A stretch of DNA of 64,000 bases from the IMG/VR virus record IMGVR_UViG_2871871566_000003, positions 1 through 64,000 of that record. One strand, given 5' to 3'. The DNA comes from a virus. Lineage: Duplodnaviria > Caudoviricetes. The notes below the pieces were generated by a model. That model was not told the origin of the DNA and ran no database searches. It saw nothing but the letters and a program-made list of their open reading frames with translations. The position numbers were made by a program, and so were the translations under genes. Positions 1-64,000 of the stretch are shown here, in pieces; positions within the stretch are counted from its first letter, which is position 1; each line of letters starts with the position of its first letter.

Positions 1-6
1 AACAAT

Positions 7-37
7 AAGGGGAGCCTTCGCAAAGAAGGCTCCCCTT
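7..37. terminator. Intrinsic terminator hairpin downstream of the repressor gene (possibly bidirectional)
   Basis: Perfect 13-bp stem AAGGGGAGCCTTC / GAAGGCTCCCCTT with GCAAA loop, 7 nt beyond the stop of ORF 45-407. Confidence 0.8.
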
Positions 38-44
38 TATCGTA

Positions 45-407
45 TCAGCCGACAAGGCTTTTGTCTCTTTCAGCAATCTTCTCGCTGATGATTTGCTTTA
101 ACTCCTTAACCACTCCTTCCTGTACTAGCAACTTTACTTTTGTTTCTGCTAGTTCTTTCAGCAGTTTTTCGTCCGTCTGCTTGTCTGCATCGTAAAACAT
201 ACTGCCTCTGCCACAAAGTAGCCAATCTGCTGATATGTCTACGTATGTAGTCAGTATTCTGTCTATAAACTCCATCGAAGGCTCCTTTGTTCCGTTAAGA
301 TAGTTGTTCGTAGCAGCAGGTTTTGCTCCGATAGCGTCAGCAAACCCTCTGTTAGACAGCCTGTAATGGTCTTTTATCTCGTTGATTCTATCTCTTAATC
401 CTTCCAT
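45..407 (-). CDS. CI-like XRE/HTH phage repressor
   Basis: N-terminal HTH (LSNRGFADAIGAKPAATNNYLNGTKEPS ... ISADWLLCGRG), C-terminal coiled coil; divergent from a cro-like ORF. Confidence 0.8.
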   Translation of the reverse strand: MEGLRDRINEIKDHYRLSNRGFADAIGAKPAATNNYLNGTKEPSMEFIDRILTTYVDISADWLLCGRGSMFYDADKQTDEKLLKELAETKVKLLVQEGVVKELKQIISEKIAERDKSLVG

Positions 408-490
408 ACTGATAGTGTTTATAAATGTGTAAATACGTAAATTAACTATAAATTAATGCATATATCCTTGGATATTTGTCTACAAACATG

Positions 491-498
491 TATCTTTG
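491..498 (+). promoter_or_regulatory. Bacteroidota sigma-70 -7 box (rightward, cro/early promoter)
   Basis: TATCTTTG matches TAnnTTTG, 65 nt upstream of ATG 563; short palindromes TATCC-TT-GGATA (463-474) and TTTGT-CT-ACAAA (475-486) just upstream could be operators. Confidence 0.65.
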
Positions 499-543
499 CA
501 TCCGTAAACGAGATTAAAACTCGTTCTAAACAGATTTATGGTG

Positions 544-551
544 CAAATATA
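544..551 (-). promoter_or_regulatory. Bacteroidota -7 box (leftward, repressor promoter)
   Basis: Reverse complement TATATTTG, facing the repressor ATG at 407. Confidence 0.6.
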
Positions 552-562
552 CAAAAAATAAT

Positions 563-769
563 ATGAATAAAGTCGTAAAAATAGAAAAAATATTGATTGA
601 TAAAGATAAAATTCCTAAAATCATGAAAATTTTTGGTTGTGGCAAGACTACTGTCTACAATGCTCTTGCTTACCGGAGTAATAGCCAACAGGCTCAGGAC
701 ATTCGTTCCTGTGCTCTGAATCGCTACGGAGCAGAGCCTGTTAAGGTGCCACAACTAGTGAGTGTGTAA
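563..769 (+). CDS. Cro-like small HTH protein
   Basis: 68 aa, HTH-like KIMKIFGCGKTTVYNALAYRSNS, divergent from the repressor. Confidence 0.75.
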   Translation: MNKVVKIEKILIDKDKIPKIMKIFGCGKTTVYNALAYRSNSQQAQDIRSCALNRYGAEPVKVPQLVSV

Positions 770-904
770 ATGTGTGAAATATTTGGCTGTTGAACTTTTA
801 GATTAGTTATTAATACAAAATGCGTTTTAAATTGGATATGCGTGAGCATAGAGTTAAACGATTGCTTAAGAAAGGTTCTTTTTCTTATTTGTAAACTATC
901 AATT

Positions 905-930
905 CACTCTTGTGCGTGAGCATAGGAGTG
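905..930 (+). promoter_or_regulatory. GTGA-tetraloop hairpin (shorter copy at 836-849)
   Basis: CACTCTTGTGC-GTGA-GCATAGGAGTG 11-bp stem; the 13-mer TGCGTGAGCATAG occurs at 839-851 and 913-925. Confidence 0.6.
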
Positions 931-936
931 ATACAT

Positions 937-1012
937 GGGAATCGAGCTAGCTCACTCGGAGTGAGCGGGGAAACAACCCGAGCAAAGGCGTTCAACTCAC
1001 CTCGAATCCCCA
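937..1012 (+). ncRNA. tRNA-like cloverleaf, non-canonical
   Basis: Acceptor-like GGGAATCG/CGAATCCC (7 of 8 pairs), 7-bp hairpin GCTCACT-CGG-AGTGAGC, CGGG-GAAACAA-CCCG arm, T-arm-like AGGCG-TTCAACT-CACCT. Confidence 0.4.
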
Positions 1013-1224
1013 AAATAGTTTTGGATATTGTTATTATAATGTTTCTTGAAATCGTTAGGTGTGGAGCGGTATAGACCCAGTGGCAATATAAGTTGTTTGC
1101 GTTGAATTCATGCGCCACGAACCAGAAGGAAATGTTGTGGTCGAGCATTCTACCAGCACCTTTCGTTTTATACCTTATTATATATAGCGATTTCCGGAAC
1201 AATCCCATTGCCCTTTTTGGACAT

Positions 1225-1243
1225 AAGTTCTTTGACATATTGG
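1225..1243 (+). promoter_or_regulatory. boxA-like antitermination motif
   Basis: AAGTTCTTTGACATATTGG resembles rrn boxA (E. coli TGCTCTTTAACA); located downstream of cro, like lambda nutR. Confidence 0.5.
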
Positions 1244-1366
1244 AAAAGTGTAAAGTCGAATAGTGTTAAGTCATTATAAGGGGATCCCCGAGCATCAGTC
1301 TTTACTGACTGATAGCTAAAGCGGTGAGCATGGCTCTTAAATTCATGGTAGCGCATGATGCCGTTA

Positions 1367-1470
1367 TCCACCGATGGTGTAATTGGTTAGCACGCCCGAA
1401 ACTGTTTTGTGTAAATCCTTAATACATTCTTATCAAATCGGGAAGTTGGGTCCGAATCCTACAGGTGGAC
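1367..1470 (+). tRNA. Degenerate tRNA-like element with ~38-nt expanded anticodon loop (pseudo-tRNA)
   Basis: Acceptor TCCACC/GGTGGA, D-arm GTGT-AATTGGTTA-GCAC, anticodon stem CCCGA/TCGGG enclosing 1400-1437, T-loop variant TCCGAAT; no normal 7-nt anticodon loop. Confidence 0.55.
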
Positions 1471-1555
1471 TATTACGTATTTGTTTGTTGTGTATGATTA
1501 TTCGCTGCAGCGGCAGCGACTTCATTGTACAAAGAAAAACTTTTAAATTAAACTT

Positions 1556-1586
1556 CCTGCTCGTCTGTGAGGATAGGCAGGTTTTT
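1556..1586 (+). terminator. Terminator-like GTGA-loop hairpin plus T-run (copy 1)
   Basis: CCTGCTCGTCT-GTGA-GGATAGGCAGG then TTTTT; differs by 1 nt from 3903-3933. Confidence 0.65.
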
Positions 1587-1610
1587 CTTAAACTTCAAAA
1601 TCAATGGCTT

Positions 1611-1889
1611 ATGATAGATTTATCCGAACCTACTCTCCGAAAGTACCGGAGAAAGGTTCTCGAAATATACAGAGAACTCGAAAGAAACCCTTGGGCACCC
1701 CTAGGAATCTTCGAGTCAAAGCTGAGGAAAATAAATATCCTCAACTCTAAAATTAAAAATGTGTCCTCAGACATCGGAAAGCCCGAGGGCGAGTATTCAA
1801 ACTTTACAAATGATAATTACATGCAATATGGGTTTAAAAAGAAAAACTCCTCTCAAGAGGACACCTATAAAGAAGACTCCTTGGGATAA
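1611..1889 (+). CDS. Hypothetical protein (92 aa; true start probably 1611, not 1383)
   Basis: ATG at 1611 follows the structured leader; the upstream extension overlaps the tRNA-like element. Confidence 0.55.
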   Translation: MIDLSEPTLRKYRRKVLEIYRELERNPWAPLGIFESKLRKINILNSKIKNVSSDIGKPEGEYSNFTNDNYMQYGFKKKNSSQEDTYKEDSLG

Positions 1890-2349
1890 AGCCAAGAAGG
1901 AACAGGAAAAGAAGAAGGCGAAAGCCGGACTTAGTAAGCCAGCACTTATTAAGAGGCTCGACAGATGGTTTTCACTCTACATAAGACTTCGTGACGTAAA
2001 CGATGAAGGCGTGTTTCAATGCCCAACTTGTAGGCGTATCTTACCTTTCTCAAAAGGCGACGCAAGCCATTATTGGGGGCGCATTCACATGGCAACGAGA
2101 TTTGATCCGGACAACGTGACTATCGAATGCCAATATGATAACAGATTCAACAGCTCTCATCTGATATACTTGGGCAAGTATCTAGAAAAGAAACTTGGTC
2201 CAAAGAAGATGGAACTGCTAGAATGGAAACATCGCCAAGTCAAGAATTGGTCTCTTTTCGAGCTGCAAGAACTCATCGAGTTCTACAAAAAGGAAGTTGA
2301 ACGGCTAAAAAAGGAGAAGCATTATGACGAATGGTCTAAGAGTATGTAA
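1828..2349 (+). CDS. ninG: NinG/Rap-family recombination endonuclease
   Basis: FSLYIRLRD ... CPTC ... DASHYWGR..MATRFDPDNVTIECQYDNRF pattern; start taken at MGLKRK (1828). Confidence 0.8.
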   Translation: MGLKRKTPLKRTPIKKTPWDKAKKEQEKKKAKAGLSKPALIKRLDRWFSLYIRLRDVNDEGVFQCPTCRRILPFSKGDASHYWGRIHMATRFDPDNVTIECQYDNRFNSSHLIYLGKYLEKKLGPKKMELLEWKHRQVKNWSLFELQELIEFYKKEVERLKKEKHYDEWSKSM

Positions 2350-3346
2350 GGTTTGTGGCAAAGCTAAGCCGATGACAGATTTTTATGGTAAAATACATAC
2401 TTGCAAAAGATGTGTTTGCCGTAGGAACAATCAGAAAGTAGTGAGCCGAAATTTGGAGAGACAACCAGACTTACAAGGTGAGGTTTGGATGGATATTGTT
2501 GGTTTTGAAGGACTATATAAGGTCAGTAATCTTGGGCGTGTTCGTTCTTGCAGAACGGGCATAATTATGATTCCTCAGCCACTTAAAGATGGGTATTTGA
2601 GGATTCGTTTAAGAAAAGATGGAAATGACTTTCCTTTCTTAGTTCATCGTCTTGTTGCCATAGCATTCATTTCGAATCCAAACAACTACGAAACGATAAA
2701 TCACAAAGACTTCAATACTCAGAATAATTGTGTAGAAAATTTGGAGTGGTGTACACAGGAGTACAATAATAAATATAGTCGTGATGCTGGTCATTACCAT
2801 TATTCCGAAAAGGCTAGAGCCGCTGCAAAGCGAAACAGAAAAATCTCTGATGATTTAGCTGTAAAAATCTTCGAGGACTACAAGAAAGGGATAAAACAAG
2901 CTAATTTAGCATCAAAGTATGGCGTAACAAGTGCCTTTGTTTGTAGGTTAGTACATGGTAGATGCAGAACCGAGTACACTAATCAATCTTTAGAGAAAGA
3001 CTTAAAGATGAAGTTTTCTGATGATGAGATAATATCCATGAATGAATCCTTCAAAAATGGCATATCTTTAAAGAGTATTGCAGAAAGGTTTGGTACTTCA
3101 AGAACTTATGTCAGTTCTCTTGTGTTCGGAAGATCCGAACGCTCTAGGAGACTTATTGAAAAGGGTTTAATGACAATACCTAAAGTAGAAAAGTCAATCC
3201 CGCAGAAAGTACTTTATAAGGATGAAATACTAAAATTGCATTCAGAAGGTATGAGCCTTCGAAAAATCAGATTAGTCTTAGGAATTAAAGGACACAGTAT
3301 TGTAGCAGAAGTAATAAAAGAATTTAAAGATAAAAATAATGAGTAA
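2324..3346 (+). CDS. NUMOD4-HNH homing endonuclease with N-terminal Zn finger and C-terminal HTH repeats
   Basis: EVWMDIVGFEGLYKVSNLGRVRS (NUMOD4), VHRLVAIAF..INHKDFNTQNNCVENLEW (HNH), CxxC..CxxC N-terminus. Confidence 0.85.
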   Translation: MTNGLRVCKVCGKAKPMTDFYGKIHTCKRCVCRRNNQKVVSRNLERQPDLQGEVWMDIVGFEGLYKVSNLGRVRSCRTGIIMIPQPLKDGYLRIRLRKDGNDFPFLVHRLVAIAFISNPNNYETINHKDFNTQNNCVENLEWCTQEYNNKYSRDAGHYHYSEKARAAAKRNRKISDDLAVKIFEDYKKGIKQANLASKYGVTSAFVCRLVHGRCRTEYTNQSLEKDLKMKFSDDEIISMNESFKNGISLKSIAERFGTSRTYVSSLVFGRSERSRRLIEKGLMTIPKVEKSIPQKVLYKDEILKLHSEGMSLRKIRLVLGIKGHSIVAEVIKEFKDKNNE

Positions 3347-3863
3347 ATCAGGTACAAAAATCAATGTAGAATTGGTAACACATGGGTGTTTCCCTACGAA
3401 GTCGTACGAGACGGATGCCGCTTACGACCTTCATTGCAGCAAGGACACGGAAGTAATTCCAAACAAACGCTTTTACGTTCCGCTCGGGTTCAAGATACAA
3501 CTTCCTTCAAATATGAAGATGCTGATTCAGCCACGTAGTGGTATGTCGGGCAAAGGAATGTTGTTAGATGTTTATTTCCCTTCATGGCTCCTACATGGCT
3601 ACTATCTAGGCAAGGTTAGAGCAAACCTTGATGTGATTCTCGGTTTGATTGATTGCGGCTATGGCGAAGAAGTCCATGCTATCGTCAAGTCGGGCAGATG
3701 GAGGTTAAAGCATCGCATCATGCGTATGCTCGGTTTCAAGTTTATCATCCCTTATTCCCTACGCATCTGCCAAGGCGCCTTCACTTACGTTCCAGATACT
3801 AACTTGGAACTTGGCAAGGTAACCGGCACTCGTAGCGGTTTAGGATCAACAGATAAGAATTAG
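3339..3863 (+). CDS. dut: Trimeric dUTPase with insertions
   Basis: Motifs AAYDL, QPRSG, GLIDCGY, RICQG, RSGLGST in the correct order. Confidence 0.75.
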   Translation: MSKSGTKINVELVTHGCFPTKSYETDAAYDLHCSKDTEVIPNKRFYVPLGFKIQLPSNMKMLIQPRSGMSGKGMLLDVYFPSWLLHGYYLGKVRANLDVILGLIDCGYGEEVHAIVKSGRWRLKHRIMRMLGFKFIIPYSLRICQGAFTYVPDTNLELGKVTGTRSGLGSTDKN

Positions 3864-3902
3864 TTTTTAGCGTTATTTTTCATAAATTTGAATTTATTTT
3901 AT

Positions 3903-3933
3903 CCTGCTCGTCCGTGAGGATAGGCAGGTTTTT
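3903..3933 (+). terminator. Terminator-like GTGA-loop hairpin plus T-run (copy 2)
   Basis: CCTGCTCGTCC-GTGA-GGATAGGCAGG then TTTTT, near-identical to 1556-1586. Confidence 0.65.
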
Positions 3934-3946
3934 AAAAAACGAAATC

Positions 3947-4261
3947 ATGAAAAAGAATATCAGACAGAATTTCTTCAATCATATCAAGAAGGTACTTGAT
4001 ATAGTTGATAAAATGGGGGATGAGGCAAAGCATTTCCGTTGCATCGTCCTCATGGGTGACAGAACCATTCCGAAGGCATACGCATTCATGCACGCATCGC
4101 CCGAAGACCTCAAAAACCTTATCTTGAATGCAATGCGAAATAGCGACCAGTTCACCTACGCTACTGCAAGAGCATTCGAGGAATACGATAAGGAACTGAG
4201 AGAAAAAGAAGAAACTTTAAACAAAGATAAAAATGAAGAAAATCCTATTCAAGACACTTAA
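3947..4261 (+). CDS. Hypothetical protein
   Basis: ATG 3947 with A-rich leader; the GTG start at 3914 lies inside the hairpin. Confidence 0.6.
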   Translation: MKKNIRQNFFNHIKKVLDIVDKMGDEAKHFRCIVLMGDRTIPKAYAFMHASPEDLKNLILNAMRNSDQFTYATARAFEEYDKELREKEETLNKDKNEENPIQDT

Positions 4262-6233
4262 ACTGCACAATTTCTGTGGCATCCGTGCCGGAGTCTTCGA
4301 TTTTGGAGAAGACTTAACCGTTATCTCGGGAGACAACGGAAGAGGAAAGAGCACTATCGGCAACGCCATCATGTACACATTGTTCGGTACTGATACCAAC
4401 GGCATGCAGCTCGACATCAAAACCTTCGATGAGAATCATAATATTATCAAGGAGATAGAGCATTCATCCGAGTTGGTTATGTTGGTAGATGGTGATGAAA
4501 TCTCGTTCAAACGAGTTCTGACCGACAAGTGGAAAGGTGATAAATGCACCAACACCTTCAAGTACTATGTTGATGGAGAATTGACTACCCACGGAGATTT
4601 CAGCAACGTAGTTGACGGAATCTTCCAAGAAGACCCATTTTCGTGGTGCATCTGTCCTAATCTGTTCCTTGGCATGACTTGGCAGAATCAGCGTGCATTC
4701 CTTCAGTCTTTGGCAGGTGATATTTCAGTCGAAGACATCACGAAGGGCGAAGAGAAGTATGATTATCTTGTTGAACTCCTCAAACAGAAAGATATTGATG
4801 CCATCCTTCACCACCTCAAGCACAAGCGTACAGAAGTTCAGAAGGAACTCGATGCGGTTCCTATCAGACTTGCCGAACTCGACAAGACCCTTCCACCAAA
4901 GCAGGATTGGAAGGCCTTGGGTACAGAAGGGGATGAGCTGCAAGAAAAGTTGGCAGAGATAGGCAACAAGATTCAGCAGATTCGCACCGGTGGAGCAGAC
5001 AGGGTTCGACTTGACGGAATCCGTAAGAAAATTGAATTTGCTGAAAAACGCAAACGGATGATGGAGCAGGGCGCATACAAGGAGTCTACCGATAACATGA
5101 CCAAGCACCAAAGCGATATTCTCAACGCCAACGCAGCCTTCAATAAGGCAGAATCTACGATTGATAACCTCAAAGCAGTCATGAGTAGCTATCCTGCCAC
5201 AGAGGTTCAGATAAACGCTCAGATTGAAGATTGTAAGAAAAAGGTTAGCGACTTAAACAAACGTAGCGATGAGATTGCCAAGCGCACTTGGGAATGGGAT
5301 GATAAGGAAGGCTTTTGTCCTCATTGCGGTCAAGCTCTCCCTCTCGGTGAGGTTCAGTTCCTCAAACAGCAATCTCAGAGCCTGTTCAACTCTCGCAAGG
5401 CAGAGGATATGAAGGAACTCAACAATGAGTTTGCCAAACTCCAAAGCGCATACACCGAACTCAACAAAGAGTTGGATAAACTGAATGATGATCGTCAGAC
5501 CACCACAAACCAACTCGTCAAGGCTCATCAGGCGCTCAAAGATGCCGAAAAGCATAAGGCAGAAGTTGATGCTGATGTTCCACGCACATACGAGCAGATA
5601 CTTTCCTCAAAAGAAGAGTATCAGCAGGTTGTGAAAGAGATTGGTGAGTTGCAGGCAGAACTCGACAAACCATCAGATAGCAATGAGGATAACGACAAGT
5701 TACTTCAATCACTCGATGAAGAGCGAAAGCCGCTTTCCGACAGGTATAATGAAGTCCTCGAACTCCTTGCCTCAAAAGCATCTTACGACAACACAATGAC
5801 TCATATCGAAGCAGCACAGAAGGATAAAGCCATCTTCCAGGAGCAGCTTGATGATATTGATGATAAACTCAACATCACCAACGAGTTCTATCAGTTGTCT
5901 TGCAAGGCTCTCGAAGATAAGGTCAATCAGCACTTCCGTTTCGTAAAATGGAGTCTGTTCCTTCCAAAACTCGATGGTGAGAAGAAACCTTATTGCGAAT
6001 GTTATCACAATGGTGTGCCTTACATCCGCCTCAATGGTGCTGCCAAGGTGAATGCCGGAATCGACATCGCGCGCACTATCGGGCAGTTCTATGATGTATC
6101 GGTTCCTGTCGTGCTCGATGAATGCGAAAGTGTTAACCATCCGCTCAGTACAGGCGGTCAGCAAATCCGTCTGGTAGTATCGAAGGATGATAAACTAAAG
6201 GTTGAGTGTTTCGCTCGTGCCACAATGGATTGA
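4233..6233 (+). CDS. SbcC/Rad50-like coiled-coil AAA ATPase
   Basis: Walker A GDNGRGKS, long coiled coil with central CPHCG zinc hook, C-terminal signature-like LNGAAK and Walker B VVLDECE. Confidence 0.85.
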   Translation: MKKILFKTLKLHNFCGIRAGVFDFGEDLTVISGDNGRGKSTIGNAIMYTLFGTDTNGMQLDIKTFDENHNIIKEIEHSSELVMLVDGDEISFKRVLTDKWKGDKCTNTFKYYVDGELTTHGDFSNVVDGIFQEDPFSWCICPNLFLGMTWQNQRAFLQSLAGDISVEDITKGEEKYDYLVELLKQKDIDAILHHLKHKRTEVQKELDAVPIRLAELDKTLPPKQDWKALGTEGDELQEKLAEIGNKIQQIRTGGADRVRLDGIRKKIEFAEKRKRMMEQGAYKESTDNMTKHQSDILNANAAFNKAESTIDNLKAVMSSYPATEVQINAQIEDCKKKVSDLNKRSDEIAKRTWEWDDKEGFCPHCGQALPLGEVQFLKQQSQSLFNSRKAEDMKELNNEFAKLQSAYTELNKELDKLNDDRQTTTNQLVKAHQALKDAEKHKAEVDADVPRTYEQILSSKEEYQQVVKEIGELQAELDKPSDSNEDNDKLLQSLDEERKPLSDRYNEVLELLASKASYDNTMTHIEAAQKDKAIFQEQLDDIDDKLNITNEFYQLSCKALEDKVNQHFRFVKWSLFLPKLDGEKKPYCECYHNGVPYIRLNGAAKVNAGIDIARTIGQFYDVSVPVVLDECESVNHPLSTGGQQIRLVVSKDDKLKVECFARATMD

Positions 6234-6241
6234 AACGCATC

Positions 6242-6451
6242 ATGCAAATCAAGACTAAGTTCGATATAGGTGATGCAGTCTATCTGCTCGATGGGTACAA
6301 AATCCGACATGCAAACATCGTTGGCGTATTCTTTCAGCAGATAGGCGAGGCACCTTGCTCTATTCAGTATAAGTTCGCAGTTTTCCCAACAAGGAAAGAA
6401 AGCGAAGTGTTTAAGACAAAAGAGGAATTAATCAAACATATAAGTAAATAA
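6242..6451 (+). CDS. Hypothetical small beta-rich phage protein
   Basis: MQIKTKFDIGDAVY... start at 6242 between operon genes. Confidence 0.65.
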   Translation: MQIKTKFDIGDAVYLLDGYKIRHANIVGVFFQQIGEAPCSIQYKFAVFPTRKESEVFKTKEELIKHISK

Positions 6452-6456
6452 AAATC

Positions 6457-7362
6457 ATGGCAGAAACAGCAGTAGCAAAGGCACAGCCTTCTCAGAAGGC
6501 AGTAGCAGTTAAGAATTTTCAGGCGGTAATGAATAATAGTTATTACCAAAGCCTGTTGCAGAGTTCACTTAAGGAGAATAAAGGTGCTTTTTGCACCTCA
6601 CTTATGGAAATCTTTTCATCCGATGAAAAGTTGCTCCAGTGCAAACCGAATGACTTGATGGCTGAGGCTCTGAAAGCAGCCTCCCTTCGCTTGCCTCTCA
6701 ATAAGCAGCTGGGACAGGCATATCTCCTTCCGTTCAAGAACAAAGGAGTAATGACTCCTACGCTCGTTATCGGTACGAAGGGTTATCTCCAGTTGGCTAT
6801 GCGCACCGGCAAGTACGAGACAATCAACGCTGATGTAGTATACGAAGGTGAGTTCAACCATTACGACAAGGTTACAGGAAAGCTTGACCTTTCGGGTGCT
6901 CAGATTTCAAATACTCCAATCGGTTACTTCGCCTACTTCAAGAAGAAGGATGGTCTTACCAAACTTCTCTATATGACACTTGATGAGGTATGCCGCTACG
7001 CAAAGCAGTATAGTCCTACCGTTAAGTTCAGCGAAAAGGTTGATGCTGAGAAGCTGAAGGAAATGGCTCTCAAGCAGGCTGCCAACGGAAGTGGCGAAGG
7101 CGTAGGATGGTATTCCAACTTCGAAAGTATGGCCATTAAGACTGTTCTCAGAAGACTCCTGTCGAAGTGGGGAGAACTCTCTATCGAATCAAATGACATC
7201 ACAAACCTTGATGAGGCTCCTTCTGCCATCGTTCAGCGTGATGAGGAGTTCGCCGAGGCAAAGAACGTTATTACGGTCAATGCTGATACAGGCGAAGTAG
7301 TGAATGCCGAAGAAGTACATGATGAGCAGCCACAACAGGCTCAAAAGTTTAGTTTGAGTTAA
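6457..7362 (+). CDS. recT: RecT-family single-strand annealing recombinase
   Basis: LPLNKQLGQAYLLPF, IGTKGYLQLAMRTG, MAIKTVLRRLL motifs; follows SbcC-like ATPase. Confidence 0.9.
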   Translation: MAETAVAKAQPSQKAVAVKNFQAVMNNSYYQSLLQSSLKENKGAFCTSLMEIFSSDEKLLQCKPNDLMAEALKAASLRLPLNKQLGQAYLLPFKNKGVMTPTLVIGTKGYLQLAMRTGKYETINADVVYEGEFNHYDKVTGKLDLSGAQISNTPIGYFAYFKKKDGLTKLLYMTLDEVCRYAKQYSPTVKFSEKVDAEKLKEMALKQAANGSGEGVGWYSNFESMAIKTVLRRLLSKWGELSIESNDITNLDEAPSAIVQRDEEFAEAKNVITVNADTGEVVNAEEVHDEQPQQAQKFSLS

Positions 7363-7381
7363 AATAAAAATAAGTTTTTTT

Positions 7382-7870
7382 ATGAAAAAGTATATTGGAA
7401 CAAAGGTTATTATGGCAGAGCCTATGACTATGACAGAAGCACAGAAAGTGCTTGGTAGAGAACTTACACAATCAGCCATTGAGGAAAATGGCTATTTGGT
7501 AGAGTATGAGAACGGATATAAGTCTTGGTCTCCTAAGAGTGTGTTTGAGAAAGCCTATCGTGAAGTAGGCTCTGTTAACTTCGGTGGTGCTATTGACTTA
7601 TTGAAGGCAGGTCTTGCGGTAAGACGCAAGGGATGGAATGGTAAGGGGTTGTTTATCGTGAAGCAGGTTCCTTCACACATTACAGGTGACATCATTCCTA
7701 AGATGCAGTCATTGCCACAGATTGCTAAGGACATTCTGATGAAGCGTGAGAATCCTAAAATTGACTACACCAATCAGATGCTTATCATCAATCCAGATGG
7801 CAGAGCAGATTCTTGGGTGCCATCGTCTAGTGATGTATTTGCAGACGATTGGGAAGTTGTAAATGAGTAG
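7382..7870 (+). CDS. Two-domain protein: N-terminal KKYIGTK domain fused to DUF2829/Tad2-like domain
   Basis: C-terminal FGGAIDLLKAGLAVRRKGWNGK ... WVPSSSDVFADDW fits the DUF2829 (Tad2-like) consensus. Confidence 0.7.
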   Translation: MKKYIGTKVIMAEPMTMTEAQKVLGRELTQSAIEENGYLVEYENGYKSWSPKSVFEKAYREVGSVNFGGAIDLLKAGLAVRRKGWNGKGLFIVKQVPSHITGDIIPKMQSLPQIAKDILMKRENPKIDYTNQMLIINPDGRADSWVPSSSDVFADDWEVVNE

Positions 7871-7921
7871 TTACTTTCCATCATTGTCATTTGAGAGTCG
7901 TATTGTAGTAGAAAGTTAAGT

Positions 7922-8646
7922 ATGAAGTTAATAGTCGTAAATAGCAATAGTCTTGGCAGTGCCTACGTACTGGAGGCTAGTAATGGTCAGCAGCTCTGTA
8001 TAGAGGCAGGTCGTCCGTTGCAGGAAGTAAAGAAAGTTGCAAACCTCAAAACATCAAAATGCGTGGGAGTGATTATAAGTCACTCCCACGGCTGAAAGGC
8101 GATCATGCAAAAAATGCCAAAGACTTTCTCAAAGCAGGAATCGATGCTTACTCTACCGAAGAGCTATCCGAGAAATGCAAGGGAGTAAAAGGTATGATTA
8201 AAGAACAGACCTATCATCTAGGTGCTTTCAGTATCACCCCGATGAAGGTAGAACACGATGTGCCTTGTTTCTCTTTCCTCATTCATCATCCGGAAATGGG
8301 AACCATGATGTTTTTCACCGATTGCTACAATATGGAAAATGTAGTTCAAGGGTGCCGGTACTTCTTGGCAGAATGCAACTATGATGATTCTCTCCTAGAG
8401 AAAGCCGTAAACGAAGGCAAGACGATAGTCAGCCAAGCCGACCGCATCCGTCTTTCCCACATGAGTCTAGCTCACTCTATCGAGTATCTCAACGAATGCA
8501 AGGCAGCCAATACCGCCAAGCGCATCGTCCTCATTCATGGTTCAGCACGCCATCTTAACCCTGATGTTGCCGTAAACAAATTCCAGCAGGTCCTCGGTGT
8601 TCCAACCGACTATGCTTGCAAGGGTTTAGTAATCAATCTAATGTAA
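7922..8646 (+). CDS. MBL-fold metallo-hydrolase split at the HxHxDH motif by an 8-nt insert (recoded gene or pseudogene)
   Basis: Frame A 7922-8095 ends ...ISHSHG-TGA; frame B resumes GGC GAT CAT at 8098 (GDHAK..., later TDCY, ECNY, HMS, LIHGS); removing 8 nt gives HSHGDH. Confidence 0.75.
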
Positions 8647-8656
8647 TTATAATAAT

Positions 8657-9088
8657 ATGAGTGTATACAATCCTAATGATCCTCGCGACTATCTGAGAAT
8701 CGTGAAGGAAGTTCAAAAAGCCAAAGAATGTGGGTATAATATCGAACTGAAGAAGTTCCACCCCATTCAGACCGATAAGCAGTCCAGTTATCTTCACTTC
8801 ATGATTAGCTATCTCGCCCTAAAGTTAGGGCAGACCTTCTACGAAACGCTTCGTGATATTCAGCGCAATGTTTGCAGCTACATCTTCTATACCGATGATG
8901 TAGACAAGACAGGCAACCGCAAATACAAGCCTCTCACTTCCCTCAATACAGCAGAGGCTAGCAGCGTTATCCGAAACGTGATAGATTACGCAAATGTCCG
9001 CAGTATCATGATTCCGGAACCCGATGATCAGGTAGGCTTGCAGTATTGCAAGCGAGAACTCGAGAACTCTGGTGCCGGTTGGGTATAA
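8657..9088 (+). CDS. NinB/Orf-like recombination accessory protein (tentative)
   Basis: QTDKQSSYLHFMISYLA resembles the RTxxQNxYLH motif; position after recT/MBL. Confidence 0.45.
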   Translation: MSVYNPNDPRDYLRIVKEVQKAKECGYNIELKKFHPIQTDKQSSYLHFMISYLALKLGQTFYETLRDIQRNVCSYIFYTDDVDKTGNRKYKPLTSLNTAEASSVIRNVIDYANVRSIMIPEPDDQVGLQYCKRELENSGAGWV

Positions 9089-9109
9089 ATCATCAAAATC
9101 ATATAGCTT

Positions 9110-9634
9110 ATGAAAACGTTAAAGGAAATCCATTCGGAGGCTAATAAATATTCGGAAAGCGAACCACTTCAAGATGCTTTTGTAGCTGGTGCAAGATGGG
9201 CGCTTACGAGTAAGTATTACAAGCCTTCTGAGTTGTTCAATAACAATACCGAAGTGGAGACGGTAGACTTGGAGGTTGAAGAATCTTCAGCTATCATCCA
9301 AACTGAGCCAGCTCCAACATTTGAGGAGTTTTGGGAAGCTTATTCTTATAAAAAAGGTAGAAAAAAGGCAGAAGAAAAGTGGAACAGACTAAAGCTAGCC
9401 GATAAATTAGCTTGCATGGCAGCCGTTCCTGCTTACGTGGCATCGACCCGCAAGCCGACCGACCCGATCGTACCTCATGCTAATATACCCTTCCGCATGC
9501 ATCCACTCACTTATCTGAATGGTGAAAGATGGGAAGACGAAATAGAAACACCTGTAAATTATGAACAACAACGGAATATCCAACGTTCAGAGCGCGCTGC
9601 CCGACTCATCGCGAGTGCCTATCATCAAGGATAA
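9110..9634 (+). CDS. Phage replication initiator-like protein
   Basis: FEEFWEAY..KKGRKKAEEKW ... HPLTYLNGERWEDE, a typical C-terminal replication-protein domain. Confidence 0.65.
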   Translation: MKTLKEIHSEANKYSESEPLQDAFVAGARWALTSKYYKPSELFNNNTEVETVDLEVEESSAIIQTEPAPTFEEFWEAYSYKKGRKKAEEKWNRLKLADKLACMAAVPAYVASTRKPTDPIVPHANIPFRMHPLTYLNGERWEDEIETPVNYEQQRNIQRSERAARLIASAYHQG

Positions 9635-10202
9635 GGCAAACTATCAGCGTCCTGCAACCTTAACTGAGGCTATAACGAAGAATAAGGAAACCATGTTGGA
9701 TATTCAGAAACGTGGTGGACTCAGAGACCTCGTAGGATGGGTAACAGGACGACTGATTGACCTTCTCTATTATCTGGGCGCCTACGATAATGCAACAGAT
9801 TATCAGATTCAGTTGCTTGCTCAGCGCATCTGTACAAAGTATTTCTACATAACTCCTGCCGAACTTGATTACTTCTTCGTAGCCTTCACCAATGGCGAAT
9901 ACAACAAGCTCATCAACAACGGTAAAACCATCAATCCTCAAGATATTATGAGAGGATTGATAGCTTACGAGGCAGACCTGCTGAAGGAGCGTGGAAGGGT
10001 AGAGGACGAGCGCAGAAAAGAAGAAGAGCGTCTGAAAGCGATAGAGAATGCAAAGAAGCCTCATGGCATAGAGGCATGGCGAAACTACTGCAAGTCGAAG
10101 GGTTTAGACCCCGATACGCATACATTGCCGTCCGTCAGCCTACATGATGTCAACAAGGAACTGAACATTCAAAATCCTGGAAGAATGACCGACTTAAGAT
10201 AA
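9561..10202 (+). CDS. Putative helicase loader/replication partner (DUF6633-like)
   Basis: YFYITPAELDYFF..FTNGEY motif; overlaps the initiator gene. Confidence 0.5.
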   Translation: MNNNGISNVQSALPDSSRVPIIKDKANYQRPATLTEAITKNKETMLDIQKRGGLRDLVGWVTGRLIDLLYYLGAYDNATDYQIQLLAQRICTKYFYITPAELDYFFVAFTNGEYNKLINNGKTINPQDIMRGLIAYEADLLKERGRVEDERRKEEERLKAIENAKKPHGIEAWRNYCKSKGLDPDTHTLPSVSLHDVNKELNIQNPGRMTDLR

Positions 10203-10216
10203 ACAAACAATAAAAA

Positions 10217-10615
10217 ATGAAAGTTATGAATACAATTCAAACAGATGTTATCATTGTGCTATCTATCCTGTGGTTGGTAGCTATAGCAATCGTCGTTGCA
10301 GACCGCATCAAATACCGCAAGTACTATTCTAGTAAAGGCAAGATGGTGGTCCTTCGCATCAACAATCCCGATGTACGGGACCGCCTCAACTCAGAGGGCT
10401 TATCTCTCTGTCAGTGTGCTTACTATAACACACACAAGTATCTCTACACCATCGAAGGTGATCGTATCTGTGGCTTCACCGAAGAATGCACCCATCTGAT
10501 AGAAGATGCCATCAAAAACCATCAAGAGGTAATTGATTGTGATATTGATGTCAGTAAGTTCGTGAACGAGGTCAAGAAGTTACAACAGGAGTACGGAACA
10601 AAAGAGGAGGAATAA
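10217..10615 (+). CDS. Hypothetical protein with N-terminal TM helix
   Basis: VIIVLSILWLVAIAIVVA; tight operon spacing. Confidence 0.65.
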   Translation: MKVMNTIQTDVIIVLSILWLVAIAIVVADRIKYRKYYSSKGKMVVLRINNPDVRDRLNSEGLSLCQCAYYNTHKYLYTIEGDRICGFTEECTHLIEDAIKNHQEVIDCDIDVSKFVNEVKKLQQEYGTKEEE

Positions 10616-10617
10616 GT

Positions 10618-10953
10618 ATGATAGACACAAAGGTTTTAGAAAAGATAGCACAACTTGATGATGCAGCAATACTACGACGTTTGCCAGATAATGAAAGGTC
10701 CTTCTTTGAATATGGCTTCCAGCGTGGGTATAACCGGGCTTTGAAGGATTTGTGGCATCCAAATACAGAAGAGCCAGATAAAGCCAAGAGCGATATTATT
10801 ACCCTTGGTTTTGATAACGATGCTTATCTACAATTTAAAGAATCCATTCTTTGGAATGAGGAATCTTGGAGACATTCGATTAGCAGATGCCAAATCATCA
10901 AATGGGCTTATTTATCTGATATATTGCCAAAGCAGGAAGGAGGTGAACAATGA
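10618..10953 (+). CDS. Hypothetical phage protein
   Basis: LWHPNTEEP ... KWAYLSDILPK, common phage small-ORF pattern. Confidence 0.65.
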   Translation: MIDTKVLEKIAQLDDAAILRRLPDNERSFFEYGFQRGYNRALKDLWHPNTEEPDKAKSDIITLGFDNDAYLQFKESILWNEESWRHSISRCQIIKWAYLSDILPKQEGGEQ

Positions 10954-11111
10954 AAACATTTGTGTTTGATGTTATGCTCGACGGAAGATTTGTCTGCACA
11001 TTAAAGTATAAATATTGTGCGCTCTTCCCGATAGATTTTGAAGAATTAGAGAAGTTCATTCTCAGTAAGAAACCTTCTCTGAAAGGAAAGGATTATAGAA
11101 TTGCGTTTTAA
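10950..11111 (+). CDS. Small hypothetical protein (53 aa, absent from ORF track)
   Basis: ATGA overlap with previous stop; MKTFVFDVMLDGRFVCTLKY... Confidence 0.6.
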   Translation: MKTFVFDVMLDGRFVCTLKYKYCALFPIDFEELEKFILSKKPSLKGKDYRIAF

Positions 11112-11123
11112 ATGAATAATAAT

Positions 11124-11288
11124 ATGAAAGTATTTAAGCTACTTCTTGTAAGTATTACTTATTTATTGATAGGAGTGTTAGAAGTGTACAGCTACTTTCT
11201 GTTTAAGGAAGATGTTATTGGCATATTTGCATTCCTTACTATTTGTGGTTTTATAGTAACTTTTATGTCAGAACTAGATAGTAAATAA
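11124..11288 (+). CDS. Small two-TM membrane protein (54 aa, absent from ORF track)
   Basis: MKVFKLLLVSITYLLIGVLEVYSYFLFKEDVIGIFAFLTICGFIVTFMSELDSK. Confidence 0.55.
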   Translation: MKVFKLLLVSITYLLIGVLEVYSYFLFKEDVIGIFAFLTICGFIVTFMSELDSK

Positions 11289-11300
11289 AAAGTAAAGCGT

Positions 11301-11720
11301 ATGGATAAATTAGAATATATTCCAGGAGATATAGTAAAAATTGAATATGGAGAAGCTACTGGAAAAATAGGTTTCGTAACAAATACTTTTTTAAGAAGAA
11401 AAGGTTGCTATAGTCTTGTCGTATTTATTGGTAAAGGGTTTCAATGTTCTTCTAAAGACGATTGGATTCAAACTTATAATGATGAGGTATCTCCGATTCC
11501 TCTCACTCCAGAGATTCTAGAGAAGAATGGATGGAAACTTAGTCATGGATTCTACTGGTCTCCAAATGAAGAAGGTGCAGAAGTAGGCTTATCAAGCCAA
11601 ACTGGTTATGTTTGGAATGCTTATATGAGAATCTATCCATTACGTAGTGGTATCAATAGTGTCTCTGATTTACAGCACCTCCTCTTCGGTCTTGGTATTA
11701 ATCACGAAATGGAGGTATAG
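11301..11720 (+). CDS. Hypothetical phage protein
   Basis: PIPLTPEILEKNGW ... VSDLQHLLFGLGI motif. Confidence 0.7.
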   Translation: MDKLEYIPGDIVKIEYGEATGKIGFVTNTFLRRKGCYSLVVFIGKGFQCSSKDDWIQTYNDEVSPIPLTPEILEKNGWKLSHGFYWSPNEEGAEVGLSSQTGYVWNAYMRIYPLRSGINSVSDLQHLLFGLGINHEMEV

Positions 11721-11723
11721 GTA

Positions 11724-11855
11724 ATGAGTGTAGCAACACAAGTAAACTACTGTTGTCCTTTCTACGGAAGAAAATGTTACCAATGCGGTTATTGGAATCG
11801 TAGAGGAAATGAATGTGAGATAATAACTCATCAAGACAGAAAAATTGGTGATTAA
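11724..11855 (+). CDS. Small Cys-rich protein (43 aa, absent from ORF track)
   Basis: MSVATQVNYCCPFYGRKCYQCGYWNRRGNECEII; fills the operon gap. Confidence 0.5.
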   Translation: MSVATQVNYCCPFYGRKCYQCGYWNRRGNECEIITHQDRKIGD

Positions 11856-11881
11856 CGCCTTCGGGCATAAATAGATAGAAT

Positions 11882-12097
11882 ATGAATATAGACAAATTAG
11901 AAAGAGCAAATATCTTAGCCAAGAGTTTAATTCCTAAAGTAAATGAACTCTTAAATATGTCTCCAAAATCAATGCGTAGTAGTCTTGCTGATGCTATTTG
12001 GGAGCTTTCAGAGTGTGATGAAGAGTTTAAAACCAAACTCAAGCAGATACTGAATGAAACAAAACAGAGATTTCAGAAAGAGTTTGACGAGCTTTAG
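11882..12097 (+). CDS. Hypothetical protein
   Basis: 71-aa helical ORF with A-rich leader. Confidence 0.65.
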   Translation: MNIDKLERANILAKSLIPKVNELLNMSPKSMRSSLADAIWELSECDEEFKTKLKQILNETKQRFQKEFDEL

Positions 12098-12134
12098 TAA
12101 CTAACCGTCCTTATAGGACATAAATATAAGTAAT

Positions 12135-12383
12135 ATGATTAAAAAGTACAGAAAGAAACCAGTTACCATTGAAGCTATTCAGTGGAATGGTAAGAATTTG
12201 TCTGAGATTGACAATTTTATGGGTGGAATCGTTGAAAACAAAGAAACTACCCTTGTAATTCATACCTTAGAGGGAGATATGGAAGCATCTATTGGTGACT
12301 ATATCATCAAAGGTGTAAACGGAGAATTCTATCCTTGTAAGCCTGATATTTTCGCCAAGACTTACGAGGAAGTAATAGAGTAA
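12135..12383 (+). CDS. Conserved phage protein (KYRKKP...GDYII / PGDYG-like)
   Basis: [15 protein letters not shown] ... [30 protein letters not shown]. Confidence 0.75.
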
Positions 12384-12429
12384 CTAACCACTCTCTCCTG
12401 CAAAAGGGAGAGGATAAAAAGAAGAGAAT

Positions 12430-12561
12430 ATGGATGCAAGTAAAATAACATTAAGTAGCTATATTGCATATCTTAAAGGTATGTATAAACGATATGGCAA
12501 TATAAGTATTGCGCAACTAAAGCACATAGAAAGAAACAGAAAAAAGGAGGGTAAGCAATGA
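12430..12561 (+). CDS. Small hypothetical protein (43 aa)
   Basis: MDASKITLSSYIAYLKGMYKRYGNISIAQLK; ATGA overlap with next ORF. Confidence 0.5.
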   Translation: MDASKITLSSYIAYLKGMYKRYGNISIAQLKHIERNRKKEGKQ

Positions 12562-12734
12562 GTAAAGAAAAAGCTATTGAGAAAATACAATATGCTGTAA
12601 TGCAAGTAGCTTCTGTATATGCCTGTTCTGCTATCTTTGATGAAAAGACAAAGATAATAGAAGGCAGACAGAAAGAACTTGAAAAAGCGATTATCAATTT
12701 GCATGATGCACTTAAAGAGTTGGAGAATGTGTAA
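12558..12734 (+). CDS. Small hypothetical protein (58 aa)
   Basis: MSKEKAIEKIQYA...LKELENV. Confidence 0.55.
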   Translation: MSKEKAIEKIQYAVMQVASVYACSAIFDEKTKIIEGRQKELEKAIINLHDALKELENV

Positions 12735-12753
12735 GAAATGATATTTAATCAAA

Positions 12754-13113
12754 GTGATTATGGATAAGAAGAAAGTTAAAGAGCTGATAGAGCAGGTATT
12801 GAATTACTGCGACCAATGTTATAACCATAATTGGCAACCAAAGTCATTTAAGGAGTTTATTAAGCTAGGCAATATCTGTAGAGAAGTCATCAAGGAAATA
12901 GATAAGTCAGACTGGGTATCTGTTAAGGATGGGTTGCCACCTTATGGAGAAGAAGTTTTTGTAACAAGCAAGATGGCTCCTGATAATGTTTTCAAAAACA
13001 GAAGAGTGGAATGCACTACCGTCCCAAAAGATGATAATGACTTCATCATCTTATGGGAAGGGAGAATGGCTCGTATCACTCATTGGAAACCTATTAAGAA
13101 ATTGGAGGACTAG
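12754..13113 (+). CDS. DUF551-like phage protein
   Basis: DWVSVKDGLP ... ITHWKPI. Confidence 0.7.
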   Translation: MIMDKKKVKELIEQVLNYCDQCYNHNWQPKSFKEFIKLGNICREVIKEIDKSDWVSVKDGLPPYGEEVFVTSKMAPDNVFKNRRVECTTVPKDDNDFIILWEGRMARITHWKPIKKLED

Positions 13114-13116
13114 AAT

Positions 13117-13527
13117 ATGGAGAAAATTTATAAAGGAGAAATTCAAATATTAATGCCTATCTTTCAGGCAATGATAGATGGTAAGACCATCCAAGTCAAG
13201 AATGGCAATGGTTGGATAGATATAGATGGTGACGAAGATGGCTTAAATCTTGATTCACTCATAGACTTTCAAGATTGCTATCGCATCAAGCCTAAACCAA
13301 GGTACCGTCCATTCAAGGATGCTGAGGAGTGTTGGCTGGTGATGCAGAAACATCAGCCTTTCGGGTGGATGAAGTTTAAAGATACAAAATGTGGGTATTA
13401 TATGCTTACAAATGTTTCGGCTGGCGTAGGAGTTGGCATTAATGATTCTCTATTCAGTTATGAGAGAATTTTTAATGATTACACCTTTGCCGATGGCACT
13501 CCATTTGGCGTAAAAGTGGAGGAATAG
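13117..13527 (+). CDS. Hypothetical Bacteroidota phage protein
   Basis: YRIKPKPRYRPFKDAEEC..MQKHQPFGW ... FADGTPFG. Confidence 0.7.
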   Translation: MEKIYKGEIQILMPIFQAMIDGKTIQVKNGNGWIDIDGDEDGLNLDSLIDFQDCYRIKPKPRYRPFKDAEECWLVMQKHQPFGWMKFKDTKCGYYMLTNVSAGVGVGINDSLFSYERIFNDYTFADGTPFGVKVEE

Positions 13528-13530
13528 ATT

Positions 13531-13674
13531 ATGATTCAAATACACAAACACGACAAGGGCGAATTGTATTCTATATACGGTTTCTTTATTGACCCCAATA
13601 AAGATGTGTGGGTTGACAAGAAACAACTTATGGAATTATACAATGAGATTAAGAAAATAAAAGAGGAGGAATAG
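13531..13674 (+). CDS. Small hypothetical protein (47 aa)
   Basis: Fills operon gap with 3-nt spacing. Confidence 0.5.
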   Translation: MIQIHKHDKGELYSIYGFFIDPNKDVWVDKKQLMELYNEIKKIKEEE

Positions 13675-13676
13675 TT

Positions 13677-13850
13677 ATGGCAAGAGAATTTGAAGTAAGT
13701 ATTAGAGTTACCATTGATTCTAAGTGCAAAGATAGTGACGATGGTATTATAGAAGCACTTGAGTATTGGGCAGATAAGTATTTTTATACACATTGTTGTA
13801 ATAATGGACATATAGAGAATACTTATAGTATCGCACGTAAAATTAAATAA
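13677..13850 (+). CDS. Small hypothetical protein (57 aa)
   Basis: MAREFEVSIRVTID...; 2-nt spacing on both sides. Confidence 0.5.
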   Translation: MAREFEVSIRVTIDSKCKDSDDGIIEALEYWADKYFYTHCCNNGHIENTYSIARKIK

Positions 13851-13852
13851 AA

Positions 13853-14290
13853 ATGGAAAGTATGCACGAAGAAATTATAGGAGCAGGAGTAGCTAACTTA
13901 TTTATTGAGCGAATGAAGTTAGAGGGATGGTTGCCAATTAAAGAGTATTTCAAGATGGAAAAACTTGGAATTGAGCTTGATTGGGTATTGGTTCTTACTA
14001 TGGAGAATGATGGATTTATCGCAATACCAATGGTAGCAGAATATCTTGTTCCACATAAATATAGTGGGCGAAAATCTGGTTGGTATAAAGATGATATTGA
14101 TAATCCAAATAGGAGAATTGACGATTGGACTAATGTCATCATGTTCAAACTTTTAGATAAGCCTTATATTGACGAAATAAGGGATTCTATTCTTGACAAA
14201 TATAAAGAGTCTGAAGGTGTTACAGATACTCATGCTTATAATTTGTCTTTCAATGAGACGGTTATTAAACAATGTAAGGGAATTAAATGA
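13853..14290 (+). CDS. Hypothetical protein
   Basis: 145-aa ORF in the operon. Confidence 0.6.
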   Translation: MESMHEEIIGAGVANLFIERMKLEGWLPIKEYFKMEKLGIELDWVLVLTMENDGFIAIPMVAEYLVPHKYSGRKSGWYKDDIDNPNRRIDDWTNVIMFKLLDKPYIDEIRDSILDKYKESEGVTDTHAYNLSFNETVIKQCKGIK

Positions 14291-14299
14291 TTATAGCGT

Positions 14300-14767
14300 A
14301 TGAAACAAAGAATATTAGATATGTGTTGCGGATCTCGTATGTTTTATTTCGATAAGCAAGACCCACAGGTTCTTTTTACCGACATAAGAGAATATCACGA
14401 CACATTATGTGATGGACGCAAATTAGACGTACAACCCGATATGATAGCCGATTGCACTAATTTGCCATTCGAAGATGAAACATTCAATATGGTTGTATTC
14501 GACCCTCCTCATCTGCTAAAAGTAGGACAGAACTCATGGTTATGCAAGAAATATGGTAAGCTGCCCGAAAATTGGCAAGCATTCATCAACGATTCTATCC
14601 ATGAGGGCATGAGGGTGCTGAAAACAAACGGAACACTCATTTTTAAGTGGAACGAGCAACAGATAAAGGTTAGTGATGTGCTAAAGGCAATCACCGATTA
14701 CAAACCTATATTCGGGCACCGTACCACCATCAAGAACCAAACTATTTGGATGGCATTCATGAAATAA
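14300..14767 (+). CDS. Orphan SAM-dependent (probably DNA N6-adenine) methyltransferase
   Basis: ILDMCCGSRM (motif I), FDPPH (motif IV), TLIFKW. Confidence 0.8.
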   Translation: MKQRILDMCCGSRMFYFDKQDPQVLFTDIREYHDTLCDGRKLDVQPDMIADCTNLPFEDETFNMVVFDPPHLLKVGQNSWLCKKYGKLPENWQAFINDSIHEGMRVLKTNGTLIFKWNEQQIKVSDVLKAITDYKPIFGHRTTIKNQTIWMAFMK

Positions 14768-14776
14768 ATAACCCAC

Positions 14777-14817
14777 AATCCCCACCCAGCTATCACAGCC
14801 GAGTGGGGATTTCTTTT
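14777..14817. terminator. Bidirectional terminator between early operon and lysis cassette
   Basis: AATCCCCAC ... GTGGGGATT stem between convergent stops, T-rich flanks. Confidence 0.7.
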
Positions 14818-14879
14818 CGCAATGAAACAATCTACTTAAAACCTAATTAATACAACTAACAAAAATAAAAAAGTAAAAT

Positions 14880-15191
14880 CTATACCAATCTATCTATATA
14901 TTTATCTAAATCCTTTTCGTACCAAACTAGCTCGGTCCATCCTTTCCGCTTTTTACCATTTGGCAGCCTGCCTTCTTTCACAAGGCGGTCAAAGGTAGCC
15001 CTAGAAACATGAACATATCCGCATGCCTCAGCCTTGCTGATAGGCTCGTCTTTGTTGGCTATGCGGTGCAGAAAATCTAACATGAAAGCATTTTGCTGTT
15101 TGTTAGTTAAGCATCTTCCGCTCTGAATCCGCTCATGAAATTCCATCAGGAGCGAATCAATCATCTGCAGTTCTTCGCTAATCTTCGCCAT
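14880..15191 (-). CDS. HTH (AlpA/excisionase-like) DNA-binding protein
   Basis: ISKAEACGYVHVSRATFDRLVKEGRLP. Confidence 0.65.
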   Translation of the reverse strand: MAKISEELQMIDSLLMEFHERIQSGRCLTNKQQNAFMLDFLHRIANKDEPISKAEACGYVHVSRATFDRLVKEGRLPNGKKRKGWTELVWYEKDLDKYIDRLV

Positions 15192-15194
15192 AAG

Positions 15195-15635
15195 CTAGCA
15201 CTTTTTGTTTCTATACCAGAGAGTGAACCCAATCGCGCAAGCCGCCAGTACGAACAGAAAGGCGATATAGCATCTGCCCAGCGACATCAGCCTTTGCTCG
15301 TTCTTCGTCAGTTGCCGCTCTATAGGATAAGGCACGGCTACAGAATCCCTCTTGATGATCGTGTCCGTCTTCACCTTATATATATTATGATACCGGTCCC
15401 GATAAACCACCTTATTATGGAAAACCGTATCACCCTTCTGAAAAACATATACCGAATCCTTCATGTAGATACTATCCAACTTAGCAAAAGTATCAGTTCT
15501 GCATACGTATTCAGTTCTAACAGAAGGAATCTTGATATATTCCTTCGTCTTGCATCCTGTAAATGCCAATAGGATAATTCCAATCACCAGCCCGATGCAA
15601 GCCAATTTCCAAAACCTTATGTCATACCATTTCAT
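15195..15635 (-). CDS. Unimolecular spanin-like lipoprotein
   Basis: Lipobox LAFTGC, beta-rich periplasmic DT repeats, C-terminal TM (YIAFLFVLAACAIGFTLW); directly after the endolysin. Confidence 0.7.
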   Translation of the reverse strand: MKWYDIRFWKLACIGLVIGIILLAFTGCKTKEYIKIPSVRTEYVCRTDTFAKLDSIYMKDSVYVFQKGDTVFHNKVVYRDRYHNIYKVKTDTIIKRDSVAVPYPIERQLTKNEQRLMSLGRCYIAFLFVLAACAIGFTLWYRNKKC

Positions 15636-15638
15636 AAG

Positions 15639-16082
15639 CTATATATCTTTGTATTCAACTTTAGCGTCAAAGCAAGGGCACTCCTTGATTCTCTCCCAAG
15701 GATCCACTACGCCGTTATGGTTCCTGTCGGGCGAAATATCTCTGTGCCCCAAGATTTCAGCATCCGGATATTTCTTCTTCAGCTGAGTGAGCAGAGTGAT
15801 AAGCGATTTCTTCTGCTCCTCAGTTCTGTTGTCTACCGCCTTTCCCTTCTTGTTGATGCCGCCAACATAAGCCACATTGATAGCCGTAGCATTATATCCC
15901 TTCACACCGTTGCTAACCATTTCTACCGGCAGCATCTGGTGAATCCCACCATCAGCAGTAATCACATAATGGTAGCCTGGGTTATTCCAACCTTTTCGCT
16001 TAAACTCATCCCAAAGCTCCTTCACGCCCCATTTCTGAGAAGAGGCACTGCAATGAACAAAAATTCTCTTAATCAGTCTCAT
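15639..16082 (-). CDS. Endolysin, N-acetylmuramoyl-L-alanine amidase (Amidase_2, T7-like)
   Basis: IFVHCSA, GYHYVI, GVKGYNA, ILGHRD, KECPCFD. Confidence 0.9.
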   Translation of the reverse strand: MRLIKRIFVHCSASSQKWGVKELWDEFKRKGWNNPGYHYVITADGGIHQMLPVEMVSNGVKGYNATAINVAYVGGINKKGKAVDNRTEEQKKSLITLLTQLKKKYPDAEILGHRDISPDRNHNGVVDPWERIKECPCFDAKVEYKDI

Positions 16083-16522
16083 TTCTTCTCCTCCTTTCCC
16101 TGCTCCTTTATAATCTCAGCAAAAGCTCTGGCCAAGTCTTCTTTGTTCTCCAGAAGAATGCTTACCGTCTTCTCCTGCTTCCGTATCTCAGCCTTCTGCC
16201 AGCTCTTCTCTCTTACGCTTACAAATTCACAGAACACGCAATAGCCTGCCCAAATCATAGAGAAGACAGGGAAGGGGAGAACCGTACAGGCTATCAGGTC
16301 TATGCAGACCGTCACCATGAAGGGAGAGAAGTATTTCCTCGCCTTGTCGCAAGTCTTCTTGAATCCTGTACTTGTCGTAGCCAGTCCGTTTTCTTTCGCT
16401 TTCTTGATGCCAAAGAACAGGTCCACGCCCATAGAAATGATAAGAGCACCCATGCAGATGGCAATAACCAATGCCGATCTGTACAGGTGCTCTTGTAAAA
16501 ATGTATGTACTATCTCTGCCAT
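16079..16522 (-). CDS. Holin
   Basis: Three hydrophobic segments, D..GI.KA motif, E..SV.E motif, charged C-terminus; overlaps amidase start. Confidence 0.75.
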   Translation of the reverse strand: MAEIVHTFLQEHLYRSALVIAICMGALIISMGVDLFFGIKKAKENGLATTSTGFKKTCDKARKYFSPFMVTVCIDLIACTVLPFPVFSMIWAGYCVFCEFVSVREKSWQKAEIRKQEKTVSILLENKEDLARAFAEIIKEQGKEEKK

Positions 16523-16548
16523 ATATCATTATTTTTGATTAATGGCTA

Positions 16549-16590
16549 CAAAGATAAAAGGCTTTTCAATAGCTTTTGCCGTGTTCCAAC
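16549..16590 (-). promoter_or_regulatory. Late promoter for lysis genes: 16-bp element plus -7 box
   Basis: GTTGGAACACGGCAAA (16590-16575), 18 nt, TATCTTTG (16556-16549). Confidence 0.75.
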
Positions 16591-17052
16591 TTAGCTGTTC
16601 ATGTACCACCAGATTTTATCTGTAGGGTGGTTTGTCGATTCGTCACAGAGGAAACTGATAGCAAGTTCCGAAATCCTTTTTCTTGTGGTGTCTTTGTTCT
16701 TCGACCATTTGCCAACCACGTCTATATGGTCAGCATACATCTTATTCATCGTTACCGCAAAATCCCAGAAGTTGTAGTCCGGTATGTTCCATGATAACCT
16801 TTCATAGTCCTCCTTCAACTCATCAAACCCGAAGTAAGGAGCATACTTTTTGTGAACATCATCATCAAAATAATAGATGTTGGCGATGCAGGCTCTGCCC
16901 AGTTGCTCGTCAAAGTGATGCTTTCTTTCCATCCAGTAAAGAAGATTCCTCTGCACAATCCTCTCTTCTTCCTCTGTAAACCCACACTCATCGTTTCTTA
17001 GCATCCCAAAGGCAGATTCTGCTATTCGATAGAGCGATTTTGATAAATCCAT
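16591..17052 (-). CDS. Helical hypothetical protein
   Basis: YNFWDFAVTMNKMYADH ... FLCDE ... KIWWYM. Confidence 0.7.
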   Translation of the reverse strand: MDLSKSLYRIAESAFGMLRNDECGFTEEEERIVQRNLLYWMERKHHFDEQLGRACIANIYYFDDDVHKKYAPYFGFDELKEDYERLSWNIPDYNFWDFAVTMNKMYADHIDVVGKWSKNKDTTRKRISELAISFLCDESTNHPTDKIWWYMNS

Positions 17053-17474
17053 AAGCGTAAAGCATTAAAGTGAATATGATAAACACATGGTGCATCTCCA
17101 GCTGCTCGGGAGTGATGAGCCAGTGCTGATAATACAATCTGATAGCGTTGATACCAAAGAAATAAAAGAACGGAATGCGATAAATCCAGCAGTATCTGAA
17201 AAAGAAACTAACCGGAATCATGGATAAAGGCATATAGATATACGCCAGTATGTAAATCCAGATGATGCAGTTGCCGCTATAGTTGGTATCTATTATGGTA
17301 GGTCTAGGGATAATGCCCATAGTCCCATACGCCGTACCAATGACCTAACATCAATGGTATGGGTGCCCACTTTGCTAGAAGTTCATAGAACCTCCAAATC
17401 TTCCTACTCAATAAGCCTTCCATTACTAAGGCTTCCTCCTCTTTCGAGAGAGGTGATTCCTGTTTTGTTCTCAT
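16988..17474 (-). CDS. Multi-TM membrane protein interrupted by a +1 shift at CCC-TAG (recoded or pseudogene)
   Basis: ORF 17474-17304 (MRTKQ...DYGHYP*) continues in the +1 frame as RPTIIDTN... to 16988. Confidence 0.55.
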
Positions 17475-17675
17475 TTTGTTATGATTTTATGGCTTAATCT
17501 TACCTTTTGTTAACTGTTTCTGAGGTTTGCATCTCATTTTGTTGCAAAGTTAAACTTTTTCTTTCGTAACACCATGAAAACCAACATAATATTAAACTTA
17601 TTTAAATCTTTATGTGCTTATTTGGTCATATTCTAAATAATATGTATATTTGCAACATCTTAATGTAGCATTTAT

Positions 17676-18131
17676 ATGGCAAGAGCAAATTACGAATTGA
17701 TTGACAGACAGAGGGATGATCTGATGAAGGCGTATCGGGAGATAGCTCCTAATTGCCATTCCCAACAGGAGGCTTGGGAAAAGGTGGTCCATTCTCCTGC
17801 TCCCAGATACTATGTTTCTCCCAAAAGAGCTTGGGATATACTCCGCAGAATGGCAGTCGGTGATTTCTCAAAGGTGGATAGCATGAAGCCGATTCGGCAG
17901 AAGTTATACTATACTCTCTTCAATAGGATGAACGAAATGACGCAGCGCAAGGAGTTCGTAGGCAAATCTTTATGGTTTATATGCCAGTTCCTTGTTTCTG
18001 AGCCTGCCCCCGAGTTCTTTATCCAGCCAAGTAATCTCAAATTCATTTTCGCTTACTATAAGAAATATGGGAAAAATTACAGAGAAATGGACCTTCGTAA
18101 GAAGAAACTTTCGCACAAAGCTGGTGCTTAG
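17676..18131 (+). CDS. Hypothetical basic protein, possible transcription regulator
   Basis: 151 aa with its own -7 box TATATTTG (about 17645-17652); a divergent TAACTTTG box lies at 17552-17545. Confidence 0.6.
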   Translation: MARANYELIDRQRDDLMKAYREIAPNCHSQQEAWEKVVHSPAPRYYVSPKRAWDILRRMAVGDFSKVDSMKPIRQKLYYTLFNRMNEMTQRKEFVGKSLWFICQFLVSEPAPEFFIQPSNLKFIFAYYKKYGKNYREMDLRKKKLSHKAGA

Positions 18132-18549
18132 CATCATCTGCATCGTTCTGTGTACTTGGCACGTCGGTTTCTATCCCGGTTGCCCTTGGCAGAATCATAT
18201 CCTGTATAGCTTCTTCCACGCCAACGGCTTTCATCTTTCCGTAAACCTGCTGGTGCTTTGGCAGATAAAGAACTATATGAAACCAGTCACTTCTCTGGCT
18301 GTTGCCTCTGTCGCTAGTCTGCTGCCCATGTATGTTAGTCAGCCTACAATGGGGCTTTCCGGTTTCCTGTTCGCATCCTTTGGTTTGATGTGGGGTAAGA
18401 CAGGACGATGGAAAGAGGCATTAAAGAAAGCGATGCCGTTCATCCTGTTCACAATGATACTGAGTAATGTGAACGGACTTCTCCATCTTTACTGCTTCGT
18501 ATTAGGCTACATCGTAGCGTATTGCATAAATAATATCAAAAACAGATAA
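18067..18549 (+). CDS. Rhomboid-family intramembrane serine protease
   Basis: FFHANGFHL..N, catalytic GLSG, TM6 His (NGLLHLYC); several TM helices; start approximate. Confidence 0.75.
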   Translation: MGKITEKWTFVRRNFRTKLVLSIICIVLCTWHVGFYPGCPWQNHILYSFFHANGFHLSVNLLVLWQIKNYMKPVTSLAVASVASLLPMYVSQPTMGLSGFLFASFGLMWGKTGRWKEALKKAMPFILFTMILSNVNGLLHLYCFVLGYIVAYCINNIKNR

Positions 18550-18600
18550 CACACATATAAAGAGAATCATGTTTTAAAAAATGTAATTTTAGATAATTTT

Positions 18601-18635
18601 AAAGGCGACCACTCGTGATGAGCAGCCGCCTTTTT
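18601..18635. terminator. Bidirectional terminator
   Basis: AAAGGCG ... CGCCTTTTT between convergent genes. Confidence 0.65.
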
Positions 18636-18667
18636 CATGTTATCATAAATTAGCGCGTATGAAAGAA

Positions 18668-21466
18668 TTATCTCATTTTGTCTTCTCGTCTGCTTTGTAC
18701 CTCTACTATACTTCCAGCAAAGGCATCAGCAGCCTTGAAGTTCTGCAGCGTGTACTTGAAAGTAAAATATTTCCAAGGCTTGCCGCCGACGCTTGGCAGC
18801 TTGCACCAGTGCTTGCAGTCGTTGCTTCCGTATATCTCCAGCCCAATCGTACCTTCGTCCGAATCAAACAGATGCTTCACCGCTCTCAGCGATTTCAACG
18901 TCATGCTGCCGCCCAGTTTCAAAGGTCTGGTAGTAAATGATCCGCTATAGCTTTCCGTATCTTCGTTGATGTCTGGCTTTCCTGTCAACGTGTAGATAGA
19001 CATGGCAATATCCTGCACAACGTTGTCCGGATAGTCGTTTGCTATTTTGTCAATAGGCGCATCTGCTACAGACATGCCGAATGTTCCGTCTACCATATTA
19101 TATATATAGTATATCTTCTCATTCTCATCAAAGTCCTGTTCTCCCGATTCATTCTCAAACCAACCTTTACTCTTTTTGTATATTCTCAGCAGCGAATCTC
19201 TATAGTCATAAGCTATAATGCAATTCTTCAAGAAATCCAAGAAACTTTCTGTCTGTAGCTTCTTAAAGTTCTTTGGAATCTTCCCGCTCATTGACGTGCT
19301 TACGCATTTTGCGGTACCACCAGATATAGCCATAAGTCCTTTGTCAGATGTAAAGTATACAAGCCTGTCTGTTGGCGTAATACTATCCGGATTGTTACAT
19401 ACTTCTCTTGAAATAGGATGAACGCTTCCATAAAGACCTTCTGATGTTACGCTCATTGCGTATATTCCTTCATCAGTAAACACTAAAAGAGGATATTGAC
19501 CGAACTGTCCCTGGCTCACTGCTTCCGTGTTGGCAACTATTCCTATTATCTTTCCTGTACCTATCGTATTATCGCCCGATGCCTCGAAAACAAATGGATT
19601 GTTTACGACAGAAGTAAATATCTGTGAGTTTAAAACCTCAGGAACATTCATGTTTTTTATCTTTTCCAGAAGCTCTTCTTCTGTTATAGTTTCAAAAGTT
19701 GCATCGCCGTCTTTTGAAGGAAGGTTGGTAAAAGAATAAGCTCCGTTCAGAAAAGGGTGTTCTGTTAGAGGTATGTTCAGATACTTGCCAGAGCCGTACA
19801 ATATGATTTCTTTTGCATTAGGATCCGGATAATAAAACCAGCCACGCAAGAAAGAGTCACTTATGCCTATTACTCTCATAGTCCAGGTATCAACCCAATT
19901 TGATACAATATGCGTATACATTATATAATTATTATCGCTTGCTAAACCTTCTCTTCCGACGAGCTTTTTGAAACCGGCAAAAGGGTAGCGCTCTACATCA
20001 TAAAGGTGTAGGCGGTTATTGTAAGTATAAATCTTTTTTGAGGTAAGCTTTGCCCAGCTATAGTAATCGTCTACTTTCAGTTGGCTTTGTGTAGACAGGT
20101 TGCTTACTACTCCGTCTGCAATGAATGTCGGCTGCCCGTAATGTGTTCCGTTCACAGAGTAAAGCCATTCTCCTCCTTCTCCTAACCCATTCGTATTGAT
20201 TCCGACAGAGAATAATTTATAGAATTGCGTCTTACCTTTCAGCTCTTCTATTATATCTTGGTCCGTTTTGTACGTCGGCTGTATCTCGCTATGAGGAATA
20301 ATTTTCGAAGGGATGTCATAATTAAATACATCTTCTTTGTATGATGAAAATCCATAGTTTGCAAATGGCTTTCTATGGGTGTCGTTAGGAGATAAAAAAC
20401 GCCAGCCTTTACTGATTTCGAACGGAATAACCTGTTCTGTAGCAAAAACGACAATCTCCTTGATGATGTCTTTCCAATCTTCGCTTATCGAACCGAATTT
20501 AAATCTAAGCTCACTATATTCAATAAAGTAGAAAATGCTTTCTGTACCAGTCATTTGATTTAAATCGTTATAGTATTTGTTTTCAAATGTTGCTCCACTA
20601 AATCGGCAATTTCTGTTTACAGTAGGATAGCAGATGATAGGAGCTGTTATTTTCGTATAACTTCCATCATATAGCTTGAATGCACACCTGATAAAAAAAG
20701 GAAACGCAAACATATTCTTGCTTTTTACCCAATTAATCGCCTGCATCACATGACCCTGTACGGTTTCCTGGAACTCATTGTAATATTTTGCACCATTAGT
20801 TCCATCTGACTTAATCCAAAAATAATGGAATTGACCTGTTTGGATCATGCCACTAGGTTCTGTTCCTCCTTGTTTTATAAATGCTCCGTTCGCATCATAA
20901 TACATCGTCTGGTTTGCCGTATTGTCAACGCAGTTGCTTACATTCATGAGAGTTCTGTCGTACTCGTCTGGTCGAAACGAACCTGCATAACTCGGTTTCT
21001 CGAAAGAAAACTGATATGTTAGTTCAGGAAAATCTTTCAGAAACTTGTAGGTCTTAGACTTGTATACAAAATAGTACAACCCGCCACTTGTAGTAACAAC
21101 CACCGTATTACCTGAGCTATTTACATCATAGATTTCAACATCTATTTCGAATGATTGCCATGGCCCAGACTCGATAGTTCCATCCTCTTTACTTTTAGCA
21201 AAGATAATTTCATCTTTTTCGTCTTTATTGTATTTGCTTTTTTGGTTGAGCATGACGTATGTTCTGTAATCAGCGCCTTTGTGAATATATAATATAGGTC
21301 TGCCGTTTGTTACATATTTGGGTTTCTGTACCGCCTTCATTTCCCCATCCTTAAAGATAAATCCGTCACTCTCCAGCAGTTCAGAATCATCTGAAAGCAA
21401 GTCGCTAGGCACATTCGTCATGCCCTTGCTAAAGCTCAAAGTTTGTCTTTCTAAGTTTCTTTCCAT
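18668..21466 (-). CDS. Podoviral tail nozzle / stabilization protein (P22 gp10-like)
   Basis: 932 aa beta-rich, N-terminal FSKGMTNVPSD..., beta-propeller-like C-half, position after TerL. Confidence 0.6.
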   Translation of the reverse strand: MERNLERQTLSFSKGMTNVPSDLLSDDSELLESDGFIFKDGEMKAVQKPKYVTNGRPILYIHKGADYRTYVMLNQKSKYNKDEKDEIIFAKSKEDGTIESGPWQSFEIDVEIYDVNSSGNTVVVTTSGGLYYFVYKSKTYKFLKDFPELTYQFSFEKPSYAGSFRPDEYDRTLMNVSNCVDNTANQTMYYDANGAFIKQGGTEPSGMIQTGQFHYFWIKSDGTNGAKYYNEFQETVQGHVMQAINWVKSKNMFAFPFFIRCAFKLYDGSYTKITAPIICYPTVNRNCRFSGATFENKYYNDLNQMTGTESIFYFIEYSELRFKFGSISEDWKDIIKEIVVFATEQVIPFEISKGWRFLSPNDTHRKPFANYGFSSYKEDVFNYDIPSKIIPHSEIQPTYKTDQDIIEELKGKTQFYKLFSVGINTNGLGEGGEWLYSVNGTHYGQPTFIADGVVSNLSTQSQLKVDDYYSWAKLTSKKIYTYNNRLHLYDVERYPFAGFKKLVGREGLASDNNYIMYTHIVSNWVDTWTMRVIGISDSFLRGWFYYPDPNAKEIILYGSGKYLNIPLTEHPFLNGAYSFTNLPSKDGDATFETITEEELLEKIKNMNVPEVLNSQIFTSVVNNPFVFEASGDNTIGTGKIIGIVANTEAVSQGQFGQYPLLVFTDEGIYAMSVTSEGLYGSVHPISREVCNNPDSITPTDRLVYFTSDKGLMAISGGTAKCVSTSMSGKIPKNFKKLQTESFLDFLKNCIIAYDYRDSLLRIYKKSKGWFENESGEQDFDENEKIYYIYNMVDGTFGMSVADAPIDKIANDYPDNVVQDIAMSIYTLTGKPDINEDTESYSGSFTTRPLKLGGSMTLKSLRAVKHLFDSDEGTIGLEIYGSNDCKHWCKLPSVGGKPWKYFTFKYTLQNFKAADAFAGSIVEVQSRREDKMR

Positions 21467-21498
21467 AATAATTCAACATTTAACATTCAACACTCCCC

Positions 21499-23616
21499 CT
21501 AAATTTTCGCCGCCGTATGAACACCATCACCACCACGGCTTATTCTTTCCGCTTTCTTCCAGCTAGGCTTCTCCATGTCCGTAAGACTTACAAAGAGACC
21601 GATACCGGTACTCATTACCACATCATCATGGTTTCCGTTACCAACGATGTTACCCAAGCTGCCATCATCATGTCGCTCATAGATGCGCAACTCATGATAC
21701 ATTTCCTTGTCTGGCTCCTCATACAGGTTATCATCAATAAACTCTTCCAAGTTATCAATCACCTGTTGCTTCGTCAGCTTGTTGGTTTGGAAACCATACT
21801 TCGCCAGTACGTTGTCTTCCACATTCTCCGAACTGCTCGTTCTCTGATACAGATTATCGTAGTAGTCGGCAATCTCCTGCAGAATAGTCAGAAAGTGATC
21901 ACCCTCCGTGTTATTGTTCTTCTCTCGGTCGGCCGTATTACTCTCTATCACCAGAAGCGCATCATCATAATAATGGGCTAGGGCAGCAGCCATCCATGCC
22001 AGCTTGTCATGTCTTACATGTCCTCTGTATCTAGCTACTACCTTTGGCTTGCCCTTCACCGTAGGAATCATACCGAATCGGTCTATCACGGTCATAACGG
22101 TATAGTCCGATGTCGTACTCTTACCGCCAATATCCACGCTCACCAAATATCTGTTCTCCACTTGCAGACAGTTTGGCACAGCCCAAATCTTCAAGTCTCC
22201 CTCTCCATCGTCTCTCAGCTTCACCTTCGAGTTCGGAATGGTATTATCATCCTTCACGCTGATGTTCACTACGATGTCGGCAGTAAACTTAGGGTCTTGC
22301 TTATACATAGCCTGCATATCGTCTATAGAATAAGGATTGAATACCAGTCTGCCAGAGTTTCTGAACGCATCTTCCTCATCAATAGGAGCCTCGGTAGCAC
22401 ATGCCGCATGGGTAGTAAACTTGTTTCTGTAGTTTCTGTACCATTCTATCGCCTCAAAGCAGGCACCCTTCTGCCACATTCGCCAGAAGAACTTGCCGGT
22501 CTCACGATAACCCTTCGGACAGGTGCTTCGGTCTCTGTTCTGCAAAAGCCACTTGGCAAATGCTCTTCTGTTCTCTACAGGAGTCATATCCTTTTCGATG
22601 AAGAAACAAGGAATAAAGAGGAACGAATAAGCATCATTATTCTTTGGGTCCATGGCCAACTGGCACTTGTCGTAGAAGAAACCAGAGTTACCTCTACCGG
22701 TACTCTCGAATATCTCCACGTTGTCTTCCAATGGGTCGATACCACCGGAGATAGATGAAATCACACCCTCAGGATCATGCTCTGGTGTCTTCTTCCAATA
22801 GGCTACCTCCGAATAGTGGGCGCAGTGGAAGTTACTACCACGCACAGAATCGAAGTTCTCGAATGATGCTACAGTCAGCGTACTTCGTCTGATTGCCTTC
22901 ACACCATCCGTTACCTGAAAGTCGTCGGGAGAATTTTCGTATGGCGAGAACTGGAGTTTTGCGCCCTGATGCCCCACGGTCCACCCCGGCTGCCGCTCCA
23001 AAGCTTTTCGGTACATAGCCTTAATCTTCTTGGCGGTATTCTTCTGTTGGGCAAGCACAATAGCATTCCAACCATCGCGCCTGTAGTCTTGAATCCATTT
23101 GATGTAAAGCTGTGATAGGGTAGAGCCGCCCCACTGACGTGCCTTCAGAATAACCACGAACACCGGTTTGTGGGCATTCCGCAGGTCTTCCATAATCTTC
23201 AGTAGCTTTCTCTGAGGATAGTTCAGCTTGAAAGGAATCATCTTACCGGTCTTCTTATCCTCAATCTTATCGGTCACATATAGGGCAAACTCGGGGTCTT
23301 CCATGAACCTCACTCTGCAGATGGCAAAGGTAAGCATTTGGAAATGCTGGGCATCATCCTTCTGGTGCAGCACGTAGTTGATGTAGTCTTTCAAACTGCC
23401 CATCTTTCTCAGACCTCTGAACAGAACAGATTTGGCAGTCTTCTTCGGAACCCACATCTTGGGAATGAAGAAATCGGATAGTTCTATCAGCACACGATGC
23501 TCAAAGTTATAGCATCCTTCGCCTGTCATAGGGTCGTAGGTGCCATAAATCTCATCGTATCGCTCCTGATTTTCCGCTACGAGATTATCTATTTCCTGTT
23601 CAGTTACTAGAGCCAT
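21499..23616 (-). CDS. terL: Terminase large subunit
   Basis: ILKARQWGGST, Walker B-like HYSEVAYW, ESTGRG, nuclease VSVDIGG and HDDVVM. Confidence 0.9.
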   Translation of the reverse strand: MALVTEQEIDNLVAENQERYDEIYGTYDPMTGEGCYNFEHRVLIELSDFFIPKMWVPKKTAKSVLFRGLRKMGSLKDYINYVLHQKDDAQHFQMLTFAICRVRFMEDPEFALYVTDKIEDKKTGKMIPFKLNYPQRKLLKIMEDLRNAHKPVFVVILKARQWGGSTLSQLYIKWIQDYRRDGWNAIVLAQQKNTAKKIKAMYRKALERQPGWTVGHQGAKLQFSPYENSPDDFQVTDGVKAIRRSTLTVASFENFDSVRGSNFHCAHYSEVAYWKKTPEHDPEGVISSISGGIDPLEDNVEIFESTGRGNSGFFYDKCQLAMDPKNNDAYSFLFIPCFFIEKDMTPVENRRAFAKWLLQNRDRSTCPKGYRETGKFFWRMWQKGACFEAIEWYRNYRNKFTTHAACATEAPIDEEDAFRNSGRLVFNPYSIDDMQAMYKQDPKFTADIVVNISVKDDNTIPNSKVKLRDDGEGDLKIWAVPNCLQVENRYLVSVDIGGKSTTSDYTVMTVIDRFGMIPTVKGKPKVVARYRGHVRHDKLAWMAAALAHYYDDALLVIESNTADREKNNNTEGDHFLTILQEIADYYDNLYQRTSSSENVEDNVLAKYGFQTNKLTKQQVIDNLEEFIDDNLYEEPDKEMYHELRIYERHDDGSLGNIVGNGNHDDVVMSTGIGLFVSLTDMEKPSWKKAERISRGGDGVHTAAKI

Positions 23617-24013
23617 CCGTTAAATCGTTTAGTTCTTCGAAATCTGCATCCTGTATCTCGGGTGCTTTGCTTATATCCAGCACGTCTGCCTCGTCTTCGT
23701 CCTCTACGGTTGTCATACCGAGTGCCATAAGCTGCTTGAAGTCTGCATCTATTCCGTGGGTAACGCTTACTTCTGTCTGCTTTGGTATCATGTGCTTGGT
23801 AAGGTCTTTGTAGATGGTGACGTATGTCTTAGGATCATACTCTGCCAGTTGGTTCATACAATCCTCAAACTGCTCTTGGCTCCTTGCCAGCCAGTCACGT
23901 ATATATTCCTTTTGGGCACTCTTCCTTGCAGGGAGAAGTTTCTTTACCTTCTCCTTCTTCTCTTTCTGTATCTCCCTTACAGACTTAAATCCATACATTT
24001 CAAAATCTTCCAT
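23600..24013 (-). CDS. Terminase small subunit (putative)
   Basis: Overlaps terL start; helical core plus KQTEVSVTH motif. Confidence 0.5.
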   Translation of the reverse strand: MEDFEMYGFKSVREIQKEKKEKVKKLLPARKSAQKEYIRDWLARSQEQFEDCMNQLAEYDPKTYVTIYKDLTKHMIPKQTEVSVTHGIDADFKQLMALGMTTVEDEDEADVLDISKAPEIQDADFEELNDLTDGSSN

Positions 24014-24027
24014 ACGCTCGCTTTTTA

Positions 24028-24636
24028 TTATCCGAAGGGTTTCAGAGTATGAATCATGCTGCCCGGCTTGGTTGAGTTGGCGCAGTCTATGATGTCTATC
24101 TCCAGTTCGTCCAGTTGGTTCATCTGGTCTATCGTCAGAGGGTCCTTGCTCGTCAATGTGCGCATAAAGTATTCGTATAGCGCACCGGTCACGATATAGT
24201 CGTGTATCAGCTTGACGAGTGCATCATATTTAGTATCATCCCAGTAGTCGGGAAATTTCAGCCATATCTCCTTCTCATCCCATTCTCTCAGGGCATTATC
24301 TCTTACCCTTCCTTCTGGTTTCATCACATAGGCAGACAGATTCGCTTCCACCTTATTAATATACTTGTCAAACCAACGGTAAAAGAGCGGACGTTCCTGA
24401 TCGTTCTCGCTTGTCGGAATGTCTTCGCCTTGTGCGTCCTTCATGTTCCGTCTTGCGCGTCCTACCATGTTGGTGTTTGCATCAATATCATACCAGAGTT
24501 GTGTGGCATAGATAAAGATGTGCTTATCCCAATAGCCGTGCCCTGCTCTTCGTGGCTTCGGCAAGAAAGGATTTGGCTCGGGCTTCCATCCTCTCTCTCG
24601 GATAAAATGTGTTGGGTGTAATTTGTTAAACTCCAT
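24028..24636 (-). CDS. Head-tail connector/adaptor-like protein
   Basis: Helical, IHDYIV..ALYEYF; lies in the portal operon. Confidence 0.5.
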   Translation of the reverse strand: MEFNKLHPTHFIRERGWKPEPNPFLPKPRRAGHGYWDKHIFIYATQLWYDIDANTNMVGRARRNMKDAQGEDIPTSENDQERPLFYRWFDKYINKVEANLSAYVMKPEGRVRDNALREWDEKEIWLKFPDYWDDTKYDALVKLIHDYIVTGALYEYFMRTLTSKDPLTIDQMNQLDELEIDIIDCANSTKPGSMIHTLKPFG

Positions 24637-24637
24637 C

Positions 24638-25450
24638 TTATACCTCCTTTGCTACGGTTGCTTCTACTTCTACTTCCAGTTTGTCGCTGTGTCTGGAGAA
24701 CAGAGTGATGATTGCTACACCTGTATTGATAGGCTTCAGCCAGAAAGCATGTGGCTCCTTACTTCTGTGTACTTCCAGTATACTAGGGTCGCTGCTTCTT
24801 GCCTCAATATCATCAATGGTTCCTTCATCAATAGAGTAGGATAGGGTAACTTCCATATCGTCAATACGTATGGCTACAGCTCCGTCCTCTTCGCTTCCGT
24901 CCACCTTGGCGGTCAGATGTTGTGTGTAAGGAACAGTAGGAACTGCCGGACCGCTCAGAACGAAACATCTTCTGATGCTCTGCTCGTCAATGGCGAGTGA
25001 TGCTTGGTAAATCTCAGCCTGTTTCAGATTCGTGGTTCTCGTCCACCATTGGAAGGTCATGTAGTCTTCCACATACTTTGCCACCAGTCGGGCAAGTGTA
25101 TCGGTCAGCGTTCCGTTGCATCTTCGTGAAGCGTTGATGGTAAACTCTACCACATCATCCGTCTTGTTGCCGTAATAGATGATGTTGTCTCCTATGGTCT
25201 GTGCGTTCGGCACAAGATACTCGGCAAGAATCGTCTTCACAATCTCCAGCGAAGTATCGAAGTCATGCGTCAGCACTCTTTCGTGTACTTGGTCGTCGCC
25301 AGCAGCCTCGTTAAAGCCTACTTTTGCAGCATTGTTGTCTGCCGCAGTATCTATCTTTGCTTTCAGGTAGGTTGTTGCCTTTACCGCTTCAATCACTACC
25401 GATTTGATGATTTGAAATTTTATGATCATATCTTTTCCTTTTTTAGTCAA
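24638..25450 (-). CDS. Virion connector protein with C-terminal Ig-like domain
   Basis: Helical N-part; C-part SSDPSILEV..INTGVAIITLFS resembles Big_2. Confidence 0.5.
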   Translation of the reverse strand: MTKKGKDMIIKFQIIKSVVIEAVKATTYLKAKIDTAADNNAAKVGFNEAAGDDQVHERVLTHDFDTSLEIVKTILAEYLVPNAQTIGDNIIYYGNKTDDVVEFTINASRRCNGTLTDTLARLVAKYVEDYMTFQWWTRTTNLKQAEIYQASLAIDEQSIRRCFVLSGPAVPTVPYTQHLTAKVDGSEEDGAVAIRIDDMEVTLSYSIDEGTIDDIEARSSDPSILEVHRSKEPHAFWLKPINTGVAIITLFSRHSDKLEVEVEATVAKEV

Positions 25451-25934
25451 TGATTACTTCTCCTGTCATGTCTGCCAGGCTCATGTTTCTACTTGCCGGT
25501 GGAGTCTTGTGATAAATCAGCTTAATGGCAGCTGCTATATGATTAGCCATGTCCTCCGCATACTTCTTGGCTAGGTCTGGTTCTGTCATTCCCAACACAG
25601 CATTCGATACATAGGCTATCAAATACCCGATGAAGTTGCCTTCAAATGGAACGGTAATACCGTCTTCTCCGTCTGCCCATCTGCTGTTTTCGAACTTAAT
25701 AACCATCGCGTCTCCGTTCTTGTAATAGGTTACTTGTGGTGCCAGCTCTGCTACAAATGTTTCTGCCGCAGCGTTGATATACTGCTTCATGATACCTTTC
25801 TCTTCCGAAGATAGGGTGGTCTTGGCAAACATCGTATCGCCGTTCTTATCTTTCAGGCGTTTTCCGATGAGAGCGAAGTGTTTGTTCACCTCACTCATCA
25901 CCTTCTCCATTTCTATCGTTATCTGTACTTCCAT
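25443..25934 (-). CDS. Virion connector-like protein
   Basis: Follows the portal; similar helical pattern to 24638-25450. Confidence 0.5.
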   Translation of the reverse strand: MEVQITIEMEKVMSEVNKHFALIGKRLKDKNGDTMFAKTTLSSEEKGIMKQYINAAAETFVAELAPQVTYYKNGDAMVIKFENSRWADGEDGITVPFEGNFIGYLIAYVSNAVLGMTEPDLAKKYAEDMANHIAAAIKLIYHKTPPASRNMSLADMTGEVIID

Positions 25935-25937
25935 ACC

Positions 25938-27971
25938 TTATGCTGCTCTGTTATATCCTAATGCACTCTGTGCCTGTGCTACCGCATTCTGGTCTGCACC
26001 CTGCACAATTCCGTTCTCTACCTTACCACCACCTTGCTGCATAGCCATTGCCTGTTGCTGCTGATACATCTGTTCGAGCTGAGCCTGCTGCTCCTGTACG
26101 CTGGCAAGCAACTTGTCTGCAAATGGTGCGTTGAGGTTCTGCAGATATTGGATGATGTTGATGCCGCCCATTTCAAGAAGCTTGTCAAGCGTATCGTTTT
26201 GCATCGTGTTGAAGGCTGCTGTAGCTGCTGCATTCTTGATGCTGATCTTGAAGTGTATATCTCTTGCCGAAAGGCGGTCGTAGTAATATATTGCATTGAA
26301 GTTCCGGTCGTAAACCTTTCTTCCGTCTTCGTAATATTGCTGGATAGTCATGCACTTCTTGGTTGCCAGCTTCTCCGTAAACACGTCCATGTCGGCAAGG
26401 ATGGTATACATAGACGTGGTTGCGTTCTGGCTTTCCTGTGCATATCTCGCTGCCGAAGTTCCTGCCGATGGAGTCTTACCCTGCAAAGCACCGCTCACGT
26501 TGGTAACCTCTCGAATCAGGTTCAGCTCTATCTGCAAGAGTTCATTTGTACCGATGTTCACGGCATTCGATGTGATAATTTCAGGTTTCGCATTCGGTGT
26601 CTTTACCGATGGCTTGTAGAATATCCATCCGTCATACTCTACCGCCTCCTCCATAAACTGCTCTGGTGTTCTGCCGTTAAGCACATTCGTAGGAATCATC
26701 TTGAATCCCTTGAAACTGCTTCTGATAGCCATGTCGTTCATAACAATCAGTCGGTTGATGTATCGCTGCTGGTCTATGATGTTGGCAAGGAACGGATGAA
26801 TTTCTCCGTTGATATACGGATATAGCTTCATAGTGAAAGGATGGCTCTTATAATCGTATGGAGTTTCGCCCTGGCAGAGGATAGTTCCGTCTGGCGCCAT
26901 GTAGGTATAATACCAGTACTTATCTGCAATCTCTTCGCTGGTGATATACGCCCTGTCTTCTTCCGCTATACCCATTTCGTCATACTGCTGCTTGCGCTTC
27001 ATATTGTCGTTGCGCAGCTTCTGTATCATCGCAGTATCATCCAAATCTATGCGGAAGTAAGCACCGGTTCCTGTGGTCGCAATCGGGTCAAAGCATTGCA
27101 GTCTTGGCTTGGTTTCCGTGGTCCACACCTCAATCACTCTAGAGTAATGTCTTCCCTTGTTGCTATGGTCAAAACTGAGATTCTCCAACGCCTTCTCTTC
27201 GTTAAACTCATAGCCGTAGCTGTTATCGTCCGAAGGATAAATATCAAAGATGGCGTTCAGATCTTCTTCTGTAAGCCCATATTCCTGTTTGGCAAACTTC
27301 TGATACAAGTCTTCTCGGCTCACGTCATGTAGTACACCGATAAGGCTCACGTCGTTGTGTCGTGTATCGCTGCCGCATTCAAAAAACATGTGGTCTGGTT
27401 CCATCGCGTCTGTCCATGAGTCGGGCATTTCTAGTTCCTTCGCCTCCCAACTCTCCCTGACAAACATCTGACCGCCCATAAGATAGTCCTTAATAGCGTG
27501 GTTCAGCACATCTTGCATGTACGTTGTCTGCCAGTTGCATTGCATCGTCGCACTCATCATGTCGCTCAGTTGTCGGGAGTCGCTATCTCTTGCAAAGCAG
27601 ACCGGTTCCGTTCCCTGCTTGGCATAAAGACCGGCAATAGATTCCAGTATGCTCACCATGATGTTGTTGCTCATAGGTGTCTGGTTGCGCCTCTCCATAT
27701 AGGTGCGCTCTGTCATTTCCTCCCAGTAGCCATGATGGTATACTCTGATGGTGTCGCTCCATTGGTCGCCCATACAGTAGCGCATCGTTCTCGCCCTCGT
27801 TTCTCGCACACCGCTCAGGTTATTCCAAGCATTTCTGCATCGGCTGAGTAACTCCTCGTCCTTGCCGTGTTCTTGTCTTCGCTTGCGAGCCTTAACCGAG
27901 TCATACTTGTTATGTTGAGGCATCACTTTGCTAAGTGTCAGTATTCTTGCCTTTGCCATTTTCTTATACAT
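25938..27971 (-). CDS. Portal protein (P22-like)
   Basis: RYCMGDQW, NNIM..ILESIAG, IIDQQRYINRL, GALQG, Gln-rich C-terminal barrel. Confidence 0.85.
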   Translation of the reverse strand: MYKKMAKARILTLSKVMPQHNKYDSVKARKRRQEHGKDEELLSRCRNAWNNLSGVRETRARTMRYCMGDQWSDTIRVYHHGYWEEMTERTYMERRNQTPMSNNIMVSILESIAGLYAKQGTEPVCFARDSDSRQLSDMMSATMQCNWQTTYMQDVLNHAIKDYLMGGQMFVRESWEAKELEMPDSWTDAMEPDHMFFECGSDTRHNDVSLIGVLHDVSREDLYQKFAKQEYGLTEEDLNAIFDIYPSDDNSYGYEFNEEKALENLSFDHSNKGRHYSRVIEVWTTETKPRLQCFDPIATTGTGAYFRIDLDDTAMIQKLRNDNMKRKQQYDEMGIAEEDRAYITSEEIADKYWYYTYMAPDGTILCQGETPYDYKSHPFTMKLYPYINGEIHPFLANIIDQQRYINRLIVMNDMAIRSSFKGFKMIPTNVLNGRTPEQFMEEAVEYDGWIFYKPSVKTPNAKPEIITSNAVNIGTNELLQIELNLIREVTNVSGALQGKTPSAGTSAARYAQESQNATTSMYTILADMDVFTEKLATKKCMTIQQYYEDGRKVYDRNFNAIYYYDRLSARDIHFKISIKNAAATAAFNTMQNDTLDKLLEMGGINIIQYLQNLNAPFADKLLASVQEQQAQLEQMYQQQQAMAMQQGGGKVENGIVQGADQNAVAQAQSALGYNRAA

Positions 27972-27986
27972 TATTAATTATAGGCG

Positions 27987-28028
27987 CAAAAATAGGCAAA
28001 AACATGGCTTTCTTTGCCGTGTTCCAAC
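27987..28028 (-). promoter_or_regulatory. Late promoter for portal/terminase operon
   Basis: GTTGGAACACGGCAAA (28028-28013), 18 nt, TATTTTTG (27994-27987). Confidence 0.75.
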
Positions 28029-28045
28029 CAACCACCAAGCGCAAG

Positions 28046-28087
28046 GTTGGAGCACGGCAAAACTTCTTCGAATTATTTGCATTTTTG
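28046..28087 (+). promoter_or_regulatory. Late promoter for scaffold/capsid operon
   Basis: GTTGGAGCACGGCAAA (28046-28061, 1 mismatch), 18 nt, CATTTTTG. Confidence 0.65.
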
Positions 28088-28117
28088 CCGAAAAGTTTCA
28101 AACAGTATTATAGAGAT

Positions 28118-28909
28118 ATGACAAAAGAAGAATTAGCACAGATGAATGAGGAAGGTGGCGCACAACAGGCTCCACCTGCTGAGGCTGCTACAGATGAAAC
28201 GTCTGTAGATGAGCGCCCTAATCGTACAGCTTTCTCCAAGCGTTTCTCCAATCGTCACTCCGACATCGACTTCGAAGACAAGGAAGCTCGTTATGCGGCA
28301 ATGAATGATGATGCTGATCTGCTCGGACAGTACGAACAGAGCGGTAAGGCATTGTCTAAAGTATTCGATAAGCACAAGTGGCTCGCTGCTCTGGCGATGG
28401 ATATGGATAAAAATCCGGACGACAATCCGTTTGATGCGATGGCTCGTTTGGGTATTGACGTGAAGACGTTGCTTGATGATCCTGAAGGCGGCAAGAAACT
28501 CGCTGAGATTCTCGCCAAGCATAACAAGGACGTGGCTGAACAGAACGAGGCTGCCGAGAAGGTTACTGCCAACATGCGCAAGTCGCTTGAACGTCTGATG
28601 AAGCTCTATCCCGATGATGCGCAGGATATGTGGTCCCAGATTTACGAGATTCACGACAAGGTAGAGAGTGGCGATATTTCAGATGATATTTGGAAGATGC
28701 TCCACAACGCCAACAACTACGATTCCGACATCACTTCGGCGCGCGACGAGGCGGCTATGCAAGCCCGAAACGAGAAGATTCAGAATAAGGTGCGCTCTTC
28801 CGCAAACGAGGGTATTCCTCCTTCACTTTCTAGTTCGGGTGCAGGAAACGCACCAGCTAAGAAGAAAACTAAGAAGAGAGCATCCAGTTTCTTTGATGAT
28901 ATAGGTTAA
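28118..28909 (+). CDS. Capsid scaffolding protein (putative)
   Basis: Acidic helical protein directly before the capsid gene; start at MTKEELAQ (28118). Confidence 0.6.
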   Translation: MTKEELAQMNEEGGAQQAPPAEAATDETSVDERPNRTAFSKRFSNRHSDIDFEDKEARYAAMNDDADLLGQYEQSGKALSKVFDKHKWLAALAMDMDKNPDDNPFDAMARLGIDVKTLLDDPEGGKKLAEILAKHNKDVAEQNEAAEKVTANMRKSLERLMKLYPDDAQDMWSQIYEIHDKVESGDISDDIWKMLHNANNYDSDITSARDEAAMQARNEKIQNKVRSSANEGIPPSLSSSGAGNAPAKKKTKKRASSFFDDIG

Positions 28910-28934
28910 CACAAGATTATTAATCCATAAATAT

Positions 28935-30629
28935 ATGTATAAAATGAAGAAAATTTCAAATTATTTTTCTAATCGTCAGTTCATCTTTAAGATGATTCTG
29001 ATGCTTCTTGCAGTTGCTACAGGCGGTGGCGCAATGGCTGTTGGTGATGATGTTGAACCTGATTTGAACGAGCCGGGTTCTAAGCCAGCAACAACCGAAG
29101 AGACAGCTGCCAATGAGCAGGTAGATAAGGATAAGAACGACATGCTTGCCCCTGGTGGTAAAGCTGCTGGTCAGTCTTTGACTGGTACGCAGGCTTCTGC
29201 TACACAGATGGACCGAGGCGGTCTTGAAGAGGAAGACTGGGACACGGGTGAGACCAAGTTCCGCCCATATCATACACCTCTCCTTTCTATCGTCAAGAAG
29301 TTTACCACAACTGTTCCTTGTACTGGCTACAAGAAGAAACACGCACGCTATGGTGGTGAGACCTTGGACGGTGAGGTTACACAGCCTATTGCTACTGGTG
29401 CTTCCATCAAGCTTACCAAGACAAACTTCTCAGGCTCTTTGAAGCCATTCTACGAGGGTTCTACTGCTATCGTTCCTACCGTAGCTGGTTACAAGCGTGG
29501 CTCTACTACAGTTCGTGAAGGTCGTTTGGTTCTCTTTGTTACCAGCGCCAATAAGTCAGGTACTGAGGTTACCTTGCAGGCTATCAATGGTAAGGCTAAT
29601 GAGGAGGGTGCCGATTGCGAGTTCTTGGAAAACATGACTTGCCCGAACATTCCTGTTGGTACAGTTATTTTGGCAGCTTCTACAGCTCTCTCTGAGTCTC
29701 AGATGAAGGTTCCTGCTGAGAACTACCAGCCACGTTCTGCTGATGTTTATCTCCAGAAGCGAGCATTCTCTATCGTCTTCACCGAGGACTTCGAGACCAT
29801 GAAGAAGAAAATTCCTCATACAGTGAAGGATATGAAGGAAGATGCACTCAACAAGTACAAGATGCGTGCTGAGCGTTCTTATTGGATGGGTACCAAGGCT
29901 CGCATTCACTCTACTACCAATGACGGTGCTGATGAGTACACCTACTTCGCAGAGGGTATCTTGAATCAGCTGACTAACCAGTATGGTATCGGTGAGGTTT
30001 ACAAGTACGAGGATTTGACTGCTATCAGTATGTTGATGTTCACAGACTTCTCTGAGTCTGACCACATCTATATGTTCTGTGGCAAGAACGCAATCAAGCG
30101 CCTGATGAACATTGAGATTCCAAAGGGTCGCACAGAGGTTCTTTCTACTCACAAGGAAATCGACATTACTTTCTCTCGCTACGTTGACAACTATGGTACT
30201 ATTGATTTCGTTTGGGATCAGACTCTTGACATGATGCACATGGAAGACTGCATGGTTGGTATGGACTTGAAGGGTGCTCGTCACTACGTGAAGGAGAAGG
30301 GTAAGGATAAGACCAATGACATGAGCAAGGATGGCTACGATCCACGTGAGGCTAAGCGATACATGCACATTGAGGCAGATTGTATTGCTCTTCGTGGCTA
30401 CAACTCTATCTTGGTTGGTCCAGAGGCATTCATCACTAACCTTGGTGTTACTGGCATCGTGAACAGCATCATATCTCTGAAGACTCTCCCTGATACTGCT
30501 GCTAAGGGCATGAAGGTGGCTTTAACAGAGGATTACACCAAGGATGAGACAACCTACGAGAAGGGTAAGGTTTATGAGTACGATGGTACTAAGTGGAACT
30601 TGTATGCCGGCATGGACGTTGCTGCATAA
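28935..30629 (+). CDS. Major capsid protein (N4 gp56-like) with N-terminal leader and short C-terminal extra domain
   Basis: 564 aa after scaffold; RPYHTPL, YLQKRAFSI, ERSYWMG, EGILNQ; followed by a terminator. Confidence 0.7.
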   Translation: MYKMKKISNYFSNRQFIFKMILMLLAVATGGGAMAVGDDVEPDLNEPGSKPATTEETAANEQVDKDKNDMLAPGGKAAGQSLTGTQASATQMDRGGLEEEDWDTGETKFRPYHTPLLSIVKKFTTTVPCTGYKKKHARYGGETLDGEVTQPIATGASIKLTKTNFSGSLKPFYEGSTAIVPTVAGYKRGSTTVREGRLVLFVTSANKSGTEVTLQAINGKANEEGADCEFLENMTCPNIPVGTVILAASTALSESQMKVPAENYQPRSADVYLQKRAFSIVFTEDFETMKKKIPHTVKDMKEDALNKYKMRAERSYWMGTKARIHSTTNDGADEYTYFAEGILNQLTNQYGIGEVYKYEDLTAISMLMFTDFSESDHIYMFCGKNAIKRLMNIEIPKGRTEVLSTHKEIDITFSRYVDNYGTIDFVWDQTLDMMHMEDCMVGMDLKGARHYVKEKGKDKTNDMSKDGYDPREAKRYMHIEADCIALRGYNSILVGPEAFITNLGVTGIVNSIISLKTLPDTAAKGMKVALTEDYTKDETTYEKGKVYEYDGTKWNLYAGMDVAA

Positions 30630-30665
30630 GGCATCTTTTTCATCTTTAATATATAAAATCACGCA

Positions 30666-30697
30666 GAGGGGCAGGAGTTAATAGCCCTGTCCCTTTG
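30666..30697 (+). terminator. Terminator/attenuator after capsid gene
   Basis: GGGGCAGG ... CCTGTCCC followed by TTTGTT. Confidence 0.6.
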
Positions 30698-30715
30698 TTA
30701 TTAAAATACAAAATA

Positions 30716-31150
30716 ATGATTAAGACATATAGATATAACGAGCTGTGTAATAATGTAAGCCTTACGATTTCCGGTGCTGGCGGTAATTCTATGCGCTACA
30801 ACTTTACTCATGGCAACACTTACATGCGCAAATGCCCAGAGCTTACTCTTCGCAACAAATATGCGCAAGACCTTTTGGATAACCATGAATTGGTAAGGAG
30901 CGGAAAGGTTACTTGTATTCGTACAACTCTTGAAGAGTCGGATATTGTGCAGGAAGAGGAGCCTGTAAATGAGCCGGCAAAGAATACTACAAAAAAGTCA
31001 CAGAAAGAGGAGGTAACAGGTATCCGTACATCAGAAGAAATTATTAATTACATAAACAACCGTTTTGGCAAGGATTGCAGAACTCTTGAAACTGCTATGA
31101 AACATGCAGACAAGGCTGGTATTATTTTCCCTGATTACGGCAAGGAGTAA
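30716..31150 (+). CDS. Hypothetical virion-associated protein
   Basis: Start at MIKTYRY (30716); conserved position after capsid gene. Confidence 0.6.
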   Translation: MIKTYRYNELCNNVSLTISGAGGNSMRYNFTHGNTYMRKCPELTLRNKYAQDLLDNHELVRSGKVTCIRTTLEESDIVQEEEPVNEPAKNTTKKSQKEEVTGIRTSEEIINYINNRFGKDCRTLETAMKHADKAGIIFPDYGKE

Positions 31151-31169
31151 TATATATAATAAGGTGTAA

Positions 31170-31829
31170 ATGAGTATAGAGGAAATCATAAAGGCAGTAC
31201 GTTGGTGCATAGACGAGGAATCCAACAACACATCGGAAATCACCGATGAGAAGGATGATTTGTATATGGACAACATCATCAAGTCGAAGATAAACGATGC
31301 GCTGCATTGGATAGCCATTACTGCTGCATCTTCGCCTGTTCTGTCCGATTCCAAGAGTATAGGCTCGACTTCCGACACAATTCAGGTGTCCGATTTTGAT
31401 TCTAATCACAACATCGGTGTTATCACCATGCCTTCCAATATGGAGATTATTACCATCAACCGCATTCGTGGCGCTTCTTGGTATAAGGCAGTCACCCCAG
31501 TAGAGGACACCGATGATGAAGCTCTTATGATGTACGACGATACCGCCAAGGGTACCATTGATCGCCCACAGGCTGCCATCATGCGAGAGAATCCAATCAA
31601 GATCCTCATGCAGCCCAAGACTTCAACGGCGGTCATTACCTATGTGGGCGTATCTAAGTCTGTGAGCACAGACGCTTCCACAACAGATGTTTCCATTCCG
31701 GACAAACTAAAGAATGCTTTCATCTATTATATCGCCTTTCTGCTCCTCTCAGCCTACGATGATACCAAGGCTAGCCAGATGTACACCATCGCCCTGCAAC
31801 AGCTAGGCGTAAATCAAACCTCAAAATAA
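31170..31829 (+). CDS. Head-tail adaptor-like protein
   Basis: GTIDRP motif, IPDKLKNAFIYYIAFLLL helix. Confidence 0.55.
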   Translation: MSIEEIIKAVRWCIDEESNNTSEITDEKDDLYMDNIIKSKINDALHWIAITAASSPVLSDSKSIGSTSDTIQVSDFDSNHNIGVITMPSNMEIITINRIRGASWYKAVTPVEDTDDEALMMYDDTAKGTIDRPQAAIMRENPIKILMQPKTSTAVITYVGVSKSVSTDASTTDVSIPDKLKNAFIYYIAFLLLSAYDDTKASQMYTIALQQLGVNQTSK

Positions 31830-31836
31830 AGACGAT

Positions 31837-32115
31837 ATGGAGAATGTAACAGCCACATACGATGCCAATGAACTTGCGTGGGTAACTCCAATCCTTACTC
31901 TTCGCCGTGATATTTTTCTAAGAATCACGCTAAGGGAAAAAGGAAAGGTGGTTATCCGTCAGTCAGATGATAAGGGGAATTTCCCTCGCGTCCCGATACG
32001 TCGCCACAAGGACACCCGGTCCTTCGAGTTCCGTATCTCGGTTATTCCCGATACCGTCCAAATTCAAATATTCACTTCTACAGAACCAAAAGAAATAAAA
32101 TATGCCTACATTTAG
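31837..32115 (+). CDS. Small beta-rich hypothetical protein
   Basis: 92 aa, overlaps the next gene start. Confidence 0.6.
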   Translation: MENVTATYDANELAWVTPILTLRRDIFLRITLREKGKVVIRQSDDKGNFPRVPIRRHKDTRSFEFRISVIPDTVQIQIFTSTEPKEIKYAYI

Positions 32116-35100
32116 ACAAGATGAAAAGCTTGGAACGAAGGTGCCGCTGATTAAGACAGCCGACTTCAACGACAAGTCTGTCACAACAGAGAAACTTGCC
32201 GAAGGTTCTGTTACTAATTCAAAGTTAGCACCAGAATCCGTTACACAGGATAAGTTCGACAAGGAACTGCTTCAAATCTTCAAGGCGGCAGCAGGTCTTC
32301 CTGAAAATCTCATCGAGACGATACAGAATGTAGATAGCACGCTTGTAGATCATCAGCGGCAAATCTCTTCTAATGATGAAGATATTTCCGACCTGCAAAC
32401 CAAGACCAAGCAAATCAAGGACACCGTAGATGGCATAGCTGTCAGTGGTGGCGCATCTGTAGGTTCGGCAGTAACCTACGACAATACTCAGAGCGGCCTT
32501 GATGCTCTAAACATTCAGAATGCCATTGATGAACTTGTTAATAATCTCGGTCACTACGAAACCAACGAGGAGTGGTTGCGTGCCTACACAGATGCAGAAA
32601 ACAAGTTCCTTTGGGGTATCCGTATAGATGGCAGCATCGACTGGGCAGTCGGCATTCCTCGTCCTATCCAGAAGAAAATAGAGGAACTGATCGCTACCGA
32701 TACCGCCATCCAGGAATCTATCACCCAGCTTCGCACAGAGTTGACAGAATCTCTAAATAAAAAAATTCAGTCACTCAAAGACAACGAAATCAAGAATCTT
32801 CAAGATACAAAGGTAGATAAAGAAGAAGGCAAGTCTCTCATTGAAGATGAAGTAAAGGAGTGCTTTAGAATAATTGAGAACGAAGAGTTCCTCAAAGCTA
32901 TTGTAGATTCAGATGATAAGGTTCTGTTTGGTTTCTACAGAGCAACTGGCAAGCCATACTATCCTCAAAATGATATGTATCACATATCTCAAAGCGAGGA
33001 GTTCCTTTGGGTTATTCTTGATGCTGCAAATCATCCTCTTCTTGGTATTCAGCAAGATGGTACTTGTTGGGCAGCCAAGGCTCAGTGGCTTGATGATATT
33101 AAGGCTATCAAGGAAGCTCTTAAAACTTTCCAGCCAAAGGAAGATGGTAAGGGGTTGATAAACCTTGATGTAGCTGACAGCTTCTTCTATATTTCTAATG
33201 ATGAGTATATCATTGCAGTAGTAGATGCTGAAAACAGAATCCTTGCAGGAATCAAATATGATGGAAATCCATATTTCCCTAACCATGAAATGTACTCTGT
33301 AATAACCAACGAGGAATGGCTTTATGCTATCATAGATGCAGGTAATAAGGTTCTTGGTGGTTTCCGTGCTGATGATGGTCACATGGTTGTTGGTGGTATT
33401 GATATTAGTACCTTTATAGCCAATGCCATTATTGATATAGCAGACATTAAAGAGCGTACAGCCCATCTTTCTACAATAGTCAATGATGAATATCTTTCTG
33501 TTGAGACTGATGCCGAGGGTAAGGTGATTGGATATATTGCTCCTGATGGTAGCCATTATCTCTATAAGGTAAAGTCTGAGACTATTCCTACAGAGTTTGA
33601 GCATATTGAAGACCATGATGGTAGAACGGAAATCACAACTGATGCAGAAGATAAGATTCTCGGATATAGAGATTCTGAAGGTACACGTCATGAGCACAAG
33701 ATTTCAACTAAGCACCTTGAATTATCTAACGAAGCAGCAAAAGAGGTTAATGAGGCATTCAAGTCTGCCGGCATCAAGATGGATAATCCGTCGGATTTCA
33801 GCAAGGATAGCCATATAGAATTGCCTATCCCTCGTATTGCAGCACAAGTAAGAATCTATGCTCCAAAGTTGCCTACAACCAAGACTGATGATATTGAAGC
33901 AGAGATAGAGTACAATGACAAGGATGGAAACTATTTCCGTAAGCCTGTTATTTTGAATACACAAGGACAGTCCTCGATGTACTTTTATGTCAAAAACATG
34001 GCTATAGACATTAATGATGGTAGTGATATTAAGTTTGGAGACTTCCCTGAACAGGACAGCTTCCACCTTAAAAAGTACTATGTTGATAACTTCCGTGGTC
34101 AGTGTATTGTAGGATATTGGCTGATGGAGCAGGTATACAAGTCTCACCCAATAGGTCAACAGTACCCTTATGAAAGCATTTTGGCAAACAATAGCACTAC
34201 AAATGGAATTGGTAAATCTAACAAGGACTTCTTTACTGGCGCAAAGTGTCATCCTGATGGTTTCCCGATTATTATTACTTGGATAAATCAAAGTAACGGA
34301 GAGGAAACTTTGATGGGTGTATATGCTTGGAACTTAAAGAAATCCAAGGAAGTGTATTATGCTGACAAGAAGAAGACAGAGAATATCATCTTGGACGGAA
34401 TTATTGGTAATACGGAAATTTGGGGTGGAAAGATAAATTGGACGCAGTTTGAAATACGAAACCCTAAATCCTTAAAGGATATAAATGAGAATAAATATGA
34501 TGGGGACAATCCTAAAGAATTGTCAGATACAGACACTTTTAGTAAATCAGTAAAGGCTTATATTACTCACTTGTCTGAAGCTCTGACTAACTTAAAGTCC
34601 AATCAAACAAAGGAAGAATTTGAGAAATACTTCCTTGTCAACCCATTCATCGACTACTTCCTAGTCAGTCAAGTGCTATATAACTGGGATGGATTCAACA
34701 AAAACTGGATATGGTGTACTTGGGATGGTTTACACTGGACTCCAACGCTATACGACGTAGACCTTATATTTGGTTTACATGCAAATGGTATAAGTGTAAA
34801 GGAAAATAGTGACACATCAGAGATACTTGGCATCTCTATGGATTTGCCATCAGGATATTTAAACACCCTGTATTCTACAGAGATTGCACAAAGATACAAG
34901 GAACTCCGAGATGCAAACATATTCAATGTTATCAATATAACTGATTTGCTGTCTAACTGGTTGAAACGTATAGGATATAAAAATATCAAGGAGGAATTTA
35001 ATCTATATGACCAAACTCCTTCTTATAGGGCATCAAACACATCGGATAAATGGAAATACCTATATTGGTCTTGGTCTCCAAATTACCCAACGTCTTTTAG

Positions 35101-35308
35101 TGACACAAAAACATATAGTAAAGGAGAATTGGTTTATTACTATGGAGGTGTTTATGAAGCCTTGGAGGAAACTACAGGAGTTCCGCCAACAACGAAGTTA
35201 TATACTAAATATCCAGAAGTTGGAGGCTGCTATAATTCTCTACAACGTGTAGCAAATTGGATAGAAAATAGAATTGATTTCTTAGATAAGACATATAATT
35301 ACAAATAA
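32102..35308 (+). CDS. Tail fibre-like protein with seven ~28-aa repeats and a CotH-kinase-like C-terminal domain
   Basis: VTTEKLAEGSVT start repeats; (N/D)EE(W/F)L...D.E.K.L.G...DG repeats; QGQSS..KN, DGFP, MGVY, NWDGFNKNW, PTLYDVD (CotH pattern). Confidence 0.7.
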   Translation: MPTFRQDEKLGTKVPLIKTADFNDKSVTTEKLAEGSVTNSKLAPESVTQDKFDKELLQIFKAAAGLPENLIETIQNVDSTLVDHQRQISSNDEDISDLQTKTKQIKDTVDGIAVSGGASVGSAVTYDNTQSGLDALNIQNAIDELVNNLGHYETNEEWLRAYTDAENKFLWGIRIDGSIDWAVGIPRPIQKKIEELIATDTAIQESITQLRTELTESLNKKIQSLKDNEIKNLQDTKVDKEEGKSLIEDEVKECFRIIENEEFLKAIVDSDDKVLFGFYRATGKPYYPQNDMYHISQSEEFLWVILDAANHPLLGIQQDGTCWAAKAQWLDDIKAIKEALKTFQPKEDGKGLINLDVADSFFYISNDEYIIAVVDAENRILAGIKYDGNPYFPNHEMYSVITNEEWLYAIIDAGNKVLGGFRADDGHMVVGGIDISTFIANAIIDIADIKERTAHLSTIVNDEYLSVETDAEGKVIGYIAPDGSHYLYKVKSETIPTEFEHIEDHDGRTEITTDAEDKILGYRDSEGTRHEHKISTKHLELSNEAAKEVNEAFKSAGIKMDNPSDFSKDSHIELPIPRIAAQVRIYAPKLPTTKTDDIEAEIEYNDKDGNYFRKPVILNTQGQSSMYFYVKNMAIDINDGSDIKFGDFPEQDSFHLKKYYVDNFRGQCIVGYWLMEQVYKSHPIGQQYPYESILANNSTTNGIGKSNKDFFTGAKCHPDGFPIIITWINQSNGEETLMGVYAWNLKKSKEVYYADKKKTENIILDGIIGNTEIWGGKINWTQFEIRNPKSLKDINENKYDGDNPKELSDTDTFSKSVKAYITHLSEALTNLKSNQTKEEFEKYFLVNPFIDYFLVSQVLYNWDGFNKNWIWCTWDGLHWTPTLYDVDLIFGLHANGISVKENSDTSEILGISMDLPSGYLNTLYSTEIAQRYKELRDANIFNVINITDLLSNWLKRIGYKNIKEEFNLYDQTPSYRASNTSDKWKYLYWSWSPNYPTSFSDTKTYSKGELVYYYGGVYEALEETTGVPPTTKLYTKYPEVGGCYNSLQRVANWIENRIDFLDKTYNYK

Positions 35309-35326
35309 TAATTAAAATATATAATT

Positions 35327-36238
35327 ATGGGAAAATGTTTAATAACAAAATTGAATGGGGTAGTTGATAACGAACTCCTTCCAAAGCTTTACGAAATTAG
35401 AATTGAAATCACCAGTGTTAGCAATCCATCTAATCTGACACAAGGTCTTTCTTTTAATTTTGCTTCTCCAGTAGATTTAAAGATAATTGGTGATGGTTAC
35501 TTTACTGATGAGACTTTAACCGAAAATTTGGGCAAGGTTAAAAGTAACGTATCGAATAATATAGACATATTCGTTTCAAATGGTGATTATTTGTTGTCTA
35601 TAAGCAACAAGACTCAAATTACAACACTTCAAGCATCTAATAAAAATATTCATGGGTCCATAGAAAGTAATAAAAAATTTGATATTAATAATCTTAAATA
35701 TTCAAAACAGCTTTTCCATGTCAGTGGAGAAAATGTTATTGGTGATATAAGTGCATTTAAAGGTAAGTCCAACTTAAATTACATTTCCTTAAACAACACA
35801 AGGGTTACTGGTGATATAAGCGCCTTATCTAATCTTACGAAATTGAAGTCTGCATTTTTCAATAATACAGGTATCACAGGAGATATAAGTGCCTTAGCTA
35901 ATCTTACGGCATTAAAGATAATTACTGCAGGAAATACTGGTCTGTATGGAAATTTAGGTTCTTTGCCAGATAACATGTTAAGTTTCACCCCTAATCCAAT
36001 TTGTACAGGAAAATTCTACTGGACTAATAGTACCAGAAAGTACATTTTGGCTTGTAGTGTCAAGACAGATGATGCAGATGGGATTCTTGTGGCAATGTCA
36101 AAATTGGAAGCTAAGTTTGGAGGAGAAGAATCATGGTGGAAAACAATTACCTTATATGGTAATAGAACTGCTGCATCAGATGCAGCAGTTCAGACATTGC
36201 AGAGCAAGGGTTACACAGTCTCAATTACTCCTGCATAA
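35327..36238 (+). CDS. Leucine-rich-repeat protein (probable receptor-binding/fibre tip)
   Basis: GDISA(F/L)..L..L repeats x3-4 (VIGDISAF, VTGDISALSNLTKL, ITGDISALANLTAL); AT-rich. Confidence 0.7.
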   Translation: MGKCLITKLNGVVDNELLPKLYEIRIEITSVSNPSNLTQGLSFNFASPVDLKIIGDGYFTDETLTENLGKVKSNVSNNIDIFVSNGDYLLSISNKTQITTLQASNKNIHGSIESNKKFDINNLKYSKQLFHVSGENVIGDISAFKGKSNLNYISLNNTRVTGDISALSNLTKLKSAFFNNTGITGDISALANLTALKIITAGNTGLYGNLGSLPDNMLSFTPNPICTGKFYWTNSTRKYILACSVKTDDADGILVAMSKLEAKFGGEESWWKTITLYGNRTAASDAAVQTLQSKGYTVSITPA

Positions 36239-36279
36239 GGTATCATAAGTTTAATATTAATAAAGAAAGGAAACAAGAT

Positions 36280-36477
36280 ATGAATAAGTTAACAAAGAAG
36301 TACAAGGTAGTACATGAGGGAACCAAGATGGTGTTCCCTCTGACAGAGAAAGGTGACAATGCTGAGGTGTTCCCAGCAGTTAATGTCACCGCAGTAGAGT
36401 TTGACACATACCCAGAAGCCAAGGCTTACGTAGATGAGCATAACTTGGTGTATGAGGAACCTAAGTATGGGGAGTAA
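36280..36477 (+). CDS. Small hypothetical protein (fibre-associated)
   Basis: 65 aa, last gene before the terminator. Confidence 0.6.
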   Translation: MNKLTKKYKVVHEGTKMVFPLTEKGDNAEVFPAVNVTAVEFDTYPEAKAYVDEHNLVYEEPKYGE

Positions 36478-36489
36478 ACCATATAGATA

Positions 36490-36526
36490 AAGAAGAAGGG
36501 CGAGTCGAAAGATTCACCCTTTTCTT
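36490..36526. terminator. Bidirectional terminator
   Basis: AAGAAGGGCGAGTC-GAAA-GATTCACCCTTTTCTT. Confidence 0.75.
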
Positions 36527-36770
36527 ATGCTATATCATCAGGAGTCATTTCATCAATTCTGTCTCTCAACATTTTAATAATATCAAGTTGTTTGTCAAAA
36601 GCATCTTGCAATATCTTAACAGATGCTTATAATGCCACACCATTAATACTACGGCTTATATCTTCATACCCAGTATCGCCTCTATCAGGACCATCTTCAT
36701 TCATACCACCGCAGCTTCCAATAGCGACCAACACAATTTCTATGAGAACAACCCATTCTTCTGTTTTCAT
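36525..36770 (-). pseudogene. Small membrane/lipoprotein-like gene with in-frame TAA at 36629-36627
   Basis: MKTEEWVVLIEIVLVAIGSC...NGVAL*ASVKILQDAFDKQLDIIKMLRDRIDEMTPDDIA*. Confidence 0.5.
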
Positions 36771-36779
36771 AACTGTCTA

Positions 36780-37058
36780 TTAATAATCATCATAATCAGC
36801 TTCCGATTCTGCATCTGAAGCAGCATCGTAAGCATCACTAAAACTTCCATCGTCTAGTGCGGCTTGAACGTCTTCCGCATAAGATCTTGCATTGTCTAAC
36901 TTTTCTTGCAATTCATCTATATACTCAGACTGCTCGCTGATTTCTTTCTTTAGAATCATAATTGTATCGTTTTTAGATTCTATCTCCTCTTGTATATCTT
37001 TCTTTGATGGTCCACAAGATAGGAGAAACATACAAAATATTAATGGCAAGTATCTCAT
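36780..37058 (-). CDS. Lipoprotein with coiled coil
   Basis: Lipobox FLLSC; acidic C-terminus. Confidence 0.7.
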   Translation of the reverse strand: MRYLPLIFCMFLLSCGPSKKDIQEEIESKNDTIMILKKEISEQSEYIDELQEKLDNARSYAEDVQAALDDGSFSDAYDAASDAESEADYDDY

Positions 37059-37273
37059 ATTTGTTTCTTTTTATAACATAATTTGCAAGCTTTTCGATTG
37101 TCCTTCTTAGCTTGCGCTAAACTAATTTCTTTAATTTCTCCAGTGCAGTGTCGAAGACCTCTACAGGTTTTTGTCTTATGATAAGCATAGGAATTTGGTC
37201 CTGTACAGATATAAACGCCATTGTTTTCTATGGAAGAAAAGAAAAGTATCGCAAAAAGTAAAAACGTTTTCAT
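37055..37273 (-). CDS. Secreted small Ada-type metal-binding-like protein
   Basis: Signal peptide; VYIC..YAYHKTKTC ... ACKLC. Confidence 0.65.
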   Translation of the reverse strand: MKTFLLFAILFFSSIENNGVYICTGPNSYAYHKTKTCRGLRHCTGEIKEISLAQAKKDNRKACKLCYKKKQI

Positions 37274-37275
37274 TA

Positions 37276-37815
37276 TTAAAAATCACTAGCCTCATTTATA
37301 TAATAATGTGGACCATAATAGAGAGTAACATATATATAAGTTGATCCACCCTTGCTTTTAGATTTTTACACAATTAAAGTACATGAAGGGTTTTCTTCTG
37401 GGGCAGTTCCTGGCTCTGCAAAATTATAGCACTGGTAACCTTGTTCGTTTATCCATGTATAACCTGTTGTGTATTTCTTACTTAATGTAAGTCGCAAGTT
37501 TTCCCTAAAGTTTTTTGCTTGTTGTGGAGCATTAACGGAAAAGTTCTTTTGAAATTCTGCATAATAAAAGTACGAATTGCTTCCACTATACTGAAAATCA
37601 AACTCTCCCATATTGAATATATAATCACCAACAGATATATCGAAGACCCTTAGCGTTCCTTTATCTTCCATCACGCTCAACGTCCCATATCTATTTTCCA
37701 GGGAAGCCTTGACGGAACTATAACTGTTCCCGAAATTTATACCTAGCACTGAATCTTGTGCAAGTATAGCAATAGGTAAACATACTAAATAAAGCAAAAA
37801 CAATAATTTCTTCAT
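37276..37815 (-). pseudogene. Secreted protein gene with in-frame TAA at 37368-37366
   Basis: Signal peptide; the frame continues after the stop as KSKSKGGSTYIYVTLYYGPHYYINEASDF* to 37276, abutting the next ATG. Confidence 0.55.
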
Positions 37816-38021
37816 ATTGATAATATACTAAAACGTTATTTTCCTGCAAAAGTAGCAAAAATATCAATAGGTTGTACCGGTCAAAGCTTACTTTCTTCCT
37901 AGTTTAGAATTTTGCTAAATAATTGAGCATCATCTTACTCATCATAAATCCTTGAAAAACAGTTATCTAAACCTCAAAAACTTTATTTTGAGCATAGTTA
38001 GGCAGAGCCTCATCTTCTTCG

Positions 38022-38029
38022 TAACTTTG
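38022..38029 (+). promoter_or_regulatory. -7 box of the six-gene operon
   Basis: TAACTTTG 42 nt upstream of ATG 38072; lacks the late 16-bp element. Confidence 0.6.
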
Positions 38030-38071
38030 CACCAAGTTCAATAGTGAACGAAACGAATAAACTATTTCATT

Positions 38072-39022
38072 ATGTCAGAATCTAAGACATACATCTTTGG
38101 TGAAAACCAAAACGGATGTTCAAACGGTATGCTTGGACTTCTTGCTCCTCTGCTCCAGAAGCAGGGTGTAGATCCAAATGTGCTTCTCGCCATGAAGGGC
38201 AACAATGGCTTCGGCGGTGAAGGTGGTTGGTTCATGTGGGTTATATTCCTCTTCTTCCTGATGGGTTGGGGCGGCAATGGCTGGGGCGGCTTCGGCAATA
38301 ACGGTCGTGGTGGTCTTGCTAACGAGATTAACAACGACAATGGTCGTGCCCTCTTGATGGATGCCATCGGTGGCAATCGTAATGCGCTCAGCAATTTGGC
38401 TACTCAGCTCAATTGTACCGAAGGTCAGATTCAGAATGCCATTTCTGCCTTGACTTCTCAGGTTCAGAGCGTGGGTAATCAGGTAGGTATGAGCGGCATG
38501 CAGACCATCAATGCTTTGCAGCAGGGTAACATGCAGATTGCTCAGCAGATTGCAAACTGCTGCTGCGAGAACCGCTTGGCTATCTGCCAGCAGACTGGTA
38601 CATTACAGAATGCCATCAACAACGTGGCTGTAGGTCAGGAGCGCGGCTTCTCTAACGTAGCTTACGAAACCCAGCGCCAGACTTGCGATTTGCATAACGC
38701 CATCAAGGAAAGCACTCAGACCATCGTTGACGGTCAGAAGCAGGCTGAGATGCGCGAAATGCAGAACAAGATTGATTCTCTGCGTGAGGAGAACAGTACC
38801 TTCAAGGCTTCCGCAATGACTTCACAAATCGTGGGTCAGGCTGTAGCACCAATCAATCAAGTTCTGGCAGGTCTGCAGAACGAGGTTGCAGGTATCAAGT
38901 GCAAGCTGCCAGAGACAGTAACCACCCCTTATAGCCCATTTACTGCGGTTCCTAACTGCGTGGCTTATCAGGCAGGTTTGTATGGTTTGAATGCTGCTAA
39001 CGGTGCAGGATTCTGGGGTTAA
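38072..39022 (+). CDS. Gly/Trp-rich, TM-containing, Asn/Gln coiled-coil protein with CCC motif
   Basis: GGWFMWVIFLFFLMGWGGNGWGG, long N/Q heptads, ANCCCEN, C-terminal PYSPF..VPNC..GFWG. Confidence 0.8.
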   Translation: MSESKTYIFGENQNGCSNGMLGLLAPLLQKQGVDPNVLLAMKGNNGFGGEGGWFMWVIFLFFLMGWGGNGWGGFGNNGRGGLANEINNDNGRALLMDAIGGNRNALSNLATQLNCTEGQIQNAISALTSQVQSVGNQVGMSGMQTINALQQGNMQIAQQIANCCCENRLAICQQTGTLQNAINNVAVGQERGFSNVAYETQRQTCDLHNAIKESTQTIVDGQKQAEMREMQNKIDSLREENSTFKASAMTSQIVGQAVAPINQVLAGLQNEVAGIKCKLPETVTTPYSPFTAVPNCVAYQAGLYGLNAANGAGFWG

Positions 39023-39037
39023 AGAAAGGAGGCTGCT

Positions 39038-39382
39038 ATGTTATGGTTAAGACCTTTTACTTGGGTGAATCGTAACGGTTCGGCGGCTATCGCTTCAACA
39101 GGCGTGAAGGTGAATACTGCCGATGTGGTGTTCACCTTTAAAAACCACGCCTTCGTGAATGCCAACTACAGAGGAACGATCTTCGTAAATCTGAAACAGG
39201 CTATTCCGACTGGAACGACTGGTACGCTGCCTATCCTTTTCGAGACCAACGGCGTAACCCAAGCCGTAACCAAATTCGATGGTGAGGCATTGACGGTTGC
39301 AGACGTGCCGGGAACTGGAGTGGTTCAGCTCTGGTTTGAGAGAGACACTAACACCCTTCAGCTAATGACGGGTATTGTTTAA
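39038..39382 (+). CDS. Small beta-sandwich protein of the six-gene operon
   Basis: 114 aa alternating hydrophobic strands. Confidence 0.75.
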   Translation: MLWLRPFTWVNRNGSAAIASTGVKVNTADVVFTFKNHAFVNANYRGTIFVNLKQAIPTGTTGTLPILFETNGVTQAVTKFDGEALTVADVPGTGVVQLWFERDTNTLQLMTGIV

Positions 39383-39412
39383 CAAACAGAATAGATAATA
39401 GGAGATTACATT

Positions 39413-39913
39413 ATGTTTCAAGGTTTAAGAACAAATTCTTTATTCTATGTCCTAGATAAGGGCGAAAACCCGAACTTGCAGATTGGTCAGGTTGTTTCGG
39501 TCAGCAACCCTCAGACGAAATATCCTACCTTCAATAATGGATTCACGCCTCAGCCTATGGAAACAGTGGTTGATGTGAAGGTGAAACTGAACGACGAGGA
39601 GGTGGATTTCAAACAGCTACCTGCTAACGGACAGATAGCAAACGACAAGAACCTTGTGGTGAGCGACAACAAGGAAGCCATGAGTGCAGAGGTTGACACG
39701 ATGCTGAGACAATCCAAGGCGATACTGGAGAGCGTAGATTACCACAAGAAAGTCGTTGATTCTTGTGAGGGAATGCTACTGCAGCTCAACCCCCAGATAG
39801 CCAAGGAGAGGGAACAGACAGAGAAGATCAGCAAGCTTGAAGGCAAGGTTTCTGGCATGGAGGGCAAGCTCGACAAGATGATGGGATTGCTCCAACAGGC
39901 GATAAACAAGTAA
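39413..39913 (+). CDS. SH3-like N-terminus plus coiled-coil protein
   Basis: GQVVSVSNP motif; C-terminal heptads. Confidence 0.75.
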   Translation: MFQGLRTNSLFYVLDKGENPNLQIGQVVSVSNPQTKYPTFNNGFTPQPMETVVDVKVKLNDEEVDFKQLPANGQIANDKNLVVSDNKEAMSAEVDTMLRQSKAILESVDYHKKVVDSCEGMLLQLNPQIAKEREQTEKISKLEGKVSGMEGKLDKMMGLLQQAINK

Positions 39914-39947
39914 TCTCCTATCTATTCACTTTTAAAATCTTAGAATT

Positions 39948-40223
39948 ATGATAATGGTTGAGATTACAGAAGACAAGTTTGATGGCTTGTATGAGAACGT
40001 GGAGAAGGGCTTGCGCTACTTGGATAAGGCGATGAACTGCCTGGGCGAAATGAAGCGTGAAGGCAGACGTGACCGATACGGCGAGCGCAACCGCATGCCC
40101 GATTACAGAGGTCGTGGAGGCAGAAGTGGTATGCGAGAGCATGAAGAGTACGACGACATGCGCCAACGTGAAGACAGAGACCGTGGAGAACGTGATTATC
40201 GAAGCTACGGCGACGAGTATTAA
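39948..40223 (+). CDS. Small protein with Arg/Asp/Glu/Tyr low-complexity tail
   Basis: MIMVEITEDK.. helix then RDRYGERNRMPDYRGR.. Confidence 0.7.
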   Translation: MIMVEITEDKFDGLYENVEKGLRYLDKAMNCLGEMKREGRRDRYGERNRMPDYRGRGGRSGMREHEEYDDMRQREDRDRGERDYRSYGDEY

Positions 40224-40231
40224 CTAACTTG

Positions 40232-40272
40232 GGGTTTGGTAGTGAAACAGTTTTCGTTACCAAACCCTTTTT
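40232..40272 (+). terminator. Hairpin plus T-run inside the operon
   Basis: GGGTTTGGTAG ... TTACCAAACCC then TTTTT. Confidence 0.6.
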
Positions 40273-40287
40273 AATATCAGAAAGATT

Positions 40288-40701
40288 ATGGAAAGAAAAT
40301 ACAGACAATCTTTGAACGCCTACGATTATCAGCCGGAAGAAATGAGGGCTTACCTTCGCTACAATGGTTGGCACTTCAATAAGAAAATGTGTGAGTGGGC
40401 AGTAAAGCAGATGCGGAAGAACGGTAAGCCTATCCGCATGATGAGCAAGGATGATATAGAGGACATCTTAAAGAAGAATAACATCGTGCTGGAGAATAAT
40501 GTGGGCTATGATGCTGTTTACATCGCACACATGTGTCTGGCTGATTTCTACGGCTCGTCTATCACAGAAGAAAAGCAGATGGCCCAGTTCATCAAAGACT
40601 ACGTAGATGATGAGGATCAGCAGGACGGTTTCATCTTCAACCGCTTCTATGCAGATACATCATTTAATGGTGTGGGCATTCCTTGGGAAGAAATTCTTTA
40701 G
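40288..40701 (+). CDS. Helical hypothetical protein
   Basis: YNGWHFNKKMCEWAV ... YDAVYIAHMCLADFY ... DYVDDED. Confidence 0.75.
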   Translation: MERKYRQSLNAYDYQPEEMRAYLRYNGWHFNKKMCEWAVKQMRKNGKPIRMMSKDDIEDILKKNNIVLENNVGYDAVYIAHMCLADFYGSSITEEKQMAQFIKDYVDDEDQQDGFIFNRFYADTSFNGVGIPWEEIL

Positions 40702-40733
40702 TGATTAATTATTAGTGATTATTGATTAGTTGA

Positions 40734-41120
40734 ATGACTGAACAGGAGATATATTTGGAAAGGTATGACTGGGCAGTACATGTAATGTACGATGTTCATT
40801 CTAAGGATGCCATGAAGGTAAGAAGGCATCTTCGGGATTTGGGATGCGCCGGCATTCCTCTCGAAGATGCCTGTAATCTCGTGCTCGAAGGTCAGCCCAA
40901 CAAAGGCATCACCTATTCCAACATAGACACTCGAAAAACGATAGTAGTAATAGGTTGGACCACCTCAAAAGGGGAGTACACGAATAGCCTCACCCACGAA
41001 ATGCTCCATGTAGTTCAGCACATATCCGAGCAGTTCCTTATAAATATGTACACCGAAGAACCCTGCTACCTCCTAGGCTCCCTCTGCCAAGCCGCCACAA
41101 GCAAGAAAAGCCCCCTCTAG
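40734..41120 (+). CDS. HExxH zincin-like metallopeptidase
   Basis: SLTHEMLHVVQHI followed by EEPCY. Confidence 0.65.
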   Translation: MTEQEIYLERYDWAVHVMYDVHSKDAMKVRRHLRDLGCAGIPLEDACNLVLEGQPNKGITYSNIDTRKTIVVIGWTTSKGEYTNSLTHEMLHVVQHISEQFLINMYTEEPCYLLGSLCQAATSKKSPL

Positions 41121-41284
41121 CCCCCGTTCCTCAGCATTTTATGCTGAGTCCCTCCCTGCTTATTTATTTAGCAAAAGTCTAAACTATGCAGAAATTGCCC
41201 TCAAACCGATACAACCTATCAATATTATCTGTACCTTTGCACGAAAATAAGCTAAATTAAGGAAGAATTTTAATTCTATCAATT

Positions 41285-41500
41285 ATGAGCAAATATAAAT
41301 TGAACATTTATCAAATTCAAGAGAAAGAGACTCTTGATGTAAACTTAATCAGTCTTAAAGACAAGATTGAGGCTATTATGAAAATTGACGAAACAGTGTC
41401 TAATGCTCCAGCAGCATGTTTTAAAGAAAATGAAGAAACCCCATTTGCTATAGCTTACAAGAAAGCTAATGGCGAAGTGGTTTTCTATTACCCAGAGTAA
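41285..41500 (+). CDS. Small hypothetical protein with its own promoter
   Basis: 71 aa; TACCTTTG box about 50 nt upstream. Confidence 0.6.
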   Translation: MSKYKLNIYQIQEKETLDVNLISLKDKIEAIMKIDETVSNAPAACFKENEETPFAIAYKKANGEVVFYYPE

Positions 41501-41505
41501 GTTTT

Positions 41506-41540
41506 AAAAAGGGAGTGAGCCTTGCGCCCACTCCTTTTTT
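41506..41540. terminator. Bidirectional terminator
   Basis: AAAAAGGGAGTG ... CACTCCTTTTTT between convergent stops. Confidence 0.75.
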
Positions 41541-41543
41541 ATA

Positions 41544-44500
41544 TTATTCCAATCTATCCAGTTCATCCACCGCATCCATCATGATCCTGTCAATATTCTG
41601 GTTAGCGAAGTTGATGCTCTCGGTATCAGAAGACTTATCTCTGAGCTTCTTCCATCGCTTCATCTGCTTCTCTGCCAGCTCGATGATTCTAACCTTGGCA
41701 GCCTCCTTGGAGTTTTGGAATTGATAATACTCACCTATATTCGTGATTCTCTTGTCAAGTGGAACGTTCTTCGATTTCAGTCGGTCTACGTTGGCCATGG
41801 TCTTCTCCATTTCGTCTTTATAGTTATACCACTTGCTCTTTGTTCGCTGCAAGCTGCTCTGCTCGCTAGGCGTATAAAGAAGGGAACGAAGGAAAGGAAT
41901 GTCCTTGGTTTCAGTATCTTTACCGTTCTTTATTAAACCGCCAACTCGCTCAACGAATGTTGCAGCACCACCAAAATAACTTCCGTAGAAGTGATGCAAG
42001 GCAGAAGGATTTGTAACCGCATCCAAGAAGTCATTGCCTTTCATATCCTCGTTGCCCGGCGCAACATCATTTGTCAAGGCATTAACCTCCTTATTCCTAT
42101 TAATCATCCACTCTGGCGTTCCCTTATATGCAAGCATCCATGATGGCTGATTCTCATCGAACTTATTTTCTCGCTGAATAGGAGCACCCTTCCAATCGCT
42201 ATTATAAACCCACTCCAGGAAAGGAGAAGTTGCAGAAGGGGCTAACGCCTTGATGGTTTCCTGCCAAGGATGCTTGCCAAATGAAGAGTTGCCAAGATAA
42301 TCTGCTACTGGGACCAGCTGAGACATGCAGCCTACAGCGTCCATAAACGGATTCAGATACTTGTCAATATCCTTATTCTCCGTAAGGTTCGGCATCTTCT
42401 GGCTTGAAATATTCTTCGAGAAAGTCATGCCGGCAGCAAAGTCACCCAAGCCATAGAAAGCTCTCTCCTCAATCGCAAGCGGAATAGTAACAAACTCTCC
42501 ACCGCCAATATACACACAGAGGTTATTTCTTCTGATATAATCAGGCAGCTCGCCGTATGGGTCCTTCACGCCCTTTCTATCTTTCTCGTCCTCATTACTG
42601 ATGATGAAGTTATTAAGAAGGGCCATGGCCATACCACTAATAAATGGAGCACTGGCAATATAGCCGATGGTTCCAACCTTGTTGTTCTTGAAGTTCTTAA
42701 TCAGGAGATTAGTACTCTGAATACCGGCATTGAAGAACATGGAAGAATTTCTGAACCATGAAGCTGTGAATCCATAGATATTCCTTCTTGCAGTCTTAAA
42801 AGACCCCATTTCTCCATTCTTGAAGGAGTAAACAGCATTACCAGAACCATGTCGGTTAAAGTTGGTAGATACTTTCTTCGCGTCATAAACAGAACGGATA
42901 ATAGAACGGTTACTGTCTCGGCTAGCGCAATAGGTTGCGAAGCGAGCAAGATTCTCTGCAATTTCGTTTACATTCTCCAAGTTTTTGAAGATAGCATTAT
43001 AAAAGCCCTTTCCGACTTTTTGAACTCTGCTTCGTTCACCTTTAATGTGCATCTTGTATTCCTTGGTGAAGTCCTTCATGTTCTTGATTTGTACCCAACC
43101 GGTTTCGCCTCCGTTCTCCATGAACTCCTTGAAGTATCTATGTAATTTGTTGGTAGTATCAAGTGTACCATTGCGATACTTGGCATAAAGACCGAAGCCG
43201 CCGGTATCTGCAAAGTCTTTCAACTTTGAATTTCTGATTCCCTCAATAATACCAACCTTTGCATAGTACTGTTCAAATCTCTTGGTATAAACAAGACCTT
43301 CATTTGCCAAGAGGTTAGTCGATGCATACTCAAAGTCCTTGATCATATTTCGCATCACGAACTCAGGATTGTATGAAGTACAGAGTTGAGCCATATTTCT
43401 TGAAATGCTAGCGGCTACTCGTCCTGCAAGTGTATCATTCTTATGCTCCAGCAATCCATTCAACGCCTGCGCTGCTCTAGGATTTCCGTTAATAATAAAA
43501 GAATGTGTCCTTCCGGCAATCTTCACATCTACGATATGCTGCGATTTGTTCTCTGCTCTTTGGAACTTATATCCGATACTGCCCCTGCGGTAAACCTTCG
43601 ACGCCAAACCCTGTGCAGACTTCGCATTCATGTCCGTATTGAAGTCTGCAACTATCTGGTTGATTTCGTCTGGGGTAGCATCATCAGGAATATCTGGATA
43701 ACGCTCATATACGATACCAGTCATAGGGTCCTTCTCGTACCATACGCTTACTTCGGTAATCAGATTATTGTTCGAGTTGTTTCTTGCGAATCTTGCAAAC
43801 GCCATTTTGATGGCATTCATACCACTGTTCTTGATGGCTCTGTTGCCCATCGCACCAATCTGCGCCAGCACGTTTGTCTCACTCAGATACTTGTGTCCTC
43901 TCGCTCTCATAATCGTGCTTCCGATGTAACTCTTCGGGTCGCCCTGCTCAGTAATGTAGCCGTAGGTATCTTCTGCAGTAGCCTCATCATACTTTCTCAA
44001 AGGCACATACCAGTTGAACATATTCGATACATGGCCGTGCAATTCCTTACTGATGATACCATTCTTGTAATCGCTGTCAATAGAATACTGGGTAGCAGCC
44101 TTCACCTTTTCCCAATAGTCCTTCACAGCTCCCTTCTTGATGCTCTCCATCTTCGCTTCCGAATCCATCACGCTCTGAATAGCCTCGGCATCATTGTAAG
44201 GGTCAGAAGATTTCGCCACCTCCTGAATAGCGTGCATACCCGAATAGTCGTGCTCGCCAGCATCGAAGTCTGCATCAAAGTGATTTCTGATACTCTCATC
44301 CAACTGTCTGTAGTACTCCTTCAGGTCGATGTTGCCAGCCTTCAACTCGTTATCAAGATACTCCTTATCGCTATAATAACTGTTTTCCAAGAAGTCAGCA
44401 TCCTGCTTCTTCTGCTCGTCCATCCTCATCTTCTTCAGGAAGTCACGAACAAAGAACACTCTGTTTCGCTCCAAACCATGCTTGGTAATCATGTAGAGAT

Positions 44501-47500
44501 TGAAGTTTCTGATCTTCTCATCATCCTTCTTGCCATCGAAAGCATCCAGTACGCCGGCCATGGCCTTATCAAGAGGCTTCATTACATTGCGCTCAAACAT
44601 CTGAGCCGCATCACTCATCGCGCCCTGCATGGTGTTCTGCAACATATAAGGATTCTCCGAAGAAGCAATATCCTCAATCTTCTTGTCAGGCACAATCGCA
44701 TTCATCAGTTTCTTCAACGAAAGCATATTGTCCATATAGCTCTCGGTAAACATATAGCCATGCTCGTCAAGTGAACGATGGTATCTGTCAAGTGCCGTGC
44801 CGGCAGATGGGGTAGTACGGAAGTGAATCTCACCATCTGTAACCTCATTCCACTCAGCCTTGGTAAGATTATCCATACTTCTAACCTTTCCGTCATTTCC
44901 GTAGAACATGCCATCGTGCGCCACGACAGCAGGCATACGCTCATGGTCGAGACGGTATTTCACCGCCTCGGCTCTAAGTTTCCAATAAGGATCATTTGGA
45001 TTCTTCTGCAAGTTCTTGCTCAACCAGAGCAGATACTTCACATCTTTAGTATTAGGAGCAACACGATAACCGATTTCATGAAGGAAATCAGATACCTTGT
45101 TTTTGATACCATTCCAGAAGCCAGCTTCACCCTTGCCATCCTCGGCGAGTCGCGCGATACCTTCCTCAATAGCATCATAGATATTCAGAGGATTGAACTT
45201 TCTCTCCTCATCCACCAGCTTCTTCAAAGCCGCATTCTCAGGCTTATCCAAGTCGTACCACACTTCACGAAGGAACTTATCGAATCGTTCATCACCAAAC
45301 AACTCTCTCATTCCCTTGTGTCCAACTACCTCATGCCAGATAGTCTTCTCGGCAGTATATCTGTCGTGGATATTAGGCATATAAAGATGCACCTCGCCAG
45401 TCTTCTCATCATACCAGCCAGTAATCTTTCTGCCTTCCTCAATAGCAGCCTTCGCCGCCTTGTTGGTGATTTCATCAACCGATGAAACCATGTTCACCTT
45501 TGCGCCAGTCTTCTGAGCCACCTTTTCTACATGGTTTTCAACCGATGAAGTAGGGTAGTTGCCATCGCCGTGGTCCGTGCGGAACTTAGTGCCACCGTCT
45601 TTGCCCCATTCCTTGAAGGCATCCTTTGTCATTTTCACGTTGACGAACTTAGCCTGAGGGAACTCCTGTTCCAGTTCAGCCATCTGCTTCAAGAACTTCT
45701 CCTTTGTTTCAGGGTTCTGTCTGCCTTGCTCTACGGTAGTGATAGGCACACCAAGTTTTACTAACTCTCTCAACTGGTTAGGGGTAACTACGTTCCAAGG
45801 GATAGCCAATCCTGTTCCTCTCAGTTGGTCGGCGATTTTCTCAGCAACCTCCTCGTCAGGCAATATTCTTACTGCCTTTCTCCATCTAGAGAGCATCACG
45901 CTTCTCTGTCTGTCCTTTGGCAGAAGGCTGTTGACTGTTCCAGAAGTCCAAGGCACCAAGCCCACAGAGTTCTTTGCGCCCTCGGCGTGATAGCTGCTAG
46001 TCTTCTCGCTCTCAGGAATCTCCCATTCAACAACCTTGATGTTGCCTCTGGCGTAAGCACCAGAGAACTGGTCGTTCATCACCGAAGTGGAAGTGTGCAT
46101 GTAAGGGTTATAAGCCGCTGGCACTGGTCCTTCACCTGCCCCAGGGTTCTTATCGGTCTTCACAAGTTGGAACTTGCCGTTCTTCACAAGGTCCGGCCGC
46201 TCGTCTGCGCCCATCCAAGCACCAATCTCGGTAGCATCGGTACGCTTTCCGTCAATAATAGCAGCCATAGGAGAGTACAACTTTCCGTCCACCTCCTGCA
46301 TACCGCTATACATTCTGAAAGTCTTTTCCTTGTTGAGGCGGTCCAACTCGTCCTTGTCTGTAACCTTATAGGCAAATCCGTCCTGCTCAATATCATTCAT
46401 GGAAATATCATCAATGGTTTCATTGAAATCATCCATGATGTCGTTGATAGCCTTATCCATCTTATCCTTCTCAGAAACCTCAAAGAGCTTCTTCCAAGCA
46501 TCCTTCAAGCGTTGCAGGATAGAACGGTCGCCCTTTCTTGCAAACTCATGTGCTGCATTCACAACTTTATCCCAGATAGACAGGCCCATCGCCTTTCTCT
46601 GTCTAGAATCTGCCATCTGAGCAGTCAGCTCGTAAGCATCAGACAGACCGTAAGGCTCTTCTTTGAAGCGTTCCTTATCGTCCTTTACCTTGTCGTAGAT
46701 TTCGAGGATGGTCTTTACGCCCTCTATCTGCTTAGGAGTCAGCATGCCCTCAGCCTTGCCTTTCTTAACGAGATTGATAGCACCCATTGTTACCTCATGA
46801 ATCATTTCATGCAGCATAATAGTAGGGGCAGCGTAGTCTGGAGCCTTGGTCTTTGTCAGGCCATCAATATACAAATCAATGTTCCTGTAGGTGTCTGCTT
46901 CTCCTGATCTCTTCTTCGGACTCTCGGCACTTACCTTGATGTTAACACCAAGACGTTTGTTTATATCGAGAACTCTTTGGAAGAGTTTAGCCTTTCCTTT
47001 ATCTCTATTTGTTTCTTTAAAAATTCGTTCAACGGCTCCAAGTGTGAACGCTCCTCCTGGCTGCAATCCCCAAGTCTCTCTGAGATTCTTTGCTCTAGCG
47101 TCTCTATAGGCAAGTTCTCTGTCAGCGACGGCGAGAACGGTCTTATAATATTGCAGTAGATAAGAGCCTTTATTTCCCTTACCGTCGTTCTTACTACCAA
47201 GATGTCGTCCGGTATGCTGTCCTGATAACTTTTCAACTTTTCTTTCATAATCATTCTTGAAATATTCTATAGTACTTCTGCCATAATCAGAAAAATCATC
47301 CAAGGCAGAGCTTACATCATTAATAATTCCAGACTTATCTCTGTCTTCTGCATGCTCTACAATGTCTTCAATGGCAGAATCAAACTTCTTTTCAATCTGC
47401 GAAGATACGTTTTTATCTACATCTTCGGGAATGATTCTACCTTTCTTAACATCTTTTGTATCTGTTTTAGAATACTGCAAGCCTCGGTCCTCACGGAAGT

Positions 47501-50500
47501 GGGTACCTTCATCCTGAGAAGTATTGCGCTCCTCCTGTACCTTCACACCCATCTTAGACAGGCGGTCCAGTACTGGCTTCAACTGCTCAGGCTTAAACTC
47601 AGCAAGCATATTGTTGCCTCTGGTTTCGAAGTTATTGCCATTAACCAGTTTCAGCAAATCTTCATCCATGAAGTACTTGCCGCCCTTTGCCTTGCTCTTT
47701 GGCACACGAAGTTCGAAGTAGTAGCCACGATTGTTGTCTATGCGTTTCACCTTTACTTCACCATCCGATGAAGTAACCTCGTCAATACCGCCGTGCCATG
47801 ATGAAAGTTCAAACTTATCTACCACGCTGTTGATAGGTGCATCCGTAGTCAAGCCCTTAGGGTCGAATCTATCTGGCATCAAGATACCAGTCTTCACCTC
47901 GCCAGTATCAGTTGTATATTTCACCAACTGACCGCCCAAGCCCTGATCCTTGCTGTCAACCAAAGCCTGCATCAGATTACCAGTTACAATATAGCCATTC
48001 TTGCGGCTCTCATTGCTAGTCAGTCTATCCCAGTTATCAAAGTTTTGGTTCAATACTCTGAGATGGCTGTCTCCCATACCGGCAGCCTGCTTGGTCATGC
48101 GATCGATAGAACCGATAATATCCACCTTGTTTTCACCAGAACCCACCTTGCCGGCAATAGGGAAAGTAATCTTTCTTCTGCCATCCAAGGTGGCAAAAGA
48201 TACAGAAGAGGCGTTAGGCGAGAAGTTATCCGTAATCTTAATATCAATGAGTCTTCCGTAACTGTTACCGAATCCGCTCAGTTCATTTGGATTGTTCATA
48301 TCTGCAGGCAGAACGAAAGCGCTGTTAGTATCGAAGGTATCAAGCACACGCTCAAACATTTCAGCCTTAGCTTTCAGATTCTTCACCACATCGTTCAGCT
48401 TATCTTTCTCCTGCTTGTAGATGTTGTCATACTGATAGCCAGCCATCTTCTCAATCTGCTCATCGCTCATGCCCGAATCCTTCTGACCCTTCTTGCCATC
48501 TTTGATATACTTCTCCTTAGCCTTGGTTGCAGCCTTCACGGAACGATCCTCATACTTCTGAGTCTCGTCAGCAATCTTCTGGTCGAAGTACTCTTTCACG
48601 GCAGTCTTCTTCTCGGTCTTGTATTCATCCCAAGTCTTGCCGCCAGTCAAACCATTCTGCGAAGCCTTCACCTCAGAAGCCTTCATTGGCTTCTTCAAGA
48701 TGGCCATGTTCACCTTTTCTATATAGGTGTTGTCGGCAAAGGCATTATCGCCGCCCGGCTCTGCACCCTGCTTCCAAACTTCCTTGTGGAGAGTCTTAGC
48801 CTTCAAAGGCAGCTCGGTAATCTCAAGGTCATTCTCACCCATTTCGTTGAGTCGCTGAATCTCGTTGGCATAAAGCTCGCCAATCTCCTGCAACATCTTC
48901 TCCTGTTCAGAAACTCTCAGCAGAGCCATACGCCCAAGCAACTTGCTTGCATCGGCACCAGCTTCTTTTCCACCAAGCTTTCCTCCAGAAGTAACAATGA
49001 GTCTCTGAGGGTCAATAGTAGATAAATCTTCACCGAAAGAGCCTTCCCATCCGAATGGGTCTGCCATGCGAGCATAAAGGTCAAGATGTTCTGCCATGTA
49101 TTCTCTGACAACCTTATCACCATACTTGTTGATAATATCAGAAACCTCCATGTCGTTGAACTTACTCTTCTGAGAAGAAGTTGTGTTGGCATCAAGTGAC
49201 TTCAATTTAGCCTTAAACATCATCAGCAATCGCTGCTCAGATGGAATTTGAGAAACAATATACTCATATCTACCACGGTTAACCTGTCCTGTTCGATCAA
49301 TACGACCACGCATCTGTACTTCCTCGTTCACATCTGGTTGTTGCTGAACAACAATCATAGTACGTGGCTTGTGCTCTACATCGTACTCCACAGAGTCATG
49401 CAACGAAATACCTGTAGAAGCACTTCGGTTAAGAATTAAGGCATCAAGCTTGTTGGTATTAAAATCAAGGGCAAGCTTCTTTTTGTCCGTATTAGTACGT
49501 TTAACTTTTGATACGGTTCCATTTTGATTCTTAACAAACATAGTTTGTCTTCCAGTTAACTCTCCTACACGATAACCAGCTGCTTCGAGTTCGTCACGAA
49601 CAACATCAATAGGAGAGAGTGAAAGACCTGTTGAGGCATTCTTTATATTATCCTCAATTTCATGATAACGAGCAACAGCATCAGGACCTAAATCTTCAAG
49701 ATTAAAAGTGCCGAATGTCTTATTACCCATATCGTCTGTTTGATCATAGCGAAGGACGCCCTGCAATCCCTTCATCAAGACAACGCCCAAGTCTGGTGCT
49801 TCCATTTCTGCATTAGCCTCATACTGTTCCGTCTGGCTTTCATTTGTATTATTAAGGGCGATAACCACCTTTTCTCCATTCTTTAAATGCTCGATGGCAC
49901 TTTTAGCTGCTTCTCTTGCTTTCAAAGATAGAAGTACCTGCTGAACCATATTATAGGTTCTGCTTGCAAATGGCTGGTTATGAATACCAAGGTCTTTTGT
50001 TCCTTGTCTGTTTTTGATGGATGCTTGGATAGCAGCAAGTTCATCATTGCGCTTATCAAGATAAGCACCTACGTAAGTTCTTTGGAAATTGATAATATCA
50101 TTAAACAATCCGATGATACTATCATACTGTTCTCGCTGTTCTTCAACAACAACAGGATCGTCTATCGTTTTCCAGTCAATAGTCACGCCAGTCATATCTC
50201 GCTCACGGCGAATAAACTGACCGCTGGCAGTAAGTGCTTGCGACATGACTTCCTGCAAAGTAGCTCCACCACGCTTGATGGCATCAATGAGTTCGGATGG
50301 TTTCATTCCTGCCTGGTTCATAGAGGTGCGCAAAGCGTAGATAGGCATATTGTCTGGTCGCTTTGCATAGGTTGCTGATAGGAAAGTGATAGCGTTGAGC
50401 TTTGGAACAACATATTGCAAATAAGCGGAACCACTACCTTGACCTCCTGCCTTGTGGCTCTCATCCATGATAACGTTGGCATTCTTTGCTATAGCTTCCA

Positions 50501-53500
50501 AAACATCACGTTTTCTTTGTCCGTTCTTTGAACCTTTACCATTCTTTCTTACCGTTTTCTTTCCATCCTCATAATCCATAGTTCCACTAGAGAAACTATC
50601 ATACGTAGTAACGATATAGTCATATCCGTCTGGTAACTTACCATTCTTTTGAAGATAATCCATCACTCGCTCCTGCTCTTTGTCAGAAGATAATTGATAG
50701 ACTAACTTGCCTTCCGAGTCTGTCATGTCGGCAGAGTGTTCCTTGTCCTTTGCAGCCCAAATAAAAGGACGCAAGTCAGAATTACCAATACTCTTCAAAT
50801 CTCTGTACATATCGCTAAATAGAGCCTTCTTGGCTGTGATAAATACAGGAATCTTACCTTGCTTATAGGCAAAGCGAATCATGGCAGCAGCCTGTCTTCC
50901 CTTACCGATACCAGTCATGTCACCGATAATGAAAGCATTTCCTTGCTTAGCTTGATGGATTGCAAGTGCAACGGAATCTGCTTGCTCGGATGCAAGTGCA
51001 TGGTGCATATCGTCTGCATCGTTATAGCCAAGTTCATCAACCAAGAAGCTATCAACATCGCCAATCTTCTCCAAGGCTTTCTTTGTCGCTCTGGCTTGGT
51101 CGGCAGGAATAACCGAGTTGAGACTGAAAGGGTTGTTGCTTTGAGGAACGTATTTCACCTTTTCGGTACTCAACTCACGCTTAGGTGATTCTTCTTTTTT
51201 TACTCCCAGTCCATTTCCCTCTCGTGTGGGAACAGTCCGCTGAACGCTGCTGCTGGAACGTCCTTGTCCTCCTTGTTGCTTTCTATCTCCTCCTGTTCCT
51301 CTTTCGTTGCTGGTCTCATTGGCATTCCTAGCAACTGAGCCTTCAGGTACTCGCCCTCCGTTGTCCAGTCTAGAACTTGCTGAGCCAGTTCCTCTATCTG
51401 CTCCAAAGTCGGAATCTCTTCCGCTTTCCAGTTCGGCGTTATCTCCCATGTGTTCAGATGGAGTTCGTTCAGTTTCTCCCATAGGTCGCTCATCACTTCC
51501 TCCGGTTCCCAAATCTGATATGAATCCATCAGGTCCAGAGCCATGCTCCTTGTTATTTGTGACTCCGTTACCACCTCGCTCTTTTTGTCTGAGACTATCC
51601 CCGGAAACGTCAGAAACACGTTCTCTGTTGGAAAGTCCCAAGGGTTCTTTCTGCACCCCTCGTTTACGTAATATGTCATCTTCAATTCGTTTATAAAGTT
51701 CGTCATAATCTTTCACGGCTTCCGCTCTAGCATCCTTATCAACTGGTGGGAACACCTTGTGCTCAGGATCGTAATTGCGTCTTCCGTTTATTAATATAAT
51801 ACGTGTAGGATAGCTGGTTCCCTGCTTTGCATAGAGACTACCATCCACATTAATCACGTCCTCCACATTATAGTGGCTATAGAGATAACCAAGGAAAGCC
51901 TTATCCTTCGGATTCAGACTTCCGTTCTTGGCGTATTCCGTCTTGCCGCCAATAATAATAGCAGCACGACCATCGTCCTTCATGCTCTCCAAAGCATTGA
52001 TAGCCATCTGTCCTTCCAAAGAAGAAATCTTGTAGCCGTCATACTCCTTAGGGGTAGCACTACCGAATGGTGGGTTTGTTACCACCACGTCAACGTCCTT
52101 GTCTGCAAAAGGCTGGGTTCCATCCTGACTGGTCACGTTCTTGAAGCCCTGTCTTCTCAGGTTCGCCAATCGCTGGGCATCAATATCGTTCACATGTACC
52201 TTATCCATTGGCAGACCGATGGTAAGCATACCGTTGCCGGCACTTGGCTCCAGAGCACTCTCAATCACCTTACCATTGCCCTTCACATACATGTCTGCAA
52301 GGAAGGCGTAAGGGGCAGGGGTAGAGTACTGCTGTTTCATCACTCGCTCAGAATCTCTCTGGTTGAGGCTAGGCTGATTCTCATAGAGTGTCTTGATGCG
52401 TTCAAACTTCACAGCATCGTTGGTTGATTCAGAAGAAGCGATACCTCTTGCTCGCTTAACAATAGCTGTTTCAGCAAGCTCCTGAAGGTCTGTGTCCTTA
52501 ATATCCTTCAAACCAACTCTCTCAGCTATCTTTCTCAGCTCAACAATACCGTTAAACTTATGTTTGAAGCCCAACTGCAGGTTCACAACATCAATAAACC
52601 TCTTCTCAGCCATCTTTCTTTCCTCGGCAGTCTTGGAGTCGCCCACCAGATTCTCCTGATGCTTAGGCGAAGTCTTCTCGTAGTAGTCAGCCCAATCCTT
52701 CAAGCTCATGCGCTGCTCGCCATCGCGATAGCGGATATTCATCATCTGCTCATAGATAGCATCCACGTCTTCCTTCTTAAAGAGCTTGGCAGCAGGGGCA
52801 AACTCCTTGCGCATTTCCTTCACCACGTCTTCAAGATTGTGCATACCTCTCTTGATTCTCAGATAAGCATTTTCGGCCATGGCGCTCACCAGCTTAGGCA
52901 ATACTTCCAGCTGTCTAGAGTTAAGACCAACAAACGAAGCAGAAATTTCATCCTTGCCGGCATTCTTGAGCATATCCCAAAGGTCATTAACCTTCTTGTT
53001 GGAAGCTGCTACTGCTGCATCGTCAGCCTTCTGCTGAGGCTTCTTCTCTGTCTCAGCCTTAGTTTTCTTCTCCTTTCCAAAAGCTTCTGCTGCATTCTTG
53101 ATTCCCTCCATAGGGTCAGCAGATGGTTCCTTTTTTGGAGCCTCAACCTTTGGTTCAGTCTTCTGCCCTCTAGTCTTGGCAAAGATGCTTTCATAGATAG
53201 CACGATGCAAATCATCTGTCACCTCACCGTTCAGATAATCAAGAGCCATATCCTTGGACAAATCATCCACGTCTGCCTCCTTGATCTCATCCTCAGTCAG
53301 AGGATGCTCCTTCTTGAATTCCTGGGCGGCCGCCGCAATCGGGTCAAAAGTAGGGTCTGGGTTCTCTTCTTTAGGAAGGAGTGGGAGAGGTTTTTCTTTT
53401 ACCTTACCGTCAACATATTCGACAACCTCATTCAGGTCACCATACTTCTTGCCATCATACTCGTAGTATGAGCCAGTGTATTCGCCCTTCTCGTTTGGCT

Positions 53501-56500
53501 CATCAACCTTGATAACCTCCTTGTCTCCATCAATCAGAATCTTCTGCTTCATGATAGGACCATTCTTTGATGGAGTCTCGGTTTCCTCGTCAGTAACCTT
53601 AATACGACTTTCGAGTTCCTTGTTTACTAAGTCGTCTGGTTCCTCTACTCTTGTTCGTTCTGGTTCTGTTCCTGCTTCTGCTGGTTCATTTCCTCCTGAT
53701 GCTTCTTGTTGAGGTTCTTCAACGCCTGAAACATCATGGCTTCCTTCTGTTTCTGAATGTCCTGTTCCATAATCTTGCCATTTTTTAAAGTTCAAATACT
53801 CATTAATTAGCTCTTCCTTGGTAGGAGCTGCCTCAAACATATTGCCCTCGCCAGTATTTCTAGCCTTAGCGATGCGGTTGTATTCGTCAAGCAAATCTCT
53901 GAAATCAGAAACCTTGCCCTCCAAGGCTAAAGCCATCATCTGAGAGATAGAAGAGTAACGCTTAGCCGCATCCTCACCGAACATGTCTGGTGTTCTCAGC
54001 AGCGTATCAACCTTATTGCCGCCCTGTCTTGCCTCATAGAGCAATTGGATAGCCTGATCAATTTCATCACGAAGAGAGAACTCGCCCAGCTTCATGTTGT
54101 CCATTACCGAGCGGATAGCGTTGATAGCCTTATTCTTCACCGTAGAGTCGATGCCCAGCATTCTGATAGTCTCTGGCTTGAAGATTGAACCCAAAAGAAG
54201 GTTCTTCACATACTCCCTGCCTTGTGCAGAAAGTCGCTCAGGACTATCCATCATCTGTGCCACCTCGTTCTGTCCGATGATGCCTTTATCTACTAACGTC
54301 TTCACCAAGTCATTTATTGCCTTGGAATTGTTAAAGAAAGCATCAAGAGAACCATTTCCTTCAATCTCGGCAACAATCGCGCCTACCTCGTCAGAAGTCA
54401 AGGTCTTAGCCTTGGCAACCGCCAGTTCGGTATTGCTCTGAGTCTTCTTCTCGTTTCGGTTAAACTTAGCGAAGGTAGCTGCATCGTATGGCAATCTCTC
54501 ATCCGTCACCATTACCAGACGAGGATGCTCGATTCCGCTCTGCTCAATCTGCTCTCTGGTAAAGCCGAAGTTCTCGGCATTTTCCAGAAGGTCGTTGATG
54601 TATTCGCCGTCCGTGCCTTCCTTTGCAGCCTTCTGTCCTGCCATCGTTCTGCCGTTGCCATCATAAACGATACCTTCGTCAGATACAACCGGCACATTCT
54701 CGATAGCCATACCATTATACTTCATGGCAATCTGGTCGGTATTCTGCTGAGCCGCCTTGTCGTGCTCATAGTCACGATCGTTCACGGTTCTACCCTCAGC
54801 ATCGGTAGGGAATCCCTCAGATTTCTTATAGTCGTTATTCACATCATGAGAAGGAGTAAGACTTTCTGCCGGCACAATCTCATAGTGTCCCTTAATCTTG
54901 GTCTCTCCGTCAGGCAGCATTCTTGTGCGTTTGTTGCCCACAAGTCTAGGTGCATTCACAAACTTCTGTGCAGCCACGCTACCAGCCTCATGCGCACCTT
55001 CAACCTGTTCTGTCTTACCCACGGTCTCGGCAACCTTCTTGGCAGTCATAGCCTTCTTGATATTCTGAGCGTGGGTCAACTGCTTCTTGGCAGCTTCAAT
55101 AGTCTGATTCTTCAAAGTCTCCTGCTCCATGATGTCGTTAGGCTCGGCGGTATAGTCCACCTTCATCTTCTCGGCATCCTTCAAAGCCTTCTCTGCTTTC
55201 TGAATCTGTCCGTCCACTACCTTTTCAGCATTCTCCCCGAAATCCTCAGTAAGAATCTCCGCACTCTGCTCAGAAGTCATACTAGCATAGTCTGGCGTAG
55301 GTCTTCCCTTACTGTCCATAGCCATAGGAACATCAGAACCATCGGCAAACTTTCTGCTAGGCTGAGGCTGCTCTACTTGTTGAACTGAGGCATCGCCTTC
55401 GCTAGCATTTTCCTCTGCTTCTCCATCACTTCCACTATTGGCATTGTCGCCTTTTCGAATTTTTCCATCTGTTTCATTGTTACTAATCTCTTCATTTTTA
55501 TTTTCTTTAGGTTGAACTTCCTGCTGTGCCTTGGCAGCATCCTGCATAGCCTGCTCCTGTGCCGCCTGATTGTAAGGCTCAGAGTTCTTCATCTGCAATC
55601 TCTGACGATATTCTGCAGCAAACTGGTCAATAGGCTGGTTTTGAACCAGAGTAACCTCATCTGCCTTCACATAAACCAATTCCTTGGTATTAGGGTCCAG
55701 GCAGACAAGCATATCGCCGCTTCCTTCCTTAGCTCTGCCAGTAGTCTGGTCGAAAGCAACATCACCCGAACCAACAAGAAGTGTTCTTCCGCTGCTGTCT
55801 TGAACATACAGAGCCTGCTCGCCATTCATCGCATGACCGTTCAATGTTCCGTGATAGCTCCAATCAGAAATAAAGCTCTTCACGTTTTCCTCTATAGCAT
55901 CAGCAGTAGCCTGCTGCATACCCTGCACTCTAGCGTTCGCATTAATATATTGGGCAAGTGGGGTCAACTCTTCTTGGGTCAATCCATTCTGAATGAGTGC
56001 ATCGTAAATCTGTGCCGGCGTCAAGCCCTGCTGGTGCAATTTCTCAAAGGTTTGCTTGAACACATCGTTGCTATCCATCGCTGCATCAATGGCTTGCTCT
56101 GCGTTTCGAAGGTTGCGCAATTCATCAACTACCACGCCGCTGTCCGGGTTGTCCGTTCCCAGACTATGCTCCTCGGCAACCGTCTTACCTTGGCTGGCAG
56201 ACTGGTCTGCGTGTGGTCTCCAGCTAGGGAAAAGCTCATCTTCGAGTGCTCTCTTCACATGATAGAAGATTCTGTTCTCCTCATCGGTACGCTTCATTGG
56301 GTCCTTGCGCATGATTTTGTCAATATCAATAACAATGCTTCCTTCTTTACCAAGAAGTTCTTTGATAGAAGCCATGAAGTTATTAGTATAACCTTTGCTT
56401 TCTGATCTGAGGTAACCAAGCAAGCCGTTCTTATCCGCATACTTCTCCCAGTAAAGATAGAGTGCGCTCTTCGGGTTGCGCAAGTCATTAATCAGTCGGG

Positions 56501-58949
56501 CATTATTCGGGTCTGTAATATCCTTATTCTCGTCATATCCGTTTTCCTTAAGGAATCTAAACGCTAGATTAGTGACAGTTCCATCATCATCTATGAACTG
56601 CATATCCTTCATCCTTGCGTAGCCCATCAGCGACATCATATCGTCATTGTCACGATAAAGCTTCTGTTTGTAAAGAATAGCTCTGCGCTCATCGGCATTC
56701 TTATAAGAGGTACGTGTAAGCAGCGTTCCGTTCTTGGTGTATTCAAGAATCTGTTTGTTCTTCACGTCGTTCACGCTGCGGTAGCTTTTGCCTCTTGTCG
56801 TGTTAAACAGTCCCATGGCCGCATTCACCTTCTCCTTGGTGCTCTGAGAAACGTCTGGGTCGTTCATAAAATCCGTGTAAGCAGTCTTATACTTCGGGTC
56901 TCTTGGGGCTGTCTTCGATGCGCGGTCCACCTTTACGAAAGCATCCATCAGATTCTTACCCGATGCAGAAGAAATCAATTCATTCTTCTCGTCAGGAGTC
57001 AGACGAATATCCACGGCAATAGGGGAACCGTTGGCATTCTTTCCGATCACGAAATGAGGGTTGGTATTATGTGCAAGATTATACAAAGAATTTCCGATAT
57101 GAGCGTAATTCTTAGGCTCTCCTGCCTTGAATGCCCCCACCATCACCACGTCTTCAAGCCAAGTGCCAAAAGAAATGTCCTTATCGCCTGTGATATTGTC
57201 TGCAACCATCATGGTTCCAGCCTCAACGCCGAGACCCGCGGCAGTAGCACCAAGCTTCTGTGTGCCATGCAGCCATTTCTCGCTTGTGCTCTTCTCCAAG
57301 CCAGTGATACCGAACTTTGATACCCAAGGAGCCATGATAGCACCCGATACTCCGAACATCGCACCAGTGGTAGCACCATGCCCGAATCCTTCCAATGCTG
57401 CATGACCCAATGCCGATAATGAAGTATCGTCACCGGTAGATGCCTGTCCCAGAGCCGCGGTAATGCTGGAGTAGCCACCCAGATTGAGCGCACTCTTCGC
57501 CGTCCCTTCCACCAAGCCAGAAGCAATCTTCTGTGCCATCGTCATGTTTGCAGCCTTGAATGCCAACTGCTGTGCAGTCAGTTTAGTTCCCATCTTCACA
57601 ACTCCAGCCTTGGCGAGACCTTTCATCAGGACCTGCTTTCCCAAATCCACTGTCATATTAGATGCGCTTCCAGTCATACCGAGAATAGGGGAGTCCATCG
57701 CCATGTTCGCCGCCGTTGAAACGAAACGTGCGCCCATGCCAGACTTATATCCTTCGTTAGCCTTGTAGCCATTAACGCTAGGCATGTCCTCCAAACCGTC
57801 TGCAATTGCCATCGCTTCCTGCTCTCTGGCAATCTGCTCTCTCGACTTGTCTTGTCCGGCAGACAAGGTTCCCAAGATAGAATCGCTGAGTCTTCTCACC
57901 ACATACTCCGTGGCACTCTGAGGTAAAATCTCCTCGATATTCTTAACGCCCAGTATATTCTGGGCACGCTGCATCATATGAGGAGTAACATACTTGTCCA
58001 CGTACTCCTCCACGCCCATGTTCAGCTTGTCGGCACTCTGCATGATGTGCTCCTGTAATCCCTTCTGAGAGTATATTTCCTGCAACTTGGAACTGAGGGT
58101 GTCGGCAAGTACATTCTGGCGGTTCCTGATCCTGTTGTCCTGCAAATCCTTCCACGCCTTGTTTCTCAGATAGGCATCATTGCCAGCTTTCTGCAAATCC
58201 TGCTGATACTGAGACCAAGACAAATCATCAGCCTCCTTCATTGAAGGAGCAACAAGAGCATCAATCTCAGGCGCAATAGTACCATATTTGCCGTCATTCA
58301 TCGTAAATTTGTTGCCTTCAACCTCATACTGGGCGAGATTCCTTGCATCATCCTCTCTCTGCTGCTTGGCTCTAGCTTGTTTAGCCTCAGGAGTAGAAAG
58401 CTGCTGCATCGTCTCGTTGAAATTCTTGGCAGTAGGAGTTATTCTGCTTCTGCTGATAGGGGTAGCTCTCTGCTGCTCCTGACGTGCTGACTGCTCTTGT
58501 GCTCTTTGCATGCGTGCGCGCGCATTACTAGCCTGAGCCTGCTGCAATGGAGTCATTTGGTCGTTGCGCATGTGCATCAACCGCCAGTTCTGCATGTAGT
58601 CTGTACCAGAAGTAGTAGCCGTTCTAGGCTGCTGAGCCTTCTGCTGCCTTGGCTTCCGATACTGAGCTGCGACTTCCTGCGCTCTCTGCTTCATTGTCTT
58701 TGGCTTCTCGTAATGCTCTTTTTGGTAAGCCTTCATGGTGAACAGATTAAACCCTTCCTTCTGGGCTGCGCCAACATCCTTTACAGATACGTGACCACGA
58801 TCACCTGTCTTTCGGTTTACAACTTCAAACCTCGCATCAGGATAAGCTTTTGCGAATCCTTGTGGGTCTGCGTCATAATCACTCTTCCAAACCGTGTGCT
58901 TAGCACCCGATTTGTCTCTAAATATATACTTTAATATATTATCTGGCAT
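41544..58949 (-). CDS. Giant polyvalent (DarB-like) virion protein: ParB-like, N6-adenine MTase, Strawberry-notch SF2 helicase, two zincin motifs, LPD38-like C-terminus
   Basis: VYDGNGR (ParB-like); QQYSTP, LEPSAGNG, TNPPFG (MTase); GDMTGIGKGRQ, DESH, LSAT, GRIDRTGQ (helicase); HEMIH and HEVVGH; RFATY..NFNRHG..FFNAGIQS (LPD38-like). Confidence 0.85.
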   Translation of the reverse strand: MPDNILKYIFRDKSGAKHTVWKSDYDADPQGFAKAYPDARFEVVNRKTGDRGHVSVKDVGAAQKEGFNLFTMKAYQKEHYEKPKTMKQRAQEVAAQYRKPRQQKAQQPRTATTSGTDYMQNWRLMHMRNDQMTPLQQAQASNARARMQRAQEQSARQEQQRATPISRSRITPTAKNFNETMQQLSTPEAKQARAKQQREDDARNLAQYEVEGNKFTMNDGKYGTIAPEIDALVAPSMKEADDLSWSQYQQDLQKAGNDAYLRNKAWKDLQDNRIRNRQNVLADTLSSKLQEIYSQKGLQEHIMQSADKLNMGVEEYVDKYVTPHMMQRAQNILGVKNIEEILPQSATEYVVRRLSDSILGTLSAGQDKSREQIAREQEAMAIADGLEDMPSVNGYKANEGYKSGMGARFVSTAANMAMDSPILGMTGSASNMTVDLGKQVLMKGLAKAGVVKMGTKLTAQQLAFKAANMTMAQKIASGLVEGTAKSALNLGGYSSITAALGQASTGDDTSLSALGHAALEGFGHGATTGAMFGVSGAIMAPWVSKFGITGLEKSTSEKWLHGTQKLGATAAGLGVEAGTMMVADNITGDKDISFGTWLEDVVMVGAFKAGEPKNYAHIGNSLYNLAHNTNPHFVIGKNANGSPIAVDIRLTPDEKNELISSASGKNLMDAFVKVDRASKTAPRDPKYKTAYTDFMNDPDVSQSTKEKVNAAMGLFNTTRGKSYRSVNDVKNKQILEYTKNGTLLTRTSYKNADERRAILYKQKLYRDNDDMMSLMGYARMKDMQFIDDDGTVTNLAFRFLKENGYDENKDITDPNNARLINDLRNPKSALYLYWEKYADKNGLLGYLRSESKGYTNNFMASIKELLGKEGSIVIDIDKIMRKDPMKRTDEENRIFYHVKRALEDELFPSWRPHADQSASQGKTVAEEHSLGTDNPDSGVVVDELRNLRNAEQAIDAAMDSNDVFKQTFEKLHQQGLTPAQIYDALIQNGLTQEELTPLAQYINANARVQGMQQATADAIEENVKSFISDWSYHGTLNGHAMNGEQALYVQDSSGRTLLVGSGDVAFDQTTGRAKEGSGDMLVCLDPNTKELVYVKADEVTLVQNQPIDQFAAEYRQRLQMKNSEPYNQAAQEQAMQDAAKAQQEVQPKENKNEEISNNETDGKIRKGDNANSGSDGEAEENASEGDASVQQVEQPQPSRKFADGSDVPMAMDSKGRPTPDYASMTSEQSAEILTEDFGENAEKVVDGQIQKAEKALKDAEKMKVDYTAEPNDIMEQETLKNQTIEAAKKQLTHAQNIKKAMTAKKVAETVGKTEQVEGAHEAGSVAAQKFVNAPRLVGNKRTRMLPDGETKIKGHYEIVPAESLTPSHDVNNDYKKSEGFPTDAEGRTVNDRDYEHDKAAQQNTDQIAMKYNGMAIENVPVVSDEGIVYDGNGRTMAGQKAAKEGTDGEYINDLLENAENFGFTREQIEQSGIEHPRLVMVTDERLPYDAATFAKFNRNEKKTQSNTELAVAKAKTLTSDEVGAIVAEIEGNGSLDAFFNNSKAINDLVKTLVDKGIIGQNEVAQMMDSPERLSAQGREYVKNLLLGSIFKPETIRMLGIDSTVKNKAINAIRSVMDNMKLGEFSLRDEIDQAIQLLYEARQGGNKVDTLLRTPDMFGEDAAKRYSSISQMMALALEGKVSDFRDLLDEYNRIAKARNTGEGNMFEAAPTKEELINEYLNFKKWQDYGTGHSETEGSHDVSGVEEPQQEASGGNEPAEAGTEPERTRVEEPDDLVNKELESRIKVTDEETETPSKNGPIMKQKILIDGDKEVIKVDEPNEKGEYTGSYYEYDGKKYGDLNEVVEYVDGKVKEKPLPLLPKEENPDPTFDPIAAAAQEFKKEHPLTEDEIKEADVDDLSKDMALDYLNGEVTDDLHRAIYESIFAKTRGQKTEPKVEAPKKEPSADPMEGIKNAAEAFGKEKKTKAETEKKPQQKADDAAVAASNKKVNDLWDMLKNAGKDEISASFVGLNSRQLEVLPKLVSAMAENAYLRIKRGMHNLEDVVKEMRKEFAPAAKLFKKEDVDAIYEQMMNIRYRDGEQRMSLKDWADYYEKTSPKHQENLVGDSKTAEERKMAEKRFIDVVNLQLGFKHKFNGIVELRKIAERVGLKDIKDTDLQELAETAIVKRARGIASSESTNDAVKFERIKTLYENQPSLNQRDSERVMKQQYSTPAPYAFLADMYVKGNGKVIESALEPSAGNGMLTIGLPMDKVHVNDIDAQRLANLRRQGFKNVTSQDGTQPFADKDVDVVVTNPPFGSATPKEYDGYKISSLEGQMAINALESMKDDGRAAIIIGGKTEYAKNGSLNPKDKAFLGYLYSHYNVEDVINVDGSLYAKQGTSYPTRIILINGRRNYDPEHKVFPPVDKDARAEAVKDYDELYKRIEDDILRKRGVQKEPLGLSNRERVSDVSGDSLRQKERGGNGVTNNKEHGSGPDGFISDLGTGGSDERPMGETERTPSEHMGDNAELESGRDSDFGADRGTGSASSRLDNGGRVPEGSVARNANETSNERGTGGDRKQQGGQGRSSSSVQRTVPTREGNGLGVKKEESPKRELSTEKVKYVPQSNNPFSLNSVIPADQARATKKALEKIGDVDSFLVDELGYNDADDMHHALASEQADSVALAIHQAKQGNAFIIGDMTGIGKGRQAAAMIRFAYKQGKIPVFITAKKALFSDMYRDLKSIGNSDLRPFIWAAKDKEHSADMTDSEGKLVYQLSSDKEQERVMDYLQKNGKLPDGYDYIVTTYDSFSSGTMDYEDGKKTVRKNGKGSKNGQRKRDVLEAIAKNANVIMDESHKAGGQGSGSAYLQYVVPKLNAITFLSATYAKRPDNMPIYALRTSMNQAGMKPSELIDAIKRGGATLQEVMSQALTASGQFIRRERDMTGVTIDWKTIDDPVVVEEQREQYDSIIGLFNDIINFQRTYVGAYLDKRNDELAAIQASIKNRQGTKDLGIHNQPFASRTYNMVQQVLLSLKAREAAKSAIEHLKNGEKVVIALNNTNESQTEQYEANAEMEAPDLGVVLMKGLQGVLRYDQTDDMGNKTFGTFNLEDLGPDAVARYHEIEDNIKNASTGLSLSPIDVVRDELEAAGYRVGELTGRQTMFVKNQNGTVSKVKRTNTDKKKLALDFNTNKLDALILNRSASTGISLHDSVEYDVEHKPRTMIVVQQQPDVNEEVQMRGRIDRTGQVNRGRYEYIVSQIPSEQRLLMMFKAKLKSLDANTTSSQKSKFNDMEVSDIINKYGDKVVREYMAEHLDLYARMADPFGWEGSFGEDLSTIDPQRLIVTSGGKLGGKEAGADASKLLGRMALLRVSEQEKMLQEIGELYANEIQRLNEMGENDLEITELPLKAKTLHKEVWKQGAEPGGDNAFADNTYIEKVNMAILKKPMKASEVKASQNGLTGGKTWDEYKTEKKTAVKEYFDQKIADETQKYEDRSVKAATKAKEKYIKDGKKGQKDSGMSDEQIEKMAGYQYDNIYKQEKDKLNDVVKNLKAKAEMFERVLDTFDTNSAFVLPADMNNPNELSGFGNSYGRLIDIKITDNFSPNASSVSFATLDGRRKITFPIAGKVGSGENKVDIIGSIDRMTKQAAGMGDSHLRVLNQNFDNWDRLTSNESRKNGYIVTGNLMQALVDSKDQGLGGQLVKYTTDTGEVKTGILMPDRFDPKGLTTDAPINSVVDKFELSSWHGGIDEVTSSDGEVKVKRIDNNRGYYFELRVPKSKAKGGKYFMDEDLLKLVNGNNFETRGNNMLAEFKPEQLKPVLDRLSKMGVKVQEERNTSQDEGTHFREDRGLQYSKTDTKDVKKGRIIPEDVDKNVSSQIEKKFDSAIEDIVEHAEDRDKSGIINDVSSALDDFSDYGRSTIEYFKNDYERKVEKLSGQHTGRHLGSKNDGKGNKGSYLLQYYKTVLAVADRELAYRDARAKNLRETWGLQPGGAFTLGAVERIFKETNRDKGKAKLFQRVLDINKRLGVNIKVSAESPKKRSGEADTYRNIDLYIDGLTKTKAPDYAAPTIMLHEMIHEVTMGAINLVKKGKAEGMLTPKQIEGVKTILEIYDKVKDDKERFKEEPYGLSDAYELTAQMADSRQRKAMGLSIWDKVVNAAHEFARKGDRSILQRLKDAWKKLFEVSEKDKMDKAINDIMDDFNETIDDISMNDIEQDGFAYKVTDKDELDRLNKEKTFRMYSGMQEVDGKLYSPMAAIIDGKRTDATEIGAWMGADERPDLVKNGKFQLVKTDKNPGAGEGPVPAAYNPYMHTSTSVMNDQFSGAYARGNIKVVEWEIPESEKTSSYHAEGAKNSVGLVPWTSGTVNSLLPKDRQRSVMLSRWRKAVRILPDEEVAEKIADQLRGTGLAIPWNVVTPNQLRELVKLGVPITTVEQGRQNPETKEKFLKQMAELEQEFPQAKFVNVKMTKDAFKEWGKDGGTKFRTDHGDGNYPTSSVENHVEKVAQKTGAKVNMVSSVDEITNKAAKAAIEEGRKITGWYDEKTGEVHLYMPNIHDRYTAEKTIWHEVVGHKGMRELFGDERFDKFLREVWYDLDKPENAALKKLVDEERKFNPLNIYDAIEEGIARLAEDGKGEAGFWNGIKNKVSDFLHEIGYRVAPNTKDVKYLLWLSKNLQKNPNDPYWKLRAEAVKYRLDHERMPAVVAHDGMFYGNDGKVRSMDNLTKAEWNEVTDGEIHFRTTPSAGTALDRYHRSLDEHGYMFTESYMDNMLSLKKLMNAIVPDKKIEDIASSENPYMLQNTMQGAMSDAAQMFERNVMKPLDKAMAGVLDAFDGKKDDEKIRNFNLYMITKHGLERNRVFFVRDFLKKMRMDEQKKQDADFLENSYYSDKEYLDNELKAGNIDLKEYYRQLDESIRNHFDADFDAGEHDYSGMHAIQEVAKSSDPYNDAEAIQSVMDSEAKMESIKKGAVKDYWEKVKAATQYSIDSDYKNGIISKELHGHVSNMFNWYVPLRKYDEATAEDTYGYITEQGDPKSYIGSTIMRARGHKYLSETNVLAQIGAMGNRAIKNSGMNAIKMAFARFARNNSNNNLITEVSVWYEKDPMTGIVYERYPDIPDDATPDEINQIVADFNTDMNAKSAQGLASKVYRRGSIGYKFQRAENKSQHIVDVKIAGRTHSFIINGNPRAAQALNGLLEHKNDTLAGRVAASISRNMAQLCTSYNPEFVMRNMIKDFEYASTNLLANEGLVYTKRFEQYYAKVGIIEGIRNSKLKDFADTGGFGLYAKYRNGTLDTTNKLHRYFKEFMENGGETGWVQIKNMKDFTKEYKMHIKGERSRVQKVGKGFYNAIFKNLENVNEIAENLARFATYCASRDSNRSIIRSVYDAKKVSTNFNRHGSGNAVYSFKNGEMGSFKTARRNIYGFTASWFRNSSMFFNAGIQSTNLLIKNFKNNKVGTIGYIASAPFISGMAMALLNNFIISNEDEKDRKGVKDPYGELPDYIRRNNLCVYIGGGEFVTIPLAIEERAFYGLGDFAAGMTFSKNISSQKMPNLTENKDIDKYLNPFMDAVGCMSQLVPVADYLGNSSFGKHPWQETIKALAPSATSPFLEWVYNSDWKGAPIQRENKFDENQPSWMLAYKGTPEWMINRNKEVNALTNDVAPGNEDMKGNDFLDAVTNPSALHHFYGSYFGGAATFVERVGGLIKNGKDTETKDIPFLRSLLYTPSEQSSLQRTKSKWYNYKDEMEKTMANVDRLKSKNVPLDKRITNIGEYYQFQNSKEAAKVRIIELAEKQMKRWKKLRDKSSDTESINFANQNIDRIMMDAVDELDRLE
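46961..47248 (-). CDS. Candidate nested +1-frame ORF D (95 aa)
   Basis: MKEKLKSYQ...LEPLNEFLKKQIEIKERL; lies under a G/R/K-rich linker of the giant protein. Confidence 0.35.
   Translation of the reverse strand: MKEKLKSYQDSIPDDILVVRTTVREIKALIYCNIIRPFSPSLTENLPIETLEQRISERLGDCSQEERSHLEPLNEFLKKQIEIKERLNSSKEFSI
51200..51706 (-). CDS. Candidate nested +1-frame ORF C (168 aa, acidic helical)
   Basis: LDLMDSYQIWEPEEVMSDLWEKLNEL ... TLEQIEELAQQVLDW; host frame here is a G/S/R/D linker. Confidence 0.5.
   Translation of the reverse strand: MTNFINELKMTYYVNEGCRKNPWDFPTENVFLTFPGIVSDKKSEVVTESQITRSMALDLMDSYQIWEPEEVMSDLWEKLNELHLNTWEITPNWKAEEIPTLEQIEELAQQVLDWTTEGEYLKAQLLGMPMRPATKEEQEEIESNKEDKDVPAAAFSGLFPHEREMDWE
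53645..53770 (-). CDS. Candidate nested +1-frame ORF B (41 aa)
   Basis: MEQDIQKQKEAMMFQALKNLNKKHQEEMNQQKQEQNQNEQE*. Confidence 0.4.
   Translation of the reverse strand: MEQDIQKQKEAMMFQALKNLNKKHQEEMNQQKQEQNQNEQE
55373..55495 (-). CDS. Candidate nested +1-frame ORF A (40 aa)
   Basis: MKRLVTMKQMEKFEKATMPIVEVMEKQRKMLAKAMPQFNK* preceded by AAAATAAAA. Confidence 0.45.
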   Translation of the reverse strand: MKRLVTMKQMEKFEKATMPIVEVMEKQRKMLAKAMPQFNK

Positions 58950-58959
58950 AAATTAATAA

Positions 58960-60492
58960 TTAATCTACGTGAAACTTATTCTTTGTCGTATGACTCTTTG
59001 TAGTCTTGCCCTTGTTGCCCTTCGAAGTAATAGTAACAACGCTACCTCTTGTTGCCTTTGGAGCCGATGTCGTACTTGTCTCATTATACATATAATGATT
59101 CTTCAACAAAGTTCTGAAAGAATCACCCTTCTTTCCAGGCATATTTGCAGCATAGGCAATCCAATAATTCTGCAAGTCATTGGCATTCTTTGAATCACCC
59201 GAACTTACATAGTTCTTCCAAGCATCAAGATTCGTCTTATTGATATATCCGTTCTTGATCAAGTGCTGAGTAATCTGATTCTTCTCGATAGCGTTTAGAT
59301 CATACGTTCTGTTCAAGTGTCCTGTTGGAGAGGAGAGATTGGTAAGCTTGCCGCTCTTTCCACCGCCGCCACCAGAAGCAATAGAATGAGACAACCTTGC
59401 TCTTGCTATACTATTCTTTTCCTGAGCTAGAACGATTCGAGCTGCACCTTGAGATTCAAAAACTTTATTGTGTCTTACTGTCTCATTGAACTTTTTGGTA
59501 GAAAGTTCATGGTCGAACTTGTCATTATCAAGCTGTCTTTGCAAACCTGCAGTCTTGAAGTTTCTGTTGAACTCATCGTTCTTTGCTGCACGTTCTTCCG
59601 CTTTCTGCTTGTAACCCAACATAGTTTCCTGATAAACCTTGTCTGCCTGTGCAGCAGCACTCTTAAGGTCGAGGTTTGCCTGCTTATAGGCAGCATCCGC
59701 ATCAAGGGCAGCCTGTTTCTGTCTCTGAGCCTTGCGGTCCTGATACCCCTGTTCCATCATGGCAGTAGGGTCGTTGAACACCTGCAGAGGCGCACCCTTC
59801 GAAGTGTTGACGATGTTTCCAATATGTCTGATAGCATCGGCAAAGGCAGCGATATTCTCACGGTTGGTAGTGATTCTGCGGTCATACTCATCTGGAGTCT
59901 CGCCCTCACGCATTCCCGGTCTGCTCTTCGGCATAACCTTGCCGAGCCAACTGAAAAAGCCGCCATCCCTCTGTTTAGGATCAGCCTCAAACTCTGGAAC
60001 CTGCTGTTCCTGCGGCATCTGGAAACCGCTCAGAGCAGTAGAAAGCGTATCATAGCGAGGTGTTCCGTCAGCATTCCAACCGGTAGAAGGCTGCGGCATT
60101 CCCTCAAAGTTACTCTGAGGCTGAGGAGTATTCTCTGCAGCATCGCCCATATAAGGAGTCAGTACTGGTCCCAAGGCAGGGTTTGCATTACCGCTTCCCT
60201 GCGGAACGAACTCTTCCTGCTTCGGCATCTGGGTGAAGTCTGTAATAGGTGCTGCGCCAGTCTGAACAGGCTGAGCCTCAAACTTACCGGTAGCACCGCC
60301 TCCATTCCCGAAGAAGTTAACGCCTGCGGTACCGCCATTACCCCCCGCGGCTCCTCCGTTGCCTCCATTCATCACCTGATCATAATCGGGATATTTCGCC
60401 CTCATCATATCATGCACAGCCTCAGGATAGCCGCCGATAGTTACTGGCTTCTTCCTAGGCTGCTGCGTATTCTGATTATTGTTTACTGCCAT
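58960..60492 (-). CDS. Probable internal virion/ejection protein
   Basis: Low-complexity P/Q/G N-half, coiled-coil middle, directly upstream of the giant gene. Confidence 0.55.
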   Translation of the reverse strand: MAVNNNQNTQQPRKKPVTIGGYPEAVHDMMRAKYPDYDQVMNGGNGGAAGGNGGTAGVNFFGNGGGATGKFEAQPVQTGAAPITDFTQMPKQEEFVPQGSGNANPALGPVLTPYMGDAAENTPQPQSNFEGMPQPSTGWNADGTPRYDTLSTALSGFQMPQEQQVPEFEADPKQRDGGFFSWLGKVMPKSRPGMREGETPDEYDRRITTNRENIAAFADAIRHIGNIVNTSKGAPLQVFNDPTAMMEQGYQDRKAQRQKQAALDADAAYKQANLDLKSAAAQADKVYQETMLGYKQKAEERAAKNDEFNRNFKTAGLQRQLDNDKFDHELSTKKFNETVRHNKVFESQGAARIVLAQEKNSIARARLSHSIASGGGGGKSGKLTNLSSPTGHLNRTYDLNAIEKNQITQHLIKNGYINKTNLDAWKNYVSSGDSKNANDLQNYWIAYAANMPGKKGDSFRTLLKNHYMYNETSTTSAPKATRGSVVTITSKGNKGKTTKSHTTKNKFHVD

Positions 60493-60532
60493 AGCTAATC
60501 TTTATAATCTATAGTAACCGTGTGACCTTCCT

Positions 60533-61681
60533 CTAGAGCCTTACGAACAACTCCAGAATTTCATCCAACTCAACCTCCTCAGGGCTATCCTCTGTAGGAT
60601 GAGTATCTTTGAAAGGAGAACAATTTTTCTGGTTCGTTACTGCTCCAACAGAATCGTCTCTGATAAGAGAAAGTTTCTTCTCCTCTTCCTCGCTAAAATC
60701 AAACAGCTGAGGGTTGAAACTGTAGCCATTCGCTAAGCGGCGATATTCTTTGAAGTCTTTTAATGATACTACTGGTTTATAACTAACTATAACCTTTGCC
60801 ATCTTCCGAATCATCTTTACAGCTTCAATACCGTATTCACGATACTCCTTAGAACCTTTACGAACATCTTCAACCAGCTTGGTCTTCTCTTCCAACTCCT
60901 TCTTGGTAGCCGCCAGTTCATTACCTAAGTCGGCAATCACCTCGTCCTTCTCTGCAATCACCTTCTCTTTGTATGCGAGAGCACTCTCGGCACTCTTTAA
61001 AGCCCGAGCATCAATCTCGTCAACAATCTTGGCTGCAAGCTTCTTCTTCAACTTCTCATTCTCCCCAACATACTTAAGACCTAACTCGTCAAGATTCTTC
61101 TCACGAATCTTTGTAAGGCGAAGTTCCTCGTTTTTATCACATAACTCCTGTGATAAATCCAGATTCTCGCCGAACATCTTAATCTTTCCTCTTAGGTGTC
61201 TAGAACATTCCTTCCGAAACTCCTCAATCTTCATGTTCTTCTTGTGGATGATCTTGTTCAGTCGGGTAATCTTTTCAGTGAGACGCTTAATCTTCTTCGA
61301 CTGATCATCCAACAAGGCATCGTTGAACTGGGAGGCTGCTTCCTCAAGGGCAGGGTTCCCTTCATTAAGAACATGTTTGTAGTAAAAATCATCTTTTGGA
61401 GAGGTTGAAGGGTAAATGATAACTTTATTTCCCTCTGGCTGCTCTTCAACAGGAGTCTTGGTGTTCTTTCCATACTCCTTCTTCAAGCGGGCTTCTCGCT
61501 CATCCCATTCTGTAGGAGACAAGCCAACAGTCCATCTATTTGCATTGGCAACCTTTATGGCTTCGCAAACTTCTGGCTTCTCAAATTCTCTTATCGCACC
61601 ATTCTGGTATATGACTTTCTTCGCCAAAACCAAGTGGAAACCTTCTTTCTCCAATATCTTCTTTGCTTCTTCTAATGTCAT
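60533..61681 (-). CDS. Coiled-coil hypothetical protein
   Basis: 382 aa with long heptads. Confidence 0.6.
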   Translation of the reverse strand: MTLEEAKKILEKEGFHLVLAKKVIYQNGAIREFEKPEVCEAIKVANANRWTVGLSPTEWDEREARLKKEYGKNTKTPVEEQPEGNKVIIYPSTSPKDDFYYKHVLNEGNPALEEAASQFNDALLDDQSKKIKRLTEKITRLNKIIHKKNMKIEEFRKECSRHLRGKIKMFGENLDLSQELCDKNEELRLTKIREKNLDELGLKYVGENEKLKKKLAAKIVDEIDARALKSAESALAYKEKVIAEKDEVIADLGNELAATKKELEEKTKLVEDVRKGSKEYREYGIEAVKMIRKMAKVIVSYKPVVSLKDFKEYRRLANGYSFNPQLFDFSEEEEKKLSLIRDDSVGAVTNQKNCSPFKDTHPTEDSPEEVELDEILELFVRL

Positions 61682-61692
61682 AATCTTTTGTT

Positions 61693-62010
61693 TTAATGTT
61701 TTGAAAACTGGTTTATAATATCGTCGTATGATGCAGGAATAATGCCGTTATCTGTCTCTTTGTAATAGTAGAATTTAGGATTCCACGCCTCAGCTTCCTT
61801 CTTATTTTCTACCACTAGCACATTTCGGACTTTTCCATCCTTACGTATCAACCGAGCGTAATACTCACGTTCAGTATTTACTTTATGGTTATACTGCTCG
61901 TCCATTTCTTTTAGAAACTTCACTAAATCATCTAACGTTATCTTATTATTGCTAGACTCGAATGGCTTCTCAATCTGAGACAAAAGACCTTTTCCTATCT
62001 TTACTTCCAT
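61693..62010 (-). CDS. Hypothetical protein
   Basis: 105 aa with A-rich leader. Confidence 0.6.
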   Translation of the reverse strand: MEVKIGKGLLSQIEKPFESSNNKITLDDLVKFLKEMDEQYNHKVNTEREYYARLIRKDGKVRNVLVVENKKEAEAWNPKFYYYKETDNGIIPASYDDIINQFSKH

Positions 62011-62244
62011 ATTATTTATGTTTAATCATTTTAACACTTCCAGAAAATTCAGGGGTGGGGAAAATCGGAAAACCGAAATCCAGAAAAAGGGGGTGGTGGG
62101 AGGCAGAATTTCTTTATTTGTATTATTCTACTATAATTTGCAACGGTGGTCAAAGGGGGTGGGGGTCTTGGGGTAGCCTGTTACGCCTCGTCCACCTTGC
62201 CTTGCCGTCCTTACCTGTAGCTCGTCCGCTCCACCTTCTAGCTG

Positions 62245-63009
62245 CTACCCAAGCCCCGACAAGCCGACTGCCTTCTTCAAGCGGTATTGGTTCTTCTCCT
62301 CGGGAGACATCATGCTCTCAGCCAAGTGGTCAGTAGCAGCAGAATGAGCGGTTCGGTCTTGTTGTGTTACAATTGTGTTACCAATTGGCTTTCCGTTTGA
62401 GCCTAAAGTGTTGGTTTTCACCGATTTAGCCCCTTCGAGTTGTGACCCCAATTGGTTCACACCGAAATTGAACATAGCATTTGACGCATTTTGAGCCGCA
62501 TCGCTAGTGTTCTGCGCCTTCTGCTGCTCGATTTGCTGACGCTCTCTAGACAACTGCTGAGTGTTCTGAAGGTGAGCATCCTCCACATGCTGCTTGCGAG
62601 CCGTGTCCTGTGCCGCTACGTTGGCTATCGTGTCGCCCATAGCCTTGTTAGCTGCTTCCTTCGCCATCGCTACACTTGCGGCAGTTCCACCGCCAACGGC
62701 AGCAGCACCATCAGCCTTGCGAACATACTCGTCCTGTACTTCCTTTGCCCTCCTCATGAGGTTCTGACCCGCTTTCGTGTCGAGGTAGTCCGTGTTGTAG
62801 TTCTTGTCGTACCATGCCTTCTCAGCGTTCGTTCTGTACTTGTTCTCGGCTGCTGCCCTTCTAGCTGCCTTCTTAGCCTTGTTAGCACCGAAGAGAGAGG
62901 ATGCAACACCGCCCGCCAAGGCAGCAGCACCCAATATCCACTCCTTTTTGTCCGTGAGTACAGGGCAAGAGGTCAAATGCTTTGGGATTTTTGATAATAT
63001 TTCCGTCAT
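62245..63009 (-). CDS. Probable DNA pilot/ejection protein (P22 gp7-like composition)
   Basis: ILGAAALAGGVASSLFGA, then an Ala/Gln/Lys helical body; start at MTEILSK just after a late promoter. Confidence 0.6.
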   Translation of the reverse strand: MTEILSKIPKHLTSCPVLTDKKEWILGAAALAGGVASSLFGANKAKKAARRAAAENKYRTNAEKAWYDKNYNTDYLDTKAGQNLMRRAKEVQDEYVRKADGAAAVGGGTAASVAMAKEAANKAMGDTIANVAAQDTARKQHVEDAHLQNTQQLSRERQQIEQQKAQNTSDAAQNASNAMFNFGVNQLGSQLEGAKSVKTNTLGSNGKPIGNTIVTQQDRTAHSAATDHLAESMMSPEEKNQYRLKKAVGLSGLG

Positions 63010-63036
63010 AATTGCAATTATTTGATGTTTCGAGGG

Positions 63037-63078
63037 CAAATATATAATATTTGAAGGTTCGTTTTGCCGTGTTCCAAC
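63037..63078 (-). promoter_or_regulatory. Late promoter for ejection-protein operon
   Basis: GTTGGAACACGGCAAA (63078-63063), 18 nt, TATATTTG (63044-63037). Confidence 0.75.
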
Positions 63079-63824
63079 ATCGGTCAAAATCGCCCCAAAT
63101 CCCACCAATTTCTTTCTCGGGGCGCAAATCACCCCTTTTCCTCCTCCCTCTTCGCCCTCTAGAAGCCCCATTTTGTAAACATACGTGATTATTGTAAAGA
63201 AAAGACAAGTGATTAATAATAAGCAAGTTAGTTTCAATCACTCCCAAGGGAGAATAAAAGCAAGATGTAAAGAAAGTTCTTATTTCATAAAAGAAGATTA
63301 TTTGCAAACAAAAAAGAGTGTTTGCATTAATAGGTACGCACGCACGCAAGGAGTTCGTTAGCAAACTTTAACTAGCCGTATTCAGCCTTCTTGAATGATT
63401 TTCACCCACAATCAACGCTAAACTCGCTCATTTCTGAAGATTTTTGCGATTTTCTGGCAGTTGGTCGGGTTTTCTCCCAAATTCGTGAGTTTTGAGCCGT
63501 TTAAGAGCCATTTTTGGGCAGATTAGAGCCGATTTTGTGGGTTTTTCGTAGATTTCATGGTTTGGTGCAAGATAATGCGCTCATCTAGAAATGATGAGGT
63601 TGAAGGATGATTTAGGCGGTTTCTTCTCTTTTCTATTTTTCTAGTTGGAGAAATATTTTTTCCTAGTTATGGAAATTGTTTTCTCTCCCTGTACTCTCTC
63701 TTTTCTCTCTCTGTTGGGTGTGTGTTCTTCTTGTAGGTGAGAGTGAAGAATCCTCGGGGGAGATAAGGGGGCAGCGCCCCCACGGGCGCAAGCGCCCTCC
63801 CCATGCCCTGTTGGGCTGACGCCC

Positions 63825-64000
63825 TCACCAACAGAAGTTGCAAGGCTTGTAACCTTCTTGCTCGGCTTGATACAGGTACATTTCATCTGTATACAGGTCG
63901 TGCACACCTTTGCAGTTTTGGTCAAGATGATAGTACTTTGTACTGCTATCTGCCCAAACAATTGTTTCTTGATAGTCTTTTTCTTCTCTTGCGTCTAATT
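63825..64000 (-). CDS. 3' end of an Ada-type metal-binding-like protein (truncated by window; not the 63641-63961 frame)
   Basis: ..IVWADSSTKYYHLDQNCKGVHDL..QAEQEGYKPCNFCW*; same H/C pattern as 37055-37273. Confidence 0.65.
   Translation of the reverse strand, partial: LDAREEKDYQETIVWADSSTKYYHLDQNCKGVHDLYTDEMYLYQAEQEGYKPCNFCW

Follow-up and report, generated by a model that had tools for sequence, protein, structure and literature searches.

Candidate programmed stop-hop within the metal-binding motif of a hydrolase gene in Bacteroidota phages

To our knowledge, programmed translational bypassing has for decades been represented by gene 60 of phage T4 and its homologues, by inserts in yeast mitochondria, and by one candidate in a Streptomyces phage. 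T4 gene 60 contains matched Gly codons, an adjacent stop codon, and a 5' stem-loop that is proposed to drive forward movement (bioRxiv 10.1101/2024.12.09.627546). In the mobA-gene 60 cassettes, an imported segment that ends at the landing codon lies behind an overlapping endonuclease ORF (bioRxiv 10.1101/2022.08.31.505936). The latter report covers topoisomerase genes only.

The closest published short-gap case is the terminase gene of Streptomyces phage Hau3. It contains two 10-nt gaps, and the bypass junction peptide was detected by mass spectrometry in E. coli (PMC10732093). As outlined in a 2016 recoding review, stop-hops were seen with synthetic reporters in E. coli (Weiss et al. 1987), where matched codons surround a stop and 9 nt specify one amino acid (PMC5009743). 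The same review describes the bypass inserts in the mitochondria of Magnusiomyces capitatus (27–55 nt, GC-rich, 81 per genome) and a 29-nt hop in plaA of Prevotella loescheii, which by that account was never followed up (PMC5009743). A natural in-frame stop-hop was not known at the time of the review (PMC5009743).

The gene described here is interrupted inside its HxHGDH motif, between Gly and Asp. Full-text literature searches found no published report of a gap at this HxHG/DH site.

The interrupted hydrolase gene

The window, i.e., the whole stretch of 64,000 nucleotides that was analyzed, corresponds to positions 1 to 64,000 of the 75,670-base IMG/VR provirus record IMGVR_UViG_2871871566_000003, which is rated complete. 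Relatives of the window are found in assemblies of Segatella copri, other Segatella species, and Leyella stercorea, and a DNA search of the GenBank phage collection returned no match to it. The minus strand at 41544–58949 contains one ORF of 5,801 codons, which occupies 17.4 kb of the 75.7-kb phage genome. The features at and around the interrupted gene are as follows.

6457..7362, plus strand: RecT recombinase gene (Pfam RecT, E = 1e-37), the usual upstream neighbor of the hydrolase gene
7382..7870, plus strand: Tad2-like gene (Pfam Tad2-like, E = 2e-18), occupying the variable slot for cargo that separates RecT from the hydrolase
7922..8092, plus strand: ORF1, the first 57 codons of a metallo-beta-lactamase (MBL)-fold hydrolase, ending with His-Ser-His-Gly; its stop is TGA at 8093–8095
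8059..8646, plus strand: overlapping ORF in frame -1, which contains ORF2 and has a 195-aa product
8062..8090, plus strand: 5' hairpin with arms 8062–8072 and 8080–8090 and loop 8073–8079; the 3' arm covers the codons for His-Ser-His and extends over the first base of GGC at take-off
8090..8092, plus strand: putative take-off codon GGC (Gly57), read from the sequence; GGC or GGA in all five gap forms
8093..8095, plus strand: UGA stop, which would occupy the A site at take-off; TGA, TAA, or TAG lies directly 3' of the take-off codon in every gap form
8093..8100, plus strand: 8-nt coding gap, composed of UGAAA and the putative landing codon GGC (8098–8100); exactly these nucleotides are missing from 23 of 42 near-identical loci
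8101..8646, plus strand: ORF2, 181 codons from the resume codon GAT (Asp58) to the TAA stop, the remainder of the hydrolase

The nucleotides 8081–8106 read CAC TCC CAC GGC TGA AA GGC GAT CAT. A reading of this DNA made from the sequence alone (hereafter, the sequence-only reading) had reported the layout GGC-TGA-AA-GGC with the ORF broken at HSHG/DH, and the coordinates and frames, re-read from the window, agree with it. It had also claimed that a hop of 8 nt yields exactly HSHGDH. Deletion of the 8 nt restores HSHGDH, which is what the near-identical gapless relatives encode, and these are exactly 8 nt shorter, consistent with the claim. No slippery heptamer of the type X XXY YYZ is present in 8059–8095. 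The window contains no tRNA gene, and thus a phage-encoded hop tRNA is not part of the site.

Neither the ORF1 product nor the ORF2 product, taken singly, matches Pfam. A gapless relative (P0003, 238 aa, from locus L002) matches Pfam Lactamase_B_2 with 29.2 bits (cut-off 27) and Lactamase_B with 24.6 bits (cut-off 22.7), as well as PHROG 392; PF23023 is listed for relatives. IMG/VR by itself contains 519 members of the family. The AlphaFold model of P0003 has a pLDDT of 95, and in Foldseek it scores best against the ElaC homologue 1zkp, YhfI, and RNase Z (E = 1e-15 to 1e-13). Structures of the anti-Pycsar nuclease Apyc1 are at rank 28 and lower (TM ~0.62), and Apyc1 was not returned by a profile search of PDB sequences; the protein is not classed as Apyc1. 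On the basis of these profile matches and the predicted fold, the product of the gapless gene is an MBL-fold hydrolase. In 25 diverse homologues, H54, H56, D58, H59, H109, D131, and H177/H203 are invariant, and the spacing of H54, H56, D58, and H59 is fixed. Within the metal site, the break therefore separates the second His from the Asp.

Other neighbors in the window include an SMC-like ATPase gene and a NinB-like gene. The slot between RecT and the hydrolase is a cargo hotspot in the window and in L002–L043. In near-identical phages it contains one of two Tad2-like variants (~72% identical), an HNH/NUMOD4 endonuclease gene, or other small ORFs, or it is empty.

Gap forms, hairpin, and selection

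Among 42 near-identical IMG/VR loci from Segatella (Prevotella) phage, the 8-nt insertion of the window is present in 19, and the remaining 23 have CAC GGC GAT CAT. The product of the window's downstream ORF (195 residues) is found on 168 public contigs (NCBI, JGI, ENA, and Logan), the longest of which is 251 kb. Among the 15 cluster members listed, gap-type products are on ~190 contigs and intact products on ~95. A break unique to one assembly, which would have spoken against a bypass, was looked for and did not appear: the break is present in many independent assemblies and in an isolate genome. Assembly error and private mutation are both excluded.

Alignment of homologues, the check suggested by the sequence-only reading, indeed reveals that the break recurs at HxHG/DH, with matched Gly codons and with gaps of 6, 8, 10, and 15 nt. 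Five forms can be distinguished, given here as take-off codon, gap including the landing codon, and distribution.

8 nt: GGC, TGAAA GGC; the window's clade and a clade 63–64% identical to it in protein (L111, L112, L172, and L179)
8 nt with GGA landing: GGC, TGAAA GGA; a single locus, L044
10 nt: GGC, TAACAAA GGT; L045, L125, L127, and several ENA contigs
6 nt, in frame: GGA, TAA GGA; L180 (isolate Leyella stercorea An906) and nine IMG/VR contigs in at least three subclades
15 nt: GGC, TAGCTAACCAAA GGT; L182–L184

The 6-nt form is also seen on many metagenome contigs, including one viral metagenome. Every copy found in the 63%-identity clade has the gap, and most of the 6-nt subclades were likewise represented by gap copies only. 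None of ~120 gapless homologues has an insert at HxHG/DH. A pattern search of metagenomes, with patterns that required a GGN landing codon, returned no further gap length, and about half of its matches are chance occurrences in GC-rich DNA.

All forms have exactly 57 codons before the gap and 181–182 after it. In all five, the stop is directly 3' of a Gly codon and the gene is cut at the identical HxHG/DH point. The GGN immediately before GAY CAT is the first GGN triplet in any register past the take-off codon, and skipping from the first Gly codon to the second gives HxHGDH in each form. The take-off and landing codons fit one tRNA in four of the five forms (GGC to GGC, GGC to GGT, or GGA to GGA). 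The exception is L044 (3022–3047, one ENA contig), where take-off at GGC and landing at GGA constitute a wobble mismatch. The frame change required is -1, +1, or 0, depending on the form, and stops close all three frames of the 15-nt form; HxHGDH would result in all of them from a hop only, and no single frameshift accounts for them.

Shine-Dalgarno-like strings are seen at some of the gaps. The GGA change in L044 also creates AAGGAG, and the 6-nt gap (L180:1668–1680 and all other 6-nt loci) reads TAAGGAG, a perfect Shine-Dalgarno-like string over the landing codon. AAGGNGA is common to all gap forms. Bacteroidota make little use of Shine-Dalgarno sites.

Public gene calls also touch the gap. 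The protein of L182–L184 (P0033) is called with 243 residues by taking TAG as Gln, and the putative hop site has thus been mistaken for stop-codon reassignment. Reassignment of TAG to Gln, as the gene caller assumes for the 15-nt form, is rejected, since the stop is TGA or TAA in the other forms and their frame changes. One JGI protein of 474 residues named acetylornithine deacetylase (P0139) clusters with the 57-residue N-terminal ORF products, which is probably an artefact of clustering or gene calling.

The arms of the hairpin, CGTGGGAGTGA (8062–8072) and TCACTCCCACG (8080–8090), are perfectly complementary. In the fold of 91 nt, the hairpin grows to 13 bp, and its minimum free energy of -26.5 kcal/mol compares with an average of -14.0 for shuffled sequences (z = -4.7); none of 200 shuffles matches the stability of the native fold. 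Thus the perfect 11-bp stem proposed directly 5' to the take-off codon is borne out by both arm complementarity and folding. The second structure proposed, a GNRA mini-hairpin GCU-GAAA-GGC over the stop, fared differently: it is absent from the minimum-energy fold and has no counterpart in the other gap forms. Nor is an A-site (take-off) stem-loop of the gene 60 type conserved across the gap forms. The window contains 52 sites with a codon, a stop, and a matching codon that are open on both sides, and the strongest upstream hairpin among them is that of the 8090 site. Two other such sites with a hairpin, 60161 (minus strand) and 58488 (plus strand), fall within large real ORFs, in frames other than the coding one, and are spurious.

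All gap forms have a hairpin at the take-off codon (-20 to -25 kcal/mol), whose 3' arm spans the HxH codons into the take-off codon. The same place in gapless homologues of other clades gives -2 to -14.5 kcal/mol. In the 6-, 10-, and 15-nt forms the arms are GTGCTCGTGG/CCACGAGCAY, and both the sequence and the pairing register differ from those of the window. Recurrence of the stem in homologues, also asked of the bypass reading, is therefore seen as a hairpin rebuilt from a different sequence. The nearest gapless genes of the HEH clade (L114–L124) specify identical amino acids, R-A-R-G...S-H-E-H, with GCA and CAT GAA in place of the GCT and CAC GAG of the gapped genes. The stem of the gapped genes thus comes from synonymous choices and is lacking in these gapless ones. 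Within the HEH-type hairpin, exchange among A-T, G-T, and G-C is seen at one pair only, plus one A·C exception.

Among gapless genes, only the intact alleles in the population of the window retain the hairpin, which is thus not gap-specific within that clade. These alleles may derive from gapped ones that recently and precisely lost the gap between their GGC repeats. Synonymous polymorphism is depleted near the gap, in codons 34–70 (7 of 37 codons, versus 92 of 192 elsewhere, p = 0.001).

Both halves of the gene are open and under purifying selection (omega 0.06–0.10). In the window's population, 151 of 725 columns vary, the proteins are 98–100% identical, and the gap is the sole indel. For the 3' half, pN/pS is 0.060 for 20 gap alleles and 0.063 for 22 intact alleles. 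Variants private to gap alleles are 35 synonymous and 19 nonsynonymous, those private to intact alleles 34 and 17, with a neutral N:S ratio of 3.7; singletons on gap alleles show the same synonymous skew as on intact alleles. The 3' halves of divergent gap-bearing pairs give dS 1.2 and omega 0.10 (L044 and L111) and dS 2.2 and omega 0.07 (L045 and L125). Relaxed selection of the 3' half, another expectation of a broken gene, is accordingly seen neither in pN/pS, nor in the divergent pairs, nor in the private variants. Between gap and intact alleles, pS equals that within each group, and the alleles are fully recombined.

Upstream endonuclease genes

In most gapless relatives, RecT is directly upstream of the hydrolase. 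An HNH endonuclease ORF or its remnant is found in that position in 17 of the 18 evaluable loci with 6-, 10-, or 15-nt gaps, and the HNH ORF overlaps the hydrolase start by 4 or 20 nt. Elsewhere, the numbers are 3/24 for the 8-nt form, 2/22 for the hairpin-bearing intact alleles, and 1/36 for other gapless genes. At least five endonuclease types are seen upstream, including HNH_3 with NUMOD4 and PHROG 374. In the window itself, the gene upstream of the hydrolase is the Tad2-like gene, not an endonuclease gene.

The endonuclease genes upstream of the hydrolase in L021, L045, L197, and L184 are truncated or reduced to a C-terminal ORF of 79 residues, which suggests decay of the endonuclease after invasion. 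The HNH gene of the window type (87–100% identical) also lies beside gapless hydrolase genes (L085 and L046/L047), one of them without the hairpin. It is found beside both gap and intact alleles, from which no association with the 8-nt gap emerges, and its target is probably not the HxHGDH site.

Two comparisons bear on the import of the gap. From the landing codon onward to where the gene ends, L218, which has the 6-nt gap and no endonuclease gene, shares 95–100% identity with the intact L120; over the 100 nt before the gap, the two are only ~75% identical. This step in identity at the landing codon indicates that the import is recent. Between the window and the 63%-identity clade, identity has a peak of 96–100% at the gap and is 50–60% elsewhere.

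By analogy with T4 gene 60 and mobA, the gap probably arose within a homing-endonuclease cassette, and the copy in the window has since lost its endonuclease gene. It can be speculated further, with less than even confidence, that this is a second, independently evolved family of mobile cassettes combining a homing endonuclease and a bypass, in phages of Bacteroidota. The HNH endonuclease would cut the gapless HxHGDH site of rival phages, and the gap, together with ~100 nt of hairpin-forming sequence, would be copied in at repair and protect the carrier. Ribosomes would then hop, driven only by the 5' hairpin sequestering the take-off codon.

Interpretation and comparison with known systems

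The gene is likely to produce one full-length MBL-fold hydrolase via a programmed short translational bypass, or stop-hop. The bypass put forward in the sequence-only reading is thus supported, the evidence being comparative. The ribosome would read 57 codons and pause when GGC 8090–8092, paired with peptidyl-tRNA-Gly, occupies the P site and UGA the A site. The upstream hairpin of 29 nt, melted by the ribosome, would refold as the mRNA exits the channel. At the pause, its 3' arm would be inside the ribosome and could pair with the exited 5' arm only if the mRNA moves forward. Refolding would therefore pull the mRNA forward and bury the take-off codon, and the peptidyl-tRNA would release and re-pair at the first downstream GGN (GGC 8098–8100). 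Decoding would restart at GAT CAT and give the intact metal-binding motif HSHGDH, the hop product carrying the junction peptide CVGVIISHSHGDHAK. Termination at UGA would give only the 57-residue fragment, so that the gap probably also lowers the amount of enzyme. The upstream stretch KKVANLKTSK is conserved and is kept in gapless homologues too; being conserved with or without the gap, it is uninformative on a nascent-peptide signal.

Two other readings place the event in the DNA. The gap alleles might be null genes, in which disruption of the target site protects the DNA of a homing-endonuclease cassette that repeatedly invades and inactivates the hydrolase, the 3' half looking conserved through recency or recombination. 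The frequency of HNH genes upstream of the 6-, 10-, and 15-nt gap loci (17/18, versus 1/36 gapless loci of other clades) and the recent import at L218, judged against L120, are in its favor. So is the free recombination of gap and intact alleles, through which part of the selection seen on gap alleles could come from intact ones. It leaves unexplained the stop after Gly, the landing at the first GGN, and the hairpin in every form. Besides, 21 of the 24 gap alleles in the window's clade have no endonuclease gene, and the gap nevertheless equals or exceeds the intact state in frequency. Nonsynonymous changes are as scarce among the private and singleton variants of gap alleles as among those of intact alleles, and no second lesion is seen in any of >40 distinct gap alleles, some of which form pairs with dS above 1. 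The alternatives named in the sequence-only reading, a footprint of an excised element or a dead gene, are both weakened, and the null-gene reading is unlikely. Much the same features weigh on the idea that the gap is the DNA-level OFF state of a heritable switch, turned ON by precise loss between the GGC repeats or by recombination with intact alleles. Both alleles are at similar frequency on all haplotype backgrounds, and the 3-nt direct repeat GGC...GGC would permit precise deletion. Nevertheless, no mechanism would restore these 8 nt once lost, and the switch leaves unexplained the hairpin, the position of the stop, and the first-GGN rule across four gap lengths. With every copy found in the 63%-identity clade gapped and most 6-nt subclades seen as gap copies only, such a switch is very improbable.

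Two further readings keep the gene functional through translation of another kind. An N-terminal fragment of 57 residues and a separately initiated C-terminal fragment might assemble non-covalently, perhaps by termination-reinitiation. An ATG at 8059 is in the downstream frame of the window, and in the 10-nt form, 5 nt ahead of the stop, CAT GGC is overlapped by an ATG from which MANKGDH... would be made. In the 6-nt form, the first start past the stop is a GTG 16 codons beyond Asp-His, so that the C-terminal fragment would lack two metal ligands, and the frame of the overlapping ATG in the 15-nt form stops after four codons. As no start is conserved across forms, as HxH and DH of one metal site would be on two chains, and as the conserved landing GGN is unaccounted for, a split gene has only a very small probability. 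Ordinary recoding, i.e., -1 or +1 frameshifting or stop readthrough, would instead leave a tolerated insert, as HSHG-LKG-DH, HEHG-NKG-DH, or HEHG-x-G-DH. As this would need, the 8- and 10-nt forms keep the downstream frame open over the junction. It would require three mechanisms for one conserved site; there is no slippery heptamer in 8059–8095, and the 15-nt form is closed in both shifted frames. Moreover, the spacing of H54, H56, D58, and H59 is fixed in 25 homologues, and ~120 gapless homologues have no insert, which makes ordinary recoding highly unlikely. For -1 frameshifting in particular, the absent slippery site, the shifts of 0, -1, and +1 needed by homologues, and the 15-nt form closed in all frames reject it as the common mechanism. 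The dismissal of a simple -1 slip in the sequence-only reading was therefore correct.

If the stop-hop interpretation is true, these would be the first natural stop-hops and a minimal, transplantable bypass signal, very small in being one hairpin and two Gly codons. The locus offers a natural series of gap lengths (6, 8, 10, and 15 nt) with all three stop codons, and the gapless alleles of the same phage population are built-in controls. It would become testable how far a hairpin at the mRNA exit pushes the ribosome, how the landing site is chosen, and whether bypass gaps serve as immunity to homing endonucleases. Gene callers split such genes or read TAG as Gln, and the annotation of gut phages would thus be systematically wrong at such sites.

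The locus shares with T4 gene 60 a Gly take-off codon matched by a Gly landing codon, a stop directly 3', and a 5' stem-loop. The action proposed here for the hairpin fits the model of gene 60 in which pairing of the exiting mRNA is the driver (bioRxiv 10.1101/2024.12.09.627546). As in T4 mobA/gene 60, an HNH ORF is directly upstream of the bypass ORF and overlaps its start at the 6-, 10-, and 15-nt loci. Take-off is also ~50 codons into the gene, and the imported segment ends at the landing codon. The gap of T4 gene 60 is 50 nt (20 nt in one Aeromonas clade), while the gaps here are 6–15 nt. Unlike T4 gene 60, the gap forms have no conserved A-site/take-off stem-loop and no Shine-Dalgarno-like element at the T4 spacing. 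The gap lies here in the gene of an MBL-fold hydrolase that is not split from an upstream part, whereas the T4 gene is that of a topoisomerase subunit, and the hosts are Bacteroidota instead of the Proteobacteria of the T4 type. Several unrelated endonuclease types are associated with the gap here, unlike in T4, and none is in the window's own copy.

The Hau3 terminase resembles this locus in its short frame-disrupting inserts in a phage gene, the flanks of which are adjacent in gapless homologues, and in a 5' stem-loop as the proposed stimulator. The pause codon of Hau3 is the rare sense codon UUA, tied to the host life cycle, whereas here it is a stop. Gaps are present in only 3 of 100 terminase genes, and no gap-length series or endonuclease link was reported for them (PMC10732093). 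The inserts of M. capitatus and plaA are also short non-coding inserts in conserved genes that are skipped by ribosomes, and plaA comes from the same bacterial family as the hosts here; neither lies in a catalytic motif beside a homing endonuclease. The 6-nt form, GGA TAA GGA, is exactly the arrangement of the synthetic stop-hops, and that of the window is the +8 version of it. The synthetic stop-hops are artificial and of low efficiency, whereas the arrangement here is natural, conserved, and accompanied by a dedicated hairpin.

Follow-up and report, generated by a model that had tools for sequence, protein, structure and literature searches.

Four ORFs lie in the +1 frame of a giant gene carried by a podophage of Segatella/Prevotella, a gut phage, and they raise the question of whether the linkers between the domains of a phage protein can be by-products of small genes overprinted on the same bases. 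The window analysed is a stretch of 64,000 nucleotides (positions 1 to 64,000 of the IMG/VR record IMGVR_UViG_2871871566_000003), and its relevant features are collected in Table 1. The host gene encodes a polyvalent protein, with several unrelated effector domains in one phage polypeptide, and genes for an SU10-type capsid and a P22-type portal are located nearby. The virion would carry the giant protein and eject it into the host cell. A preliminary description of the locus took all four ORFs (A-D) to be small genes, possibly for cognate inhibitors or chaperones of the adjacent domains. The reading that we consider highly probable is narrower: ORF C is a gene in dual-coding DNA whose product would act as a free protein, ORF B is probably translated, and ORFs A and D are most likely non-coding.

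Table 1. Features of the giant gene, its protein domains and the ORFs nested in its +1 frame
Feature	Position	Strand	Description
Host gene	41544-58949	minus	5801-codon polyvalent protein, 17-kb gene
ddrB-ParB domain	host protein aa 1350-1477		
Methyltransferase (MTS) domain	host protein aa 2237-2339		
Strawberry-notch-type helicase N (AAA_34)	host protein aa 2668-2893		
Helicase C (Helicase_C_4)	host protein aa ~3127-3378		
LPD38 domain	host protein aa ~5463-5686		
ORF A	55373-55540	minus	+1 frame; 40 codons from 55495 or 55 from 55540
ORF B	53645-53770	minus	nested, +1 frame; 41 codons + stop; core KEAMMFQALKNLNKKHQEE
Predicted dual-coding stretch	51174-51719	minus	host aa 2411-2592, between methyltransferase and helicase
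ORF C	51200-51679	minus	predicted nested +1 gene; 159 codons + stop, counted from second ATG
Optional N-terminal extension of ORF C	51680-51706	minus	9 codons from first ATG (51706)
ORF D	46961-47254	minus	+1 frame; 95-97 codons, from 47248 or 47254; hypervariable host-gene cassette

All four ORFs were found where they had been described, on the strand of the host gene, wholly inside it and in its +1 frame. The low-complexity host frame (G/S/D/R/E) ascribed to each of them is present over A, B and C; over D, the host frame resembles an ordinary protein. The start contexts NE, YG, YD and YE, which had been listed as a shared feature, are present as well and carry no information, because a +1 ATG can occur only where one host codon ends in AT and the next begins with G, so that such contexts arise automatically at any +1 ATG. 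Nor is the +1 frame depleted of stop codons within the host gene, where 271 stops are found against 255 ± 8 in 2000 synonymous shuffles. ORFs of at least 40 codons in this frame number 34, with 39.6 expected from synonymous shuffles, and a +1 ORF of at least 170 codons appears in 13.6% of the shuffled host genes. Taken one by one, the ORFs remain open in 92% (A), 62% (B), 4.9% (C) and 17% (D) of the synonymous shuffles; A and B are mostly open because +1 stops need L, I, V or M codons, which are absent from the linkers. A Pfam search of the four ORFs (E up to 1) returned no family, and one chance-level match for A. From this sequence alone, the number and length of the +1 ORFs are within chance expectation, and an excess over chance for C, and probably for B, emerges only through comparison with relatives.

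The homologue set comprised 80 giant genes of 5000-6100 codons from IMG/VR contigs, and 81 giant genes were aligned for the comparative scan; the aligned sequences share ancestry, so that conservation counts are counts of non-independent events. In an unbiased 30-codon scan of the 81 genes, first-position diversity exceeds third-position diversity solely at host residues 1721-1760 (ORF B) and 2411-2590 (ORF C). The corresponding pi1/pi3 ratios are 1.59 for C and 1.32 for B, compared with 0.17-0.77 for all other +1 ORFs. Throughout the dual-coding stretch, the synonymous sites of the host frame are almost invariant as judged by per-codon synonymous diversity, and the host reading has the composition of a G/S/R/D/E-rich linker. 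Diversity at fourfold sites (pi4) in ORF C is 0.037 against 0.269 gene-wide, lower than in all 968 control windows. Single-base differences within ORF C are synonymous in the +1 frame in 61% of cases and in the host frame in 18%, whereas in the flanks 85% are synonymous in the host frame and 9% in +1. Calculated according to NG86, dN/dS is 0.17-0.54 in the ORF C frame and 1.2-4.0 when these bases are read in the host frame, with 0.02-0.18 for the flanking domains.

In 81 of the 81 giant genes the ATG at 51679 is present and the +1 frame after it stays open for 137-159 codons, and further, more distant nested copies were identified in L088, L089 and L095. The antisense frames over ORF C are all closed in the 81 genes, and the third frame contains 14-20 stops. 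If the ORF C peptide is kept constant, 12-13 stops would be expected in the host frame with the codon usage of the gene, or 3-6 if the codons of ORF C are shuffled; the host frame is open in all 81 genes, and in 0-1.75% of the shuffles per lineage. Judged by these comparisons, both frames over ORF C are kept open by selection, the +1 frame being under purifying selection and the host frame merely kept stop-free, and ORF C is clearly predicted to be a genuine, conserved, overprinted protein-coding gene. A codon-usage test for the older frame at the overlap gave contradictory signals.

Homologues of ORF C are also found outside giant genes. Three free-standing copies (P0112, P0116 and P0110) are located between other genes in conjugative-element-like contigs, where defence genes adjoin them. 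In these copies ORF C is intact, and the equivalent of the host frame has decayed, with four stops. No homologue of the giant protein is present within 10 kb of them, a hint that ORF C may not depend on an obligate partnership in cis. The copies are almost identical to each other (dN/dS ~0.9 from very few changes), and their maintenance is judged by intactness and abundance rather than by a selection statistic. Neither GenBank phage records nor PLSDB plasmid records contain the family.

An AlphaFold model of ORF C, computed from an alignment composed mostly of +1 translations, has a pLDDT of 92.5 and a pTM of 0.87, and we judge the predicted product to be a real folded acidic alpha/beta protein of ~140-160 residues that would represent a previously undescribed family. 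Searches against Pfam, NCBIfam and PHROG gave no match, and PADLOC one marginal match (E 0.001). The structural comparisons gave no convincing relative: the highest Z score against the PDB is 3.4, and Foldseek returned no match at E 0.001 or better. Membership of the TnpV family was considered and rejected, as the Pfam search up to E 1 gave no family for ORF C. The isoelectric point is 4.05-4.4 (about 4.3) and the net charge ~-20, with 29-35 D+E versus 7-16 K+R; this acidity may in part be imposed by the overlapping frame.

As for ORF C, the third positions of the host frame are constrained over ORF B. Its pi4 is 0.045 (0.269 gene-wide), under all 970 control windows, and the constraint begins ~27 nt before the ATG and stops at the stop codon of the ORF. 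In deep pairs, conservation is highest at the third positions of the host codons, with 1-4 differences versus 5-10, and in this region the antisense frames are closed. The fraction of synonymous changes is 0.40 in +1 and 0.32 in the host frame, which alone is not decisive. ORF B is short, and its sequences mostly differ little from one another. It is probably a real small gene, with the same signature as C but weaker. The constraint could instead come from an allele that spread recently or from a nucleic-acid element (a promoter within the gene, an RNA structure, a hot spot of recombination), and this applies mainly to B and D: B spans just 123 nt in mostly near-identical copies, D is low in diversity at all codon positions within one allele group, and the giant gene is mosaic, with a breakpoint where ORF C starts. 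However, such an element does not predict a three-base periodicity in which host first positions are free and third positions fixed, nor a constrained block in B that ends exactly at the +1 stop, nor the recurrence of the pattern in deeply diverged lineages. For C it is excluded through the homologues and the fold model, which are evidence at the protein level. We therefore regard an element or spreading allele as an improbable source of the signal.

ORFs A and D behave differently from B and C. The +1 frame is open in 81 of 81 homologues for C and in 76 of 78 for B, and in 21 of 77 for A and 31 of 62 for D. In the majority allele of the A region, the +1 frame contains stops and gives a 28-codon peptide rich in R/K/H/I/P, and ORF A is not conserved across alleles. 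Its synonymous fraction is 0.36 in the host frame versus 0.19 in +1, and its pi4, at the 6.7th percentile of the control windows, is not significant; we judge ORF A to be a by-product of linker composition. For ORF D, the synonymous fraction is 0.42-0.46 in the host frame versus 0.20-0.33 in +1, dN/dS is alike in both frames, and +1 identity is lower than host identity in deep pairs. The pi4 is 0.353 across all alleles. Synonymous diversity is low within the allele group of 22 sequences to which D belongs, and so is diversity at all three codon positions, as expected of a young cassette. On these comparisons ORF D is not supported as a gene, and A and D are most likely non-coding, a consequence of how the host frame is composed and of alleles that are young and hypervariable.

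The original proposal, in which each of the four ORFs is a real gene and together they make up a gene-inside-gene immunity set, is consistent with their common +1 frame, with the low synonymous diversity within the D allele group, and with the presence of +1 ORFs of 75-149 codons in other D-region alleles. It has very little probability in our assessment, since A is confined to one minority allele and missing from the majority allele, and D is without a signal of +1 selection, having more host-synonymous than +1-synonymous changes and lower +1 than host identity in deep pairs. What stands of the proposal is that a linker can result from the overprinting of a small gene, which the selection comparison among giant-gene homologues supports for C and probably for B and does not support for A or D. 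A +1 frame kept open in homologues and a fourfold-site diversity below that of all control windows are found together for C and B.

For ORF C, the conserved internal ATG at 51679 would serve as an independent start of translation. Its leader is AT-rich and without a Shine-Dalgarno sequence, like those of the other genes of the phage, and it is because of this shared AT-richness of the leaders that we infer independent initiation; absence of a Shine-Dalgarno sequence is usual in Bacteroidota. The first ATG, at 51706, is probably not the universal start, and a +1 stop separates the two ATGs in 4 of 81 homologues. A programmed +1 frameshift, which would produce a truncated ParB-methyltransferase protein with ORF C as C-terminal domain, might account for the ~40 nt before ATG 51679 that are invariant even at host synonymous sites and that hold CTT TAT AAA, similar to some +1 shift sites. 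However, a +1 stop lies three codons upstream of the first ATG in all homologues, and four homologues have one two codons before the second ATG, leaving hardly any room for a shift site. With the ATG present in 81 of 81, free-standing copies that encode the protein alone, and no longer fused forms found in a search for them, the frameshift was rejected and has in our view a slighter chance still than the four-gene set. Least credible is that no ORF is a gene and that all are open merely because hydrophilic linkers lack the L/I/V/M codons for +1 stops, which accommodates the shuffles (equally many and equally long +1 ORFs, A and B mostly open, no shortage of stops) and appears to be the best reading for A and a likely one for D, but is contradicted for C, where it leaves unexplained the frozen fourfold sites, the inverted codon-position diversity, the excess of +1-synonymous changes, the conserved ATG, the intact free-standing homologues and the confident fold.

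According to the dual-coding reading, the linker between methyltransferase and helicase contains the complete ORF C gene in +1, and selection would act on the amino acids of ORF C. The same bases in the host frame would be selected only against stops, and the host frame would therefore become a fast-changing, low-complexity tether. The 41 codons of ORF B are probably also translated. Sequence distances of ORF C correlate with those of the downstream helicase module (rho 0.75-0.81), compared with 0.34 for the adjacent methyltransferase, which hints at a functional link between ORF C and the helicase module, and so at the proposed inhibitor or chaperone role. As a free small protein, ORF C may act as partner or regulator of this co-inherited module, or alternatively as an acidic anti-defence effector, and we give the two roles about equal weight. 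A more far-reaching proposal, which we consider unlikely, is that giant polyvalent genes were built by out-of-frame read-through of small pre-existing genes, with ORF C, expressed in the producing cell from a shared transcript, as a "safety catch" or cognate regulator of the helicase. If true, some "linkers" would be the shadow of embedded genes, in a gene-inside-gene partner system.

Gene callers never report out-of-frame genes nested in a longer gene, and a predicted folded family in more than 80 gut-phage genomes is therefore missing from annotation. Furthermore, a linker that looks disordered and evolves fast, at dN/dS above 1, can arise by passive reading of another gene, which bears on scans for positive selection and on disorder predictions in giant phage proteins. 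ORF C offers a testable candidate, a small protein encoded where methylase and helicase meet in an anti-defence polyprotein.

We found no publication describing this nested-gene architecture. Genes B, K and E of phiX174 are examples of overprinting. In viral overprinting one stretch of DNA gives two proteins, one structured and the other biased or disordered, and synonymous-site constraint is diagnostic (PMC8227390). Different from the general case, the embedded protein is here the one predicted to be structured, and the giant host gene is the source of the disordered product. Iyer et al. (2017, PMC5512222) have described polyvalent proteins from phages and conjugative elements, among them a methylase-helicase dyad; a text search of that paper found no mention of overlapping or nested genes. 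The present host protein shares with those polyvalent proteins the ddrB-ParB, methyltransferase, Strawberry-notch helicase and LPD38 domains and a position beside virion genes, but the junction of the dyad appears to bear a second gene. Ocr and ArdA are acidic DNA-mimic anti-restriction proteins, and like them ORF C is small, strongly acidic, borne by mobile elements and found in an anti-defence context; the searches gave no match of ORF C to a sequence family or structure, although a mimic may lack such a match. A parallel in architecture is offered by the embedded spanins Rz/Rz1 of phage lambda, in which a small gene lies wholly within a larger one, shares its strand and is read in the +1 frame, and both products are made. 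The lipoprotein Rz1 acts in lysis as a complex with Rz; ORF C is a predicted soluble acidic alpha/beta protein without homology to it. As in lambda, a larger phage gene would contain a complete small gene in +1 of its own strand, but the host is here a polyvalent protein of 5801 codons, and its frame over the overlap would be a passenger linker.

The IMG/VR record to which the window belongs measures 75.7 kb, and the phage genes in the window include an SU10-type capsid and a P22-type portal. Judged from its sequence, the product of the 5801-codon giant gene (the host gene, read in the host frame) is a polyvalent protein as defined by Iyer et al. 2017 (PMC5512222). The four small ORFs of the preliminary description, here A–D, are indeed present and all lie in the +1 frame of this gene. 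They start, as had been noted, where the host frame reads NE, YG, YD or YE, but these contexts are automatic, since a +1 ATG can form only where AT closes one host codon and G opens the next. Likewise, +1 stops arise only where one host codon (Leu, Ile, Val or Met) has TA or TG as its last two bases and the next has A or G as its first, and hydrophilic linkers are therefore open in the +1 frame by construction. The low complexity said to characterize the host frame under each ORF is seen at C, where the host product is Gly/Ser/Arg-rich, and not at D.

Features of the host gene and of the reading frames and segments within it
Feature	Window position	Strand	Host residues	Remarks
Host gene	41544-58949	minus		single ORF, 5801 codons
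ddrB-ParB domain			1350-1477	Pfam
Methyltransferase domain			2237-2339	Pfam
AAA_34 of Strawberry-notch-type helicase			2668-2893	Pfam
Helicase_C_4 of Strawberry-notch-type helicase			~3127-3378	Pfam
LPD38 domain			~5463-5686	Pfam
ORF A	55373-55540	minus		+1 frame
ORF B	53645-53770	minus		+1 frame
ORF C	51200-51679	minus		+1 frame; between methyltransferase and helicase
ORF D	46961-47254	minus		+1 frame
Bacteroidota -7-like motif TATGTTTG	53841	minus		71 nt upstream of ORF B start
Block nearly free of synonymous variation	51843-51902		2350-2369	135-195 nt upstream of ORF C
Region D, hypervariable cassette	46900-47300

As a single-sequence null, 2000 synonymous shuffles of the host gene were used. 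The depletion of +1 stops anticipated for overprinted genes is not found within this gene, where the 271 stops observed are not below the 255 ± 8 expected. There is no excess of +1 ORFs of at least 40 codons (34, compared with 39.6 in the shuffles), and a +1 ORF of at least 170 codons arises in 13.6% of the shuffles. The interval of A is open in 92% of them, that of B in 62%, that of C in 4.9% and that of D in 17%. Nothing in these single-sequence statistics rises above chance, and they support none of the four ORFs.

Comparison across homologues separates the four. A scan of IMG/VR gave 80 homologous giant genes of 5000–6100 codons, with an overall identity of 57–90%, which were aligned by codon, and nucleotide diversity at host codon positions 1, 2 and 3 (pi1, pi2 and pi3) was calculated in 578 windows of 30 codons; the first host position corresponds to the third of the +1 frame. 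Gene-wide, the three diversities are 0.135, 0.101 and 0.288, and pi1 exceeds pi3 only at host residues 1721–1760 and 2411–2590, which are the extents of ORFs B and C. The pi1/pi3 ratio is 1.59 for C, 1.32 for B, 0.82 for A and 0.76 for D, and lies at 0.17–0.77 in every other +1 ORF of at least 55 codons, including the stretch that the preliminary description had set aside as junk. Diversity at host fourfold-degenerate sites, 0.269 over the whole gene, falls to 0.037 over the 67 such sites of C and to 0.045 over the 23 of B, and none of the approximately 970 windows of matching size elsewhere gives a value as low as either; A falls at the 6.7th percentile, and D does not stand out when all alleles are taken together. 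On the plus strand of 41544–58949, only 67 stops occur in the codon-complement register, which has ORFs of up to 456 codons. These long antisense ORFs are a compositional effect, and nothing in the diversity patterns points to antisense coding over this interval.

ORF C provides the clearest case. Of the single-base differences within it, 61% are synonymous in the +1 frame and 18% in the host frame; for the methyltransferase and helicase on either side, the corresponding figures are 9% and 85%. For the ORF C frame, NG86 dN/dS values are 0.17 (window and L002, a homologous locus), 0.21 (L065/L070) and 0.28 (L003/L047), and in the host frame dN/dS reaches 1.2–4.0 over the same bases versus 0.02–0.18 in the flanks. 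No antisense frame is open over ORF C, and neither is the +2 frame. Given the ORF C peptide, 12–13 host-frame stops would be expected from the codon usage of the gene and 3–6 when ORF C's own codons are shuffled; the host frame stays open in 0–1.75% of such shuffles in each of eight lineages, versus 81 of 81 actual sequences. The host frame over ORF C is actively kept open. Its product there consists of 18% Gly, 12% Ser and 10.5% Arg and lacks Trp, and the ORF C product has 15.5% Glu, 11% Leu and 3.2% Trp. One stretch of DNA is shown to maintain two frames, with selection on amino acids in the embedded frame and avoidance of stops alone in the host frame. As to the relative age of the frames, codon frequency favours ORF C (0.45 vs 0.28), but this is contradicted by RSCU, which favours the host frame (0.34 vs 0.06).

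Translation of ORF C would begin at an ATG of its own. In four homologues, a stop interrupts the +1 frame after the first ATG (51706) and before the second (51679), and the second ATG, with an open frame of 137–159 codons, is kept in all 81 sequences; 51679 is therefore the likely start. The genes of this phage are without Shine-Dalgarno sequences and have AT-rich leaders (0.65–1.0 A+T in the last 20 nt), and the corresponding value for the 51679 ATG is 0.75. Entry into ORF C by frameshifting is unlikely because +1 stops lie directly upstream. A sigma-70 promoter scan, which is ill-suited to Bacteroidota, returned chance level. Approximately 20 methyltransferase codons upstream of ORF C show almost no synonymous variation (see table); this block could be an internal promoter, or reflect merely a low diversity of the region.

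ORF B comprises 41 codons and is open, with its ATG in place, in 76 of 78 homologues; its codon-complement antisense frame is open in only 2 of the 78. Third positions of fourfold host codons are almost invariant from about nine codons upstream of the ATG as far as the +1 stop and variable thereafter, and host first positions over ORF B vary freely (G/A, A/C). In deep comparisons of a 20-codon core (window, L002, L070 and L071), host differences number 6–10 at first, 5–9 at second and 1–4 at third positions, and in no pair is identity lower in the +1 than in the host frame. The synonymous fractions, 0.40 in the +1 versus 0.32 in the host frame and 0.48 versus 0.34 in the main allele, are not decisive alone. 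From these sequence comparisons, we consider that ORF B probably encodes a protein. The ORF B-like peptides called in public collections are not independent support because they stem from contigs on which the giant gene is uncalled. The -7-like motif TATGTTTG upstream overlaps the conserved host residues N-M-F, and its conservation is therefore uninformative. In L039, L040 and L046, the +1 peptide of the linker equivalent to A (window 55373–55540) contains VLKNLNKAQKK, resembling the ORF B core ALKNLNKKHQE, a likeness that suggests related linker modules.

The window peptide of ORF A occurs in only about 16 sequences, as one allele, and the +1 frame of the majority allele is broken by three stops and reads as a repeat rich in R/K/H/I/P. 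Changes in A are host-synonymous in a fraction of 0.36 versus 0.19 for +1-synonymous, and it is very improbable that A is coding. For ORF D, the +1 frame is open in half of the homologues, the host- and +1-synonymous fractions are 0.46 versus 0.20 overall and 0.42 versus 0.33 within the 22 sequences of its own allele group, the two frames have similar dN/dS values, and +1 identity is lower than host identity in deep pairs. A scan of +1 versus host identity on the host alignment is informative only for the window versus L002, because hypervariable regions align poorly. Synonymous diversity in the 22-sequence group is 0.04–0.09 versus 0.15–0.33 in the flanks, for which a young cassette, exchanged recently and under relaxed constraint in the host frame, is a simpler explanation than coding, and we regard a coding function of D as unlikely. 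Region D (L005, L011, L015, L017, L048 and L070) is a hypervariable cassette in which at least four classes of allele occur; every class has a +1 ORF of its own, of 75–149 codons, and some of the peptides share IETLEQ.IS....DC. On cross-homologue diversity and synonymous fractions, the earlier proposal that the linkers are by-products of overprinted genes is thus borne out in part, clearly for C and probably for B, and A and D are likely artefacts.

A profile built from 11 diverse +1 translations of ORF C matched 135 called proteins, most of them on short fragments of the giant gene. Three (P0112, P0116 and P0110; 130–141 residues), which share ~60% identity with the most frequent nested form, are genes in their own right, flanked on either side by intergenic DNA, on contigs encoding a TraG-type coupling protein, a DdmD-like helicase-nuclease, a PbeA/type-IV-restriction-like helicase and HicA. 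No resemblance to the giant protein was found elsewhere in these 20-kb loci. In L082, a host-frame remnant is still recognizable (NYGKLFKRIEDGILH vs DYDELYKRIEDDILR), with four stops within the gene and further stops just upstream, and ORF C is intact. The free-standing homologues belong to a conserved cluster (L082:537–12024, L085, L091–L093) of a DdmD-like 1231-residue protein, a 667-residue protein, a PbeA/type-IV-restriction-like helicase, three small ORFs and then the ORF C homologue, with HicA, a reverse transcriptase or a TraG coupling protein nearby. More distant members (~25% identical) are again nested, with a conserved YDELYKRVNDDIL upstream and the helicase P-loop downstream, as is the one Segatella copri MAG locus found on searching genome contigs with P0112. 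At L090:883–1389 (P0108, P0123), the N-terminus KYDELFSELKMIYY has the appearance of the host-frame motif YDEL fused to the ORF C frame through a frameshift of one base; this cluster has 141 member sequences, with context from one 2-kb contig. Longer, fused forms of ORF C were not found, which is weak evidence. GenBank phages gave no match by blastn of the region or tblastn of P0112, and PLSDB plasmids none by tblastn.

An AlphaFold model of P0112, from a 28-sequence alignment of mostly +1 translations, reached a pLDDT of 92.5 and a pTM of 0.87, and predicts an N-terminal β-hairpin followed by helices. It has no convincing structural relatives in the PDB (Foldseek, VIA-align wide) or BFVD, the best Z being 3.4 and no Foldseek E-value reaching 0.001. 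An initial model, built from 11 sequences for the ORF C of the window itself, was of poor quality (pLDDT 58), which makes the PDB search with it meaningless. ORF C and its relatives returned nothing usable in Pfam, NCBIfam, PHROGs or PADLOC, and only unnamed clusters (<0.9) in the ESM Atlas. ORF C represents a protein family without described relatives.

With respect to function, ORF C is strongly acidic (pI 4.05–4.4), and together with the free-standing copies among defence genes this would fit a candidate anti-defence or DNA-mimic role; the acidity may in part be imposed by the overlap. Over all pairs, which are not independent, ORF C distances correlate with those of the helicase module, even 600 codons away (Spearman 0.75–0.81), and only at 0.34 with the adjacent methyltransferase, which gives only a hint that ORF C may travel with the helicase. 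In the interval 50933–51719 of the window, a mosaic breakpoint lies at a conserved junction just before ORF C. Compared with L003, the window is 92–98% identical in DNA over the methyltransferase, ~40% over ORF C and 52–71% over the helicase; from ORF C onward it is ~40–70% identical and closest to L002. In RNA-labelled contigs of relatives (22–34 kb, from runs that may be DNA), another ORF C allele is present, and 50933–51665 is replaced by ~690 unrelated bases.

Our literature search uncovered no account of genes nested in the linkers of polyvalent proteins, and overlapping genes are unmentioned in the survey of polyvalent proteins (Iyer et al. 2017, PMC5512222), of which the host gene is a standard member. 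The layout of the nested ORFs matches the embedded-gene architecture of Rz1 within Rz in phage lambda, and that of viral overprinting in general (PMC8227390).
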